A stretch of DNA of 64,000 bases from a bacterium (lineage in GTDB: Bacteria > SAR324 > NAC60-12), in assembly GCA_965233585.1 (NCBI GenBank), contig CBDDTI010000746.1, positions 736,001-800,000 of the forward strand. The letters are read 5' to 3'. Of the stretch, positions 1 to 64,000 are shown one piece after another. The position numbers were made by a program, and so were the translations under genes. The stretch's first letter is position 1, and each line of letters opens with the position of its first letter. Below the pieces are notes generated by a model that ran no database searches, was not told the DNA's origin, and saw only the letters and a program-made list of their open reading frames with translations.

Positions 1-767
1 CAGGAGATGATGAAATTGGCTACCGTTCCTCGCACCGCACCTTGATTCGTGGAAAAAATGATGGGCATAGCAAATACGGGAAAGCCACTTACAACAATAT
101 TGATGTTTTGGTCATTGCAAATTGTGTCAGTTTGGGAAATGAGATTTTTTTGGAACATGTTCTGTATAACAATTCTGCCATGCTGAGACAATTAGGATTT
201 GACTTGAATGAAAAGGTGCAAGATTTAGTCAATCACGCTCCTGCAGGTTTTCCTCGCAGTGACCAAACTTGGCAACTTCTAAAAACGTCTAATCAACAGA
301 ATCCACCACTGTACATCAGTGAACCTATTGAAGGTTTTGATATAGACCGCTTTTGCCGTGAAACGATTCAATCGCTCTGGAACGACAGGACGTATGACGT
401 TTTAGAAGCCAATTATAGCAAGCAGTTCATCTTTCAAGGAGCAACAGATAGAACAGGTCACGGCACTAAAAATTATCAAAAAATGTTAGATGAACTTTTG
501 TCACCTTTTGCAGATTTGTCCTTGCAAGTTGATGAGGTTTATTGGATGGGAAACTCTCAAGAGGGATACCTTGTTAGTATCCGTTGGAGTGTAGAATGTT
601 CACATCATCAGAATGGAATTTATGGGAGTCCAACCCATGTTCCTTTGCAAATGTGGGGAATCACTCAACAAAAAATCGTTCATCAGAAAATTGTTCAAGA
701 ATGGATGCTTTGGAATGAACTTGATGTGATGATGCAAATTCAACACGCTAGAAATTTTAAAACATAA
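1..767 (+). CDS. SnoaL/NTF2-like (ester cyclase family) protein, 5' truncated by window edge
   Basis: Frame is open from position 3 (GDDEIGYRSSHRTLIRG). C-terminal pattern RWSVECSHHQNGIYGSPT...WGITQ...KIVQEWMLWNE is typical of tandem SnoaL-like proteins. Confidence 0.7.
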   Translation, partial: GDDEIGYRSSHRTLIRGKNDGHSKYGKATYNNIDVLVIANCVSLGNEIFLEHVLYNNSAMLRQLGFDLNEKVQDLVNHAPAGFPRSDQTWQLLKTSNQQNPPLYISEPIEGFDIDRFCRETIQSLWNDRTYDVLEANYSKQFIFQGATDRTGHGTKNYQKMLDELLSPFADLSLQVDEVYWMGNSQEGYLVSIRWSVECSHHQNGIYGSPTHVPLQMWGITQQKIVHQKIVQEWMLWNELDVMMQIQHARNFKT

Positions 768-811
768 AAATATCAAAAAAACATCAAATGACAAAGTATT
801 TATAATATTTT

Positions 812-2296
812 ATGGACACGTTTAAAAAAGACATCGTCATCGGTCTTGACAGTTCCACGCAATCCACAAAAGCGATTGCATGGACTCGTGAAGGAGAAAA
901 CCTTGCAGAAGGGAGGGCTGACATTCCCATGCAAACGCCCCAAGCAGGTTATGTTGAGCAATCTATACATGACTGCTGGAGTGCAACAGTCTCGGCTTTG
1001 AAGCAAGTCACAGAACAAATTGACGCCACACGTGTTGCAGGTGTTGCCATTTCTAATCAACGGGAAACTGCTGTTTTTATAGATGATGAGGGCAATGAAA
1101 CGCACCCTATGATTGTTTGGCTAGATGAACGTGCCAAATCAGAAATCAAACTTGTTGTTGAAGGACTTGAGCAAGACTTCATTCATCACACAACGGGTAA
1201 GCCTGTGGATTTGACCCCTGTGCTTTACCGCCTCCATTGGCTACGCCGTCATCAACCTCAAATCTTACAGCAAACCTCAAAAATCCTTGATGTTCACGGC
1301 TATTTGACTTACCGCTTGACTGGAAAAGCAGTAGCCAGCTGGACAAGTGCAGACCCTTTTGGCATCTATGATTTGCATCAACAATGCTGGTCTGCAGCCA
1401 TTTTAGATTTTTTGCAACTCTCTCCTCACAAATTTGGCACGTTGCAAAAACCCGGCAGTTTAGTCGGCAACGTGACGCAAAAAACCTGTCAACAAACAGG
1501 TCTTGCAGAAGACACGAAAGTTTTTGCCGCAGGAGGTGATGGACATTGTGCAGGGCTTGGAGCTAATGCCATTACAGAAGGAAACATCTATCTGAATCTT
1601 GGGACTGCTTTGATCACTGGGGCGTGGGCAAAAGAGGCATTGATGAGTCCATTTTGGAGGACTCTCAACTCTCCTACTGGTGAAGGCTATTTTTTGGAAG
1701 GTGTGCAACGAACAGGAACATTCTTTGTGAACTGGTTTTTTGAAACATTCTTGTCAGGACATCAACAAGAGGCAAAGATTTTTCAAGATTTAGAATCAGG
1801 AGCAAGCCAGATTCCTATTGGCTCACAAGGCTTACTAGTTTGCCCCTATTTGTCAGGTTGCATGGATCCGCATTGGGATTCAGAAGCAAGAGCTACCTTT
1901 ACAGGTATTTCTCCCCAACATGGTTTATATCACTTTTACCGAGCCATTTTAGAGGCTCAAACTCTGGAAAGTGTTCGCTGTCTTCAAGCAATGCAAAAGC
2001 ATCAAGTTCAAGCCAAAAGACTGCTTGCCGTGGGTGGAGGTGGAAATAATCATCTCTGGTGTCAAATGTTTGCAGACGCAACGGGGCTTCCTTTGGTTAA
2101 AAGCAAATCCCTTGAAGCCTCTGCTTTAGGTGCTGGAATGACTGCCGCTTTGGGTGCAGGCTGGGCGTCTTCCTTCCAAGATATTTCAAAAATGATGAGT
2201 TCAGAAGGTGAAACAATCCCTCCTAATTCTCATACAAAAGACCAATGGGAGACGTTGTTAAGCAAACAAGGTCAGGTTTACTTGCAAAATAAATAA
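812..2296 (+). CDS. FGGY-family carbohydrate kinase (xylulokinase-like)
   Basis: IGLDSSTQSTKA N-terminal motif, ISNQRET, GGDG, AVGGG and ASALGA motifs. Confidence 0.92.
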   Translation: MDTFKKDIVIGLDSSTQSTKAIAWTREGENLAEGRADIPMQTPQAGYVEQSIHDCWSATVSALKQVTEQIDATRVAGVAISNQRETAVFIDDEGNETHPMIVWLDERAKSEIKLVVEGLEQDFIHHTTGKPVDLTPVLYRLHWLRRHQPQILQQTSKILDVHGYLTYRLTGKAVASWTSADPFGIYDLHQQCWSAAILDFLQLSPHKFGTLQKPGSLVGNVTQKTCQQTGLAEDTKVFAAGGDGHCAGLGANAITEGNIYLNLGTALITGAWAKEALMSPFWRTLNSPTGEGYFLEGVQRTGTFFVNWFFETFLSGHQQEAKIFQDLESGASQIPIGSQGLLVCPYLSGCMDPHWDSEARATFTGISPQHGLYHFYRAILEAQTLESVRCLQAMQKHQVQAKRLLAVGGGGNNHLWCQMFADATGLPLVKSKSLEASALGAGMTAALGAGWASSFQDISKMMSSEGETIPPNSHTKDQWETLLSKQGQVYLQNK

Positions 2297-2410
2297 ACGT
2301 CGCTCATCTTTTTCTATAAAAAGACGATTGGATTTTCTGGTTAAACTTTTTGTTTTTTCGGGAAGTCAGTTTGGGTCAAAGTGTTCTATTGACTAAAAGT
2401 TTTTTTGAAA

Positions 2411-3349
2411 ATGCCACAAATTCTTGTTTCTGGAGAAGCATTGATTGATTTGACCGCTTCTTCTCATCAAAACAATGCTTATGTTCCTGTTCCTGGAGGG
2501 TCTCCCTTCAATGTGGCAACGGGGCTAGGCAATCTCAATATTCCAGTTCATTTTTTGGGGTCAATTTCAAATGATTTTCATGGTCAGTTGCAAAGGCAAT
2601 GTTTGGAACAAGCAAAGGTATCCCTTCGTTTTGTGCAAGATTGCAACCGACCTTCTGCCCTAGCTTTTGCAATCATGCCTCTTGATGGAAGTCAAGAAGT
2701 AGATTACCAGTTTTATTTAGAAGGGACTTCAGAAAGTCTTTTGGACAGCCAAGCGATTCCCAAAAAATTTCCTGAATCTATTCAAATTTTACATTTTGGT
2801 TCGTTCTCTGCCTATCGTGAACCTCAAAGTCTCATTTTTGAGCAAATTCGTCTTCAACATGCTGAACGCTTGATTTCCTTTGACCCTAATATCAGATCTG
2901 CCATGCTTCCCAATCATTTACAAACGGTTGAGCAAACTGAAAAAATTCTGAGGCAAAGTGATCTTGTCAAAGTCAGTCTTTCTGATTTGGAGTGGCTTTA
3001 TCCAAAGTCTGATGCTGGTCAAATTGCTCGTTTGTGGCAGGAGAGTTTTGGGGTTCAATTACTGGTTATCACAAAAGGAGAGCAAGGAGCTTGTGCCTTT
3101 TACAAGAATCAAGTCATTCATGTCCCAGCAGAACCTTTGCAAAATGTGGTGGACACGATTGGTGCAGGAGACAGCTTTATGTCAGCATTTTTGGCGTCTT
3201 TGGTTCGTCATCAAATCACTGACAAAAATGTGCTAAAGCAGTTAAATTTGGAACAAATCCAAAAGATGTTGGAATATGCTCAAAAGGCGGCTCGTTGGAC
3301 TTGTCAACAGCAAGGGGCATTGATGCCCTCTGCTTTTCACTTGCTTTAA
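2411..3349 (+). CDS. PfkB-family carbohydrate kinase (fructokinase-like)
   Basis: GEALID, PGGSPFNVA, SFDPNIR and DTIGAGDSF signatures. Confidence 0.92.
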   Translation: MPQILVSGEALIDLTASSHQNNAYVPVPGGSPFNVATGLGNLNIPVHFLGSISNDFHGQLQRQCLEQAKVSLRFVQDCNRPSALAFAIMPLDGSQEVDYQFYLEGTSESLLDSQAIPKKFPESIQILHFGSFSAYREPQSLIFEQIRLQHAERLISFDPNIRSAMLPNHLQTVEQTEKILRQSDLVKVSLSDLEWLYPKSDAGQIARLWQESFGVQLLVITKGEQGACAFYKNQVIHVPAEPLQNVVDTIGAGDSFMSAFLASLVRHQITDKNVLKQLNLEQIQKMLEYAQKAARWTCQQQGALMPSAFHLL

Positions 3350-3381
3350 CCAGCTTTCCAAACTTGTTTATCAAAAAACAC

Positions 3382-3410
3382 TTGACAAAAAATCTTGAGT
3401 CCTTTAACTT
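3382..3410 (+). promoter_or_regulatory. Candidate sigma70 promoter
   Basis: TTGACA (3382-3387), 17-nt spacer, TAACTT (3405-3410), overlapped by a TTGACAA/TTGTCAA inverted repeat. Confidence 0.4.
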
Positions 3411-3441
3411 GTCAAAGTTTATCATTTTGTCATTTAAAAAA

Positions 3442-3624
3442 ATGATTAGTCATGTGATGAAGTATCGGCAGCTACACGGGAATTTAAGCCTACAAGAATT
3501 TTTGACAGCTTTTGATAGAGTGGTCAAAAGAGAACACTCAAAACCTTATTATAGGAATTGGATGACTGATGGCAGGATTTGTAATACAAGCCGCAAGAAT
3601 AGAAAATCAAAAAATCAAAAATAA
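3442..3624 (+). CDS. Small hypothetical ORF or gene fragment at the edge of the AT-rich insert
   Basis: ATG at 3442 downstream of the candidate promoter; no recognised family. Confidence 0.25.
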   Translation: MISHVMKYRQLHGNLSLQEFLTAFDRVVKREHSKPYYRNWMTDGRICNTSRKNRKSKNQK

Positions 3625-3706
3625 TTCAAAAAATCCCTAATAAAGTAACCCCCAATAAGTAATAAAAACTAAACATTTAAAAAATATAAAAAAAATATAA
3701 CAAACT

Positions 3707-3714
3707 TTTATAAA
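3707..3714 (+). promoter_or_regulatory. Archaeal-type TATA box candidate (TTTATAAA)
   Basis: Ends 26 nt before the ATG at 3740; no Shine-Dalgarno sequence. Confidence 0.5.
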
Positions 3715-3739
3715 ACTCTAAACTAATAACTAAAATACT

Positions 3740-4252
3740 ATGAACTTACAAAAAAAAATATTAGAAATGACAACAGCAGGAGTAATAGGTTTAAGCAGTA
3801 TTACAGGTTGTGGAAGTGGAGATTCAAGTTCTCCTGGAAGTAATAAAAATGATGAAAAAGTAGAAGAAAGTACTAAAAATGAACAGGAAAAGTATGGAAA
3901 AGTAGATACTTGGGCAGAAAAAGCTTATGAAAATAATAGAAAAAATGGATCTGTAGGTTATCTTTCACAGAATCTTCAAGGAAAATGGTGTGATGACTCT
4001 GAGTTTGAAGGAGTAAAGATTCCTAACACTCATCATCTTTATTCTTCTTCAAGTTTTAAACTTGAAGAGACTAGAAATCTAAAACTTTTTATTGAAATGG
4101 AAAATATTCTTGATGGAAATCCCATGTATTCTAAGTTTAAAGTAGCAAAAGCAAATACTCTTACGGATGAAAAAGGAGATTATTATTATAAAATTCCAGA
4201 AAGTAAGAAAGAAGAAGATGTAATCTACAAAGTTACTATTAAAGATTGTTAG
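3740..4252 (+). CDS. Hypothetical lipoprotein-like protein, foreign and AT-rich
   Basis: Signal-like N-terminus ending ITGC followed by a Ser/Gly linker; ATA/TTA/AGA/GTA-rich codons unlike neighbouring genes. Confidence 0.7.
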   Translation: MNLQKKILEMTTAGVIGLSSITGCGSGDSSSPGSNKNDEKVEESTKNEQEKYGKVDTWAEKAYENNRKNGSVGYLSQNLQGKWCDDSEFEGVKIPNTHHLYSSSSFKLEETRNLKLFIEMENILDGNPMYSKFKVAKANTLTDEKGDYYYKIPESKKEEDVIYKVTIKDC

Positions 4253-4290
4253 GTTAATTATTATAATAACAAATTCCCAAAATAATTAAA

Positions 4291-4298
4291 TTTATAAA
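4291..4298 (+). promoter_or_regulatory. Archaeal-type TATA box candidate (TTTATAAA)
   Basis: Ends 25 nt before the ATG at 4323; no Shine-Dalgarno sequence. Confidence 0.5.
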
Positions 4299-4322
4299 AG
4301 TAATTTTTCTATAATTAATTAT

Positions 4323-4976
4323 ATGAAAAAATTACTAATACTAATTCTAGTATTCAATTTCTTTTTAAGCACTTCTTATTCATATTGTTTATTTAAAAAA
4401 TATGGGCCATCTTGTCCCAGTGGTTCCCCAGATTCAGCTCAAACAATATATTCGTCTCCATACAGACATTTAGGATTTATTCAAGGAACTTATACAGATT
4501 TATTAGTAGGATTTAATAAATATGATAGAATCTCAACTTGTACTCCGGGGGGGGAAGTAAAACCAGAAGGATTATATATTTGTAAAAATAATATAGCAGG
4601 TGGAGAAGAACATGACCAAGTATTTGAAATTTTTTTTGTTAAAAGCACAGGAAAAAAAGATCAAAAAGATGCTAAATTATACAATAATGAATTCTCACAT
4701 AAAATAGATATAAACTTACAGCACTTAGAAGAAAACAAAGGATTTTTAGAAGAAATAGAAGAAAAGGCAGAATTAAGAAGTAGAAATTTTAATAAAGATG
4801 AACATAGTTATCGAAAGGGTGGAGGAATAAGAAAGAATAAATATCGGGGTAATAATTTTTATAGGGTTTCTTATTATGAACTAAATATAAATTCAAATTT
4901 TATTATAGATAAACAATATATAACGAATCTTAAAATTAATCCTATTCCTTACAAAATAAAAAGCCCATATAGTTAA
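4323..4976 (+). CDS. Hypothetical secreted protein, foreign and AT-rich
   Basis: MKKLLILILVFNFFLSTSYS signal peptide; AT-rich codon usage; its TAA overlaps the ATG of the next gene. Confidence 0.7.
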   Translation: MKKLLILILVFNFFLSTSYSYCLFKKYGPSCPSGSPDSAQTIYSSPYRHLGFIQGTYTDLLVGFNKYDRISTCTPGGEVKPEGLYICKNNIAGGEEHDQVFEIFFVKSTGKKDQKDAKLYNNEFSHKIDINLQHLEENKGFLEEIEEKAELRSRNFNKDEHSYRKGGGIRKNKYRGNNFYRVSYYELNINSNFIIDKQYITNLKINPIPYKIKSPYS

Positions 4977-5752
4977 TGTATTGGAATAAACTGAAATTAG
5001 ATGGACAGCTTGCTGTGATTACAGGGGGTGGTCAAGGCATTGGTTATGCTTGTTCTCATGCTTTAGGCGAGGCAGGTGCAAAAGTGGTGATTGCAGAAAT
5101 CAATCAAGAAGGGTTGGCACAAGGAGTTGCCTCTTTAAAGAAATTGGGTCTTGAAGCCGATGGTGTTTTGCTGGACGTTGGTCAATCTGAACAAGTGGAC
5201 GAAGTGGCAGATGTGATTGCAAAGAGGCATGGCATTCCTACGATTCTAGTGAACAATGCAGGAGTTGTCTCAAGCGACATTCCTGCAGAAGAAACGACTG
5301 ACGAACATTGGCGTTTTCACATGCAAGTCAATCTTGATGGTTTGTTTTGGTGCTGCCGTGCTTTTGGTAGGTTGATGTTGAAGAATCAACAAGGTTCTAT
5401 CATCAATATCGGTTCCATGTCTGGTTTGATTGTCAACAAACCGCAGCCGCAAAGTTTCTATAATGCCTCCAAAGCTGGTGTGCATCAGCTGACAAAGTCA
5501 TTAGCAGCAGAATGGACGCCACGCGGGATTAGAGTCAATGCTGTTGCCCCAACCTATATTGATACCCCCCTACTTAAATTTGCAAAAGAAGACAATCCTG
5601 AAATGTACCAAAAATGGATGGAGATGACCCCTCTCGGACGTGCGGGAAAGCCTGAAGAAGTGGCGTCTGTGGTGCATTTTTTGGCAAGTGAAGCATCCAG
5701 TTTAATCACGGGAAGCATCATTAACGTTGATGGAGGCTACACGTGCTGGTAG
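4976..5752 (+). CDS. SDR polyol dehydrogenase (galactitol/threitol dehydrogenase GolD/DthD-like)
   Basis: TGGGQGIG, NNAG, YNASK, and the SMSGLIVNKPQPQSFY segment typical of GolD-like SDRs. Confidence 0.88.
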   Translation: MYWNKLKLDGQLAVITGGGQGIGYACSHALGEAGAKVVIAEINQEGLAQGVASLKKLGLEADGVLLDVGQSEQVDEVADVIAKRHGIPTILVNNAGVVSSDIPAEETTDEHWRFHMQVNLDGLFWCCRAFGRLMLKNQQGSIINIGSMSGLIVNKPQPQSFYNASKAGVHQLTKSLAAEWTPRGIRVNAVAPTYIDTPLLKFAKEDNPEMYQKWMEMTPLGRAGKPEEVASVVHFLASEASSLITGSIINVDGGYTCW

Positions 5753-6098
5753 AGTCTCTTGCTAAAACTGCCTAACAAGTTTGGGTGTTTTAGATTTCAA
5801 ATTCCCCCCCAAATATTCTCCAACCACATCGTTATCAAAAACGTTATAAATGACTCTGAGATGTTCAGGTTTAAAATCACTGCTAAGAAAGTTTTTGCCA
5901 GTTCCTTGTTGTTTATAAGATTTCCAGTTTTGAAAAAAATATCTTGACTTGAAATAAATTAAGGGTAACATGTATTTCGTTGGTTTTGTAGTTGGTCATG
6001 GATTCTGAACAATTCGGTTCATGGGTTGTTCGGGGTGTCCTTTTGTTTTTTAACCTCTTTTGTGAGTTGCCTATGAAGTGTTTTTAAAACTGAATTTG

Positions 6099-6136
6099 TT
6101 GACACAATCCTTATTAGTTAAATTGGAACTAATAAG
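6099..6136 (+). promoter_or_regulatory. Candidate -35 element plus operator-like palindrome upstream of the binding-protein gene
   Basis: TTGACA at 6099-6104; perfect 10-bp inverted repeat CTTATTAGTT-N7-AACTAATAAG at 6110-6136. Confidence 0.4.
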
Positions 6137-6169
6137 ATTTTTTAAAATTTATTAAATCAAAAATTGAAT

Positions 6170-7663
6170 ATGAAGAATCAATTAAAAAAAGAACATTTAG
6201 CAAGTTTGACTGATAAGTATGTCAAACGTCAAATTGGTCGGAGAGAGTTTTTGCGGGGTTCTGCAAAGCTGGGTTTGGGTGTTGCCGCTGTCAGTATGGT
6301 GAGACCTTTTGGGATACTTTCTGATGCGTACGCAGATGGTCATCAATTCAAACCTGATTCTGATGTGCTTTCGTGGGTGAAAGATGTCTCAAAGCCATTT
6401 CGTGGCAAGACAATTAAATTGGCAACAGAAGCGACCCCTCCTTCTATTGCCATCAATTCTCACCTGAAGAAACATTTTGAAAAGGCATCGGGGATTCGTG
6501 TGGAAATTGAGGTCTTGCCTTTGGAACAAGTGCTACAAAAAATGACCCTAGACATTGCCTCTCAACTTGGAACGTATGACCTGTATTACATTGACCAAAG
6601 TTGGGCGGCTTCTGTGAGTGAAGATGTCTTTGACCCACGTGAACATGCTGAAGACAAGCCCAGTTTGTCTATGCCTAACTATAACATTGATGACTTCCTG
6701 CCTGCTTTGGTTGATGGGATTGCCAAGTACAAAGACCGTTGGGTGGGTGTGCCGTATGACATTCCTATTTTCATCATGCAGTATCGCAAAGATATTTATG
6801 ACAAGATGGGATTTTCTGCACCTGAAACATTAGAAGAGTACTATGCTCAAGCTCTTGCCATTACTAATGAGTATGGTCCAAAACTCTATGGCGCCACAGG
6901 TCAAATGAAGTCTGGGCATTATAGTTTGGAATGTGATTGGACAGCATGGCTTTGGGGACATGGAGGGTCTATTTTTGACCGTAACGGACGTTTTTCAGGG
7001 AATGATGAAGAAGGTGTCGCCGCAATGGAATACTGGTCAAGGCTTTGGAAAACCATGCCTCCGGGTGTCACAGGCTGGACGTGGGACGGACAAGGGCAAT
7101 CCGTAGCTCAAGGAGTTGCTGCCAGTATGATGAGTTGGGGTGAGTTTTTCCCTGTGTTTGATGACCCTAAATCAAGCAAGGTTTCAGGAAAAATGGCAGC
7201 AGCACGTTGTCCTAGACCCAAAAAAGCCCTGCGGACTGTGAGGCAAACAGGTTATGGCGAAATTCCAGGAGTTGGACATCAAGGAGGCTCGTCTTTGGCA
7301 GTTTCTAAAAACTCTAAAAATCCTGATGCCGCATGGGTGTTCATGCAATGGGCAACTTGTCAAGACACTCAAGAGCTGATTACAGTACTTGGTGGTGGAA
7401 CAGGACCAACACGACACTCTGTCTATGATGCCCCACGTGTCAAAGCCAATCGCCGTGTTGGTGCAGGGACAACGCGACACTTAGACGTGGTGCGGGAAAC
7501 CATTGCTAAAGACATGGGGTCAGAACCTGATTTGCCAGAATGGGCAGAGCTTTCTAATGACACAATTCCTGTGCGTTTAGGAAAATACTTTGCTGGCGAT
7601 TATAGCTCGTCCAAAGAAGCCATGAACGATATTGCTCAAGCTGTGGATAAAATCGTAGGCTAG
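6170..7663 (+). CDS. Sugar ABC transporter substrate-binding protein with Tat signal
   Basis: GRREFLRG twin-arginine motif; SBP_bac_1-like features (YRKDIY, GGSSLAVSKNSKNPDAAWVFMQW). Confidence 0.9.
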   Translation: MKNQLKKEHLASLTDKYVKRQIGRREFLRGSAKLGLGVAAVSMVRPFGILSDAYADGHQFKPDSDVLSWVKDVSKPFRGKTIKLATEATPPSIAINSHLKKHFEKASGIRVEIEVLPLEQVLQKMTLDIASQLGTYDLYYIDQSWAASVSEDVFDPREHAEDKPSLSMPNYNIDDFLPALVDGIAKYKDRWVGVPYDIPIFIMQYRKDIYDKMGFSAPETLEEYYAQALAITNEYGPKLYGATGQMKSGHYSLECDWTAWLWGHGGSIFDRNGRFSGNDEEGVAAMEYWSRLWKTMPPGVTGWTWDGQGQSVAQGVAASMMSWGEFFPVFDDPKSSKVSGKMAAARCPRPKKALRTVRQTGYGEIPGVGHQGGSSLAVSKNSKNPDAAWVFMQWATCQDTQELITVLGGGTGPTRHSVYDAPRVKANRRVGAGTTRHLDVVRETIAKDMGSEPDLPEWAELSNDTIPVRLGKYFAGDYSSSKEAMNDIAQAVDKIVG

Positions 7664-7676
7664 ACGTTTCTCAATT

Positions 7677-7715
7677 TTTGCAGGGAAGCAACTTTTGTTT
7701 TTGTTTCTCTGCAAA
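7677..7715 (+). terminator. Stem-loop after the binding-protein gene (terminator or mRNA stabiliser)
   Basis: TTTGCAGGGAAGCAA...TTGTTTCTCTGCAAA imperfect inverted repeat with G-U pairs. Confidence 0.55.
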
Positions 7716-7748
7716 TCAAGACACTCACAATGAAAAAGTTTTGAATTT

Positions 7749-10079
7749 ATGCTAAACGAGAGAAAAACAGAGCAAATTGTCCGAACACATTTTGAGCAAT
7801 ACCTAGAAATTTTAGAAATAGAAGAACAGCAATCAGATGATAAAAAAATTGATAAATTACTGAAATCCGCTTCAAAGCAAGGATTAGGAAAAGGCTATCC
7901 TGACTTTATTATTAGCTATCCAAATCAATCTGATTTTTTGATTGTCATTGAATGTAAGGCTGACTTGAACAAACATGAAAGCGAAAGCCATCTTCAATAT
8001 GCAGATTATGCGGTTGATGGAGTTTTACTTTATGCCTCTTATCTTTCAAAAGAATTTGATGTTTTAGCGATTGCTGTGAGTGGAGAAAGTCAAGAGACGT
8101 TAAAAGTTTCACATTTCTTACATCTGAAAACAGAAAAGGATGCTACCAATATCTTTGGAGAACAGCTTTTAACTGCAAATGACTATTTGAACGGGTACCT
8201 CAAAAGTCCAGAAAAATTTAGACAAGATTATGATGCACTTTTAGAATTTGCCAAAGAACTGAACATAAAACTCCATACCTATAAAATTAGAGAGAGTGAT
8301 AGAGCATTGTTGATTAGTGCCATTTTAATTGCCTTAGAAAGTGATGCTTTTAAAAAATCATATGCTTCACATTCTACGCCATCAAGTTTAGCTAGTATTT
8401 TGCTTGAAACTGTACTGCATGAATTGGCAGAAGCAGGAATGGATCATAAAAACTTGGAAAATTTGAAAATTCAATTCGGCTTTATTAAAACAGACACTTC
8501 TCTTTCCAAAGAAAGAAAAATATTAAAAGAATTAATTGATGAGATAGATCAAAACATCAATCAGTTCATTAAGACTCATGAATATTTTGATGTACTAGGA
8601 CAGCTGTACATAGAGTTTTTGCAATATGCTAATAGTGATAAAGGGCTAGGAATCGTTTTAACTCCTCCACATATCACAGAATTATTTGCAGATTTAGCCC
8701 AAGTCAACAAAAATTCCATAGTCTATGATAATTGCACGGGAACGGGGGGATTTTTAATATCAGCAATGAAAAAAATGATATTAGATGCGAAAGGTGATGA
8801 GGCAAAAATAAAACAAATCAAATCAAAACAATTATTAGGAACAGAATATCAAGCTCACATCTTTGCTTTGTCAGTTTCCAATATGTACATTCATCAAGAT
8901 GGGAAAACAAATATCACTAATGGAAGTTGTTTTGAAGCAGAAACAATAGATCATGCTAAAAAACAACAACCTACGATTGGTTTCTTAAACCCCCCTTACA
9001 AAGCAGATAAAAAAGCAGATGTTGATGAGTTAAACTTTATTTTCAATAACTTAGAATGTTTATGTGAAGGAGGAACTTGTATAGCTATTGTTCCTATGCA
9101 ATGTGCTTTAGCTCAAAAAGGAAAAATCTTTGAATTGAAAAAGAAACTTTTAGAGCAACATACTTTAGAAGCTGTGTTGTCTATGCCTGATGAATTATTT
9201 TTTAATTCAAAAGTCAATGTGGTTTCTTGCATCATGATTTTTACAGCACACAAGCCACATTCTCAACATAAAAAAACTTACTTTGGCTATTACAAAAATG
9301 ATGGTTTTGTCAAAAGAAAAACCAAAGGAAGAATTGACGTACTAGGAAACTGGCAAAGCATTCAAAAAAAATGGGTCAAGCACTTCATAAATCGTGAAAC
9401 AGAGGAAGGTTTGAGTGTCAATCAAATAGTTTCTAATCAAGACGAATGGTGTGCCGAAGCGTACATGCAAACTGATTATTCTCATTTAAATCCCCAAAAC
9501 TTTGAAGATACTATTTTAAAATACGTCACTTTTTTATTGGGGAATAGACTACTAGGTCAAGTGCATAAAAAACCACTCTTAGAAAACAAGATGCTATTAA
9601 ATCCAGAGGAATGGTTAATGTTTAAACTTGATACTCTTTTTGAAACAAAAGGAAGTCAAACTACATCGCTATTAGAACTAGAAGAATATGGAAAAGGAAA
9701 ATATCCTTACGTCACAACACAAGCCACTGATAATGGAACAGCAGGATTTTATGATTTTTTTTCAGAAGATGGAAATGTTTTAACAGTAGATAGCGCAGTT
9801 TTAGGATATTGTGCTTATCAAAAATTTGCATTTTCTGCAAGTGATCATGTGGAAAAACTCATACCCAAATTTGAGATGAATGAATATACTGCTATGTTTT
9901 TAGTCACTATTTTGAATTTGGAACAATATCGTTACAATTACGGCAGAAAATGCAGTCAAGCTAGAATGAAGAAGATGAGTATCAAGTTACCCGCAAAGGA
10001 CGGGAAAGCTGATTTTAGTTTTATGGAATCTTATGTCAAAACACTTCCATTTTCTTCATCTGTTCTCATAACAAACTGA
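7749..10079 (+). CDS. Fused restriction-modification enzyme (BcgI alpha-like nuclease plus N6-adenine MTase, with C-terminal TRD; Type IIG/IIB-like)
   Basis: N-terminal GYPDF...IECK PD-(D/E)XK motif, motif I DNCTGTGGFL, motif IV NPPY, HsdS-like C-terminus (YPYVT...NGTAGF). Confidence 0.85.
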   Translation: MLNERKTEQIVRTHFEQYLEILEIEEQQSDDKKIDKLLKSASKQGLGKGYPDFIISYPNQSDFLIVIECKADLNKHESESHLQYADYAVDGVLLYASYLSKEFDVLAIAVSGESQETLKVSHFLHLKTEKDATNIFGEQLLTANDYLNGYLKSPEKFRQDYDALLEFAKELNIKLHTYKIRESDRALLISAILIALESDAFKKSYASHSTPSSLASILLETVLHELAEAGMDHKNLENLKIQFGFIKTDTSLSKERKILKELIDEIDQNINQFIKTHEYFDVLGQLYIEFLQYANSDKGLGIVLTPPHITELFADLAQVNKNSIVYDNCTGTGGFLISAMKKMILDAKGDEAKIKQIKSKQLLGTEYQAHIFALSVSNMYIHQDGKTNITNGSCFEAETIDHAKKQQPTIGFLNPPYKADKKADVDELNFIFNNLECLCEGGTCIAIVPMQCALAQKGKIFELKKKLLEQHTLEAVLSMPDELFFNSKVNVVSCIMIFTAHKPHSQHKKTYFGYYKNDGFVKRKTKGRIDVLGNWQSIQKKWVKHFINRETEEGLSVNQIVSNQDEWCAEAYMQTDYSHLNPQNFEDTILKYVTFLLGNRLLGQVHKKPLLENKMLLNPEEWLMFKLDTLFETKGSQTTSLLELEEYGKGKYPYVTTQATDNGTAGFYDFFSEDGNVLTVDSAVLGYCAYQKFAFSASDHVEKLIPKFEMNEYTAMFLVTILNLEQYRYNYGRKCSQARMKKMSIKLPAKDGKADFSFMESYVKTLPFSSSVLITN

Positions 10080-10128
10080 ATCAATTCATTTTATTAAAGG
10101 CTCAATTTTAAATTATTTGTAGGAAAAA

Positions 10129-11208
10129 ATGACGACTCAAAAACTATTTGTTTTAATCATTTTGACATTGACTTCCTTGTCTTCATGGGTCAATGCAGAG
10201 GGATGGGAAAATCCTGCTGAAAAATATATAAATGCCTACAAAAAATATCTCAATGCAACTTGTCCAATTCCCAAAAATGACATCAAGCATTTTGTTTATT
10301 TTGCAAGGGATAGGGAATTGATAAAAAATCACCTTTTGCTTTCTCATTCAAGATTTAAAGGAGCGCAAATTATGTATCCTTGGAAGCATTTAGAACCCAA
10401 AAAAGATGAATACGATTTTTCAACTATAAAAGAAGATTTAGAATATCTGAAAAAGTACAATAAAAAACTTTTTGTCGTGCTACAAGATGCTACATTCAGT
10501 CCAAAATGGAACGTCACTCCTCATTATTTAAGAACAGAGGAATATGATGGAGGTGCGATTTTACAACGTGAGGACAACGGCAGAGCTTTTGGTTGGGTGG
10601 CTAAACGATGGAACAAAAAAGTACAAGACAGATTTGCCTTGCTTCTCATCAATTTAGGAAAAGAATTTGACGGAAAAATAGAAGGAATCAATCTTCAAGA
10701 AACAGCCATTGGAGTCAACCAAAAAAGAGACCCTACCTTTACCGAATTGGGTTATATTCAAGGGTTAAAAAACAACATGTTAGCACTTAGAAAAGCATTT
10801 CCAACATCAACCACAATGATTTATGCTAACTTTACCCCCGGTGAATGGCTTCCATGGGAAGACAAAGGGTATCTTAAAGGAATTTATCAATACGGACAAG
10901 AAATTGGAGTCGGGCTTGGTGGACCAGATTTGATGGTGACTAGAAAAGGACAGCTCAATCATACACTGGCACAAATGCACGAGGGACAATTTACAGTCCC
11001 TCTTGGAATCGCGGTTCAAGATGGGAACTATGTTGGTAAAACAGGGGCAGATGCAGATTATAGTAAAAGTCACAAGAAAGGAGCGATTCAAAGAAACAAT
11101 ATTGTTCCGATGTTGCATGCTTTCGCAAAAGATTTTTTAAAAGTGAACTATATGTTCTGGGTGGATCAAAAACCATACTTTGAAAAAGACGTTGTCCCTT
11201 GTTTTTAA
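10129..11208 (+). CDS. Secreted hypothetical protein with GH-A clan (GH42/GH5)-like N-terminal pattern
   Basis: Signal peptide; YPWKHLEPKKDEYDFS resembles the W-x-x-LEP-x-x-G-x-YDF motif; candidate acid/base in LQETA. Confidence 0.55.
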   Translation: MTTQKLFVLIILTLTSLSSWVNAEGWENPAEKYINAYKKYLNATCPIPKNDIKHFVYFARDRELIKNHLLLSHSRFKGAQIMYPWKHLEPKKDEYDFSTIKEDLEYLKKYNKKLFVVLQDATFSPKWNVTPHYLRTEEYDGGAILQREDNGRAFGWVAKRWNKKVQDRFALLLINLGKEFDGKIEGINLQETAIGVNQKRDPTFTELGYIQGLKNNMLALRKAFPTSTTMIYANFTPGEWLPWEDKGYLKGIYQYGQEIGVGLGGPDLMVTRKGQLNHTLAQMHEGQFTVPLGIAVQDGNYVGKTGADADYSKSHKKGAIQRNNIVPMLHAFAKDFLKVNYMFWVDQKPYFEKDVVPCF

Positions 11209-11287
11209 GATGAATCATTGGGGCATCAAATGACCCCCTTTCACTTATTCCAAATTTTATTTTCAATTCTTTTAATTTAGAGGAAAA

Positions 11288-12016
11288 ATGACTACTCAAA
11301 AACCTTTAATTGCCATCACAGGTGCAAGTTCTGGGATTGGAGAAGCCACTGCCAAAGCCTTTTCAAAAGCAGGGCATCCTGTCTTACTCATGGCGAGACG
11401 TTTGGAACGTTTGCAAGCATTCAATTTGCCTCATGCTGTGTGCCATCAAGTAGATGTCAGAGACAGGCAAGCGATTCAAGAGGCAGTCCAAGATGCTGAA
11501 AATCAATATGGACCAGTGGACATGATGTTTGCAAATGCGGGCATTGCAAGGCTTGCAGACATTGGCAGGCAACCACCTGAGGAATGGGACGAGATGATTG
11601 ACATCAACACAAAAGGTGTTATGAATACTGTCCATGCCGTGCTGAATGGAATGATGCAACGCAAGTGTGGAACATTAGTGATGATGAGTTCCATTGCAGG
11701 ACGTAAAGTTTACCCCGAACATACCGTTTACTGCGGCACAAAGTTTTTTGTCCATGCTGTCTCTGAATCATTGAGAGAATACCTTTCTGATTACAATGTG
11801 AGAGTCTTAGTTATTTCACCCGGTGTCATTGAAACAGAAATTCTATCTGGCGTCAAAGACGAACAAACTCTAGCCAATTACAAAGCCAATAAAGTGAAAA
11901 TGGGAGGAGGCATTGAGTCTGGCATCGTTGCAGACTTAATTCTTAATGCCTATCAACTGCCCCAAAAAGCACTTGTTCAAGAAATTTGCATGACTCCAAC
12001 TTCTCAAAAATTTTAA
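11288..12016 (+). CDS. SDR oxidoreductase (NADP-dependent, YdfG-like)
   Basis: TGASSGIG, ARR, NAG and YCGTK motifs. Confidence 0.9.
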   Translation: MTTQKPLIAITGASSGIGEATAKAFSKAGHPVLLMARRLERLQAFNLPHAVCHQVDVRDRQAIQEAVQDAENQYGPVDMMFANAGIARLADIGRQPPEEWDEMIDINTKGVMNTVHAVLNGMMQRKCGTLVMMSSIAGRKVYPEHTVYCGTKFFVHAVSESLREYLSDYNVRVLVISPGVIETEILSGVKDEQTLANYKANKVKMGGGIESGIVADLILNAYQLPQKALVQEICMTPTSQKF

Positions 12017-12025
12017 AATCAAACT

Positions 12026-13093
12026 ATGGCAACAGTTACTCTGAAGAAAGTCAAGAAAAACTATGGTCACGTTGAGGTCATGGACAACATCAATTTGTCT
12101 ATTGAAGACCAAGAATTTGTCGTGTTGTTGGGGTCATCAGGCTGTGGCAAGACCACGTTGCTTCGTATGATTGCAGGTTTGGAAACGATTACAGGGGGTG
12201 AGATTTTTATTGATGACCTGTGTATCAATCAAATCCACCCACGCGACAGAGATATTGCTATGGTCTTTCAAAACTACGCCTTGTATCCCACCATGAAGGT
12301 TTTTGACAACATCGGATTTAGTTTACAAGTTGCCAAACTCCCCAAGCAGGAAATTGAGGCAAAAGTCAAGGAAGTTGCTGAAATCTTACACATCTCAGAC
12401 TATTTAGAACGTTATCCCAAAGAACTTTCTGGTGGTCAAAGACAACGTGTTGCGATGGGACGTGCGATGGTTCGTGATGCAAAAGTATTTTTATTTGACG
12501 AACCCCTTTCTAACTTAGATGCCAAATTGCGTATGCGTATGCGTGTTGAGATTCGGCAACTCCATGAACGCCTGAAAGCAACGACCATTTACGTGACACA
12601 TGATCAAGTAGAAGCGATGACGATGGCAGATAAAATTGTGTTGATGCGTGGGGGTGAAATCATTCAAATTGGAACCCCTGATGACTTTTATGATAGCCCT
12701 AATTGTGTGTATGTAGCTGATTTTATTGGCACACCTCCTATGAATTTTGTGGAAGGAGTGATACAAAAATCCAATGAAAATTATATTTTTGCAGCCAAAG
12801 GAGTCAATATTCCTTTAGGAGTGGAAGTCCATGAAGATTTAACAAACCGACCTTTGATCTGTGGCATTCGTCCTTCTGACCTTAAAATCAGCGAACAAGG
12901 CAATATTCGTGGACAAGTGAAGTTGAAAGAAATGACAGGTTCAGAGATTCAAATTTATTTTGACATTGAGGGGCAAGACTTGATCGCCACTGCACCAAGA
13001 AAAACAGAACTCAACCAACAAGCAATCCATTTTGAAGTAGATCCCAAAAAATTACACTTTTTTGATAAACAAACAGAACAACGATTAAATTGA
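12026..13093 (+). CDS. Sugar ABC transporter ATP-binding protein (MalK/UgpC family)
   Basis: Walker A GSSGCGKT, VFQNYALYP, LSGGQRQRVA, DEPLSNLD, YVTHDQ. Confidence 0.95.
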   Translation: MATVTLKKVKKNYGHVEVMDNINLSIEDQEFVVLLGSSGCGKTTLLRMIAGLETITGGEIFIDDLCINQIHPRDRDIAMVFQNYALYPTMKVFDNIGFSLQVAKLPKQEIEAKVKEVAEILHISDYLERYPKELSGGQRQRVAMGRAMVRDAKVFLFDEPLSNLDAKLRMRMRVEIRQLHERLKATTIYVTHDQVEAMTMADKIVLMRGGEIIQIGTPDDFYDSPNCVYVADFIGTPPMNFVEGVIQKSNENYIFAAKGVNIPLGVEVHEDLTNRPLICGIRPSDLKISEQGNIRGQVKLKEMTGSEIQIYFDIEGQDLIATAPRKTELNQQAIHFEVDPKKLHFFDKQTEQRLN

Positions 13094-13148
13094 ACTGAAC
13101 TGAATCGTTCAGTTTTTGACAAAAATCAAACTTTGTCTTAAAACATCT

Positions 13149-13244
13149 ATGACATTAGCAGAATTTGAGAAGGCATTTTTAGAGTTGAAAAATAAGGGAT
13201 TTGTTCAAGCTAAAAAAAATCAATTTTTCTACAAAAGAATGTAA
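13149..13244 (+). pseudogene. Possible N-terminal relic of an MvaI/BcnI-family restriction endonuclease
   Basis: Translates to MTLAEFEKAFLELKNKGFVQAKK then degenerates; resembles the family's N-terminal helix (recognised from memory, not searched). Confidence 0.35.
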
Positions 13245-13313
13245 AATTTATCTTTAAAAGTATATTTTTTAGGTCAAATCACACTCTTGACGATTCATTT
13301 AATAAAACAAGCT

Positions 13314-14636
13314 ATGACAACAAAAAACTGGACAGAATTGATTGACGACATTTATCAAGGCAAGTGGGTCAATCCTGTGACCCAAGAAGTCGCCCCACCT
13401 GCACCTTATGAGAAAATTGTGATTGAAGAAAGCCTTGCAGGTTTAGAGTTACAACTGGTTGCAGACTTAGGATTGCATGCTCCCTACTTGATTGTTGCAG
13501 ATTCACAAACGTGGCAGGCTATGGGGAAACGTCTCAGTGACGCACTCAAACAAGCAGGAGATGTGGAACATTTAATTTTAGAAAAACCTCATGCAGACTT
13601 AGCAACGGTGGAAAAACTCCGTCCATCATTCAAAAAATTTGCATCAATTATCGCAGTGGGTTCTGGAACAATCAATGACTTGTGCAAGCATGCAAGCATG
13701 CTCAATCAGCAGAGTTATTGTGTTTTTGCAACTGCTGGGTCTATGAACGGTTACACTTCAACAACAGCTTCCATGACCCTAGATTCAGGACTCAAGGTGT
13801 CTTTGCCCTCTCATGCTCCTTTGGGGTTTTTCGTGGATTTATCCGTCAGTGCCAATGCTCCAAGTTTTTTGTCAGCCGCCGGTTTTGGAGACTGCCTTTG
13901 TCGTTCTGTGGCTCAGGTAGATTGGTGGATGTCGCATCGCTTGCTTGATACAACCTATTACGAAGAACCTTTTTTGATGCAAATTGATGATGAAAAAATT
14001 CTGAATGCAAAAGCAAAATTGTTGCCCAACAATGACGTGGAAGCTGTCGCTTATCTGTACAGAGTTCTCACTTTATGCGGACTTGGTGTTTCTCTCACAG
14101 GCACTTCTCATCATGGCTCTATGGGAGAACATCAAATTTCTCATTACATTGATTGCTTTGCAAAAGACAAGCACCCGGGTTCTTTGCATGGACAACAAGT
14201 AGGAGTTGCCAGCTTGACGATGGCACGCATTCAACAACATTTCTTATCCAGTGAAAAACCTCCTGTTGTGAAGCCAACAAAGCTCAACTTTGATGACATG
14301 GCAAAAAGAATGGGCAATGACATTGCAAAACAATGCTATGCAGAATATCAGAAAAAAGCACTTGATGAGCAAAAGGCAGATGCTCTGAACAAGAAAATGC
14401 AAGACATTTGGAAGGATTTGCGTAAGGAATGCTTGGAGTTTTCTATCCCCATTGAAGAGATGGAGGATTTACTCCGTTCTACAAAAGGTCCTACCACAGC
14501 AAAAGAATTAAAATTGGACATTGATTTTTACCGTGAGGCAGTTCGTCATGCACACGAGATGAGGAACCGTTTTTCTTTTGCAGACCTTGCTTGTGACGCT
14601 GGGTTGCTTGACGACTTTGCCTCTGCTGAATCATAA
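13314..14636 (+). CDS. sn-glycerol-1-phosphate dehydrogenase family (AraM/EgsA-like) metal-dependent dehydrogenase
   Basis: AVGSGTINDLCK, TAGSMNGYTS, AGFGD, GEHQISH and HGQQVG motifs. Confidence 0.85.
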   Translation: MTTKNWTELIDDIYQGKWVNPVTQEVAPPAPYEKIVIEESLAGLELQLVADLGLHAPYLIVADSQTWQAMGKRLSDALKQAGDVEHLILEKPHADLATVEKLRPSFKKFASIIAVGSGTINDLCKHASMLNQQSYCVFATAGSMNGYTSTTASMTLDSGLKVSLPSHAPLGFFVDLSVSANAPSFLSAAGFGDCLCRSVAQVDWWMSHRLLDTTYYEEPFLMQIDDEKILNAKAKLLPNNDVEAVAYLYRVLTLCGLGVSLTGTSHHGSMGEHQISHYIDCFAKDKHPGSLHGQQVGVASLTMARIQQHFLSSEKPPVVKPTKLNFDDMAKRMGNDIAKQCYAEYQKKALDEQKADALNKKMQDIWKDLRKECLEFSIPIEEMEDLLRSTKGPTTAKELKLDIDFYREAVRHAHEMRNRFSFADLACDAGLLDDFASAES

Positions 14637-14648
14637 AGTTTGAGAAAT

Positions 14649-15443
14649 ATGCAATCTATTCAGAACATGCCAAATTCTGTTGTCAAAAACATTTGTTGTG
14701 TGATGACAGACATTGATGACACTTTAACAACTGATGGTCTTTTGCCAGCAGAAGCCTATCAAGGACTAGAAGATTTGCATCAAGCTGGTTTTTGGGTTGT
14801 CCCCATCACAGGACGCCCTGCGGGGTGGTGCGATATGGTTGCCAGATTCTGGCCCGTGTGTGGTGTTGTTGGTGAAAACGGGGCATTTTATTTTGCATAC
14901 GACCACCATCAACGCAAAATGCTCAGACGTTATCATCATTCTGACAAAGAAAGACAAGCCAACGCTCAAAAATTAAAAGAGATTGAAAACCAAATTTTAG
15001 CACAAGTCAAGGGTTGTGCGGTTTCTGCTGACCAAGCCTATCGTGAGTCAGATTTAGCGATTGATTTTTGCGAAGATGTTCCCCCGCTTAATAAACAAGA
15101 TGTACAAAGAATTAAACAGATTTTTGAAGAAAATGGAGCAGTTGCTAAGGTTTCATCAATCCACGTCAACGGCTGGTTTGGAGATTATGACAAGCTAACT
15201 ATGAGCCATCAATTCGCTAAGGAACGTCTGAATCTGGACTTGCATCAATTTAAAGAAAAAATTGTATTTTGCGGAGATAGTCCAAATGATGCACCCATGT
15301 TTGAATTTTTTCCAAATTCTTGTGGAGTTGCCAATGTGCTGGATTTTCAAGACCAAATTCAAACTATGCCAACTTGGGTCACGAAGCAAAAGGGAGGACA
15401 AGGATTTTTTGAGATGACACGGGTTCTCATTGGCAGAAAATAA
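14649..15443 (+). CDS. HAD-IIB family hydrolase (sugar-phosphate phosphatase-like)
   Basis: DIDDT motif I, ITGR, GDSPND motif IV. Confidence 0.88.
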   Translation: MQSIQNMPNSVVKNICCVMTDIDDTLTTDGLLPAEAYQGLEDLHQAGFWVVPITGRPAGWCDMVARFWPVCGVVGENGAFYFAYDHHQRKMLRRYHHSDKERQANAQKLKEIENQILAQVKGCAVSADQAYRESDLAIDFCEDVPPLNKQDVQRIKQIFEENGAVAKVSSIHVNGWFGDYDKLTMSHQFAKERLNLDLHQFKEKIVFCGDSPNDAPMFEFFPNSCGVANVLDFQDQIQTMPTWVTKQKGGQGFFEMTRVLIGRK

Positions 15444-15555
15444 TGTCTTGAGTCAGTCATCATCTTGAGCAAATAGTCATTCAAAGAACGAACGACGTAG
15501 AAAGCTCAATAAATTATGTGATGATGATTGATTTGTTTAATGATTTACTGAATCA

Positions 15556-15741
15556 ATGGAAATCTTGAATATTGCAAATATAAGTGAAATACCTATTGAA
15601 TGGAACAAAGAAAAAAATGAGATATTAAAGAAAAAAAGAGGTATAACTTTTGAAAAAATTAAAAGAATTATTAAAAATAAAGAATATATTGCTATTGTTA
15701 ATAATGAAAGATATAAAAATCAAAACAATTTATGCAAGTAG
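15556..15741 (+). pseudogene. Truncated BrnT-like toxin
   Basis: IEWNKEKNEILKKKRGITFE is the BrnT N-terminal signature; the ORF stops at 61 aa without the C-terminal half; AT-rich. Confidence 0.6.
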
Positions 15742-15778
15742 GAAATTAAATAAAATTTATAACTTAAAATAGGTCATT

Positions 15779-16096
15779 ATGAGTATAGAACAACATGAAA
15801 AATATTTGAGGGGTGAAATTGATGAATACCCGTATATTGATGAGGAAGAAAGAGAATTGATTGAGGGTATTGAAAATGATATTGAAAATGGAAACTATAC
15901 CATTATGCCTAAAGAAGAAATGGAATTACTTATGGATAAAGTAAGAAAAGGTATATTAGAAGAAGAAAGGCAATATAAGATGAAAGTCAAGGATTTTGAG
16001 GTTTTAAAAGAAGATTTAGAACACAAGGGAGCAAATGAAGAGGTTATAAAGGCTTTGGAAGATTTTATGAGTGATAAAATGGTAGTAAATGCTTAA
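15779..16096 (+). CDS. Probable antitoxin-like protein (partner of BrnT-like toxin), AT-rich
   Basis: Acidic DEEERELIEGIEN segment; lies directly downstream of the BrnT-like fragment. Confidence 0.45.
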   Translation: MSIEQHEKYLRGEIDEYPYIDEEERELIEGIENDIENGNYTIMPKEEMELLMDKVRKGILEEERQYKMKVKDFEVLKEDLEHKGANEEVIKALEDFMSDKMVVNA

Positions 16097-16225
16097 ATAC
16101 AACAAGCCAAGCAAATCCAAATAAAAAACGTGCTTTCAAAATTAGGCTATGCACCAGCAAGAGAAAGGGGAAGCATGCTTTTTTAGTTTTCATTGTTCCA
16201 TGATGAAAAAACGCCATCGTTTAAA
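16097..16225 (+). pseudogene. Relic of a CHC2 zinc-finger/DNA primase N-terminus (conjugative-element type)
   Basis: Frame reads IQQAKQIQIKNVLSKLGYAPARERGSMLF*FSLFHDEKTPSFK; DEKTPSF is the CHC2 primase motif; in-frame TAG at 16184-16186. Confidence 0.6.
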
Positions 16226-16259
16226 CAAAATACAGAGATAAACCACTTAAAGAAAAGTT

Positions 16260-18314
16260 ATGAAAAATAATTGGAATGCTGAAGAAGCAAAAGAATACAT
16301 CAAAAAGTATGAACAACAGGGTTGCAACACAGACCTTGCCATCAGAGTTTATACTTCAAGACTTTTGGGAAGAGAACACAAGATGATTTTGCATGGAGGA
16401 GGCAACACCTCCGTTAAGACCAATGTTAAAGACATTCTAGGTCGTGATGTGAAAGTGCTGTGTGTCAAAGGAAGTGGTTGGGACATGGGTGTCATTGAAC
16501 CCGAAGGACTGCCTGCCGTCAGGTTAGAGCCTCTTTTGGAATTTCGTGTGCTAGACGCACTTTCTGATGAGGACATGGTGAATTGTCTCCGCACTAACTT
16601 AATGAATAGTGCCTCTCCTAATCCTTCAGTTGAGACTCTACTCCATGCCTTCCTTCCCCACAAATTTATTGACCACACCCATTCATCAGCAATCAATAGC
16701 ATCAGCAACATGCCCAATTATGTTGAGGTTTGCCAAGAAATCTATGGTCAAGACATGGGAACTGTGGACTATATCATGCCGGGTTTTGCCCTTGCCAAGT
16801 CTGCAATGAATGCTTTTGAGTCAAGCCCTCACGTCAAAGGGTTGTTGCTTCAGAATCATGGCATTTTTACTTTTGCTGAAGATGGAAAAGAAGCCTATGA
16901 TTTGATGATAGAATACGTAAGTCGTGCAGAAGAGTTTTTGCAGAAAAATCGTCGGTCTGTGGTCTTTGAACAAAGGGCAATTCCTCAAGAGTTAGCTGAT
17001 GTTGCAGAAGTCGCTCCTGTCATTCGTGGGGCATTGGCTCAAAGTTTAGGTGAGGGCAGTTTTCAAAAATGGATTCTACACTTTAGAACCAATGAAACGA
17101 TTTTGCATTTTGTGAATGGCGAGGACGTCAAAGACTACGCAAGACGTGGACCTGCCACCCCAGAACAAGTCATTCGGATTAAGCCAAAGCCACTCATTGC
17201 ACCCGTTCCCCAAAAAAATCAACTCCAAGCCTTTGAAACAGAACTCAGGCAAGAAGTCGCAAGTTTCATTCAAGATTACCAAGACTATTTTCACAAACAC
17301 AATGCAAGATTTGATGGAATCAAAAAAATCTTAGACACCGCCCCGCGTGTGATTTTAGTGCCAGGAATGGGACTATTTGGAGTTGGAGAAACAGCTAAAG
17401 ATGCAAGGATTTCAGCAGACATGATAGAAAGTTTAATTGAGTCTATCACCGATGCAGAAGCTATTGGAGAATTTAGAGCGTTGTCAGAAGCAGACTTGTT
17501 TGACATGGAATACTGGTCGCTTGAACAGGCAAAACTTCACAAAAAAGCAGAAAAAGCATTGTCAAGACAGATTGTTGCCATCACAGGCGGTGCGGGAGTT
17601 TTGGGTCTGGCGATTGGTCAAGAATATGCCAAACATGGTGCAGAAGTTGCCTTGTTAGATGTCAGTGAATCTTCTCTAAGCAAAGCTCTTGAAAAGCTCC
17701 CTAGTGCCAGAAAATTCGTGTGCGATGTGACAAATCCTCAAAGCGTGAAAGACACCATGAATGAGGTGGTTTGCGAATTTGGAGGATTGGATATTTTGGT
17801 CTCTAACGCAGGTTCTGCATGGACGGGTTCTATTGCAGAAGTCAGCGAATCCGTTTTGAAAGAGAGTTTTGAGCTGAATTTTTTTGGACATCAAAGAGCC
17901 TCGCAAGCCGCTGTTGCCATTTTCAAGAAACAAAAAACGGGAGGACTCCTTTCATACAATATCTCTAAACAAGCAATCAATCCGGGTCAAGATTTTGGTC
18001 CTTACGGTCTGGCTAAAGCCTCTTTGATGTTTTTGATGAGACAATACGCCTTAGAATGCGCTGCTGATGGCATCAGAGCCAATGGAGTCAATCCAGACCG
18101 CATTCGGAGTGGTCTTTTGACTGATGCCATGATTCAAGAAAGAGCCAAAGCCAGACAAATGACAGAACAAGATTACATGAAAGGCAATCTTTTAAAGCTG
18201 GAAGTGCTAGCCAAACATGTTGCCAAAGCATTTGTGGATCATGCCTTAGCCCCAAGAACTACGGCTGACATTACGACTGTTGACGGTGGTAACATTGTGG
18301 CAACCTTGCGTTGA
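16260..18314 (+). CDS. Bifunctional class II aldolase/short-chain dehydrogenase (RhaD-like fusion)
   Basis: HGGGNTSVK, KGSGWD, PSVETLLH, DHTH, NHG; C-terminal SDR with TGGAG and YGLAK. Confidence 0.92.
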   Translation: MKNNWNAEEAKEYIKKYEQQGCNTDLAIRVYTSRLLGREHKMILHGGGNTSVKTNVKDILGRDVKVLCVKGSGWDMGVIEPEGLPAVRLEPLLEFRVLDALSDEDMVNCLRTNLMNSASPNPSVETLLHAFLPHKFIDHTHSSAINSISNMPNYVEVCQEIYGQDMGTVDYIMPGFALAKSAMNAFESSPHVKGLLLQNHGIFTFAEDGKEAYDLMIEYVSRAEEFLQKNRRSVVFEQRAIPQELADVAEVAPVIRGALAQSLGEGSFQKWILHFRTNETILHFVNGEDVKDYARRGPATPEQVIRIKPKPLIAPVPQKNQLQAFETELRQEVASFIQDYQDYFHKHNARFDGIKKILDTAPRVILVPGMGLFGVGETAKDARISADMIESLIESITDAEAIGEFRALSEADLFDMEYWSLEQAKLHKKAEKALSRQIVAITGGAGVLGLAIGQEYAKHGAEVALLDVSESSLSKALEKLPSARKFVCDVTNPQSVKDTMNEVVCEFGGLDILVSNAGSAWTGSIAEVSESVLKESFELNFFGHQRASQAAVAIFKKQKTGGLLSYNISKQAINPGQDFGPYGLAKASLMFLMRQYALECAADGIRANGVNPDRIRSGLLTDAMIQERAKARQMTEQDYMKGNLLKLEVLAKHVAKAFVDHALAPRTTADITTVDGGNIVATLR

Positions 18315-18370
18315 TCATATCAAAATAACGATTGCATCAAAATCACTTTTACAAACATCAAAAACACTCT

Positions 18371-19429
18371 ATGACTGACGCATCTACAAGGCTGCCTCAA
18401 AGCTACGAAAAGTTTCTTGGGCTTTCTGCAAAAGTCGGAAGCAATCCTGATTTAGTTCAAGCTGCAGGAGGCAATACCTCTATCAAAACTGATGATGACG
18501 TGAATCCAATCCTTTGGATTAAAGCATCTGGCACTTGGCTTCAAGATGCCGAACGCAAAAATATCATGGTGCCTTTACACTTCAAACCACTGCTTCATGC
18601 CATTGAACACGAACTTCCTGAAGCAGAGCAAGCAAAGAATTTTGTTGCCTCACCTCAAACCAGCTTAAAGCCATCTATTGAAACGGTCGTTCATACGCTC
18701 ATGCCCCAAAAAGTTGTTTTGCATGTGCATTGTATCCAAACGATTGCATGGTCTGTTTTAAAAAATTGCAAAGAGCTTTTGACTCCGATTCTCAATGACT
18801 TCAAATGGGCGTATGTTCCTTATGTTCGTCCGGGAATGAACCTTGCTCGTGCCATTCAAAAACATAAAAACTCTGACACCAATGTTTTGATTTTAGGAAA
18901 TCATGGTTTAGTCGTTGCTGCAGAGTCTGTTGACGAAGCGGAAAATCTGCTGAACCAAGTGGTTTCAAAATTAAAAAAACCTCATCGCAATCTCTCTGCA
19001 ACATACAATTTAGAGAAATTGAATGCCATCATTCAAAAGACAGATTATCGCTTGCCAACTGATGAAGTTGCTCATCACACTGCTTTGAGTCAGGAGTCTT
19101 TAGACATTGCAACTCAAGGCTCGCTTTACCCAGACCATCTTGTTTTTTTGGGAAGAAACTTAAAAATTGCTCACTCTCAAAAAGAACTTCAAGAGCTGGC
19201 ATCTCATCACGACCAAGCACCTCCAAAGTTAGTGGTAATTCCTCAGGTGGGGGTAGTGTTACACCAATCTGTGATCCAAGGTGCTGACCAAATGGCACGT
19301 TGTCTTGCCGATGTTGTTTCTAGGTTGCAAGCCCATGAACAAATTCGTTACCTGAGCGAAGAAGAGGAACACCAAATTTTGAATTGGGACGAAGAGAAAT
19401 ACCGTCAATCTCTTGCGGCAAAAGTTTGA
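18371..19429 (+). CDS. Class II aldolase/adducin family protein
   Basis: QAAGGNTS, KASG, PSIET, HVH, NHG and LYPDH motifs. Confidence 0.88.
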   Translation: MTDASTRLPQSYEKFLGLSAKVGSNPDLVQAAGGNTSIKTDDDVNPILWIKASGTWLQDAERKNIMVPLHFKPLLHAIEHELPEAEQAKNFVASPQTSLKPSIETVVHTLMPQKVVLHVHCIQTIAWSVLKNCKELLTPILNDFKWAYVPYVRPGMNLARAIQKHKNSDTNVLILGNHGLVVAAESVDEAENLLNQVVSKLKKPHRNLSATYNLEKLNAIIQKTDYRLPTDEVAHHTALSQESLDIATQGSLYPDHLVFLGRNLKIAHSQKELQELASHHDQAPPKLVVIPQVGVVLHQSVIQGADQMARCLADVVSRLQAHEQIRYLSEEEEHQILNWDEEKYRQSLAAKV

Positions 19430-19454
19430 ATAAAGTTTAAACATTGAGAATTTG

Positions 19455-20750
19455 ATGAGCTTAGCTGTTGGCATAGACATAGGCACTTCTGGCGTCCGTT
19501 TGGTTGCATTAGACCCTCAACACCAAATTTATGGCAAAGGAGAGTGTTTGATGAGCGAGATTGGAGAGAATCATCGTTGTCCTCATCTTTGGTGGCAAGC
19601 TGTGCAAAGAGCATGGGAGCGATTATTAAAAACAGCGATTGAGCCAAGTGCTATCCAATCCATTGCAGTTGATGGCACATCAGGGACAATGCTTGCCATT
19701 GATGAGGAGGGAAATCCGTTGTGTGATGCACTGATGTATCACGATGCCATTGATGATGAAGACATCATGTCTGCCATTGCTCATTTTGCACCTCGGGAAA
19801 GTGCTGTCCATAGTCAAACTTCAGGGTTAGCCAAAGCCTTGTTTTTTTTGAAGAAGTTTAAAAATCATCATGGGCAACCTCGTTTGAAAAAAGTTTTGCA
19901 TCAAGCCGACTGGATTGCAGGAAAATTCATGGACAAATACTGCTGGAGTGATGCAAATAATGCCCTCAAAACAGGCTACTCTCCTGAAAAAGAGTGTTGG
20001 TCTCATTGGATTGAAAAAATTCAGATAGAAGGCAGCGATTTGTTTTCAATGCAGTTACTGCCTGAAGTGGTGAGACCGAGCGTTCCCTTAAGGAACGTTT
20101 CAAGGCAAATAGCAGATTCTTTCCAACTGAATCAAGAAGTGATGATGGTTGCAGGAACAACTGACGGTTGTGCATCGTTTTTAGCAACAGGTGCTAATCA
20201 AATTGGGGAAGCGGTTACAGCGTTAGGCTCAACACTTGTTCTCAAACAGCTTGTCCCAACGCCTATTTTCAACCCAGATTTTGGAATTTACAGTCATAGA
20301 ATTGGTGAAATGTGGCTTGCTGGTGGTGCGTCAAACACAGGTGGGCAGGTTCTTCAAAAATTCTTTGACACCCCTACAATTCAAAAACTTTCTCAGTCTC
20401 TCAATCCTCAAGAGTCAACAGGGTTGAATTATTACCCTCTTTGCAAGGCTGGTGAACGTTTCCCTATCAATAATCCGCAATTATCTCCACGCCTTGAACC
20501 TCGCCCCGCAAGTCATGCCAAATTTCTCCAAGCCATGCTGGAAGGGATTGCCCAAATAGAACAATTAGGATACGAACGTTTACAAGAATTGGGTGCGCCT
20601 GCATTGAAATCTGTCCGAACAGTTGGAGGAGGTTCAGCAAACGAGGCATGGACTCTCATTCGTCAAAAAATGCTCAACGTTCCTTTTGAAAACGCATTTT
20701 CTGAAGACGCCGCTGTCGGCACTGCTTTCCTCGCTTTAAAAGCGATTTAA
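19455..20750 (+). CDS. FGGY-family carbohydrate kinase (D-ribulose kinase-like)
   Basis: GIDIGTSGVR, DGTSGT, GTTDG, GGASNTGG and GERFP motifs. Confidence 0.9.
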   Translation: MSLAVGIDIGTSGVRLVALDPQHQIYGKGECLMSEIGENHRCPHLWWQAVQRAWERLLKTAIEPSAIQSIAVDGTSGTMLAIDEEGNPLCDALMYHDAIDDEDIMSAIAHFAPRESAVHSQTSGLAKALFFLKKFKNHHGQPRLKKVLHQADWIAGKFMDKYCWSDANNALKTGYSPEKECWSHWIEKIQIEGSDLFSMQLLPEVVRPSVPLRNVSRQIADSFQLNQEVMMVAGTTDGCASFLATGANQIGEAVTALGSTLVLKQLVPTPIFNPDFGIYSHRIGEMWLAGGASNTGGQVLQKFFDTPTIQKLSQSLNPQESTGLNYYPLCKAGERFPINNPQLSPRLEPRPASHAKFLQAMLEGIAQIEQLGYERLQELGAPALKSVRTVGGGSANEAWTLIRQKMLNVPFENAFSEDAAVGTAFLALKAI

Positions 20751-20780
20751 TTTTCTTTGGAAATGGTCTTCCAAAGGCAA

Positions 20781-21034
20781 CGTAGGAACAAACACTTGGG
20801 TTTGTGCTGTTTCTGAAAGAACGAGATTGCGGGTCAAGCCCGCAATGACCAAAGGCAAGCATGGATTCCTGCCTTCGCAGGAATGACCAAAGACACGTCT
20901 ACAAAATTCCTCTGTCATTCCGCACTTGATGCGGAATCTATCACCAAACTAAGCATGGGTTCCTGCTTTCTCAGGAATGAACAAACCCAGCATGGACTCC
21001 TAAACTTGACTGGATTCCTACCCCTGTTTTCACA
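20781..21034. repeat. Cluster of REP-like palindromes (GTC-tagged and GTAG-tagged)
   Basis: CGTAGGAACAAAC..GTTTGT (20781); GAGATTGCGGGTCAAGCCCGCAATGAC (20823-20849); GGATTCCTGCCTTCGCAGGAATGAC (20863-20887); GTCATTCCGCACTTGATGCGGAATCT (20914-20939); further degenerate copies. Confidence 0.85.
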
Positions 21035-21042
21035 GGCAGTGT

Positions 21043-21430
21043 TTACTTGGTATTGTTGTGATATTTTTCAAATCTTTTGTAGTCAAAGAAGAGTTTGAGA
21101 GAGTGATGGAACATGTGAAAAGTTTTAGAATGTCGTTTAGATTTTCTCATAAAGCGAGCAAGGTTATCCCTAATAGAAGAGTTTGAAGATTCAATGAGAT
21201 GAGTCTTGTCTTTGCCTATTTCATGCTTCTCTGGAATTTGAAGTTGTGCAAATGCCACTTGATAGCAAGAATTCGCATCGGTGTAAATCGTCTCTATCCT
21301 AGGTCGCTGTTCTTTGACGAGTGCATACAGCTTCTTGGCAGCTTCTAATCCTTTGCCTATCACAAAAGCAATCACGCATTGCTCTTGACGAGAATAAGCT
21401 GTCCAAACTGCTACTCTTTGGCTTTTTTTT
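21043..21430 (-). CDS. insB: IS1 InsB (DDE domain; -1 frameshift fusion with InsA)
   Basis: Open -1 frame from the A8 tract; IYTD, THLIESSNSSIRDNLARF motifs. Confidence 0.85.
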
Positions 21431-21752
21431 GAACAAAAGTATAGATCTCATCCATCTCTATACGATCTACTTGCTCTTTGAAACTTGCTGCTTCTTTTGG
21501 GAGTTGAGACACTCTAGCTTTTTTGATCCAGTTGAGAACTGAAGCTGGAGACACCTTGAGAAAACGAGCAATTTTTCTGATGCCTACGCTATTGACATAC
21601 ATCTCTAAGGCTTGACGCTTCGTCTCTAGTGGGATTCTCAACCCATTTGAAGTGAATGCTCTCTGACATGACTTGCAACGAGACCTTTGAACTCCTTTGT
21701 AACTTCCATTCTTCGTATAATTCTGACTCCCACAATGATGACAACTTCTCAT
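21411..21752 (-). CDS. insA: IS1 InsA (zinc ribbon plus HTH)
   Basis: CHHCGS...CKSC zinc finger, HTH GIRKIARFL, EMDE. Confidence 0.88.
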   Translation of the reverse strand: MRSCHHCGSQNYTKNGSYKGVQRSRCKSCQRAFTSNGLRIPLETKRQALEMYVNSVGIRKIARFLKVSPASVLNWIKKARVSQLPKEAASFKEQVDRIEMDEIYTFVQKKAKE

Positions 21753-21808
21753 AATTCATTCCTTAAATTCACTCCCACATGCAATGACAATACCAAGTAA
21801 ACACTGCC

Positions 21809-21940
21809 GAGGCAAAAGACCAGAAAAAAGGCATCAGCAAACAGTACTCCCGATGTCCCAACACCTTGCGTGAGGTTGAGCGTGTTCGCACCTAATTTTT
21901 CAATCCATCTGAAAGGAGAAAGCCATCGCAAAAATTTCAT
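21809..21940 (-). pseudogene. N-terminal fragment of an MlaE-like ABC permease truncated by IS1
   Basis: MKFLRWLSPFRWIEKLGANTLNLTQGVGTSGVLFADAFFLVFCL runs directly into the IS1 inverted repeat; resembles the MlaE N-terminal amphipathic helix. Confidence 0.5.
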
Positions 21941-22150
21941 GTTGCACAAAAGAGGTCAGCGTCATGTTGTCTCATTTCGTTTCATTATAGCTTAAATGAC
22001 CTGTAATAAAAACAACTAAGACCTTTGTAAAAGGTTCTTGTGGAGAAAGCCTGCAATAACAAAAGATAACAAAAAGATGACAAAATAACTCTCTTCGTTT
22101 CACTAGCAACAACGAAGGGACTAAATAAAGAATGGGAGAAAGGTCAAATC

Positions 22151-22177
22151 AAGAGTGCCAAATTTAGGCACTCTTTT
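22151..22177 (+). terminator. Hairpin followed by a T tract
   Basis: AAGAGTGCC-N7-GGCACTCTT followed by TT. Confidence 0.35.
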
Positions 22178-22331
22178 CAAAGAGTTTTAAAGATGAGGAA
22201 AAGAACAATGAAGGGAATCAGTCTTGGAACTTTAACAGATTTGACGTTAACAAGCCTCTGGTCTCTTGAAATTTAGTGAAAAAGAAGAGATTACAGGCGA
22301 GCGGTGACGAAAGTCCCTTCAAAATCCTTTA

Positions 22332-22620
22332 GTCATTCCATGCTTGACCCGCAATCTTTCTTAAACCAAGCACAGATTCCGACTGGATTCCTGCTTGCGC
22401 AGGAATGACAGTAGGAGTCATTCCGCACTTGATGCGGAATCTCAAAAAAAGTGAACGAAGAAGAAAAAACAAAGAAGATTGCGGGTCAAGCCCACAGGTG
22501 ACAGTGTTTTAAGAAGAATGAGATTGCGGGTCAAGCCCACAGATAACAGCGTAGGGACAAACCCGAGTGTTTGTTCCGTGTTTTAAGAAGAATGAGATTG
22601 CGGGTCAAGCCCGCAATGAC
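22332..22620. repeat. Second cluster of REP-like palindromes
   Basis: Copies at 22332, 22385, 22417, 22476, 22520, 22550 (GTAG type) and 22594; direct repeat GTGTTTTAAGAAGAATGAGATTGCGGGTCAAGCCC at 22504 and 22578. Confidence 0.85.
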
Positions 22621-23393
22621 GGCAGTGTTCACTTAGTGTTGACATGATATTTTTCAAGTCTTTTATAGTGAGAGAAGAGTTTGAGAGAGTGTTCCAGCAT
22701 GTCCAAAGTTTTAGAATGTCGTTTAGATTTTCTCATCAAGCGAGCTAGGTTATCTCTGATGGAAGAATTAGAAGATTCAATGAGATGAGTATTTTTTTTG
22801 CCTATTTCATGGTTCTCTGGAATTTGTCATTGAGCAAATGCCACTTGATAGCATGAGTTCGCATCGGTATAGATTGTCTTCATTCTAGGGCACTGTTCTT
22901 TGACTAGTGCATACAGCTTTCGCACAGCTACTAATCCTTTGCCTATCACAAAGGCAATCACACATTGTTCTCTACGAGAGTATGCTGTCCAAACAGCTAC
23001 TCTTTGACTTTTTTTTGAACAAAAGTATAGATTTCATCCATCTCTATACTATCTACTTGTCCATGGAAACTTGGTGCGTCTTTTGGGAGTTGAGACACTC
23101 TGGCTTTTTTGATCCAGTTGAGAACAGAAGTTGGAGATACCTGCACAAAACGAGCTATCTTTCTGATACCTACACTATTGACAGACATCTCTAAGGCTTG
23201 ACGCTTCATCTCTAGTGGGATTCTCAACCCATTTGAACTGAATGACCTCCCACATGATTTGCAAACATATCTCTGCACTCCTTTGTCACTTCCATTCTTG
23301 ATGTCATTCTGACTTCCACAATGATGACAACTTTTCATATCCATTCCTCAAATTCACTCTCACATGCAATAACAACAACAAGTGAACACTGCC
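22621..23393 (-). mobile_element. IS1-family insertion sequence, copy 2 (related to copy 1; insB inactivated)
   Basis: Inverted repeats GGCAGTGTTCACTT; 9-bp target duplication CGCAATGAC at 22612-22620 and 23394-23402; insA 22997-23344; in-frame TGA in insB at 22827-22829. Confidence 0.92.
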
Positions 23394-23444
23394 CGCAATG
23401 ACGGGGTAGTTGTCAAAAGTGAAGGAAAGCCAGCAAACCTCTCA

Positions 23445-23603
23445 GTCATTCCGTGCTTGACACGGAATCTATCTTAAACCAAGCATGGATTCCTGCCTTC
23501 GCAGGAATGACAGTAGGAGTCATTCCGTGCTTGACACGGAATCTCAAAAAAAGAAGTTGTTAGGAAGAAGACAAGGGAGATTGCGGAACAAGCTCGCAAT
23601 GAC
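23445..23603. repeat. Third cluster of REP-like palindromes (two inverted doublets)
   Basis: GTCATTCCGTGCTTGACACGGAATCT (23445, 23519) paired with GGATTCCTGCCTTCGCAGGAATGAC (23487) and GAGATTGCGGAACAAGCTCGCAATGAC (23577). Confidence 0.85.
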
Positions 23604-23608
23604 AGTAT

Positions 23609-24274
23609 TCAGGATTCCATTGCCTCCAGTTCTAGTGGTAGCGAAGAAGGAGTGATGACCTGTAATTCTCCCGCTTGTTCTTGAAAAAGATAAATACCTT
23701 CTTCTTCTGCCTCACTGATGAGTTCGTCATAAAAGACTTCTCCCGCTAACCCGCAATGAATTGTATAGTCTTGATACCTTGGAAACAATTTGGGGAAGGT
23801 CTCTTTCTGCCGAAGCACCTGTTGGAAATCTTTGACATGAGGCTTACGTTTGACCTCTATCAAAAGCAAATGTTTTGTTTTGCTGAACAGTACAAGGTCA
23901 TATTGAGCCGTGATGCCATTATCTTTCCCTTTGAGATTTTGTTCCACTTCGTCGTAGCGAATGCCTCCAATTTCAATGAAGCCATATTTTTCTATAACCT
24001 GTTCCACAGAACGGCACAGACGACTTTCTAAAATCTCCGAAGTATTGCTGATGAAGTTTTCCATCCTCTGAATGCCCCGCACCATGCTAGCAACTGCTGG
24101 TCTGAGTTCCTGAAGTTGCAAAGTCAGTTCTGCCAACTGCTTGCTGTTTTCTTCTTGGCGTTTTTTCAGCTCCTGCATGCCTTTGGCATTTTCAGAAAGT
24201 TGTGCATCAGTCTTTTCTTGTCGTTCAGCAATGCCCTCTAAAATTGCCTCAACCCTATCTAAACGTTCTGACAT
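23609..24274 (-). CDS. Coiled-coil plus PD-(D/E)XK nuclease-fold protein (DUF3782-like)
   Basis: Heptad N-terminus; QYDLVL...LIEVK motif; FPKLFPRY...GLAG...AEEEGIYL tail. Confidence 0.75.
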   Translation of the reverse strand: MSERLDRVEAILEGIAERQEKTDAQLSENAKGMQELKKRQEENSKQLAELTLQLQELRPAVASMVRGIQRMENFISNTSEILESRLCRSVEQVIEKYGFIEIGGIRYDEVEQNLKGKDNGITAQYDLVLFSKTKHLLLIEVKRKPHVKDFQQVLRQKETFPKLFPRYQDYTIHCGLAGEVFYDELISEAEEEGIYLFQEQAGELQVITPSSLPLELEAMES

Positions 24275-24365
24275 CTTGACTCCTTAAATTGAAGATTATT
24301 GAGTTTAAGCACCTAGCCTAGCAGATTTTTGAGAAAAAGGGAGAACAAAGCAGAGAAAAAATAAA

Positions 24366-25135
24366 GGCATTGTTAATTTAATATAGTTAATTGATGATTG
24401 AGCTTCAAGAACAAGAGTTTAAGAGAAAGTATCATCATGTCTTGAGATTTAGAATAGCATTTAGTTTTTCTTTTGAATCTAGCGAGGTAGTGTCTGATTC
24501 AGCTGTGATATCCTTCTATTGTATAGGTTTGCCTTTTGTCTTGAATATGTAGATGAGGAGGTAAGAACTCGCAGTAGCTTTTCCAATGGTCAGTATAAAA
24601 AGTCTCAACACGACTAGTCTTCAGAGCATCCCAGATCTTCAGACCTGTTTGAGTAGACCTGTCTCCACAGACAAAAGTGATAAATCGCTTTGCAAATCTA
24701 TCAACAGCAATCCATATCCATCTGTAGTTTTTTTTGAACCCACATAAGTATGAAGCTCATCCAATTCTACCACCTTGAGACCTGACCCTGATTCTTCTGG
24801 CACTAAATCTCCAACAGCTTGTGCATACTGCTTAATCCAGTTATAGACCGCAACATGAGAGAAATTCAATATCCGACCAATAGACCGATATCCTAAACCT
24901 TCAAGATACATTTGCAATGCCTTCTTCTTGATTGACTTAGAAGCCTCCTTTGAATTTCTTCTTTGCACTGTGAACCTATAAACACAGCGCTTACACTGGT
25001 ATCTTTGCTTGCCTTTGATCAAACCATCTTTGATTATACGATCATGGGAACACTTGGGACAACTGCTTAACATGTTTTTTGCCTTATTTCTGAAATAACA
25101 AAATGATACAATATCTATTTTAAATTAACAATACC
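24366..25135 (-). mobile_element. IS1-family insertion sequence of a different lineage (insB inactivated)
   Basis: Inverted repeats GGCATTGTTAATTTAATATAG / GGTATTGTTAATTTAAAATAG; insA 24639-25073; A8C slippery site; -1 frame reads ...EGYHS*IRHYLARFKRKTKCYSKS with TGA at 24499-24501. Confidence 0.88.
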
Positions 25136-25185
25136 TTCATCAAAAATGTTACTTTCAAACAGGATTGGTCTGAGTTCAAATCAAG

Positions 25186-27858
25186 TCAGCTTTGCATGAA
25201 GCTGCGTAGGACAGTGTGGAGGATTCCACCATTTTTGTAATAATGAATTTCCACAGGCGTATCAAGCCGACACAAGACTGGAATTTCGCGTTCATTGACT
25301 TTGAGAGTCAGTTGCTGTTGTGGTTGAATGTTGTCATCAATTCCTAGCACTGAAAAAGATTCTGTTCCTGTCAAGCCAAGTGATTCTGCTGAATCACCCT
25401 GTAAAAATTGCAAAGGTAAAACGCCCATGCCAATTAAATTAGAACGATGAATCCGCTCGTAACTGATGGCAAGCACTGCCTTGACTCCCAGTAAAAACGT
25501 CCCTTTTGCCGCCCAGTCTCTTGAGGAACCCGTCCCATATTCAGCACCTGCTAAAACAATGAGAGGAACGCCTTCATCGTGGTAACGCATGGCAGCATCG
25601 TAAATAGACATTTGTTGGTCGCTGGTCAAGTGCTTGGTGAAGCCTCCCTCTTTTTCAGGAGTGAGCTGATTCCTGATTCTCACATTGGCAAAAGTCCCCC
25701 GTGTCATCACACGATCATTGCCACGTCTTGAACCATAAGAGTTAAAATCTTTTTGTTCTACTCCTTGTTCCAAAAGATACCTTCCTGCTGGGGTATCAGG
25801 GGCAAAAGAACCTGCTGGCGAAATATGGTCAGTTGTGACAGAGTCCCCTAATTTTGCCAAAACTAGGGCATCTTTGATCTCTTGCAATGGCTTGACTTCA
25901 GAGCTTAAACCTGTAAAGAATGGAGGGTTTTGAATGTAGGTTGATTGTTCGTCCCATTGATAAAGTTCACCCGATTTGGTCTCAATTTGATTCCAGAGTT
26001 TTGAACTGTTGCCCACGTCTTCGTAACGTTTTTGGTAAAGGTCAGGAGAGATGAGAGCAACAGCCTCTTGAATTTCTTGATTGGAAGGCCAGATGTCTTT
26101 GAGATAGACAGGGTTGCCATGAGAATCATCGCCCAATGGTTCTGTCTCTAAATCTAGGTCAACAGTTCCCGCAATGCTATATGCAACAACTAAAGGAGGG
26201 CTAGCAAGGTAGTTTGCTTTGACGTGGGGGCTGATTCTGCCTTCAAAGTTACGATTACCTGACAGCACTGCAGCCACGGTCAAGTTTTTCTCCTTGATGG
26301 CATCAACGATGGGGGCATCTAATGGACCAGAATTTCCAATACAAGTCGTGCAGCCGTATCCCACAGTATGAAACCGCAATGTTTCAAGGAAGGGAGCAAG
26401 TCCTGCTCTTTCAAGATAATCTGTCACCACGCGTGACCCCGGTGCAAGTGATGTCTTCACCCACCACTTAGTAGACAAACCCTTTTCTACTGCTTTTTTA
26501 GCCAGCAAGCCTGCGGCAATCATCACAGAAGGATTGCTTGTATTGGTGCATGAAGTAATAGAGGCAATCACCACCGAACCATGCTTTAAAGACCCCCCAT
26601 GTTGCCAGTGGATTGGGGACTCTTCTTGTTGTCTTTCTTCAGGAATGGCAAAGCCCCGTTCTTCAATGGGAGCAGAAAGCGATTGCTTCCATGCTTTTTT
26701 CATATCTACTAAAGTGATTCTATCTTGGGGGCGTTTAGGTCCTGCAAGTGCTGGTTGAATGGTGTTTAAATCCAGCGTGACGGTGTCAGAAAATTGAGCC
26801 TCTGGGGTTTCTTTAGTTCTGAACATACCTTGTTCTTTGGTGTAACGTTCTACTCGTTGCACCAGTTCATCAGGGCGTCCTGTCTCTTTCAAATACTGCA
26901 AACTTTTTTCATCAATAGGAAAGAATCCCATTGTCGCTCCATACTCGGGAGCCATGTTGGCAATGGTTGCACGGTCTGCAAGGTTTAGGGAGTCCAGACC
27001 ATTTCCATAAAACTCTACAAATTTCTCAACTACTCCTTTTTTTCTCAAAATTTCTACAATACGAAGCACAAGGTCAGTGGCAGTGACTCCAGTTGGCAAT
27101 GACCCTTCTAGCTGAAAGCCAACCACTTGAGGTGTCAGCATTCCCACAGGTTGCCCGAGCATCACCGATTCTGCTTCAATTCCACCAACTCCCCAGCCCA
27201 AAATGCCAAGACCGTTGATCATTGTCGTATGGGAATCAGTACCAACCACAGTATCAGGAAAACACACTCCATCTCTCAACTGCACTACTTCGGCAAGGTA
27301 TTCTAAATTCACCTGATGAATGATACCAATCCCTGGTGGAACAACTCGGAAGTTTTGAAACGCCTGCTGAGCCCATTTCAACAATTCATATCGCTCATGG
27401 TTTCTCATAAATTCTTTTTGCATGTTCTGGTCTAATGCTTTGGTATGACCAAAAAAATCAACTTGCACAGAATGGTCTATCACTAAATCTACTGGCACAC
27501 GTGGGTTGATGACAGCAGGATTCCCCCCGATTTTGTGCATACATTCCCGCAGCGATGCCAAATCCACTACGGCAGGGACACCTGTAAAATCTTGCAACAC
27601 CACACGGGTTGGCTTAAATGGCATCTCTTGACTTGGGCTTGAATCACCCCAGTTGGCGAGGCTTTCTACATCTTCAGGAAAGACTTGAAAATCGTCAACA
27701 TTACGCAATAACTGCTCCAGTAACACTTTGATAGAAAAAGGTAGGCGATTGACATGCCCTACTCCGCCTTTTTCAAGTTGGTCTAATCTGTAAATTTTGG
27801 CTTGTCCTGTTCCTGTTTCAAACTTTCTACACGACCCAAAAACGTTGTCTTGTCTCAT
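25186..27858 (-). CDS. acnA: Aconitate hydratase A
   Basis: [65 protein letters not shown]. Confidence 0.98.
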
Positions 27859-28115
27859 AATATCTTCCTTAGAGTAAATGACTATATTGATTTGATAGGA
27901 GCTTGTTATTCTGACATGAATTGAGTTTTTTGAAAATTCCTAACACACAGAAAGGGTAGATTTGATTAAAAAATCACAAAATTGTGCATATTTGTATTGA
28001 CTCATTTGTGAGTTTGCTTAATCCTATTACGTCATTGCTGTGTTTTATGGCAATGAGGGGAAAAGAGCATGTTGCTTTTTTTCTAATCATTTAACTAATT
28101 TTTAACAGGAGTATT

Positions 28116-28565
28116 ATGAAAAAAATTATACTGGCGGCACTACTTCCATTTGGAATCTCTTTTGTCAACACTGCATTTGCAGCAGAATGTGAAGTCGTTG
28201 TTGAAGGCAATGACATCATGCAATTCAGCACGAAGCAAATTTCAGTTCCTTCCAGTTGCGAAAACTTCAAAGTGACTTTGAAGCATGTAGGACAACTACC
28301 CAAAGCGGCTATGGGACACAATATTGTAGTGAGCAAGAAAGCAGATGCGGCTGCTGTCGCAGGCGCCGCCATAGGAGCAGGGCTTGCCAAAGAGTATGTC
28401 CCCCAAGATGGTAAAGTGATTGCTGCAACCAAACTGGTTGGAGGTGGTGAAACTGCATCAACCACCATTGACGTCTCCAAATTACAAAAAGGAGAAAGCT
28501 ACTTGTTTTATTGCACTTTCCCAGGTCATTTTGCCATCATGCAAGGTGCTTTGACCCTAAATTAA
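28116..28565 (+). CDS. azu: Azurin (type 1 blue copper protein)
   Basis: Signal peptide, AEC...C disulfide pair, MGHN and CTFPGH...M copper ligands. Confidence 0.95.
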   Translation: MKKIILAALLPFGISFVNTAFAAECEVVVEGNDIMQFSTKQISVPSSCENFKVTLKHVGQLPKAAMGHNIVVSKKADAAAVAGAAIGAGLAKEYVPQDGKVIAATKLVGGGETASTTIDVSKLQKGESYLFYCTFPGHFAIMQGALTLN

Positions 28566-28574
28566 TTGGTGAAT

Positions 28575-28604
28575 TGGGGTTTTTTTGAAACAAAAAGCCC
28601 CAAA
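28575..28604 (+). terminator. Hairpin between azurin and sodN
   Basis: TTGGGGTTTTTT...AAAAAGCCCCAA inverted repeat. Confidence 0.45.
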
Positions 28605-28646
28605 GAATTTTCTTTTCATTTCTTATTTCTTCATTGTGAAAAAGCC

Positions 28647-29159
28647 ATGATTCAAAATATATTTTACAAACTTCTTTCAGCGGTTGACCGTTTGCAACCT
28701 TTTGAAAGGGCATCAGCCCATTGTGATGTCCCTTGTGGAATCTATGACCCTTCTACTGCACAAATTTCTGCACTGACTGTGATTCGTATGATTGACCTCA
28801 TCAAAAGTGCAGAAGCTGAAGGTGGAGAAAAAGATGCGTCTTACTTTCATACATTGTCCCGTAGAGTTGCAGAAAAAGAACGACATGCGGCTCAATGTAA
28901 AGAAGAGGTTCGCATCATTTGGGGTGATTATTTCAAAGCTCCACAAATTGAAGCACACCCTTCTATTCACGAAAAGGTGCATGCCATCATGCTGCTGGGG
29001 TCCAAAGCTAGGCAAACTCTTGACAAAGATGCTGCTCTTCAGTTGCTTGAAAAAGTCAATGAATTTGCAGAGATCTTTTGGCAAACCAAAGGAGTCAAAA
29101 CGAAAAGGGCGATTTGTCCTTATGAACCAAAACAAGAGGTTGTTTATCCTGATTTATAG
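28647..29159 (+). CDS. sodN: Nickel superoxide dismutase
   Basis: Ni-hook HCDVPCGIYDP after a leader peptide; start reassigned to ATG 28647. Confidence 0.96.
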   Translation: MIQNIFYKLLSAVDRLQPFERASAHCDVPCGIYDPSTAQISALTVIRMIDLIKSAEAEGGEKDASYFHTLSRRVAEKERHAAQCKEEVRIIWGDYFKAPQIEAHPSIHEKVHAIMLLGSKARQTLDKDAALQLLEKVNEFAEIFWQTKGVKTKRAICPYEPKQEVVYPDL

Positions 29160-29162
29160 CCG

Positions 29163-29450
29163 ATGCTTCGGATTGTTCGTGTGCAAGGTTCTAGCATGGA
29201 GCCTCATTATCACAATGGCGATTTTGTGATTGTGGGCAAAATGCGTTGGTTCCCAATACGGATAGGACAGGCTGTTGTGTTTTGGTCTCCAAGTCTTGGA
29301 TTCCTGATTAAGAAGTTAATTCAAGTGAGTGATGACGGCTTTTATGTAGAAGGCACGAATCCCCAAAGTTTGACTTCTCAACAAATAGGACTGATTCCGC
29401 ATCAAGACATGCTGGGAAGAGTCCTTTTTCAAATTTCTTTAAAAACTTAA
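29163..29450 (+). CDS. sodX: NiSOD maturation protease (S26 family)
   Basis: VQGSSMEP catalytic Ser motif, LIKK, EGTNP; adjacent to sodN. Confidence 0.88.
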   Translation: MLRIVRVQGSSMEPHYHNGDFVIVGKMRWFPIRIGQAVVFWSPSLGFLIKKLIQVSDDGFYVEGTNPQSLTSQQIGLIPHQDMLGRVLFQISLKT

Positions 29451-29475
29451 TCTTAAAATAAAATTGGAGTTCGTT

Positions 29476-29679
29476 ATGATTCGTTCGTTCGTCTTTGTAT
29501 CCCTTGCCCTTCTTCCTGTACAAGTCTTGGCTCACCCCGTTTCGGAGGCAGGTTTTCTACATTATCTACTAGAAGCAGATCACTTGCTGGTGGCTCTTTT
29601 AGTCAGTGCTTTAGTTGTGAAATGTGGTCAAGCGTTGATACCATCATTGATGAAGAAAAAAGACAAAGAAAATCGCTGA
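29476..29679 (+). CDS. Small HupE/UreJ-like protein (signal peptide plus first TM segment only)
   Basis: LAHP...GFLH...DHLL matches the HupE/UreJ N-terminus; 67 aa. Confidence 0.55.
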   Translation: MIRSFVFVSLALLPVQVLAHPVSEAGFLHYLLEADHLLVALLVSALVVKCGQALIPSLMKKKDKENR

Positions 29680-29710
29680 AAAGCTAAAAACTTGGTCATT
29701 GGTCTTTTGG

Positions 29711-29730
29711 GTGTGCCTCCGATGGCACAC
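29711..29730. terminator. Hairpin between convergent genes
   Basis: GTGTGCC-TCCGAT-GGCACAC. Confidence 0.45.
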
Positions 29731-29764
29731 TTCAAAGGCAGTGTTTCTAAATCAATTCTCTGCT

Positions 29765-30358
29765 CTAAATGAGTTCTCTTCGTCCGCTAAATGCCTCAAT
29801 CAATGTGATGTCATCGGCATATTCCAGCTCTCCTCCAGACGGCAACCCTCTTGCCAACCTTGAAAGTGTGACGTCAAACTTTTCCAAATAGTCCTTTAAA
29901 AACAATGCTGTTGCCTCTCCTGACACTGTGGAATTTGTTGCCAGAATGACCTCTTTGACCGATTTGAGACGTGCATCTAGTTGGGAAATGGTCAACTGTT
30001 CTGCTCCAATGCCATCTAAAGGAGAAATAGCTCCCATCAGCACATGGTAGCGTCCGCGATAGGCATTGCTTTTTTCAATGGAAAAAATATTGTGAGGTTG
30101 TTCTACGATGCACAACAATTCATCTCGTCGCGAAGGGTCGTTGCAAATACCACAAAGGTCTTGTTCTGTGAAGGCATAGCATTGTGAACAAAAGCGGACT
30201 TTCTGTTTGACTGCAAGAATGGCATCAGCCAGACGTGCAGAGTCTTCTGGGGTGTCTCTCAAAACTTTCAATGCTAACCTTTGAGCCGTACGCCTTCCGA
30301 CACTTGGCAGTTTAGAAAATTCTTGTATGAGTCTTTCTAGCGAGGGTGGAAATTCCAT
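29765..30358 (-). CDS. recR: Recombination mediator RecR
   Basis: LPSVGRRTAQRL HhH, C4 zinc finger, YRGRYHVLMGAISPLDG, EVILATN. Confidence 0.97.
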   Translation of the reverse strand: MEFPPSLERLIQEFSKLPSVGRRTAQRLALKVLRDTPEDSARLADAILAVKQKVRFCSQCYAFTEQDLCGICNDPSRRDELLCIVEQPHNIFSIEKSNAYRGRYHVLMGAISPLDGIGAEQLTISQLDARLKSVKEVILATNSTVSGEATALFLKDYLEKFDVTLSRLARGLPSGGELEYADDITLIEAFSGRRELI

Positions 30359-30466
30359 AATCAAAAAAATAGAAAATTTTAAAATAGACCTCCTAAAATT
30401 GAAAGGTCTTGGCAAGAGATTCAAAATCAACATATTCCAACCAACCATCACTAGATTGCAATAAGT

Positions 30467-32383
30467 TTAGAAATAATGATGCAATGCCAGCCCTATCTCT
30501 CCATCGGTAAGTTTTCCAGCCATAGATTCATTTTTCCATTCCAGACGCATTTCCCAAAGTCTTGTCAAACTCCATGAGTTGTTGAAAAAAACTTTCTGTC
30601 TGCGGATAGAATCACCAATCCATGAGTGATGCCATGTTGAGCCAAGCTCAAACTTCCAATTTTGCAAGGGATTAGCAAGAAGTCCTATTTGAGGGAATGC
30701 ACCTGCAATCAGCTGGTCTTGAAAAGATTGATGCTGCCATAAGAACGCACCTGCCATGAAATAAACCTCCATTCTTTGAGCCGTTTCAAAGGTCAATGTT
30801 TTACCAAAGCCTCCTTCAAATTTTTTTACGTGGTTCAAAGTTTGGTCGGTCTCTAATCCCAAACGAAAACCCCATGCCCACTTGGCAAAAAAGGGAAGTG
30901 CCAGCGACGCACCATTCAATGCCCTCACTCTAATCAAATCTAACTGGTGCAGTTTGACTTCGTCATCAGCTGTTCTCAACCTCAAGTCCAAAGTCACCAA
31001 ATCTGCATCAAACACACGTCCAATGTCTAAGCCTAAAACATCATGGTAAGACGTCCAAATGCCTAATTCTGTGAAAGATTCCTTTGAGTTGTTTTGGAAT
31101 TGGGCAAGACGTAGGCGATGAGGAGGAGAGCCTTGCGTGGGAGGGCGAAGACGGAACGGAGCAAGTGGTTTTTCAGCAGGAAGCTGGCTTCTCATTTGAA
31201 GCAGTTGAATCCTTTGCTGTTTGGAAAGTAAAGGAGAATCATTTGCTTTTCTGTATTGATGGTAATCAAGGAGCAGGTCAAGAGATTCTGCTTGTTCTTC
31301 ATCGGTTGCTTTTTGAAAAAGTGGGTCATTCCAGCTGTCTGGGGATTCTGCGAGTGTTGAAAACAAAAGGCGTGCAGTAGGCGAGGCTTGCGAGAGACGT
31401 TGTAATAGTTTTCTTTCACGGGAGGGAATCAATCTAATGTTGGAGACAAGAGGTTTTGTTTGGTCTGATGTTTTCATTGTGGCAAGTGATTCAAACACTT
31501 CCAGAGGCATGAGCCAAAGCTGATGTTCCTGTGTCAAACTTGGTGTGTCCCATGCCATTTCCAAAAGTTCTGCCAGCCTGTATGCACAATTTTCTTTAAA
31601 AAAGAAGTAATCAAATTCTCCATTCAAAAGAAGTTCCCAAGCATGAGAGACGACACGCATCATTTCATACTTCGTCAAACGCAGCTCATATTCCCATAAA
31701 TCCCGCAACTCTGATTCACCATAAAGATTAGAAAAGTTATAAAACCGCTCATCTGCAAGGCGTCCTTTGTATGCACCAAAAACTCCCTTCAACGCATAAG
31801 ACAAGACACCATCATCTGGAGAAATCAATGCACCAAAATTCAGTGTTGGGGAAAGCAGAGGGTGTCCAAAGATTCCACTGGTGTAATTCAGTCTCATTAA
31901 AAGATGACCATAGATAGATGCAGGATTGCCCATGTAAGAAGAGGCAAAGATCATGCTGATTGAACCCAAACTTTCCAAATTTGCCCACTTTTCAAAGGCT
32001 TCACAAGGTGTCTGCAAAGATTCTTTGAGTTGAGGCAAAGACATTTTGAGCCATTCAAAACGTGCAGGGAAGAGGCATTGAGGACGTTGGTCGCCTTGTG
32101 AGTCGCTTGACCAAAAGGCTCTGATAGTGGCTTCTAACTCTTGTTGTGCAGAAAGGTGTCCTTGTGCAGAGAAAAAGAATTGAGCATTTGTAATTTCACT
32201 TCGGTCGCCTTGATAATGCAAAAGGCGTCTCCAGTAAGGGTGTGATGACAGATTGAAACGTCTGGCTTGCTGAATCGTTTGTTTTTCTAATAAATCAGTT
32301 TTTCTGGATTCTTTTGCAAAAACAAAATCATTAGAAGTGATAACAATCAAGGAGATTGCCATCAGGACAAAAGTGAACTTCAT
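30467..32383 (-). CDS. DUF4105 / Lnb N-terminal domain outer-membrane protein
   Basis: [36 protein letters not shown]-terminal aromatic beta-strand. Confidence 0.8.
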
Positions 32384-33264
32384 GCAATGTTTTGACTCAA
32401 GGGAAAGCCAAGCCGTTGACGTTCATCAAAATAGAGTTTTGCCGCACGTTGGGTCAGTTTGCGTATTCTTGAGATGTAGGCGGCACGTTCTGAAACTGAA
32501 ATTGCCCCTGCTGCATCAAGCAGGTTAAAAGTATGTGAACATTTGAGAATGTAATCATAAGCAGGGACGACTACTTCAGCATCCAAACACTGTTTGGCTT
32601 CTTGTTCATAGGCAATGAATCTGTCAAAGAGCTGTTCTGGCTGGCAGATGTCAAAAGTATATTTAGAATGCTCAAACTCTTGCTGTTTAAAAACTGCTTC
32701 ATATGAGACACCTTGAACAACCTCTAAATCAAAGACATTTTCTTTGTTCTGCAAATACAAGGCAATTCTTTCTAAACCGTAAGTGAGTTCCACAGAAACA
32801 GGCTGGCACTCTAATCCTCCGACTTGTTGAAAATAGGTATATTGCGTCACTTCCATTCCATCAAGCCAGACCTCCCAGCCCACGCCCCATGCCCCAAGAG
32901 TTGGAGCCTCCCAGTTGTCCTCTACAAAACGAATGTCATGGTCTTCTGCAGAAATTCCAAGGCAACGAAGAGACTGCAAATAAAGTTGTTGAGAGTCTTG
33001 AGGTGAAGGCTTCAATAAAACTTGGTATTGGTGATGTTTATAAAGGCGGTTTGGATTCTTTCCGTAGCGTCCATCAACAGGTCTTCGTGAGGGTTCAACA
33101 TAAGCAACTTTCCAAGGTTCTGGACCAATAGCAGCCAAGCAAGTTGCAGGGTTCATTGTCCCTGCCCCTGTTTCTACATCGTAAGGATTGGCAAGTAAAC
33201 AGCCTTGATTTGACCAAAATTGATTTAGGGCTTGGATAATGTCTTGCAAAAAATAAACTGCCAT
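32380..33264 (-). CDS. glyQ: Glycine--tRNA ligase alpha subunit
   Basis: [39 protein letters not shown]. Confidence 0.97.
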
Positions 33265-33274
33265 GCCTCTAACT

Positions 33275-34258
33275 CTATGCCGTTTCTGACTCAATCTTAC
33301 GTTTCAAAAATGAAAACCAAGTACTACGCATTGTAAACAAAGCACGATCCAGCACGTACATTGACGAATTTCCATCTTCATAAAGGTCTTTTAAGGCTTG
33401 CAGCGACTTGATATTGCCATCTGCCACAATGGGCTTTGGCGTATTTTGACGAATGAGAGCCAGCAGGTTGTCTTCAGATTTATCAAATTTATTCATAATG
33501 TAGGGCATAAAAGGGTGGAAGATGTCTAACCCTGCTTGGTCTAACAGACTGACAATTTCAGGAATATCTTGATCTGTAACGCCTTCTTCCAGCTTTTCAT
33601 AGAGTGAAAAATGATAGCTAATCGGGACTTCTGGAGACACTCTTTCTCTGATGGCTTGAATGATCTCACACACAAAACGAAAGCGGTCTTGGAGCGTTTT
33701 ACAACCATATTCATCATCGCGGAGGTTATAACGAGATGAAATACATTGGTCTAGCAAAAGTTGCTGTGTGCCATTGAGTTCTATGAAGTCTGCACCTGCC
33801 TCTTCCGCACGTTCTGCTGCATGCACAAAAAACATGATAATCTCTTGACGATCGCTTGCATCAAATTCCCGACTACTGCTGTATTCTTTGCTGATGTTGA
33901 TGCGAGAAGGGGCAACTGGCTCTTCTCCGCAGATGTCTTCTGTGGTCTTCGCACCTGCATGGCTGAGACTCACTCCGACTGATGCTCCTTCTCTTTTGAG
34001 TGCTTTGATGAGGACTGCTAACTTCGCTAAATGTTGTTCGCTAGAGAGTCCAAGCTGGTGCATATCCGAGCTTCCTTGTTTCATCACATAAGCAGACTCT
34101 AACATGACAAGACCTGCTCCTTGAATGGCACGTTCGCGATAATGCCGAGTCATTGCAGGAATTGCTAACCCTTTTTTATCTGCTTGGTTTTCTTTGATAG
34201 CTGGAACAATGAGACGATTGCGGAAGGAAGCCCCCCCGATTTCAAATTTTTGAAACAT
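33275..34258 (-). CDS. NADH:flavin oxidoreductase (Old Yellow Enzyme) family protein with atypical active site
   Basis: [39 protein letters not shown]. Confidence 0.8.
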
Positions 34259-34550
34259 GATGAAATGTTGTGCTAAATCAGGTCATTAAGGAATTGAAAA
34301 GCTGATAGTCTAGCATGAAAAATGTGAATTGTTAAAGATTGACAAAAATTGTTAAAGATTGTTGGGAGTCCATGCCATGCCTGATGATAGATGACGTCTC
34401 AAGTCAAATGCAGAACCTGTCTTTCTGCCTATTTTTAAGCAGTGTTTTGAAAAATGCGTTTCTTTCTTTTCCTAAATATTATAGACTTGTAGCCGTTATT
34501 CAGTTTAGTTTTTTTCTCTTCCACCTTCTAATCCTGCCTGTTAGGCAAAG

Positions 34551-36287
34551 ATGCTATCCACTCGCAAAAAAGCTGTTAGAAAGTTTCAACCACATAAAGA
34601 AATTGACAAGCAAGTGTTTGTTTGTCAGTTATTGAGAGGCAAGCAAGTCACTTTGGCATTGCCTATCGCCAAGCAATCGGGGGTCTCTTCTATTGTGATT
34701 CCCAAAAGACATGACCTGTTGCACGCAAAAAACCAAGACTATGTGCAAGTGAGGTTGCTGAGAAGTCAGAAGAAGAGTAGAGATGTCTATGGTAAAGTTG
34801 AGCAAATTTTAGAGGGCGCTTCACCAGAAGGCTTGGCAATAGAGGCAATGTTAAGTCATAGAGAAGTGCGGAGAACTTTCCCTAAGGCTGTTCTGAAGGA
34901 AGCAGGGCAATTTTCATCGCGTGTGGCTCTTAAGGAAGGAAGAAAAGATTTGCGAGCGTTGCCTTTTGTAACGATTGATGGTTGCAATGCCAAAGATTTT
35001 GACGATGCCGTTTTTGTAGAAAAACAGGAGTCAGGTTGGCAAGTCTATGTGTCTATTGCAGACGTTGCCCATTACACCAAACCTCATTGTGAAATTGACA
35101 AGGAAGCGTACCTGCGGGGGACAAGTACCTATTTGCCCCAATTTGCAATCCCCATGCTACCTGAAAAATTAGCGAATGACCTTTGCAGTTTGCGACCTCA
35201 TGTCAATCGGTTGACCTTGACCTGTCAAATGGAACTTGATGCAAAGGGTTTTTTGAAGTCCACACAAATTTATGAGAGTGTGATTTATAGCTATGGGAGG
35301 TTGACCTATCAGCAAGTAGATCAGCTGTTTCAAGGCAACCCGAAGGCAGTACGTTCCGAACAAGTTGCAGATTTATTGCATACCATGAACGAGCTGACCG
35401 ACACTTTAATCCAGAAACGAAAAGAACGCGGAACATTGCAATTTGAGTTTGCTGAATATGTGCCTTTCTTTGAAGAACAGCAATTTGCACGATTCCAAAA
35501 ACAACCTCCTTCTCGTTCTATGAAACTCATTGAAAACTTGATGCTAGAAGCCAATGAGGCAGTCGCTCAGTACTGTCTTCAACACAAGTTGCCTGTGCTT
35601 TACCGAATCCATCAGTTTCCAAGCCAAGCTAAGCTGGGAAGACTTCACTCTATACAAGAACTCACTCAATTTGAATCCTCTCCGATTGAATCGCACCAGC
35701 AGATCAATCAACTGCTTAACCATGTCTCCAGAAGTGTCTATGACAAACAGACGCAGCTGACCTTGCTTAAAGCCATGCCTCTTGCATCTTATCACCCTAA
35801 AAATCAAGGGCATTTTGGACTGTCAGCAAAATTTTACACCCATTTCACGTCCCCTATCAGGCGTTATCCAGACTTGATTGTGCATCGTGCTATCAAGGCG
35901 CATCTAGCACAAACTCAACAAACTCAACTCCCTGCTGATGCTGGGGACGTGCTTTCACAACGGGAACGTTTTGCTGAGAGTGTGGAACGTGAAAGTCTAG
36001 CGATTTTAAAGCTGGCGTACTTTCAGAAGTATCTTGGACAAATTTTGGTTGGACAGGTTTGTGCAGTAGAGAATGGAGGGATTTTGTTGGAGTTTTTAGA
36101 GCTAGAATTGGAGTATTTTTTACCTCTACGTTTTTTGATTGATGATTTTTATTTGTATGATGAAAGTCAATTTTTGATGATAGGACAAGATTTAAGCAGG
36201 AAGATTACGCTTGGCAAACGTCTCAAGTTGCTGGTGAAATCAGTCAATCTTTTTCAGCAAACACTTCAACTGAAATGGGTGAAATGA
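34551..36287 (+). CDS. rnr: RNase R/RNase II family exoribonuclease
   Basis: TIDG..AKDFDDA, IADV, HFGL, THFTSPIRRYPD, C-terminal S1. Confidence 0.88.
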   Translation: MLSTRKKAVRKFQPHKEIDKQVFVCQLLRGKQVTLALPIAKQSGVSSIVIPKRHDLLHAKNQDYVQVRLLRSQKKSRDVYGKVEQILEGASPEGLAIEAMLSHREVRRTFPKAVLKEAGQFSSRVALKEGRKDLRALPFVTIDGCNAKDFDDAVFVEKQESGWQVYVSIADVAHYTKPHCEIDKEAYLRGTSTYLPQFAIPMLPEKLANDLCSLRPHVNRLTLTCQMELDAKGFLKSTQIYESVIYSYGRLTYQQVDQLFQGNPKAVRSEQVADLLHTMNELTDTLIQKRKERGTLQFEFAEYVPFFEEQQFARFQKQPPSRSMKLIENLMLEANEAVAQYCLQHKLPVLYRIHQFPSQAKLGRLHSIQELTQFESSPIESHQQINQLLNHVSRSVYDKQTQLTLLKAMPLASYHPKNQGHFGLSAKFYTHFTSPIRRYPDLIVHRAIKAHLAQTQQTQLPADAGDVLSQRERFAESVERESLAILKLAYFQKYLGQILVGQVCAVENGGILLEFLELELEYFLPLRFLIDDFYLYDESQFLMIGQDLSRKITLGKRLKLLVKSVNLFQQTLQLKWVK

Positions 36288-36757
36288 GAACGCTTACTAC
36301 AAGAGAACTTGTTTTGCTTGGCGTGATGATTGTGTTGGCAGTGGTGTTTTTCATGATATTCAACACTCAAGGTCAACGTCCTCTTCCTGCCGCAGTGAAA
36401 CCAAAGATTGTGAACGCTGGACAGCTGGACGCACTGGAACAACAATGGCGTCAAGTAGAAAGTCAAAAACTTCCACCTCTGCTGTCAGAACCTCTTTATA
36501 TTTTTTTGGAAAAGAAAGCAGAAGAATTAGACCTAATCAAGCTGTTAGAATTGAATGAACTAGCCACCGCACCAGAGGGACAGGAAGGAGTTGGCGTAGA
36601 ACTAGACCGCATTTATTTTGACAAACTCATTGAGTTTTTGTATGCCCTTGAAAATAACAAACCTGTCATTTTGGTCAGGCAATTAGACATCACACTTGTT
36701 CCGGGGACAGATTTGCTACGGGCGTCTTTTCAAACCTACAAACAAACGAATCTCTAA
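36284..36757 (+). CDS. gspM: Type II secretion system protein M-like
   Basis: LTTRELVLL N-terminus, single TM, ferredoxin-like C-terminus (LIEFLYALEN); next to a GspN-like gene. Confidence 0.65.
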   Translation: MRTLTTRELVLLGVMIVLAVVFFMIFNTQGQRPLPAAVKPKIVNAGQLDALEQQWRQVESQKLPPLLSEPLYIFLEKKAEELDLIKLLELNELATAPEGQEGVGVELDRIYFDKLIEFLYALENNKPVILVRQLDITLVPGTDLLRASFQTYKQTNL

Positions 36758-37702
36758 ATGGCTGTCCGTATTTCTCCAGCTGTTCTTTCCTTTTTCAAGG
36801 TCATCAATACCAAGTGGACGCGTTGGGTCTTTGGGACGTTAGTCATCGTTGTCCTTCTAAACGAGTTGCTTTTTTTAGGCTTCAAGCAGACTTTTCCAAG
36901 CGTAGAAGTGTCTGATTACATCAAGCAACAAATAGAGCCTCATACCTATTTAAGCGTCAAAGTTGAGCCTGTGAAGTTGGACAGTTGGAGGCAGCTCACC
37001 TTTCCTCACCTCAGGTTAACTGACCCAGCAAGCAATTCCCCTTTTTTTGACCTCTCTCAAGCGACTTTAAAATGGAAACCGGGATTTTCTCAACAATCGG
37101 TTTCATTGTCAGGTCAATTATACGGGGGACAGCTTTCTGGACTGCTACAAGCCTTCCCTCTTGGAGATGGACAGTTGTCTTTGGAAAATGTGGCACTTCA
37201 GCAAGTGATCGCATTGCATCATCTGCCTTATGTCAAACTTTCAGGCGTGTTGAAAAACCTCCGTGTCAAGATTGATGAAGCACAGCAACTGATGCAACTC
37301 CCCCAAGTTCTTCCCACTGGCTTTATCAATGCTTCTTTGCAAAATTTGAAGTTCCAATTCGCTCAAACACTGCCTTTGCCTATACAAGTACCAGAAATTA
37401 CCCTGTCTGATGTCCAGTTTGTCATCATGTACGGGGAAGTTATTGAGGTACAGGAAGCTGTCCTTTCTGGCGACCTTGAAGGCACTGCTAGTGGAACAAT
37501 TCAGGTAGACCGTGCCAACTTTCTTAACTCTACTGCTACGTTCACGGTGAAATTTAAGTTGAGTCCTGATTTTAAAGAACGTTTAGCCAAAGACATCACG
37601 TTGAACTCTGTTTTATCTATTGTCAAATGTGGTGATTTGATTCATGCAAAATTAAGTGGGACGTTACAGCTTTGGAATCCCCCTGCCAAACTTTGTTCAT
37701 GA
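36758..37702 (+). CDS. gspN: Type II secretion system protein N-like
   Basis: N-terminal TM followed by TFP, LYGG and beta-rich repeats, ending LSGTL..P. Confidence 0.6.
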   Translation: MAVRISPAVLSFFKVINTKWTRWVFGTLVIVVLLNELLFLGFKQTFPSVEVSDYIKQQIEPHTYLSVKVEPVKLDSWRQLTFPHLRLTDPASNSPFFDLSQATLKWKPGFSQQSVSLSGQLYGGQLSGLLQAFPLGDGQLSLENVALQQVIALHHLPYVKLSGVLKNLRVKIDEAQQLMQLPQVLPTGFINASLQNLKFQFAQTLPLPIQVPEITLSDVQFVIMYGEVIEVQEAVLSGDLEGTASGTIQVDRANFLNSTATFTVKFKLSPDFKERLAKDITLNSVLSIVKCGDLIHAKLSGTLQLWNPPAKLCS

Positions 37703-38712
37703 ATTGGAAAACTCTCTTAGCGGGGTGTGGGGCGTTATTCGTTTCGTTAGTGTTGACGATTTTGTGGCTCGTTTTTGACTACCTGCATTCTCCCATTTCT
37801 TCACAAACTCAAGACCAAATGCTCATTATCAAGTCAGGCAGTAGCTTTGCCAAAGTAGAACAGCAACTTGTGGAATTAGGGTTGTTAGAGAAACCTGAAG
37901 AACTCAGGTTGTTGGCAGAGTGGCAAGGGGCGATTTACCGAATCCAGTCAGGAGAATATTTGATTTCTCCAAAATGGACTCCTGTTGAGTTGCTGGGGCG
38001 TTTGACTTCAGGGCAAACCATGTTGCACAGCGTCACCTTACCAGAGGGCAAACGTTTTATTGAAGTTGTTGATATTCTACAAAAAAAGGGATTTGGACAA
38101 AAGGAGGATTTTTTAGTGTTGTTTGAAGATGAAGCCTTGTTAAAACAAATTGAAGTGTCTCCTACTCCTGCTAATCTTGAGGGTTTTTTATTTCCAGAGA
38201 CGTATCTCTTTTCAAAATCTCTATCTCCACGCAAGATTTTCGGGGCAATGATTCGTCAGTTTAATCAAAATTATGTTCCACTCAAACCCCAAGCACGTAG
38301 GATTGGTTGGAGTGACCAGTCTGTCATCACTTTGGCATCTATCATTGAAAAAGAAACAGGGTTGTCCAAAGACCGTCCTCTCATTTCTGCGGTCTTTCAT
38401 AATCGCCTCAAACGACGAATGCGTTTGCAAAGCGACCCCACCGTCATTTATGGCATCGTCAATTTTGATGGAAATCTGACACGTCAGCATCTCAGAACAA
38501 AGACACCATTTAACACTTACACTCATCGTGGCTTGCCCCCTCACCCGATTGCAAACCCCGGTCAAGAATCCATTCAAAGTGCTTTGCAACCTGCTGATGT
38601 CAATTACTTATATTTTGTGGCACGTGGGGACGGTTCAAGCCAGTTTTCCAAGACTTTGAAAGAACACAATCAAGCCGTGTGGAAATATCAAAAAAAACGT
38701 TCAAAACCATAA
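37699..38712 (+). CDS. mltG: Endolytic transglycosylase MltG
   Basis: TLPEG, LEGFLFPETY, ASIIEKE, LQSDPT, GLPPHPIANPG, YLYFVA. Confidence 0.95.
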   Translation: MNWKTLLAGCGALFVSLVLTILWLVFDYLHSPISSQTQDQMLIIKSGSSFAKVEQQLVELGLLEKPEELRLLAEWQGAIYRIQSGEYLISPKWTPVELLGRLTSGQTMLHSVTLPEGKRFIEVVDILQKKGFGQKEDFLVLFEDEALLKQIEVSPTPANLEGFLFPETYLFSKSLSPRKIFGAMIRQFNQNYVPLKPQARRIGWSDQSVITLASIIEKETGLSKDRPLISAVFHNRLKRRMRLQSDPTVIYGIVNFDGNLTRQHLRTKTPFNTYTHRGLPPHPIANPGQESIQSALQPADVNYLYFVARGDGSSQFSKTLKEHNQAVWKYQKKRSKP

Positions 38713-38715
38713 ATT

Positions 38716-39969
38716 ATGCCCATTTTTCAATACAAAGCCTTTGACAACTCTGGACGCCAGAAAAAAGGCACATACGACGCCTCCTCTCCCCAAGAAGTGA
38801 GGCAATATATTCAGAGCCAACAATGGCATCCTGTTGAGATTACAGAGTCTCATTTCATCAAAGGTTCTCCTTTACCCAACCTCCACATCCTAGAAAACCT
38901 CACTTCTTTTCTTGGAACATTGATTCCATGGAAAAAAAACTACCGCAAAGCTGTTTCTACATTGAGCAGACAATTAGAGATTTTGCTTGGGGTGGGCATT
39001 CCCTATGACAAAGCCTTAGAGATGGTTGGTTCACAAACGCAAGACAAGGAGTTTCAGCACATTCTTTCAGGTGTGCGTGCCAAAATTTTGGAGGGTGAAA
39101 GTTTGCACAGTGCCTTAAAAAAATACCCAAAAGTGTTTTCTGTGATGTTTGTGAGCATGGTACGGTCTGGTGAAAATAGTGGACAACTTGACCAGATTAT
39201 GAAAAGGCTTGCAGATTATTATGAAAATCAAGAACAACTGATTGCCAAGCTCAAATCTGCCATGACCTATCCTATTTTTATGATGGTCTTCAGTGTGTCA
39301 GTTGTGATTTTTATGATGACTTCCATTGTTCCCAAAATTACTGCTGTTTTTGAGACACGAGGTGCGGCATTGCCTATTCCCACCCAAATTCTAATCAATG
39401 CCAGCGACTTTTTAGAAAACAACGGCAAGCTGACAGCTTTTTTGACAATGGTTTGCATCATGTCAATTTATGGATTCTTACGTTCTGCTGTTGGCATCAG
39501 ATGCAAAGAACGCGTGCAACTTCAAATCCCTGTCCTGAAAGACCTTGCGTTGAAGTCGTTGATTTTACAATTTTGCCAAACCCTTTCTACTTTGTTGCAT
39601 AGCGGGGTGGATTTGAAAAATGCACTTGAGATTGCAAAAAATGTGGTGGTGAATCATGTCTTGCGAGAAAAAATTGAGACATTAATTGTGGAAGTCAACA
39701 ATCAAGGGTCATCACTTTCCAATGCCATGAGGCGTTCGGGCATCTTTCCTGAATATGTCTTACACGTGGTGTCTGTGGGGGAAGAGGCGGCAAAACTTGA
39801 TGAGCTACTAGGCAAAGTGGCAGTCCGCATGCAAACAGAAGTGTCTAATACCATCACAACCCTCACCTCACTACTTCAGCCTTTGATGGTGATTTTCATG
39901 GGGGGCATGGTCGGTTTTATTGCACTGGCAATGCTTCTACCCATGCTTGACATCAATCGGTTGTTGTAA
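38716..39969 (+). CDS. gspF: Type II secretion/T4P inner-membrane platform protein
   Basis: MPIFQYKA start, GENSGQL, AMTYP, VGEE...L; three-TM layout. Confidence 0.9.
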   Translation: MPIFQYKAFDNSGRQKKGTYDASSPQEVRQYIQSQQWHPVEITESHFIKGSPLPNLHILENLTSFLGTLIPWKKNYRKAVSTLSRQLEILLGVGIPYDKALEMVGSQTQDKEFQHILSGVRAKILEGESLHSALKKYPKVFSVMFVSMVRSGENSGQLDQIMKRLADYYENQEQLIAKLKSAMTYPIFMMVFSVSVVIFMMTSIVPKITAVFETRGAALPIPTQILINASDFLENNGKLTAFLTMVCIMSIYGFLRSAVGIRCKERVQLQIPVLKDLALKSLILQFCQTLSTLLHSGVDLKNALEIAKNVVVNHVLREKIETLIVEVNNQGSSLSNAMRRSGIFPEYVLHVVSVGEEAAKLDELLGKVAVRMQTEVSNTITTLTSLLQPLMVIFMGGMVGFIALAMLLPMLDINRLL

Positions 39970-40173
39970 ACACTGGCTCAAAATCAAATCCAGAACCTTT
40001 GACCTGTCAAAGTTAAAAATCTCTTTCAAATCAAGAATTTCTCTAATAATTCAGATATTTTTTTTAAAAATATTTACTTCTTGATAGATTGAGAATACAA
40101 TGTATCACTCTGTGGTTGGGAGTGGTTCCCAACTTGTTAAACTTAATTCAATAACTTAATAAAGGAGTTCAAA

Positions 40174-41182
40174 ATGTACCAAAAACGTTTTAAAACCCTA
40201 AAAGTGTTAGCCGTCTCAACAGCGTTTTCTTTGGGAGTGGCGGCATGTAACGAGAGCAAGTCAGATGAGGACGGTGATGAATTAACCCCCCCCCGAGCTA
40301 AGTTTTTCAGGGATTGATGTGACTTGTGGAATGCAAGTGACAGAAGCAGACATTCTTGAAAAAGTCACAGGTGAAAAACAAGGCTTTGTCCTGAAAAAAA
40401 TTGAAGGAGTGAGTGGTGATCTGGCAACTGTGTCAGAGGAAAAGAATCTCTCCTTTGCAAATGGGAAAACAGGGCAGGTCACGGCTACTTTGATTTTAAG
40501 CCAAGACGGCTATGAAGATGCAACCATTGAAAATGCAAGATTCGCTACTAGTTCCATCAGTAATAACGGAGTGGATTATTGTGTTGTCAAAACCAAGACA
40601 GGACGCATCTGGCTAGATAGAAACCTTGGGGCAGAACAAGTGGCAGCTGCTGTTGACGACTCAAAAAGCTATGGCGACCTCTATCAGTTTGGACGAGGAA
40701 ATGATGGACACCAGAAACGAGATAGCACCGTTATAACGACCAAAGCCACTGGAACCACTGCACCTGTGCCAGGTCATGGTAACTTCATTTATGATAGAGG
40801 TGAACTAAACTGGCATAGTGGTAAAAAAGAGGCAGAATTTTGGAAAGAAGATGGTTCTGGGATCAATAATCCTTGTCCTACTGGATTCAGAGTGCCAACG
40901 TCAGCTGAATATAATGCAGAAATTCAGCATTTTAACCCCCAAAATAAGGACGGTGCTTTCCAAAGTGCTTTAAAACTGCCGTCCAATGGTGACAGAGGTA
41001 GAACAGTGGCTCCGGGAGGATTTTTTGGAATTTATTGGACTGCTAGTCTTAATAACCCGGATGATCCTACTGCCGCTACAGGTGATGACACTGGTTTTGC
41101 TTTAACTATCGCGGTGGTTTCAAACAGGGTTAAATCTGAGGAGAGACAAAAAGGTTTCGCGATTCGTTGCATCAAGAGTTAG
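40174..41182 (+). pseudogene. FISUMP (Fib_succ_major)-domain lipoprotein, frameshifted at a C9 tract
   Basis: SD AAAGGAG, ATG 40174, lipobox GVAAC. C9 at 40286-40294 leads to a stop at 40315-40317, whereas C8 would join the 40319-41182 frame (WLDRNLGA, YGDLYQFG, PCPTGFRVP, YWT, GFAIRC). Confidence 0.85.
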
Positions 41183-41202
41183 TCTGATTTTCTTCTTCAT
41201 TC

Positions 41203-41227
41203 AATTCCTGCTTTTTGGGCAGGAATT
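41203..41227. terminator. Hairpin downstream of the FISUMP gene (REP-like core)
   Basis: AATTCCTGC-N7-GCAGGAATT; same ATTCCTGC/GCAGGAAT stem as the REP clusters. Confidence 0.5.
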
Positions 41228-41362
41228 TCCTCATCTTCCAGCAAATCATGCTTGTTCTGTGCGTGACGCTTTTCCTTTAGTTTCATTTGTTTTGGCAAGG
41301 TTTTGTGTTTTCTAGGTTTCTCTTTTTAAGGAAGAGTTTGGGTTTTCCTGCCTGATAACAAG

Positions 41363-42322
41363 TCAAAGGTTTTGAATTTGAGTTTGAGAGAGTCCTGTGA
41401 CGGATTCAATCAAGTCTTTATCCAATCCTTGAGCCAGCATGTTTTGAGCAATTTGAATTTTTTCTTGCTCAATGCCTTTTTCCATTCCTTTTTCCATTCC
41501 TTTTTCCATGCCTTCTTCAATCCCCTCCTTACGTCCTTTTTCCATGCCTTGTTTGACACCTCTTTCTATGCCTTGTTTGACACCTTTTTCCATGCCTTTT
41601 CGGAAGTTAAGTTGTTCAGCACCTTTGATGACTGCTACAAATTCTTGCCTTTTATAGACCATCTCTAGCTCTTCGGGAGAAAGTCCTGCTTGGTCAACGA
41701 CCTGCAAGGCTTGTTGAATTGTAGGATTCAAAACTTCTGGGATGTCTTGTAGCTGTTCTGCATGCTTGATGAAGTAAATCCATTCTTCTTGCAATGCGTC
41801 TAGTTCATCTAAAGACTTTTGAAACTTGGGAAGTTCTACAAAGATGAGTTCTATGTCATCAGAATATGGGGTCAGTGTCTTTTTGTTCAAAAGTTTAAAA
41901 GAATTGATGATGTTGGTATTGTCTTCAAACATGATGAAGTCTAGGACATTCAAAGCGATGACAGGGTTCAGCAGGTGATATTGGTCTCCTTTGACCAGTT
42001 GCATGGAGTAGTTTTTACAAGCATTGTAGAGGATTCGCTTCTCAAAACCATCGTGGTTGACAATCTGCATCTCAATCAAGACTTGTTCTCCTGTGTCAAG
42101 TCTTGCTTTCACATCAACGAAGGTGATTTTCATGCCTTGCAGTAAAGGCGGATTGTAAGGGTCTTGAATGACCAAATCTTGCACTTGCTGTTGATGAGGG
42201 AACTCTATCATCGCATTGAGAAAGCTGATCAGCAGCGCTTTGTTCTTCTCATCTCCAAACAACATCTTGAACGCATAGTCTGTCTTAATGTCTAAAAATC
42301 TCATGGTCTGATTATGGGTCAT
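41363..42322 (-). CDS. Rpn-family recombination-promoting nuclease/putative transposase (PD-(D/E)XK_2)
   Basis: DIKTDYAFK..FG, VDVKA, IEMQ, FVELPKF, GxxxG repeats, IAQNML...TGLS tail. Confidence 0.92.
   Translation of the reverse strand: MTHNQTMRFLDIKTDYAFKMLFGDEKNKALLISFLNAMIEFPHQQQVQDLVIQDPYNPPLLQGMKITFVDVKARLDTGEQVLIEMQIVNHDGFEKRILYNACKNYSMQLVKGDQYHLLNPVIALNVLDFIMFEDNTNIINSFKLLNKKTLTPYSDDIELIFVELPKFQKSLDELDALQEEWIYFIKHAEQLQDIPEVLNPTIQQALQVVDQAGLSPEELEMVYKRQEFVAVIKGAEQLNFRKGMEKGVKQGIERGVKQGMEKGRKEGIEEGMEKGMEKGMEKGIEQEKIQIAQNMLAQGLDKDLIESVTGLSQTQIQNL
41471..41600 (-). repeat. 12-bp coding tandem repeats (G-x-E/K-K/Q/R units) in the Rpn C-terminus
   Basis: Repeated CCTTTTTCCAT(T/G) and variants encoding GMEK/GVKQ/GIER. 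Confidence 0.85.
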
Positions 42323-42440
42323 TCCATTATGATGTTAAACCTTTGCTCTCTTTTTGACTCATAAAGTTCTTTAGAATAATGAAGGTCTTCTAAGAGGAGA
42401 CACCAATCTATTTCTTTTTTTCTCATTTGACTGAAAATAT

Positions 42441-42647
42441 TTAAACTTCACTTAAGTTTTCTTCTTTATATTTTTTAATAAGACCATCTGCCTTCTCTTT
42501 TATATCTTCTAACCAAACGTCAGAATCAATTTTGTCAGAAGAATTTGTAATGACTGTGACTTTTTCAGAGAGACGGTGAGTGTTTTTCTGAAAAGAATCA
42601 TAGTCAGCATTGATACCAGCGATATGTTCTTCTTCTTCTTTTTTCAT
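42441..42647 (-). CDS. Small hypothetical protein, AT-rich
   Basis: 68-aa ORF with an upstream TGATAGAAT extended -10-like motif on the minus strand. Confidence 0.4.
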   Translation of the reverse strand: MKKEEEEHIAGINADYDSFQKNTHRLSEKVTVITNSSDKIDSDVWLEDIKEKADGLIKKYKEENLSEV

Positions 42648-42756
42648 AATTCTCTTTAATTTTCTTTAATGTAATATTCAAATTAAAACGCAAATTCTAT
42701 CACAAAAAATGATTATTTTTTAAATTTTTCATTCTTTAAAATCAACTTAAATAGTT

Positions 42757-44388
42757 TTAAGCAGCAGCAATTTTGGGAGGAATCCATGACTTACCGGGGA
42801 TAGAATCCAGTAAGGTTTTTGTGTAGTCATGTTGAGGATTAGTAAAGACGTCATAGGTTCTGCCACACTCTACAATTTGTCCAAATTGCATGACAGCAAT
42901 TCTGTCACAAATCTTGGCGGCAACTCGTAAATCGTGAGTGATAAAGAGAATGGACAAATTCATTTGATTTTGAATGTCTTGCAAAAGTTGCAAAACCTGC
43001 TCTTGCACAGAGACATCTAATGCAGAAACTGCCTCATCAGCAATGATAACTTGGGGTTTGAGAGCCAAGGCACGTGCAATTCCAACCCTCTGACGTTGAC
43101 CTCCTGAAAATTCATGGGGATAACGTTTGGCAGCCTGTTTGGGCAAACCAACCAAATCTAGCAATTCATAAACTCTTTGGTAGGCTTCTGCTGGAGTAAT
43201 GCCATGAATGATTGGACCTTCTGCAATGGCGTCTCCCACTGAACGTCTAGGATTTAAAGAAGCATACGGGTCTTGAAAAATCATTTGAATATGCCTGCGA
43301 AATTCATGAATGAATTTAGGGTCACGCAATTTATAAAAATCTTGACCCTCAAAAATCACTTGCCCTTGGTCAGCTTCTATCAACCTGACAATACAACGTC
43401 CTGTTGTAGATTTGCCTGACCCTGATTCACCTACGATGCTAAACGTCTCACCTTGACGAATACTAAAATTGATGTTATTAGAAGCATGCACTTCACGGAC
43501 TTTCTGACCCCAAAGACCCGATTTAGAAATATACTTTTTGTCTAAATTTTTGATTTCAAAAATAACAGGCGTGTTCAAATCTTGTCGTTTTTCAGGAATA
43601 AAATGAGGCACGGCAGCAGCAAGTTTTTGAGTGTAGGGGTGTTGCGGTTGATTGAGGACAGCATTGGCAGTGCCTGATTCTACAACTTTCCCCTCTTTCA
43701 TCACAATGACACGGTCTGCAATTTCTGCAACTACTCCAAAATCATGCGTGATAAACATGACTCCCATCTTATGACTTTTTTGTAAATTCAAAATGAGTTT
43801 TAAGATTTGTGCTTGTGTGGTGACGTCAAGGGCAGTGGTTGGTTCATCTGCAATCAAAACCTTCGGTTCCATCGCCAATGCCATAGCAATCATCACACGT
43901 TGTCTCTGTCCACCTGACAGATTGAATGACCAGCTGTGATAAATTTTTTCAGGTTGTGGCAAGCCAACATCTTCTAGCAGTTGAATAGATTGAATTTCTA
44001 CCTCACGGGCAGACATGGTGCTGTGATATTGAAACACCTCTGACATCTGCTTGCCTATTTTCATCATTGGATTGAGTGCCGTCATCGGTTCTTGAAAAAT
44101 CATGCTGATTTGAGAACCTCTGATGTTGCGAATCTGCGAGGCTTTCAGTTTCAGCAAATCTTGGTTTTCAAACAAAATTTGCCCCTGCACAGGCTTCACG
44201 TGAGGCAAGGGCAAAAGTCCCATGATAGCGTTGGCAGACATAGATTTGCCTGACCCTGATTCACCCACTATACACAACACTTCTTCAGGATAAATCTCAA
44301 AGTTCACATCTTCAATAGCAAGGGGACGGTCTGCCCCAACTGGTAGCGCAATAGACAAGTTTTCAACTTTTAAAATAGGTACAGACAT
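42757..44388 (-). CDS. Peptide ABC transporter ATP-binding protein (duplicated ATPase, DppD/F-like)
   Basis: Two GESGSGKS Walker A motifs, SGGQRQR twice, FITHD twice. Confidence 0.95.
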   Translation of the reverse strand: MSVPILKVENLSIALPVGADRPLAIEDVNFEIYPEEVLCIVGESGSGKSMSANAIMGLLPLPHVKPVQGQILFENQDLLKLKASQIRNIRGSQISMIFQEPMTALNPMMKIGKQMSEVFQYHSTMSAREVEIQSIQLLEDVGLPQPEKIYHSWSFNLSGGQRQRVMIAMALAMEPKVLIADEPTTALDVTTQAQILKLILNLQKSHKMGVMFITHDFGVVAEIADRVIVMKEGKVVESGTANAVLNQPQHPYTQKLAAAVPHFIPEKRQDLNTPVIFEIKNLDKKYISKSGLWGQKVREVHASNNINFSIRQGETFSIVGESGSGKSTTGRCIVRLIEADQGQVIFEGQDFYKLRDPKFIHEFRRHIQMIFQDPYASLNPRRSVGDAIAEGPIIHGITPAEAYQRVYELLDLVGLPKQAAKRYPHEFSGGQRQRVGIARALALKPQVIIADEAVSALDVSVQEQVLQLLQDIQNQMNLSILFITHDLRVAAKICDRIAVMQFGQIVECGRTYDVFTNPQHDYTKTLLDSIPGKSWIPPKIAAA

Positions 44389-44433
44389 AGAATGAATTTT
44401 GGTTGAAATGAAGTGGATTGGTTGAATTTGAGT

Positions 44434-45324
44434 TTACGCCTTACGTTTCCTTCCCCGTGGGTCTAGTGCGTCTCTAAGACCATCACCAACCAGATTAATT
44501 GCCAACACGGCAATGAGAATCATAATTCCCGGGAAGGTGATAATCCACCAAGCACGCAAGATAAATTCCCTTGCATCACTGAGCATCGTCCCCCATTCAG
44601 GCGTCGGTGCTTGCGCACCAATTCCCAAAAATCCCAAAGCTGCTGCATCAAGAATGACAGAAGAAAAGCTCAACGTTGCCTGCACAACCAATGGAGGCAT
44701 ACAGTTTGGCAAGATATGCAAGAACATCTGACGAAACTTGCCAGCCCCCAAAACCACTGCTGATGCTAGATAATCTTTGGCTTTTTCATTCATCACTTGT
44801 CCCCGTGCAAGCCTGACAAAGTGGGGTAAATAGACAAAAGCGATGGCAAGAATTGCATTTCTCAAACCCGGTCCCAAAATTGCCACCACCACCAATGCCA
44901 GCAAAATACTGGGAAAAGATAAAATGACGTCCATCACTCGCATAATCAAGGTGTCAATCAGACCACCAAAATAGCCAGAAACTAGACCAAGCAAGATGCC
45001 AAGAATTAAAGACATCGTGATGACCACTAAACCAATGGAAAATGAATAACGTGTCCCATGAATGAGCCGAGACAAAATATCACGACCCACCGCATCAGTG
45101 CCAAGAACAAACTGCCAGCTTCCCCCATCTTGCCAAACAGGAGGCACCATCAAAAAGTCTCTGAATTGAGAGCTTGAATTGTAAGGGGCAATCCATGTTC
45201 CAAAAATGGCAAGAATGAGAAAGACTGCCAAAATACCTAACCCCAACACTGATGCCTTGTTTTGTGAAAACGATTGCCAGAGTTCTAAATATTGCTGCGT
45301 TTTTGAGTTGGTTTGTGTCTCCAT
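44434..45324 (-). CDS. dppC: Dipeptide ABC transporter permease
   Basis: LGTDAVGRDILSRL, HILPNC, LGFLGIGAQAPTPEWG, GDGLRDALDP. Confidence 0.9.
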   Translation of the reverse strand: METQTNSKTQQYLELWQSFSQNKASVLGLGILAVFLILAIFGTWIAPYNSSSQFRDFLMVPPVWQDGGSWQFVLGTDAVGRDILSRLIHGTRYSFSIGLVVITMSLILGILLGLVSGYFGGLIDTLIMRVMDVILSFPSILLALVVVAILGPGLRNAILAIAFVYLPHFVRLARGQVMNEKAKDYLASAVVLGAGKFRQMFLHILPNCMPPLVVQATLSFSSVILDAAALGFLGIGAQAPTPEWGTMLSDAREFILRAWWIITFPGIMILIAVLAINLVGDGLRDALDPRGRKRKA

Positions 45325-45459
45325 TTTAAATTTTAGAAAAGTTTGGATTTTAGAAAAGTGTTGATTTAATTTCGGTCAAGCTCTCGTTCTACTGATTCAT
45401 CATCAAGCTATCAATCTTTGAAAATGTTAATTATTGAAAATGTTAATTGTTGAGGCATG

Positions 45460-46575
45460 TCAATTTTCAGAAGTATCAAGCAGTTGTTGGAGAATTTTTG
45501 CAATGCGGGGTGCGGTTTGTCCGTCCCACATTTCAGGGGTCGCACAAGAACTGAAGTCTGTTTGTAGAATCTCTTTTGCTCTTTTGGCAACAAGAGAGGC
45601 ATCTAATGCAATCAATTCATTTGTTCCACAATCAATGGTGACGGGACGTTCTGTTGAGCTGCGAATGGTCAAGCAAGGTGTTTTTAAAAAAGTTGTTTCT
45701 TCTTGAATCCCCCCAGAATCAGTCATCACCAGAGACGCTTTTTCCATCAAGTGTAAAAAGTTTAAATAGTCGCAAGGCTCGGTCAAGACTAAATTTTCAA
45801 GGGATTTGAGTTGGGTCAGCAGGTGAGATTCTTCCAAGCGGCTTTGGGTTCTGGGGTGCAGAGGAAGCACCACAGGTTGAATGGACGTCAGTTGCTGTAA
45901 AATGTCCACTACATGCTTTAAATTTTCAAGATTGTCCACATTCACAGGGCGATGAATGGTAGCCAAAATGAACTGTTTTTCTGTTAAATTCAGCTCTTTC
46001 AAAATCGTTGTCTGACGTGCCTGTTGCTGAAAAGCAACCAGCGAATCAATCATCACATTGCCCACAAAAAAGATTTTTTCATCAGCAACACCTTCTTTCT
46101 CCAAGTTACAAACCCCGCTCGGTTCTGAGACAAACAGCCAATCTGCCAAAGCATCTGTGACCAATCTGTTGATTTCTTCAGGCATGGAACGGTCAAAGCT
46201 CCTTAACCCTGCCTCCACATGAGCCACAGGAATCCCCAGCTTTGCACACACAAGAGAACAAGCCAACGTAGAGTTAACATCACCAACCACGATGACTGCA
46301 TCAGGTTTTTCCTCCAAAACAACCTTTTCAAACGCTGTCATTACCAATGCTGTTTGTTCGGCATGACTTCCTGAACCCACGCCCAAATGACGATGAGGCT
46401 TTGGCATTTGAAATTGCCGAAAAAACACATCGCTCATACTATGGTCATAGTGTTGTCCTGTATGAATGATATAAGAGTCAAACGCCTTGCTTGCCTCAAA
46501 TGCACGATGAAGTGGTGCAACCTTCATAAAATTAGGTCTTGCTCCAACAATATTAAAAAGTTTCCACCGCCTCAT
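45460..46575 (-). CDS. wecB: UDP-N-acetylglucosamine 2-epimerase (non-hydrolysing)
   Basis: GARPNFMK, HTGQH, HVEAGLRS, PEEINR, TDSGGIQEE. Confidence 0.93.
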   Translation of the reverse strand: MRRWKLFNIVGARPNFMKVAPLHRAFEASKAFDSYIIHTGQHYDHSMSDVFFRQFQMPKPHRHLGVGSGSHAEQTALVMTAFEKVVLEEKPDAVIVVGDVNSTLACSLVCAKLGIPVAHVEAGLRSFDRSMPEEINRLVTDALADWLFVSEPSGVCNLEKEGVADEKIFFVGNVMIDSLVAFQQQARQTTILKELNLTEKQFILATIHRPVNVDNLENLKHVVDILQQLTSIQPVVLPLHPRTQSRLEESHLLTQLKSLENLVLTEPCDYLNFLHLMEKASLVMTDSGGIQEETTFLKTPCLTIRSSTERPVTIDCGTNELIALDASLVAKRAKEILQTDFSSCATPEMWDGQTAPRIAKILQQLLDTSEN

Positions 46576-46885
46576 TAGACCTTCCTAGACATTGGGGACT
46601 CTTACCCTTGTGATGATTTGAATCCTGCCACTCTTGGGGAGTGTAAGTTTTAAGAGCCAGTGCATGTATTCCATTTTGAAGTTCGTTAGCCAAAATGGCA
46701 TACACTTGTTGATGTCTTTTAACTCTGCCCATACCCTCAAAGTTTTGCGAGACCAACACCACCCTGAAGTGTGTTTCAGAATTTTTTGGGACGTTGTGTT
46801 TGTGGCTTTCATTGATGACTTCTAAATAAGTCAGGTGGAATGCAGATTGTAATTTGTCTTCTAAAAGTAACCTGATTTGCATCAT
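46553..46885 (-). CDS. bolA: BolA family protein
   Basis: NESHKH, SETHF, RVKRHQQVY, GIHALAL; start reassigned to 46885. Confidence 0.92.
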   Translation of the reverse strand: MMQIRLLLEDKLQSAFHLTYLEVINESHKHNVPKNSETHFRVVLVSQNFEGMGRVKRHQQVYAILANELQNGIHALALKTYTPQEWQDSNHHKGKSPQCLGRSNEAVETF

Positions 46886-47000
46886 ACGTTCGGCACTATT
46901 GTTCAAAAAGGCTTTCAAAAAAAGTGCTAGCTTATCAGCCCTTCCACAAAGAAACAAGACCTTTTTCAGGTGATAAAAATCTTGTCCTAATGTATAAAAA

Positions 47001-47399
47001 TCACTCTGCAGTTGTGCCAAAAATGATACGTTTTGCTCCAACTTCTTTGAGCAAGTTCATCAAAAAAACGGTTGTGCCATGTTTGACACGTTTGTCAATA
47101 TGCAATGCAATCACAGAATCTGGCTGTTCCTTCATCAAAGAAGCAATGCGTTGTTGCAACTGGTCTTGTTGCATTTTTTGATTTTGAAACCAGAAAGTTT
47201 CATCGTCTTTGACAATGATTGTAGGAATGGTAGCACTGCCTTTTTCATTCTGTTTGCTTTGAGGCAATTTGAGACCAATCGCACCTTCATCTACAATTTG
47301 GGAAGAGACTGCAAAAAAGATGATTAAAACAAACAAGACATCAATGAAAGGAGTCAAAAGCGGTGCTGGTTTTTTACGGTGCCGATGAAAGAACTTCAT
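47001..47399 (-). CDS. exbD: ExbD/TolR family protein
   Basis: LTPFIDVLFVLIIFF, LKLPQS. Confidence 0.9.
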   Translation of the reverse strand: MKFFHRHRKKPAPLLTPFIDVLFVLIIFFAVSSQIVDEGAIGLKLPQSKQNEKGSATIPTIIVKDDETFWFQNQKMQQDQLQQRIASLMKEQPDSVIALHIDKRVKHGTTVFLMNLLKEVGAKRIIFGTTAE

Positions 47400-48052
47400 G
47401 ATGGATTTGGGAACAACAGCTGATAAAATTGCAACGTTTCTCTTTCTAATTGCAAAGCTAAAGCCTCAACTTTTCTGGAAAAATAGCCGTATGCCAAAGA
47501 AGCAGGAATGGCGATCGCCAATCCAAAGACGGTGGTGATGAGTGCTTGAGAAATTCCGCTGCTCAAGGCACTGGTGCGGTCTAACGTCTGCAAAGACAGG
47601 TTTGCAAACACATCAATCATGCCAAGAGAAGTGCCAAGTAGTCCCATAAGGGGTGCCAACCCTATTGTGGTTTCCAAAAAAGACAACCCTCTTTCAAGCA
47701 AATAAATTTCATGTCTGGCATGCACCTCTACCGATTCACGAAAGTCAGTTTGATTGGAGTGATGTGAGGCATGTTTGAGAACCCTTGCAATGGGAAGATG
47801 AGACAAGGTCAAAAAATGTTGCAACTTCTCAGGATTTTGTAAGGCAATTTGTTGAAGCTGTTGTATCTGTTTTTTTGGAAAAAGCCTTCCCCGGCGAATC
47901 ATAAAAGCTCTTTCAATAGCAATCGTTAAAGTCATTAACGAAAGCACCCAAAGGGGAATCATCATAATTCCCCCACGTTCATACAACATTTGAAAGACTT
48001 CCAGTTGCAAAAATTCTGGAATCATCGCGTTAAATGAATCAAATGCTCCCAT
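47396..48052 (-). CDS. exbB: MotA/TolQ/ExbB proton channel protein
   Basis: APLMGLLGT, GISQALITTVFGLAIAIP. Confidence 0.9.
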   Translation of the reverse strand: MGAFDSFNAMIPEFLQLEVFQMLYERGGIMMIPLWVLSLMTLTIAIERAFMIRRGRLFPKKQIQQLQQIALQNPEKLQHFLTLSHLPIARVLKHASHHSNQTDFRESVEVHARHEIYLLERGLSFLETTIGLAPLMGLLGTSLGMIDVFANLSLQTLDRTSALSSGISQALITTVFGLAIAIPASLAYGYFSRKVEALALQLERETLQFYQLLFPNPS

Positions 48053-49200
48053 CGTCCTTGATTTTCAAAAACTTGTGCTTGTTGTGAAGAATGACAAGCT
48101 CTTTGGATTGAGACAGCAGAACTGACACAGAACCCGACGCTGTCTGCATATTTTTTCATGTAATCCAAAGCACTGACTGGCTTCTTTCCCTCCGCCCAGT
48201 CTCCCATGACCAAATAGCATGAACCACTCGGTTTGAGTATCCTCCTCAATTTAAGTAACACCTGACGAAATTGCTCCCGCCATTTTCCTGAAACACCAAA
48301 ACGTTTGGCTCCTAGCTCACCTTTTTGAAAGCTCTCTGAAACCAAATTAAGCCACTGCATTCTTAGCTGATGTTGTTGGTAATAATCGTAAGTGCCAGGG
48401 TAAGGAGGGCTTGAAAGAATGAAGTCCATTGTGCCTGCTTGGAGTTCTTGAAAGTGTGACATATTCTGGCAAAAGACAGTGGCAGAATTTGCATGAAAGC
48501 CGACTTTTTTAGAAAACTTCGTTTGTGCCTCAACCAGCTCCTGAGTTTTAGAAATCATCATGCGAGAAAATGCTCCTTTGGGGTACTGAATAGGCTGTTT
48601 TGAAACCTGTGAGCTAGAGTCAGATGAGTAATAAGAATATTTAACAACGAGTGAAGAAAACACTGCCTGTAACGTCTGCTTGTCTGTGTCATACTGAAGT
48701 CCATCAATGGCTTCAATCCACTCCAACGCTTCTACAAAAAGATGAGGTGGGTAGCTCTGCCTCAACGCCTGCAAGTGAGGTCTATTGAACTTTTTGCGAT
48801 ATTTGAACTTTTGGGAGTTGGTCACCCGTTCTGCAATCCTTTTAGCATGAGAGACAACATGAGACTGCCTTTGTATCAAACGGGTACGTTCTTTGGCAAT
48901 CAGGCAGGCAATCGGGTTGAGGTCATTGCCAAAGACTTTTAAATTTTTCAACATGCCTTCCACAAGAACCGTTCCCCCACCCATGAATGGATCAAACACG
49001 CTTTGATTCGCTTTTCCCACTTCCTGAAAAAGAGTATGTGCAATTTTAGGGTGAAAGCGTCCGGGGTACGCATGGAATTTGTGAGTCAGAAAATGTTGTC
49101 CATACTGAGAGGCTTGAAACGCCTTCAAAAGTAACCCTGAATTTTTACCAAATTGTTTAATGTCAAGGTCTGCTTGAGATGCAGAACGTCTGTGATTCAT
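48022..49200 (-). CDS. Orphan amino-DNA methyltransferase (N4-cytosine-like)
   Basis: THKFHAYPGRF, motif I DPFMGGGT, motif IV SPPY, RILKPSG. Confidence 0.75.
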   Translation of the reverse strand: MNHRRSASQADLDIKQFGKNSGLLLKAFQASQYGQHFLTHKFHAYPGRFHPKIAHTLFQEVGKANQSVFDPFMGGGTVLVEGMLKNLKVFGNDLNPIACLIAKERTRLIQRQSHVVSHAKRIAERVTNSQKFKYRKKFNRPHLQALRQSYPPHLFVEALEWIEAIDGLQYDTDKQTLQAVFSSLVVKYSYYSSDSSSQVSKQPIQYPKGAFSRMMISKTQELVEAQTKFSKKVGFHANSATVFCQNMSHFQELQAGTMDFILSSPPYPGTYDYYQQHQLRMQWLNLVSESFQKGELGAKRFGVSGKWREQFRQVLLKLRRILKPSGSCYLVMGDWAEGKKPVSALDYMKKYADSVGFCVSSAVSIQRACHSSQQAQVFENQGRWEHLIHLTR

Positions 49201-49220
49201 AAACCTTTGCTAACCTTCGC

Positions 49221-49691
49221 CTACAACGATTGAATTTGCATTGAGATAGAAATCATCTCTAAAGCGGCAATCATCGCATCAGCACCTTTATTACCCCCCT
49301 TGATTCCTGAACGTTCAAAAGCCTGTTCCATCGTTTCAACAGTGATGACCCCTAAAATGATGGGTGTGTTCAACTCTAAAGAAACAGCACCAATTCCATT
49401 TGAAGCGTGCGAGCAAACATAATCATAGTGGCTGGTGTCGCCGCGAATGACAGCACCCAAGCAGACAATGGCATCATATTTTTGTTTTTGTGCAAGTTGT
49501 TTGGCAATCAAAGGCAATTCATAAGCGCCGGGAACATGAACAACGACAAGCTGTTCTTCTTGTCCTCCATGTGCTTTAAACGTTTCTGTCGCCCCCTGTT
49601 CTAGCTTCTCTGTGATGGTGCGGTTGAAGTCAGAAACAACAATCGCTACTTGAGCAGAAGAAAGGATTCTTTGAGGTCGTAAAATTTTCAT
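49221..49691 (-). CDS. ribH: 6,7-dimethyl-8-ribityllumazine synthase
   Basis: VPGAYELP, LGAVIRGDTSHYDYV, NKG. Confidence 0.97.
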   Translation of the reverse strand: MKILRPQRILSSAQVAIVVSDFNRTITEKLEQGATETFKAHGGQEEQLVVVHVPGAYELPLIAKQLAQKQKYDAIVCLGAVIRGDTSHYDYVCSHASNGIGAVSLELNTPIILGVITVETMEQAFERSGIKGGNKGADAMIAALEMISISMQIQSL

Positions 49692-49703
49692 TGTTTCAGT
49701 TAT

Positions 49704-51035
49704 TTAAAGTTCAAGGTTTGTAAAGATTTCCAAAGCGGCTTCTCCAAGGACGTCTTGGTGGTCTAAATCTCGCTTAATGCTTAAGTCTCTTTCAGTCATC
49801 AAATCTACAAAAAAAGGTTTGGCGAAGTCATTGCCATCAGCATCACGAAACACAACAACCTGCGGTCTTTCTAAATCGTCTTTTGGCACATTGACCACAA
49901 AAGCAAGCGTTCCATCACTTAACTCTAACAATGAGCTTTTGGGATACATTCCCATTGAATTGACAAAGTCGTTCCAAACATCTTGGTCAAATTCCACCCC
50001 TGCCAAAGAGCTGATAAAACGAATGGCAGCAGGAGGCGCCCACGAACGTTTGTAGGAACGTCTGCCTACCAATGCTTGATACACATCAACAATGGAGGTA
50101 AGCCGTGTTTCGTAGAGGACATCTTGATAACTCACACCTTGAGGATAGCTGGAATTAAGTGAATCATTGCACTTGACATGATGATATTGAGCCATGTTGA
50201 CAATGTATTCAGGCATGCCCATTTCGCTGAGTAATTGCCCACCAAAAACGGGGTGAGACTGCAACATCTTCATCTCTGCACTTTCACGTTCAAAACGTTC
50301 ATTGCTTTCCAAAATGTCTTTTGGCACTTTTGCTTTGCCAAAGTCGTGCATGAATGCCCCAAACATTGCAAAATTACGGTCTTTAAAAATCGGGGCTTGT
50401 CCTTTTCGTGCTTTGATGTCGTAGTAAACGGTTGTAAAAATGGCAGCGGCATCTATACAATGCGCATAAGTTTGGTCGCTACTTTCCAAAGAGGCAACAG
50501 CACTCAATGCTTCAGAGGTGGAATTATTCATGATGTTGTCAATGCTGTATTTGACTTCTTTGGGGTTCGGTTTACCCAGCCTCGTTTTCTCCAGCATATT
50601 TTCTGCAGCCTCTTGACCTTGCTTTCTAAATTTCAATGCTTCTTTGGTCTTAGCAATGAACTCACTTGCTTCTCTAATGCCTTGTTCATTGATTGCTTTT
50701 TTTGAAGAACTGTTATCAGAGTTGACAATCATAAACTCAGTGAAGCCTCTCTTTTCCAGCTCTACTAGTAATCCTTGGGACACAAGCGTCAGCTGTTGGA
50801 GCGTGTTAGGAAGGTCAAAAATTTTGAGAAGTTGGTCTCCTTCTTTTAAATCTTTTGGGTTGCATGTTTTTTGAGACCCATTGCGATTGATGTCAACGAG
50901 GGTGCCTGGGAAATTGTGAGAGAGGAAACGAATCTGCTTATTTGTCATCTGTTTGTAGTCTTCAGAAAATCCTACAAATTCAAAAATTCGCATATTAGGC
51001 TTCAAGTTTTTCAAAGCCATCTTTTTGTAATCCAT
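49704..51035 (-). CDS. HD-GYP domain phosphodiesterase
   Basis: MHDFGK, HP..G, HH, SYPQG, DVYQAL...RSYK. Confidence 0.85.
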   Translation of the reverse strand: MDYKKMALKNLKPNMRIFEFVGFSEDYKQMTNKQIRFLSHNFPGTLVDINRNGSQKTCNPKDLKEGDQLLKIFDLPNTLQQLTLVSQGLLVELEKRGFTEFMIVNSDNSSSKKAINEQGIREASEFIAKTKEALKFRKQGQEAAENMLEKTRLGKPNPKEVKYSIDNIMNNSTSEALSAVASLESSDQTYAHCIDAAAIFTTVYYDIKARKGQAPIFKDRNFAMFGAFMHDFGKAKVPKDILESNERFERESAEMKMLQSHPVFGGQLLSEMGMPEYIVNMAQYHHVKCNDSLNSSYPQGVSYQDVLYETRLTSIVDVYQALVGRRSYKRSWAPPAAIRFISSLAGVEFDQDVWNDFVNSMGMYPKSSLLELSDGTLAFVVNVPKDDLERPQVVVFRDADGNDFAKPFFVDLMTERDLSIKRDLDHQDVLGEAALEIFTNLEL

Positions 51036-51038
51036 AAT

Positions 51039-51365
51039 TTAAGATGTTTGAGATTGACAAATAGGGCATTGGCAAATGTTCCGCAACATACGGAAAGTGT
51101 AAATGCCAGTCTGATGATTGTCAGACCATGAAATGTTTAATGCGTAACTCCCAACGTAGTAGCAGTTGACAATGGAGACATGGGTTGGAATTTGAGTGGG
51201 GTCTAAAATTTTTTCCCCTGTCAATTCATGGATACACACTGCACAAGGACAGGCACAACGTAGGGTAAAGAAATCATATCGGCTTTCATGCCCATCTTTC
51301 CACAAGATGTATAAATCCTTGTCAAAAAGAACTGCCTCTACACGATGATGCCCCCTTTTTTTCAT
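51039..51365 (-). CDS. DUF971 / GBBH-like N-terminal domain protein
   Basis: WKDGHES, LRCACPCAVC, VGSYAL.ISWSDNHQTGIY. Confidence 0.9.
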   Translation of the reverse strand: MKKRGHHRVEAVLFDKDLYILWKDGHESRYDFFTLRCACPCAVCIHELTGEKILDPTQIPTHVSIVNCYYVGSYALNISWSDNHQTGIYTFRMLRNICQCPICQSQTS

Positions 51366-51504
51366 ATCGCAAATCTTCTCAAATATGTTACACTTCAGGC
51401 GTTGCTGTTTTCACCAATCTTGTTGAAGTCAGCTTTTTAACAAATCCCGCTTATCATTGTAAATGTAAAAGGTTTCAAGGTCATCAATTTCTTTTCTTCA
51501 AAAT

Positions 51505-52371
51505 ATGAAAGGCGTTATTTTAGCAGCTGGTTATGCCACTCGTTTTCTACCTGCATCAAAGACCATTCCCAAAGAAATGTTCCCACTGATTGACACCCCT
51601 GTCATAGACTACATGGTGCGTGAAATGGTAGATTCAGGCATTCATGATATTTTGCTTGTCTCCTCAAGACGAAAAAAATCAATGGAAGACTATTTTGACC
51701 GTGAAGTTGAGCTTTCTAGCCAGTTTACTGCCACACAAAAGTTTGACAAGCTGGAGGTGATTCAACCCATTGAAGCCAATATCTTCATGCTCAGACAGCA
51801 ATACATGATGGGGACAGGCAATGCCTTAAAACTGGTCAAGCCTTTTGTTGACGACTCTCCTTTTGTAGTCGCTTATCCTGATGACATCGTCTTGAGTGAG
51901 ATTCCACTGACTAAACAACTCATTGATGCGTATCAACAAACAGGCAACACCCTTTTAGCTGTGCAAAAACTTGAGACAGGTGACATTTCTCGCTATGGAG
52001 TAATTGACCCTGAAACTGAAGGTTCTTTGATGAAAGTTAGAAAGATGGTTGAAAAACCTACCCAAGGCAAAGAACCCAGCCGTTTTGTCTCTTATGGACG
52101 CTATCTTTACACTGCTGATATTTTTGACAAATTAGAATCACACGTTCCAACGGCTCACTCTCACACCGAATTTACACAAACAGAAGTCATCAATCTCCTT
52201 GCTAAACAAGGTCAAGTCTCGGCATTACAATTTCAAGGAATCCGCTACGATGTTGGAGAACCTTTAGGCTACATTCAAGCAACCCTTAAAATATCCCTGA
52301 CAAGAGCTGATTTCAGAAAGCCTATGCTTGACTACATGAAACAAATCCTTCAAGAAGAAGGAATTTGTTAA
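51505..52371 (+). CDS. galU: UTP--glucose-1-phosphate uridylyltransferase
   Basis: AAGYATRFLPASKTIPKEM, EDYFD, MVEKP, GRY, RYDVG. Confidence 0.9.
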   Translation: MKGVILAAGYATRFLPASKTIPKEMFPLIDTPVIDYMVREMVDSGIHDILLVSSRRKKSMEDYFDREVELSSQFTATQKFDKLEVIQPIEANIFMLRQQYMMGTGNALKLVKPFVDDSPFVVAYPDDIVLSEIPLTKQLIDAYQQTGNTLLAVQKLETGDISRYGVIDPETEGSLMKVRKMVEKPTQGKEPSRFVSYGRYLYTADIFDKLESHVPTAHSHTEFTQTEVINLLAKQGQVSALQFQGIRYDVGEPLGYIQATLKISLTRADFRKPMLDYMKQILQEEGIC

Positions 52372-52420
52372 GTTTCATACTTTTTGAGTCAAGAATAAGT
52401 CTTGTTGAGGCAGTCCAACC

Positions 52421-53590
52421 ATGAAACTGGTGTTTCGTCATCTTGCCAATTCAGTCAGGGTTTGCATTCTGTTAATGGTTTTTTTTCCATTTTCGGGAAT
52501 GGCTCAGAACATGGTGTCTGCAAATCATGGATTACCTTACGCCGTAGGAGGCATGGCATTTGATCAATCCAAGTTTCAAACTCCTGCAAAAACACTTTCA
52601 GTCAGGTATTGGCATTCTTCCAAAGTTATCATTACTCTTGACCGTGCTGTGCCTTATGTTTACGGGATTCTCTCAAAACTTTCAGGTCAGCAACGGATTT
52701 ATCTTGACCTCTTTGATACTACCCTGACCACACAATTACAACAACCAGTTGAATCCCAAGCCTCTCAAAATTCCCCAAAAATTTATCAGTTGAATCCAAG
52801 AATTGTCCGCTTTGAGATGATGGTCAACGGTTTAAGTTCGGTCGTTGCAATGGACTACGATGCAGTCGGTCAAAGACAAATTATTTTAGAGGCAAGATTT
52901 TTACAAAGTTCATCAAAAAAAAAAGATTCACCAGACAAACGGGCAATCATCATTGACGCAGGACATGGAGGTGAGGCTTTGGGAGCAGTTGCCAACGGAT
53001 TGGAAGAACATGCTATCGTTTTACAAGCGGCTCTTTTTTTACAAAAAGAGTTGAAGGCACTGACAAAAATCCCTGTGTTACTCACCAGACAAACGAACAA
53101 AACGATGTCCATTGATGAGCGACTTGCCTTTGCAGACAAACATCATGGCTCGCTGTTGATTTCCATTCATGCCAACGCATACCGTGACCCCAAAGTGAGA
53201 GGGACAGAAGTGTATTTTTTAAACAGCACTGAGGACCAGAGTGTGTCTAATTTAGCGTCTCGTGAAAATGAGATGAGCCTTGCAGAATTGCAAAAGTTTC
53301 AAAAAATCTTGACTGATTTAAAGCTAGGGACTCACATTGCACGTTCTGAAAAACTGGCAAAGTCTGTTCATTTTCATCTAATTAAGAGTTTGAAAAAACG
53401 TTACACCACCCGTGATATGGGAGTGAAACAAGCCCCCTTTTTAATTCTTTTTGCAAATATTCCTGCTATTTTGGTGGAGTTAGAATTTCTAACCAATCCT
53501 CAAGCGGCAAAATTACTCACCTCTCAAACCTACCTTCAAACGACAGCTCAAGGTATTGCAAAAGGAGTAATGACGTTTCTCAACAAGTAA
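52421..53590 (+). CDS. N-acetylmuramoyl-L-alanine amidase (AMIN plus Amidase_3)
   Basis: IDAGHGG, ISIHANA, PAILVELEFLTN. Confidence 0.9.
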   Translation: MKLVFRHLANSVRVCILLMVFFPFSGMAQNMVSANHGLPYAVGGMAFDQSKFQTPAKTLSVRYWHSSKVIITLDRAVPYVYGILSKLSGQQRIYLDLFDTTLTTQLQQPVESQASQNSPKIYQLNPRIVRFEMMVNGLSSVVAMDYDAVGQRQIILEARFLQSSSKKKDSPDKRAIIIDAGHGGEALGAVANGLEEHAIVLQAALFLQKELKALTKIPVLLTRQTNKTMSIDERLAFADKHHGSLLISIHANAYRDPKVRGTEVYFLNSTEDQSVSNLASRENEMSLAELQKFQKILTDLKLGTHIARSEKLAKSVHFHLIKSLKKRYTTRDMGVKQAPFLILFANIPAILVELEFLTNPQAAKLLTSQTYLQTTAQGIAKGVMTFLNK

Positions 53591-53598
53591 CGTATCTT

Positions 53599-54915
53599 TC
53601 AAACTTGGAATTGTAATTCTCTATCCAGATGGCTTGTGCTTTCTATGATGTCTCCATCGCAAAAGACTGTTTCACCTGCCACCAACGTCCGCTGAATCAC
53701 CCCTTGAATCGTCCAATGATGATAAGGAGACCAGTTGACTTTAGTATGTAACTTGCCATTGGTAATCGTCTGGGATTGGTTCATGTCAACCAAGGCAAAA
53801 TCTGCATCATACCCAATTTCAATGCGTCCTTTGTTGGCAATGCGATAAAGTGATGCTGGTGCTTGTGCTGTCCACTTGGCAACATCAAGAAGGGAGCATA
53901 AACCCTGTGCTGCTTGATTGAGCATGAGTGGCAAAAGTGTTTCAACGCCGGGCATTCCAGAAGGCGCCTTGCCGTAGGGTTGATTCTTTTCTTCAATCGT
54001 ATGGGGTGCGTGGTCTGTAGCGACGCAGTCAATGATGCCATCTTTGAGCGCCTGCCATAATGCAGTTGCATGCCGTTTGGAACGCAAGGGTGGGTTCATT
54101 TGTGCAAATGTGCCTAGTTTTTCATAGCATTCTGGGGCAATAAGCAAAAATGCTTGGGGACAAACTTCTGATGAAATACGATTGTCTTTTGGAATCCTCC
54201 TTAAAAGTCTGGTTTCTTCTTGAGTCGTGAGATGCAACAGATGCAAACGTCTTTGATACTTCAGAGAAAGCTCAACAGCTAATTCTGAAGCACTCAATGC
54301 CGCAGAGGCGTCCCTAAACTGAGGGTGTTGCCTGACATCACTTGGTTCAATCAAGGTTTGGTTTTCGTTCAAAATAGACTCATCTTCTGCATGGGTGGCA
54401 ATGAGTCTTGTCCCATTGGCAAAGATGTGTTCAATCGCTTGAGGTTCGCTGACCAACAAATTTCCTGTGGAAGACCCCATAAAAATTTTGATTCCGCAAA
54501 CATTGGGGGTCTGATTCAGTTCATCAAGATTGTCTGGTGTCGCACCAATAAAAAATCCATAATTCACCAATGAATCTTTGTTGGCTCTTTCTTTTTTAGA
54601 GGCAATGCCATCAGCAGAAACGGCAGGAGGTTGATTGTTTGGCATGTCCAAAAAGCTGGTCACACCACCCGCAGCAGCAGCTCTTGAACCTGTGTAGAGA
54701 TTTTCTTTGTGTTCCCCTCCCGGTTCTCTAAAATGCACTTGTGGGTCAATGGCACCGGGCATGACAGTCAAACCTGTTGCATCAATGATTTGGTCTGCTT
54801 GTCCCAGCCTTTCCCCAATTTTTGCAATTTTGCCGTCTTCAATCAGCAAATCAGTCTTGGCAAGGCATGAGGGTAAAACCAGAGTTCCGCCCTGAATGAG
54901 TCTTGTCTTTGTCAT
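53599..54915 (-). CDS. pyrC: Dihydroorotase (class I, multifunctional-complex type)
   Basis: DPQVHFREPG, DMPN, KIFMGSSTG, MNPPLR, TDHAPH, SGMPGVET. Confidence 0.88.
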   Translation of the reverse strand: MTKTRLIQGGTLVLPSCLAKTDLLIEDGKIAKIGERLGQADQIIDATGLTVMPGAIDPQVHFREPGGEHKENLYTGSRAAAAGGVTSFLDMPNNQPPAVSADGIASKKERANKDSLVNYGFFIGATPDNLDELNQTPNVCGIKIFMGSSTGNLLVSEPQAIEHIFANGTRLIATHAEDESILNENQTLIEPSDVRQHPQFRDASAALSASELAVELSLKYQRRLHLLHLTTQEETRLLRRIPKDNRISSEVCPQAFLLIAPECYEKLGTFAQMNPPLRSKRHATALWQALKDGIIDCVATDHAPHTIEEKNQPYGKAPSGMPGVETLLPLMLNQAAQGLCSLLDVAKWTAQAPASLYRIANKGRIEIGYDADFALVDMNQSQTITNGKLHTKVNWSPYHHWTIQGVIQRTLVAGETVFCDGDIIESTSHLDRELQFQV

Positions 54916-54958
54916 CGTTTCTCTCTCAATTTTAATCTTTTTCTCAAACCTGATTGTT

Positions 54959-55936
54959 TCAATACTTTTCTTTCAATAACTGTCCTGCTTCCTTGGCAAA
55001 GTATGTCAAAATCATGTCAGCACCTGCTCTTTTAATGCCCAGCAGTGTCTCCCACATGACAGGTTCTTTTGCAAGCCAACCTTTTTGAGAGGCGGCAAGA
55101 ATCATCGCATATTCTCCTGACACTTGATATGCCGCCACTGGGACTTGTAACTCCCTCTTCACTAAGTGAATCATATCAAGAAAAGCAGGTTTGACCATAA
55201 TGACATCTGCCCCCTCTTCCCAATCCAGTTTGGCTTCTGTCAACGCTTCCAAAGAGTTCGCAACGTCCATTTGGTAGGTCTTTTTGTCCCCTGATGAGGG
55301 TGCTGAATTGAGAGCGTCTCGGAAGGGGGAATAAAGGGAGGAGGCATATTTGACAGAGTAAGCAAGGATTCCAACAGATTGGTAGCCTGCTTGGTCTAGC
55401 GCATCTCGGATTGCACCGACTCGTCCGTCCATCATATCAGAGGGGGCTACCCAATCTACACCTGCTTCTGCATGAGCCAATGCCATTTGGCAAAGCACTT
55501 TGACTGTTTCGTCATTGACCACTTGACCATCAACCACCAAGCCATCTTGACCATGAGAAGTGTAAGGGTCAAGGGCAATGTCAGTTTGAACGCAGAGTTC
55601 TGGAAACGCCTTTTTAATCTGGCGAATTGTAGAACAAATCAGATTATCAGGAGCATAAGCATTTGTTCCTAACTCATCTTTTTGACCAGAATCACAATGA
55701 CCAAATAAATTGACTGCACCAACACCTAACTTTAACAACTCTTCACATTCCCTAAGAACTTGGTCACATGAAAGTCTGTATTGATTGGGCATGGACTCAA
55801 TGGGTTCACGTTTGTTGACTCCGTCAATAACAAACATGGGATAGATTAAATCTTGGCAGGTCAGCACCGTTTCACAAACTAGTCTGCGAATAGCTTCTGA
55901 TTGACGCAAACGGCGTGGACGACGTTGTAATTTCAT
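54959..55936 (-). CDS. hemB: Porphobilinogen synthase
   Basis: RPRRLR, DPYTSHGQDG, APSDMMDGR, MVKPA, AYQVSGEY. Confidence 0.97.
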   Translation of the reverse strand: MKLQRRPRRLRQSEAIRRLVCETVLTCQDLIYPMFVIDGVNKREPIESMPNQYRLSCDQVLRECEELLKLGVGAVNLFGHCDSGQKDELGTNAYAPDNLICSTIRQIKKAFPELCVQTDIALDPYTSHGQDGLVVDGQVVNDETVKVLCQMALAHAEAGVDWVAPSDMMDGRVGAIRDALDQAGYQSVGILAYSVKYASSLYSPFRDALNSAPSSGDKKTYQMDVANSLEALTEAKLDWEEGADVIMVKPAFLDMIHLVKRELQVPVAAYQVSGEYAMILAASQKGWLAKEPVMWETLLGIKRAGADMILTYFAKEAGQLLKEKY

Positions 55937-57057
55937 AACTCTCCTTTTGCTTTGTTTTTTTCAAATCTACGCATTCTCACATTGAGCAATAAACCAATTC
56001 CAAACATAGATGAAAGCATAGATGAACCTCCATAACTAAAAAAAGGCAATGGCACACCCACCACGGGTAACAGCCCCAAAACCATGTCTATATTCACAAA
56101 AATTTGAGACGCCAAGACAAACACAACGCCAACAGTGATAATGACACTAGAACGGTTGGGAGGAGACCACAGAATGGACAAAGGCCATGTCAATAAGAGG
56201 AGGAATAAAAAGAGTACGACCATTGAGCCAATGAATCCTTGTTCTTCAGCAAAAATGGCAAAAATAAAATCAGTATGATGTGCAGGTAAGAAATTCAATG
56301 AACCTTGTGTCCCTTCCAAAAATCCCCTCCCACTGACCATGCCACTACCCACCGCAATTTTGGATTGAGAGACGTGATACCCAGACCCCAAAGGGTCTCG
56401 TTCTGGTGCAACAAACGTGAGAATACGGTCTTTTTGATAAGGTTTCAGGACAAACTGCCAGGCAATGGGGGCAGAAGCAACAGCAATACAGACTAACCAA
56501 AACGCCACACGTTTTTGAAGACCTACCAAAATAGTGATGACAATGAAAACAATCAGTAACAAAAGGGACGTTCCGAGGTCTGGCTGTTTGAGAATCATCA
56601 CAAATGGAATGCCCACAATCACAGAAGGAATGATGAGTTTGATGAATCCCAATTTGCCAATTCTCCAACTATGGCTGAAGTAACTTGCTAAGACAAGGAC
56701 TAAAGCGTATTTCGTCAGTTCAGAAGGTTGAATAAACACGCCTCCTACTCTTAACCAGCGCTTCACAGAAGACCCTTGCCCTCCTGTTCCCCAAAATAAG
56801 ACCATCGCCAATAAAGCAAGACTTATCATGTATAAAAACCAGCTGTACTTGACAAATAAACGGTAATCAAACAAGGTTACAGCAAACATTACAACAAAGC
56901 CCATCGCAAACCAATAAATTTGACGTATGGCTAAAGGGTAGAGAGTTGGGGAGTTGTATGTTGCCGCATACATGGTTGACCAACCAATGAGGCACAGAAT
57001 GACAACAAGGATAAAAAAGAACCAATCAAAGTTTGTGATGAGTCGTCTGTCAAACAT
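55933..57057 (-). CDS. rodA: Rod shape-determining protein RodA (SEDS family)
   Basis: QPSE, QPDLGT, PYQKDRI, DPLGSGY, AVGSG, HTDFIF, LPFFSYGGSS. Confidence 0.93.
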   Translation of the reverse strand: MFDRRLITNFDWFFFILVVILCLIGWSTMYAATYNSPTLYPLAIRQIYWFAMGFVVMFAVTLFDYRLFVKYSWFLYMISLALLAMVLFWGTGGQGSSVKRWLRVGGVFIQPSELTKYALVLVLASYFSHSWRIGKLGFIKLIIPSVIVGIPFVMILKQPDLGTSLLLLIVFIVITILVGLQKRVAFWLVCIAVASAPIAWQFVLKPYQKDRILTFVAPERDPLGSGYHVSQSKIAVGSGMVSGRGFLEGTQGSLNFLPAHHTDFIFAIFAEEQGFIGSMVVLFLFLLLLTWPLSILWSPPNRSSVIITVGVVFVLASQIFVNIDMVLGLLPVVGVPLPFFSYGGSSMLSSMFGIGLLLNVRMRRFEKNKAKGEL

Positions 57058-57065
57058 TAACTCTT

Positions 57066-58019
57066 TTAGAGGAAGGCATTGAGTGCCTGACAATTTTTCT
57101 GTTGACCAGAAAAGATGTCACGCGTGGCTTCTATCGCTTCTTGCAACGTTTTTAAGCTGTCAGAACCAACTAATTCACCAAACTGTGCTGCAGCATTGTC
57201 TGCGTCATCTAGTAGCTGGTCAATGCTTCTTCCATCTGGAGAAGTGGTAGAAGAAGAGCTTCCAGAAATACTTTGACAAACTTTTTCCAAATTACCCCCA
57301 ATATCCAGTTTCCGATTCCCTACACCGGGGACATTGATTGTCGCAGAACTAGGAAGCATTGCCATACGAAGCTCTTGGTCCCACAATCTGCCATCTCCTT
57401 GCTTCAATACCTCTGAAACCTCTTCACCATTATTTAGTTGGGTAATGATAGGGCTTTTATTATTGGCAATCAGTGTAGCCACTTCAGTTCTTAGGGCGGC
57501 TTCAGTCGTAGCTTTGATGGAAGTCGCTTTGCCTATGTCCAGCAGAAGCACCATCTCTAGCTGACTTCCAAAAACGGTAGCAAACACATAGAGAATTTTC
57601 TCATCGTTATTCAAGTCATCTTGCCCATCAAAAAGCTCAATCACTGAATCAAATGACTGCTTGGCTCGCTGAATCCGAGAAACTCTGCTTTCTGTGTGAG
57701 GGATATGTTGATTTGACAGCTCAAGAGAATTGACAGTCACGTTTGCAAGAGAAACATCTTCTTTCCCCAAAACTCTTGTTGCATTGGTGTCTGTGTTTGG
57801 CTTCACTTCTTCACGGTTCAAGAAAGCAGGGACCCTAAAGCCAGCAAATCCCATGTGTGCTTCTGCAATTTGTTGACGGTTCTCACAAGATTCAATTGCT
57901 TTTTCATACTGCCTATCTTGCAAATCTTTTTGACACCCAGAAAGATTCTCGCTCGTGATTCTATCTGCACAAGAGCTGATGAGCATGACAAGAGAGGTTA
58001 AATAAATTTGAGTTTTCAT
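57066..58019 (-). CDS. Hypothetical lipoprotein
   Basis: Lipobox ISSC followed by TPR-like helices. Confidence 0.7.
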   Translation of the reverse strand: MKTQIYLTSLVMLISSCADRITSENLSGCQKDLQDRQYEKAIESCENRQQIAEAHMGFAGFRVPAFLNREEVKPNTDTNATRVLGKEDVSLANVTVNSLELSNQHIPHTESRVSRIQRAKQSFDSVIELFDGQDDLNNDEKILYVFATVFGSQLEMVLLLDIGKATSIKATTEAALRTEVATLIANNKSPIITQLNNGEEVSEVLKQGDGRLWDQELRMAMLPSSATINVPGVGNRKLDIGGNLEKVCQSISGSSSSTTSPDGRSIDQLLDDADNAAAQFGELVGSDSLKTLQEAIEATRDIFSGQQKNCQALNAFL

Positions 58020-60589
58020 GTTTGGGGTATAAGCGTTTGTTGAAGTTTGTCAATTTCTTCACGTAGCACTTGTTGCTGAAATTGGTCTCCTTGTAATTGA
58101 GACTCCTGTTTTTGCAACTTTTGGGCACGTTCAAAAATGGGTTGAGAATCTTGTATGAGAAGTTGCAACGATTTCTCTAGCATGGTCATAATTCTACGAA
58201 AAGCATTGATTTTTGCAACGACTTTCATCTTTTGCAACTTGTCCATCAACCCAACAAAATCTAATTGAGGTCTTTCAGAGTTCAGTTGATTGTGCTGTTG
58301 GACAACATCTTTAAATTTTTCTCCAAGCACATGAGTGATGCCCTCATATAGGGGATTCCACGTTTGTGGCATCTCTATCACCTCTGTTTGATTGAGTTCT
58401 GGAGAAATAGCTTGAATGATTTCTCTCAAAAGAAAACGCCACTTCGTATAAACCTTATTGCTGCATTCTTCACTGCTCAAAGAAGGAAACTCTTTTTGAG
58501 TTTGAGCAAGAATATGGTCATACATCTGTTTGGAGATTTTATTGGAATACCCCTCCTGTTCTGCCAAAGAAAGTGCCAGCGCATTTTGCAAAATATTTTT
58601 GACATTTTGGTATTGGACATCATCTAACCGAATAGACGTTTTTTCAAAATCAGCCATGCTCTTTTCCAGATGTTCTGCATGTAGAATTTTTTGAATTTTA
58701 GCCTTTGCCAGTTCTCTTTGTTCAATCATTTCTTCAAGATGCTCAATAGATTTATCAATCAAACACTGCATAGTGCGGACATAATTTTGAGCAAAGCTGT
58801 CTTGGGGTAAAACGTCAGATATTTCCCACTCTAAGTAAAAAATAGGAATGCAAAAAAATAAAATTCTTTGTTCAGTGACGTTGTCTTCTGGAATGAACAG
58901 ACTCCATTCTTGCTCACTTTCCTGACGAGACCAAGATTTTCCCCCAATCATTGTCCCCACAGTTAGCTCACAACACTGCGTGTTTCCGTTCATCAAAAAC
59001 ACCCCTTTTGACGCAATAATCCAATAATTTTTTGCCAACTCTTCTCCGTGCATTCTATCGCCTCCATTGCCTTCTGTCAAAAAAATATTATATTTTAAGA
59101 AGCGAATTGGCATTTGTGGCCCCATTTGGAATTGAGCAAGAATGGCATAAAACGCCCTTTCTAGCTCTACGCGTCTGGTGCGGATGCTGGAGCATTTGGC
59201 AAATGAGCCAATATTGGGGGTAATATCACGGAGGAATTGAATTTTGCCACGATGTTTATACTCAATGAGAACCTGACGTCCAAAGGCTTCAAACATTCCA
59301 GTCAGTTGCAGCACATGCTTTTCTAAAGAGACTTTTTCTTCAGATGGCTTTGATGATTTCTGCTGAATAGACAGTTTGCTCACTTTGTCTAAAAATGCTT
59401 TGATTTTGAGGATAGACGTGTTGAATTGATTTTCACACTCTGCCGTAATCAACGCAGCACGTTGTGCGATTTGAGCTTGAATTTTCATTGGAGAAGGTAG
59501 CTCAAATGTCCTTTCAAAGACTTTTAAGTAGTGTTGTAGTTCAAATTCATGCTCATTCTCCCCTCGTTTAAAAAACTGTCCTAATTGGGGGAGTTTGACA
59601 GGTTCAACTTGCTCACCTGTGTCTGACTCACTTGTAACAACTTTAAACTTCAACTGCTTTTCTGCATTTTTCAACAAACTGGCAATTCTGACACGATAAT
59701 TCAGAGGGTTAAACAATTCTAAATCATCTAAATGAAAAGGCATGTCTTCTGGTTCTAAATGCCTTGAGATGATGCCCCCTAGTTGTGTCAACCACCCTCT
59801 CCAAAGTTTATTTTTGACCTGAAGAAACTCATTGTCCTTGCCTTGGAAAGCAGACCGCTTGACTTTGTTTTCTAAAAGCTGATGAAGAACATCGCGTAAA
59901 TTTGGGATATTAAGGGGGACTTTATTAGTCCATGTAAAATCCAAAGTGTTGGTCAACCATTTTTGTAAATCGTTGATGGTTTTGGGGGAACATTTGAGTT
60001 CTTGACGAGAATCAATTTTTTTGGCAAGAAACTGAATATTCACTGCCTTAAGTGATGAATTCGCCTCGTCCCAGATGCTTCGCTGTAAATTGATATAACT
60101 GAACAGTCTTTTTTGTACTTCGTTAAAGACACTGCAATATATTGAAAGTTCTTGATGAAAAGACTCGTCCTGAACAGAAGAATCATGGAAATCCCGAAGG
60201 AATAATCCCATTGGAATTTTGATGAAAAGGCTCTGCTTCCCTTTGACACAACGAATGGTTGCCGCACGTTTAGATGCAGTTTCAACAATCGCTTTGTCTC
60301 CCAGTAAAGTTGGAGCTTGCATTTGCATAATGACACTGTCATTGACCAAGACATCTACCTCACCACTACAAAGTAGAAAAAGGTCTTTGCCTGATTCTCC
60401 CTGTGTCAGAATCTTTTGATGCTCTTCAAAAAAAACAAAAGAAACTTGCTCCAGCAATTTTTGTCCAAGAACATCTAAGCAGGCGGCTGTGAGGGGGTAG
60501 GCATAAAGTAATGCGGAGACATTAGCAAGGGCATCTGGTTGTTCCTTTGCAAAAACGTAGTAGCGGTTCGTCTCCCATTTCATCATCAA
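58016..60589 (-). CDS. Large protein with N-terminal cyclic-nucleotide-binding domain
   Basis: ILTQGESGKDLFLLCSGEVDV...LGDKAI...KRAATI cNMP motif; long helical remainder. Confidence 0.75.
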   Translation of the reverse strand: MMMKWETNRYYVFAKEQPDALANVSALLYAYPLTAACLDVLGQKLLEQVSFVFFEEHQKILTQGESGKDLFLLCSGEVDVLVNDSVIMQMQAPTLLGDKAIVETASKRAATIRCVKGKQSLFIKIPMGLFLRDFHDSSVQDESFHQELSIYCSVFNEVQKRLFSYINLQRSIWDEANSSLKAVNIQFLAKKIDSRQELKCSPKTINDLQKWLTNTLDFTWTNKVPLNIPNLRDVLHQLLENKVKRSAFQGKDNEFLQVKNKLWRGWLTQLGGIISRHLEPEDMPFHLDDLELFNPLNYRVRIASLLKNAEKQLKFKVVTSESDTGEQVEPVKLPQLGQFFKRGENEHEFELQHYLKVFERTFELPSPMKIQAQIAQRAALITAECENQFNTSILKIKAFLDKVSKLSIQQKSSKPSEEKVSLEKHVLQLTGMFEAFGRQVLIEYKHRGKIQFLRDITPNIGSFAKCSSIRTRRVELERAFYAILAQFQMGPQMPIRFLKYNIFLTEGNGGDRMHGEELAKNYWIIASKGVFLMNGNTQCCELTVGTMIGGKSWSRQESEQEWSLFIPEDNVTEQRILFFCIPIFYLEWEISDVLPQDSFAQNYVRTMQCLIDKSIEHLEEMIEQRELAKAKIQKILHAEHLEKSMADFEKTSIRLDDVQYQNVKNILQNALALSLAEQEGYSNKISKQMYDHILAQTQKEFPSLSSEECSNKVYTKWRFLLREIIQAISPELNQTEVIEMPQTWNPLYEGITHVLGEKFKDVVQQHNQLNSERPQLDFVGLMDKLQKMKVVAKINAFRRIMTMLEKSLQLLIQDSQPIFERAQKLQKQESQLQGDQFQQQVLREEIDKLQQTLIPQT

Positions 60590-60988
60590 TTATTCCATAC
60601 GGAATTTATGACTCAAGAAGTCATCGTATTCATCAGCAAGAATGGCAATACATGCGATCATCCAGTCCAATTCTTCGGGGTCTAGCCCCACAATCGGTCT
60701 GACAAAACTTAACACGACATGCTTGTTGCGTATCCCAAAAGAAGCCCCCTTTAAATTGAAGGTTCCGTTCAGTTGCAAAATATACTTGTAAAGCGATGGA
60801 GATTCTCTATCAAGATGCAGTAAATTGGCAGCGACTATCAATTCTGCATCTTCTTCTAGCGAGCTTAAAAAGATTTGAACTTTGACCGACCCGTTAATGA
60901 CCCACCACTCAGTAGAGCTGACAAAACCTTTCTCTGCTTCTCCACACTCGTTGAGGTAATCTGTAATGAGTTGACTATATTGTGACAT
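60590..60988 (-). CDS. YbjN/CesT-like (T3SS chaperone fold) protein
   Basis: NGSVKVQI, LYKYILQLN, LDPEEL, LADEYDD pattern. Confidence 0.7.
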   Translation of the reverse strand: MSQYSQLITDYLNECGEAEKGFVSSTEWWVINGSVKVQIFLSSLEEDAELIVAANLLHLDRESPSLYKYILQLNGTFNLKGASFGIRNKHVVLSFVRPIVGLDPEELDWMIACIAILADEYDDFLSHKFRME

Positions 60989-61063
60989 ACGACTGATTTG
61001 AAATAAAAAATTAACAAAAAATACAACAAAACAACAAAAAATCAGGAGCCACTGGGACTCATG

Positions 61064-61666
61064 TTAAGAAGGCAATTTTGCCAAATCGTCCAACAATAAC
61101 TTGATGAAGTGACTGACTACCTGATTCATAGTGACTGCAAAATCATAAGGAGTCTCTGAAGCAGACTTCTGTTGATAGCGATATGTTTTTTGCCACATTT
61201 GAGAGTCTTCCCCAGCACGCAGGGCAGACACCCAGACTTGCAATGACGCATGAACTTGTCCATTTTCAACACGTTGCGAAAAATCTTCAATACGCAAATT
61301 TAAAAGATAATGCGGTGCTTGCTTCTTTGGACTCACTGCCACAGCTTTTTTTAAAAGGGGGGCAAGCATTTCAACAGGCGGAGCCACCCATTTGGCATAG
61401 TTATAAAGTCGTACTTCTGCACGTCTTGGCACGATGACAACATTTGCAGTCTGGTAAGGCGGAACAGCTTCCAAACGATTCCAACGAAGACTTGGCAAAT
61501 TGACCTGCTCCAAACTTTCCAACTTCTGACCTTCTTCAATCCAATAATATTGGGTAGGTGGTGCTGTCTTTGACGAGCAGGCAACGCCAACCCAAACCAT
61601 CAACGCTAAACTAAAGAAGTAACCTTTAGAGCCAATCATCTTTTTTAAATCAAGTTTCACTTGCAA
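61064..61666 (-). CDS. ABC-type transport auxiliary lipoprotein (PqiC-like)
   Basis: Lipobox GVAC, YY, Y.YAKWVAPP.EML, LRIEDF. Confidence 0.75.
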   Translation of the reverse strand: MQVKLDLKKMIGSKGYFFSLALMVWVGVACSSKTAPPTQYYWIEEGQKLESLEQVNLPSLRWNRLEAVPPYQTANVVIVPRRAEVRLYNYAKWVAPPVEMLAPLLKKAVAVSPKKQAPHYLLNLRIEDFSQRVENGQVHASLQVWVSALRAGEDSQMWQKTYRYQQKSASETPYDFAVTMNQVVSHFIKLLLDDLAKLPS

Positions 61667-61784
61667 ATTTAGGGAAGGTACACAAAACTTTCTGGTCTGA
61701 CTGATGCCTTTGTCAAAATTTATTAAAAAGTGCGTTCAGTTGCAATCAAGGTTGACATTTTAACATTCATCAGAGAAAAAAAGA

Positions 61785-62528
61785 ATGCCAGATATTCAAG
61801 TCATTGTAAATGGTGCAAAGGGGAAGATGGGCAAAATTGCCATTGAATCCATTGAACAAACAACAAATCTTCATCTTGCAGGAAGCTGTGACTTGCATGA
61901 TGACCTTTCATCATTGATTCAACAGACACAGGCACAGGTTGTTGTAGATTTTACCAATGCGTCTTGTGTGTTTGAAAATGCCCAAAGCATCATCAATGCA
62001 GGGGTTTCTCCTGTGATTGGCACAAGTGGTTTGTCTCAAGCACAAATTCAGTCTTTGCAAGAGATGTGTTGCAAGCAAAAAATAGGTGGTTTGATTGTGC
62101 CTAATTTTGCCATTGGTGCAGTGTTGATGATGCAATTTGCCAAACAAGCCGCACGTTACCTTCCCAACGTGGAAATCATTGAACTCCATCATCATCAAAA
62201 ACTTGATGCCCCTTCTGGAACAGCCTCAAAAACTGCAGAGCTGATTGCACAATCCAGACAACAACCACCCGAATCCACCCCAAATTATGAAGTCCATCAA
62301 GGAGCAAGAGGAGCAAGTTACCAAGAGGTCTCTATCCATTCTGTCAGACTGCCGGGACTTGTTGCACACCAAGAAGTGATTTTTGGAGGGATTGGAGAAA
62401 CCTTGACCATTCGGCATGACTCCATGAGCCGTGAATCCTTCATGCACGGAATCGCACTAGCTTGTCAGCATGCACCCAAGCTCTCTCAATTACACTACGG
62501 ACTGGAACATATTTTGGATATGATTTGA
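61785..62528 (+). CDS. dapB: 4-hydroxy-tetrahydrodipicolinate reductase
   Basis: GAKGKMG, VDFT, GTSG, PNFAIG, ELHHHQKLDAPSGTA. Confidence 0.97.
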   Translation: MPDIQVIVNGAKGKMGKIAIESIEQTTNLHLAGSCDLHDDLSSLIQQTQAQVVVDFTNASCVFENAQSIINAGVSPVIGTSGLSQAQIQSLQEMCCKQKIGGLIVPNFAIGAVLMMQFAKQAARYLPNVEIIELHHHQKLDAPSGTASKTAELIAQSRQQPPESTPNYEVHQGARGASYQEVSIHSVRLPGLVAHQEVIFGGIGETLTIRHDSMSRESFMHGIALACQHAPKLSQLHYGLEHILDMI

Positions 62529-62656
62529 CTTTTCTTGTTGATTTATCACTTCCCTGTTGATTCAACAGATTGGATCGCTCAAGAAGACTTTAGCTTTTTA
62601 TCTTAGCGATTTTTGAAAAAATCAACTCATAATCAACTCATCAAATTGGTCAAGAC

Positions 62657-64000
62657 TTGCCTATCTTTGAACACAAATCTTTGGTCAAAAGACTCACCTA
62701 TTTTGCTGATTTTCAAGCAGATTCACTTGCTATCAAGAGCAAAGACCACAGCTATTCTTATCAGCAACTTTTACAAAAAGCCATTGCATTAGGTCATTTT
62801 TTTAGCAATCAAACCCCCATTGCAGGTCGTCTGCTTTTTTTATGTGAAGACCTCGCTGATGTTGTCCTTTGTGCATTAGGTTGTGCATTATCAAACAGAG
62901 CCTTTGCAGTGCTTCCCCCCTCTACACCTCTTCCTTTCTTGAAAGCCTGTCAAATGATGATTTGCCCTGATTTGACTTTGTCCAGTCAAAACATCAAGCA
63001 CCTCATTTCTCAACAAAACTCTACTGGCACAGAACACAATCATAATCCCAACGCCTTGTTTTATATTGGTTTGAGTTCAGGTTCAACAGGTTTGCCTAAA
63101 GCGGTTGTTAGAACACTGACCTCGTGGGAGGAATCCTTCTGGCAACTGGAGCAAAGAATCAAATTGCAATCAAACAGCATGGTAGGAGTTTTGGGGACTC
63201 TCTCGTTTTCACTTCCTGTGTTTTCTGCATTGCAGACGATTTACAGCGGAGCTTGCCTTTGTCTTGCAAACTCTCAACATACAAGCCAAATGACGCATCT
63301 TTTTTCTGCCCCCGCTCCCCTAAAACTTTTCCTGACACGTTTTCAGGAAGCATCTTTGCCAAACTTAAAAATGTTGGTCATTGGTGGAGACTTTTGCACA
63401 CGTGAAATTGTTCAGCTTAAACCTCCCCAAACGCAGATTGCTTATTTTTATGGAACGGTAGAGCTTTCTTTGATTGCATTGAAATTCTTGCAAGAAGACC
63501 ATGCCGTGCCTCAAGTGGGAGATTTATTTGACGTAGTGGAGGTTTGTTTGGAAGGTGAACAAATTTTTGTCAAAAGTCGTCAATCTTGTGTGGGTTACTT
63601 GAGTCAAGGCAGGCTGAAGTCTTTTCCAGAATGGATTGCAACTGGGGATTTGGGAACTTTTGATGGAAATGGTCAACTTTGCCTTAAAGGCAGAATTGGA
63701 AGACAGTTTTTAGTTAACGGAGTGATTGTTTACCCTGAAGTCATAGAAAATCAGTTGAGACAACTGGAAGCGATTCAGCAATGTGTCATCTTTCAATCAC
63801 AAACTAAATCAGGTTATGACGAGCTGTGTGCTGTTTTGGTCACGAACCAAGACGTCAGCAAAAAAGGACTCAAGCACGCATGCCAGAAATTCCTGCCAGC
63901 GTCACAAATTCCCAAACGTTTTTTTCTTGCAGAATCACTTCCCCAAACACATTCTGGGAAGATAGATTTTTTGAAAATTCAAAAAGACCCTCTTTTTTTG
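62657..64000 (+). CDS. AMP-binding enzyme (acyl-CoA ligase, YhfT-like), 3' truncated by window edge
   Basis: Manual translation is open from TTG 62657 to the window end: YIGLSSGSTGLPK, YGTVE, TGDLG, GR, LPQTHSGKID. Absent from the ORF track because no stop falls in the window. Confidence 0.85.
   Translation, partial: MPIFEHKSLVKRLTYFADFQADSLAIKSKDHSYSYQQLLQKAIALGHFFSNQTPIAGRLLFLCEDLADVVLCALGCALSNRAFAVLPPSTPLPFLKACQMMICPDLTLSSQNIKHLISQQNSTGTEHNHNPNALFYIGLSSGSTGLPKAVVRTLTSWEESFWQLEQRIKLQSNSMVGVLGTLSFSLPVFSALQTIYSGACLCLANSQHTSQMTHLFSAPAPLKLFLTRFQEASLPNLKMLVIGGDFCTREIVQLKPPQTQIAYFYGTVELSLIALKFLQEDHAVPQVGDLFDVVEVCLEGEQIFVKSRQSCVGYLSQGRLKSFPEWIATGDLGTFDGNGQLCLKGRIGRQFLVNGVIVYPEVIENQLRQLEAIQQCVIFQSQTKSGYDELCAVLVTNQDVSKKGLKHACQKFLPASQIPKRFFLAESLPQTHSGKIDFLKIQKDPLFL

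Follow-up and report, generated by a model that had tools for sequence, protein, structure and literature searches.

In the window, the 64,000-nucleotide stretch of the 831-kb contig C746 that we analysed, four boundaries between the genes of a sugar cluster (junctions 1 to 4) hold pieces of low-GC DNA (Table 1). All ORFs predicted at these junctions were found on the + strand, and the inserts leave the host ORFs at the gene boundaries whole. The low-GC pieces are real: sequencing runs X1 and X2 each yielded one 15,222-bp contig that spans positions 2000–16078 with zero differences and backs the junctions, and junctions 2 and 3 are also covered by run X3 (8474–16078) and by two contigs of X4 from a second sample (7739–15346), all four runs coming from one study and possibly being the same data as the assembly source. 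The sole break point of these short-read contigs is a repeat of about 30 bp at 16051–16078. That the inserts are an artefact of chimeric assembly has next to no probability: about 9 Mb of the 12-Mb assembly file has a low coding density and stems from something other than the SAR324 bacterium, but the contig that carries the window has an ORF cover of 0.86, and the region is unbroken in single contigs of two runs.

Table 1. Features of the four junctions and of comparable inserts elsewhere in the genome. Positions are those of the window unless prefixed with a contig (C745, C746 or C747).
Feature	Position	Strand	Evidence
PfkB carbohydrate kinase of the host, flanking junction 1 on the left	2411..3349	+	Pfam PfkB E 5e-42; GC 0.41
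Relic, 3' end of small membrane-protein gene	3548..3621	+	66/75 (88%) identical to C747:646514-646588
Orphan AT-rich lipoprotein-like ORF, 170 aa	3740..4252	+	GC 0.29
AT-rich orphan ORF of 217 aa, predicted to be secreted	4323..4976	+	GC 0.27
Host sugar-binding protein (SBP)	6170..7663	+	Pfam SBP_bac_1; 72% to G001
R-M fusion: type IIG/IIB-like restriction-methylase joined in frame with a single specificity domain	7749..10079	+	PADLOC REase_MTase_IIG E 1.6e-173; GC 0.33
Left copy of duplicated target: SDR ribosome-binding site and first six codons	10115..10144	+	26/30 to 11275-11303
Secreted protein of foreign origin, 359 aa, weakly GH42-like	10129..11208	+	Pfam GH42 E 8e-4, below cut-off
Right copy of duplicated target: working start of native SDR	11275..11303	+	26/30 to 10115-10144
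Native short-chain dehydrogenase (SDR) of conserved SBP-SDR-ABC block	11288..12016	+	GC 0.43; homologue synteny
AT-rich ORF, 31 codons	13149..13244	+	Lies in 220-bp gap; gap is 12 bp in L148
Leader common to TA modules of the genome	15511..15555	+	Six best of 2503 pre-start regions
BrnT-like toxin gene, internally deleted, both ends kept	15556..15772	+	Pfam BrnT E 2.5e-4, below cut-off
Full-length antitoxin-like gene	15779..16096	+	52-53% to C747:169875-170207 and C745:12520-12786
Decayed 5' end of CHC2-zinc-finger/toprim primase, Bacteroidota mobile-element type	16097..16249	+	Codons 3 to about 51, one internal TAG
Aldolase/SDR fusion of the host, flanking junction 4 on the right	16260..18314	+	Pfam Aldolase_II and adh_short
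Antitoxin-VapC pair at sucA end	C746:535348-536087		29/34 copy of sucA end
BsaWI-like R-M pair	C747:351656-353646		40/42 copy of ABC ATPase start
Insert with O-methyltransferase start copy	C747:812638-813564		26-bp copy
Orphan fused in frame to host-start copy	C747:918018-920045		88-bp copy (about 77%, about 68/88) of dihydrolipoamide dehydrogenase start

The gene order of the cluster is reshuffled relative to relatives. The pfkB–SDR and HAD–aldolase neighbourships were absent from the loci of 10 relatives and from 60 metagenome loci, and junctions 1 and 4 may therefore be rearrangement breakpoints. Scans of the proteins encoded in the window against Pfam, NCBIfam and PADLOC, together with an attC search, bore out the earlier statement that there is no integrase: the inserts contain neither integrase nor transposase nor an attC core pair. 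We found no motif common to all four junctions and no Rfam match in positions 1–22000, and counts of predicted promoters (54 versus 40.6 ± 6.8 in shuffles) and terminators (11 versus 9.5) were little above those of shuffled sequence.

At junction 1, the membrane-protein relic is frameshifted into a 55-aa ORF (3457–3624), and its family has other members in the genome. The two AT-rich ORFs that follow were confirmed. The signal-peptide region of the first also occurs in a second AT-rich ORF (C746:459939–460517); a representative search returned the protein itself, one 24% repeat match and one 192-aa protein, which has the same length as that paralogue and may be it. The second ORF retrieved only itself among 109 candidates and nothing from the Atlas, and its TAA overlaps the ATG of a host SDR at 4976. 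Alignments around junctions 1 and 4 yielded chance-level repeats only. The ORF at junction 3 had been called an endonuclease-like 5' fragment, which was not borne out: no homologue was detectable in Pfam, NCBIfam, PADLOC, PDB, plasmids, phages, the Atlas or its own genome, and comparison with three MvaI/BcnI N-termini gave shuffle p values of 0.10, 0.91 and 0.23, with little power at 31 aa. Its start weakly resembles that of the downstream host gene (15/17; DNA p about 0.02, protein score 21), a faint hint that it could be a decayed copy of this G1PDH start.

Junction 2 is the most informative. The R-M fusion and the secreted protein are present as predicted, but the SDR behind them, which had been taken as foreign, is native. 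In G001 and G054 it has counterparts of 76% identity that sit immediately between SBP and ABC ATPase, and in 32 of 58 metagenome loci SBP lies at most 200 bp upstream of the SDR, a larger gap occurring in none. This gene order is empty of the insert in both genomes and all 32 loci, whose sequences are too diverged for the repeat described below to be aligned. The genome under study (G000) is the sole member of its genus in the collection compared, the nearest relatives being other genera, and no conspecific strain with a base-level empty site was found in the collections searched. A hairpin can be read from the sequence 3' of SBP at about 7677–7715; the empty sites also have hairpins after SBP. 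The nearest form found of the R-M fusion consists of two genes (600-aa RM and 326-aa S in G026, 64% and 54%), so the fusion likely arose through deletion; the closest homologue found belongs to the same order (71% DNA identity). No repeat above chance level surrounds the R-M gene. The 359-aa protein has 1,604 homologues, the named top matches being Bacteroidota proteins up to 73% identical, and homologues occur in 2 of 88 genomes of the phylum, the present one included.

The original prediction denied any target duplication, yet at junction 2 one is evident. Beyond its core, the repeat of the SDR start extends to 27/35 ungapped and, more weakly, to 54/80 over about 80 bp. Its score of 42 is the best of 2,174 ATG starts, the other 2,173 reaching at most 32. 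SDR homologues start MTQKP, MTSQKP or VTTKP, so the repeated motif is the SDR's own, and its left copy now opens the foreign 359-aa gene (MTTQK). This gene alone stands between the repeats (10115–11303, 1.1 kb); the R-M gene is outside them, 5' of the left copy.

Copies of host gene ends border four further inserts (Table 1), and the repeat spans a start at the window and three of the other loci and a stop at one. The BsaWI-like insert holds both the R and the M gene. For its ABC ATPase, no orthologue that could reveal an empty site was found at E 1e-110 in 44 genomes, and the upstream neighbour in the O-methyltransferase case is not conserved in 13 loci. Of 19 loci in relatives, 16 have sucA and sucB 39–352 bp apart. 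Among 103 low-GC units 6 had host-end copies, as did 1 of 306 native ones (p 0.0013), in a test with our own gene caller and GC thresholds that was conceived after the window case. Removing a probable paralogue array left 5/102 versus 1/306 (p about 0.004), and removing the window case as well left 4/101 (p 0.015). An earlier version confined to the first gene per unit (7/105 versus 4/320) had false positives on both sides. Start copies upstream numbered 21, compared with 5–12 in five control directions (score 34). About 95% of low-GC units have no repeat.

Such repeats could also stem from a host gene, or just its start, that was duplicated in tandem and whose upstream copy was then mostly deleted or replaced by unrelated DNA, in which case no special insertion event would be needed. 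Tandem paralogue arrays are common in this genome (of 87 high-scoring pairs of neighbours, most are paralogous), a host 5' relic with an FGGY start and the SBP promoter lies 6 kb upstream of the window (C746:730750–731189), and 56 relics have parents in their own genome. We nevertheless regard this origin as unlikely, as it requires two events per site, and as the stubs end no more than 5–30 codons from a start or stop, lie exactly at the insert edge and are about 15 times more frequent in low-GC than in native units.

At junction 4, the BrnT gene, the antitoxin-like gene and the primase relic form one unit, whose leader recurs at six and whose primase tail recurs at four other TA loci. Each of the leader's best matches precedes the first gene of a TA pair; in all, seven TA modules of three toxin families have the leader and five have the tail, the other four tails being shorter primase relics. 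The antitoxin–VapC pair inside the sucA-end duplication belongs to this family. BrnT is not truncated, as had been thought: relative to an intact paralogue (C747:170204–170506, 51%), it lacks about 77 bp internally at about 15725, between short A-runs, and retains its 3' end in another frame. Intact paralogues also score below the Pfam BrnT cut-off. A BrnT/BrnA module has an intact BrnT RNase and then an antitoxin; here the toxin gene is internally deleted. The antitoxin had no family match, and an alignment search of genome and metagenome contigs returned nothing. The proposed primase 5' fragment was confirmed by alignment from codon 3 with plasmid CHC2/toprim proteins (20 records, best 51%, E 3e-7). 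A donor of the TA–primase arrangement was found neither in viral contigs (one 11-aa chance match) nor by protein search nor at 19 BrnT loci of relatives, and 0 of 80 loci, all picked by a Bacteroidales-biased query, had a TA pair directly upstream of an intact primase.

The inserts might be site-specific integrative elements that copied the target end as an att site and were then stripped to addictive cargo, with leader and tail as one family's remains. The primase type occurs on mobilizable elements of Bacteroidota, its relics follow five TA pairs, and one copy has an ATG that overlaps the stop codon of the antitoxin gene. That said, there are five different target genes, the 0.9–2.1-kb inserts keep both repeats and no integrase remnant, none of the three tyrosine recombinase matches on bacterial contigs lies near the sites, and no intact primase of this type was found in the genome or in 87 others of the phylum, which makes the idea improbable. 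We also see only a small chance that the family is a non-autonomous cassette consisting of a leader of about 45 bp, a TA slot and a primase 5' stub, with toxin and antitoxin swapped by recombination and with host repair, through long target duplication, copying the frame to new gene boundaries without a recombinase of its own. If it were, insertion with long target duplication would be open to cargo of every kind: TA modules could spread within a genome, and host starts and signal peptides could be captured in frame.

The original prediction named an undescribed capture system as one possibility; such a dedicated system would set co-oriented 5' ends of genes between the members of an operon. 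The common leader and the tail around three toxin families do resemble a frame with a variable slot, but co-orientation equals background (74/82 islands versus 1,242/1,402 native genes, Fisher p 0.86), which removes it as a signal. Nor do all relics represent 5' ends: the 3' end survives in BrnT, the relic at 3548–3621 is a 3' end, and genome-wide there is no 5' bias (18 versus 26, p 0.29) once IS elements are masked and rows abutting flanking genes and full-length matches are removed; the unmasked tally (109 3', 50 5') consists mostly of IS1 pieces. Integron cassette arrays likewise hold co-oriented, promoterless foreign ORFs, TA pairs included, and their attC core motif has the form RYYYAAC...GTTRRRY. 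Unlike such arrays, the pieces here are scattered between host genes, no attC pair of that form was found in seven spacer stretches, and the best match to the IntI model TIGR02249 reached 51 bits against a cut-off of 265, with control genomes also showing none above it. Lacking a common junction motif and an Rfam match as well, such a system is very unlikely, and the need for one is not supported. The scar fits a described type of event (PMC2853133).

Homology-facilitated illegitimate recombination after natural transformation, a route named in the original prediction, anchored in flanking host genes and without duplication as part of the mechanism, would suit the repeat-free majority of inserts. 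The genes for ComEC and DprA are present with intact reading frames, so DNA uptake is possible; local deletion points use short A-runs; and the text consulted of one survey describes hotspots of horizontal transfer as often free of mobile elements and enriched in transformable species (PMC5635113). On its own, however, this route does not predict direct repeats of a target start, and it needs a homologous anchor, according to the relevant part of PMC3240628, which a Bacteroidota donor does not offer for the SDR. As a complete account it is rather improbable, but it may be the uptake step of the explanation that we favour.

We lean towards the view that the foreign pieces entered block by block, through transposase-free insertion with long target duplication, and were later eroded. 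Where the DNA breaks or is invaded by a strand close to a gene boundary, repair would draw on incoming DNA and leave 25–90 bp of the target on either side of the insert. Events that copy a start or stop would keep the host gene whole and supply a promoter and ribosome-binding site to the newcomer, so that only these would persist. Addiction would keep R-M and TA cargo in place for as long as the toxin lasts, BrnT being a possible example of its decay. Deletion and rearrangement then likely eroded the inserts in an IS1-rich genome (63 IS1-like loci of at least 600 bp, besides the 56 gene relics, in 2.9 Mb), and the repeat-free junctions 1, 3 and 4 and the R-M gene are likely older or were trimmed later. 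Against this view, one window insert alone has a detectable repeat. The predicted repeated, non-transposon gain of short foreign DNA at gene boundaries is supported, but separate capture of each piece from a very different donor is not: the junction 4 trio belongs to an intragenomic TA family, 24 of the phylum's 88 genomes have genes of the BrnT type, and the closest R-M homologue found is from the same order.

Insertion with long target duplication was reportedly described by Nobusato et al. in 2000 (Gene 259:99). In the portions consulted of Furuta, Abe and Kobayashi (2010), the repeats span start or stop sites, insertion can fall within an operon-like structure or fuse genes, hosts are mostly naturally competent, and double-strand breaks by R-M enzymes are proposed, with the mechanism left unexplained (PMC2853133). 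The criteria given there are R and M genes, a direct duplication of more than 30 bp, an insert below 20 kb without integrase, transposase or prophage genes, and a single-copy empty site, a start or stop span being common and not obligatory. The BsaWI-like pair is a textbook case. The genome under study shares the short insert free of transposase and integrase, the variable direct repeats across starts or stops, the operon-like cluster, the fusion and the competence genes. The window's 1.1-kb unit has no integrase, transposase or prophage genes, and its 30-bp core borders the published length; R and M are both missing between the repeats, so the unit is a variant rather than a member. The bracketed cargo is a Bacteroidota-like secreted protein here and a TA pair or orphans elsewhere, unlike the published R-M cases, and the repeats are older (75–95% alike). 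Three of our five cases lack a restriction enzyme, which argues that the cargo need not supply the nuclease. TA insertion with long target duplication is not reported in the accessible parts of PMC3874152 and PMC2654758. The junction 2 scar thus likely marks a known, mechanistically unexplained insertion type and not a new DNA-capture system. Foreign ORFs can gain expression signals by fusion to copied host starts, and five cases in one genome offer targets for strain comparison.

Other systems share some of these traits. As excerpted, the hotspots of Oliveira et al. (2017, PMC5635113) also combine integrase-free foreign genes between core genes, defence genes and transformable hosts; their status rests on a species pan-genome in which transferred genes are in excess between two core genes and the flanks have recombined, whereas we describe four small separate sites, one with a target duplication. 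Price et al. (2006, PMC1480536) report orphans placed after native genes on native promoters, and operons reshuffled through deletion and rearrangement; the part available gives no junction mechanism and finds insertions within operons rarer than additions at their ends. The young symbiont of Zheng et al. (2016, PMC4760077) is likewise host-associated and, from the passages seen, has numerous R-M genes and their remnants where synteny is broken, but it is free of transposons, whereas the present genome has its IS1-like loci and many intact TA pairs.

The low-GC ORFs that the original prediction listed as foreign in the spacers of the sugar cluster are real and in place. The accompanying interpretation, repeated capture of short DNA by a non-transposon route, is partly supported and the observation itself partly confirmed: the foreign pieces are real but largely explained. 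Contigs from four sequencing runs were compared with the window. A single 15,222-bp contig in X1, and likewise one in X2, covers positions 2000–16078 with zero differences, and contigs of X3 and X4 cover 8474–16078 and 7739–15346, respectively. The sole break in the short-read contigs is a short repeat (16051–16078) common to other antitoxin copies. As all four runs come from one study and are possibly the source data of the assembly, they exclude a binning chimera but give no independent biology. The bacterial part of the 12-Mb assembly consists of five contigs (2.92 Mb, ORF cover 0.83–0.86), to which genome-wide counts were restricted (2,636 genes from our own gene caller). ORF cover was 0.0–0.78 in 35 other contigs sampled, and the remaining ~9 Mb (~740 small contigs of low ORF cover) is probably eukaryotic. 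Comparisons across the phylum used 88 genomes, among which this one is the sole member of its genus.

Features of the sugar cluster and of loci elsewhere in the genome (window positions, counted from C746:736001 to 800000, unless a contig is named; cluster ORFs on the + strand unless stated)
Feature	Position	Locus	Remark
Gene relic	3548–3621		3′ gene end
Junction 1, two orphans	3740–4976		First orphan, 3740–4252
ORF of 69 aa, − strand	5762–5971		Low GC, between SDR and SBP promoter, no family match; if real, an anti-oriented piece missing from the original list
Junction 2, R-M fusion	7749–10079		
Left repeat copy	10115–10144		Start of 359-aa gene
Junction 2, 359-aa gene	10129–11208		
Right repeat copy	11275–11303		Start of SDR
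SDR	11288–12016		
Junction 3 ORF	13149–13244		
Junction 4, BrnT-like/antitoxin/primase stub	15556–16249		
Palindromic 35-bp repeats	20857; 20951		
Several IS1 pieces	20857–24911		Right after the cluster
Second AT-rich, lipoprotein-like orphan	C746:459939–460517	L020	Shares signal region with 3740–4252; first 12 codons host-like in composition, source not found
Type III-like R-M island	C746:721538–730004	L018	Two methylase genes, three TA or HEPN/nucleotidyltransferase pairs; 62–75-bp repeat recurs at ends of internal units
Duplicate of FGGY 5′ end (87%) joined to one of the SBP promoter (75%)	C746:730750–731189	L018	6 kb upstream of window, before another SBP gene
Array of small decayed membrane-protein ORFs	C747:645900–647300	L023	Repeated starts; parent family of relic 3548–3621
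DUF547 gene	C747:929344–931800	L227	
Duplicated antitoxin 3′ end with promoter-like tail	C295:100598–100700; C745:12381–12786		Both adjoin a copy of IS1 and a gene of a lipoprotein family
Primase stub copy	C745:133112		
Primase stub copy	C745:376349		Stub ATG overlaps antitoxin stop
Low-GC protein of 1,544 aa	C745:406982–411616		Start presumably Cas12a-like
Two identical genes, presumably Cas2-like	C745:404997–405272; C745:87246–87521		

No target duplication had been seen at any junction, which proved wrong at junction 2. There, the start of the 359-aa gene and that of the downstream SDR are identical at 26 of 30 positions, and both encode MTTQK. In a genome-wide comparison of starts this pair scored 42, and the remaining 2,173 ATG starts all scored 32 or less. 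The SDR, taken at first for foreign, is native: SBP, SDR and ABC genes stand in a row in two related genomes, G001 and G054 (76% identity). Of the 58 metagenome loci that encode a close SDR, 32 have the SBP gene at most 200 bp upstream, none has it across a larger gap, and 26 have no close SBP in the stretch. Since SDR homologues start alike (MTQKP, MTSQKP or VTTKP) and homologues of the 359-aa protein have N termini unrelated to the MTTQK start, we infer that copying ran from the host SDR start to the newcomer gene. The 359-aa protein has 1,604 homologues, at most 73% identical, of which the named ones belong to Bacteroidota, and it is present in 1 of 87 other genomes of the phylum. The R-M fusion is not enclosed by this repeat pair: it precedes the left copy, and a search for a repeat of its own around it found none. 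Of the forms found, the nearest consists of two genes, in another genome of the phylum (G026); the window gene runs from the RM end straight into the middle of S.

The same scar appears at other sites of the genome. A BsaWI-like R-M pair has in front of it a 40/42 copy of the start of the ABC ATPase gene that follows; ~88 bp of the dihydrolipoamide dehydrogenase gene downstream are copied at the beginning of an orphan–methylase unit; and an orphan–pentapeptide unit opens with MKTGF, copied from the O-methyltransferase gene behind it. After an antitoxin–VapC pair the sucA end is repeated (29/34); among 19 loci of relatives, sucA and sucB are spaced by 39–352 bp in 16 (the other three are without sucB in the stretch). 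In the DUF547 gene, the signal peptide and upstream DNA copy the corresponding parts of the family-5 binding-protein gene downstream; here a signal peptide may have been captured in frame. In a matched, post hoc test, 6 of 103 low-GC units had a non-paralogous repeat compared with 1 of 306 native units (P = 0.0013). Enrichment persisted without a probable paralogue array (5/102, P = 0.004) and without the window case too (4/101, P = 0.015); about 95% of low-GC units lack one.

Junction 4 had been read as three separately captured pieces, among them BrnT as a 5′ relic. BrnT retains both ends and has an internal deletion of ~77 bp, and the junction is one unit, whose leader and tail recur at other TA loci. 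TA families are expanded in this genome, with 7 PIN toxins, 4 BrnT-like genes and 16 antitoxins in two mosaic groups. When 2,503 genes were ranked by likeness to the window leader, TA first genes took all of the top six places; the ranking for the tail put TA last genes in the top three, and through these a fifth tail is linked. The tail represents the beginning of a CHC2/toprim primase gene: in the window, the match to plasmid proteins runs from codon 3 on. A profile made from intact primases alone gave its highest rank to the window stub and its third to the C745:133112 copy (a weak score of 11 bits). An intact primase of this type is absent from this genome and 87 others of the phylum, and a TA gene stands upstream at 0 of 80 intact primase loci. 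Because leader and tail are common to TA loci, and neither an intact primase nor a TA–primase donor locus was found, these sequences suggest that the TA genes and the stub fused a single time and were copied afterwards, with exchange of toxins, instead of arriving as three pieces. That the family is a mobile cassette seems unlikely; with its fixed leader and primase stub, it is the part deserving a second look.

For the two orphans of junction 1, the searches run returned no relatives outside this genome; the first has its signal-peptide region in common with another AT-rich ORF. The junction 3 ORF, described as an endonuclease-like fragment, has no detectable homologue in the searches run. 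The gap between the ABC and G1PDH genes is 220 bp here versus 12 bp at another locus (L148), so junction 3 received added DNA. The cluster is also reshuffled relative to G001, in which the permeases and the fuculose-aldolase-like gene stand on the flanks of this block; here they lie 15–20 kb upstream, beside another R-M/TA island. The genome holds 63 IS1-like loci of at least 600 bp. Two general signals dissolved on counting. Co-orientation is background, as 74 of 82 low-GC islands with co-directional flanks (a set including a few low-GC native genes) follow their flanks compared with 1,242 of 1,402 native genes (P = 0.86). Nor are relics typically 5′ gene ends: the 56 with a parent in the genome comprise 18 5′, 26 3′ and 12 internal pieces (P = 0.29).

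Foreign genes between core genes without a transposase (PMC5635113) and orphan insertions into operons (PMC1480536) are already known. Integron features are absent here. The anatomy of junction 2 matches insertion with long target duplication, for which PMC2853133 describes variable direct repeats, no mobile genes and repeats over starts or stops; operon insertion and gene fusion are attributed there to the same event type, in hosts that are for the most part competent. In this genome, both ComEC and DprA are intact. The window case differs in lacking the R-plus-M composition and in its borderline repeat length, and for these reasons we place it as a variant with other cargo, not a full member, that works like insertion with long target duplication.
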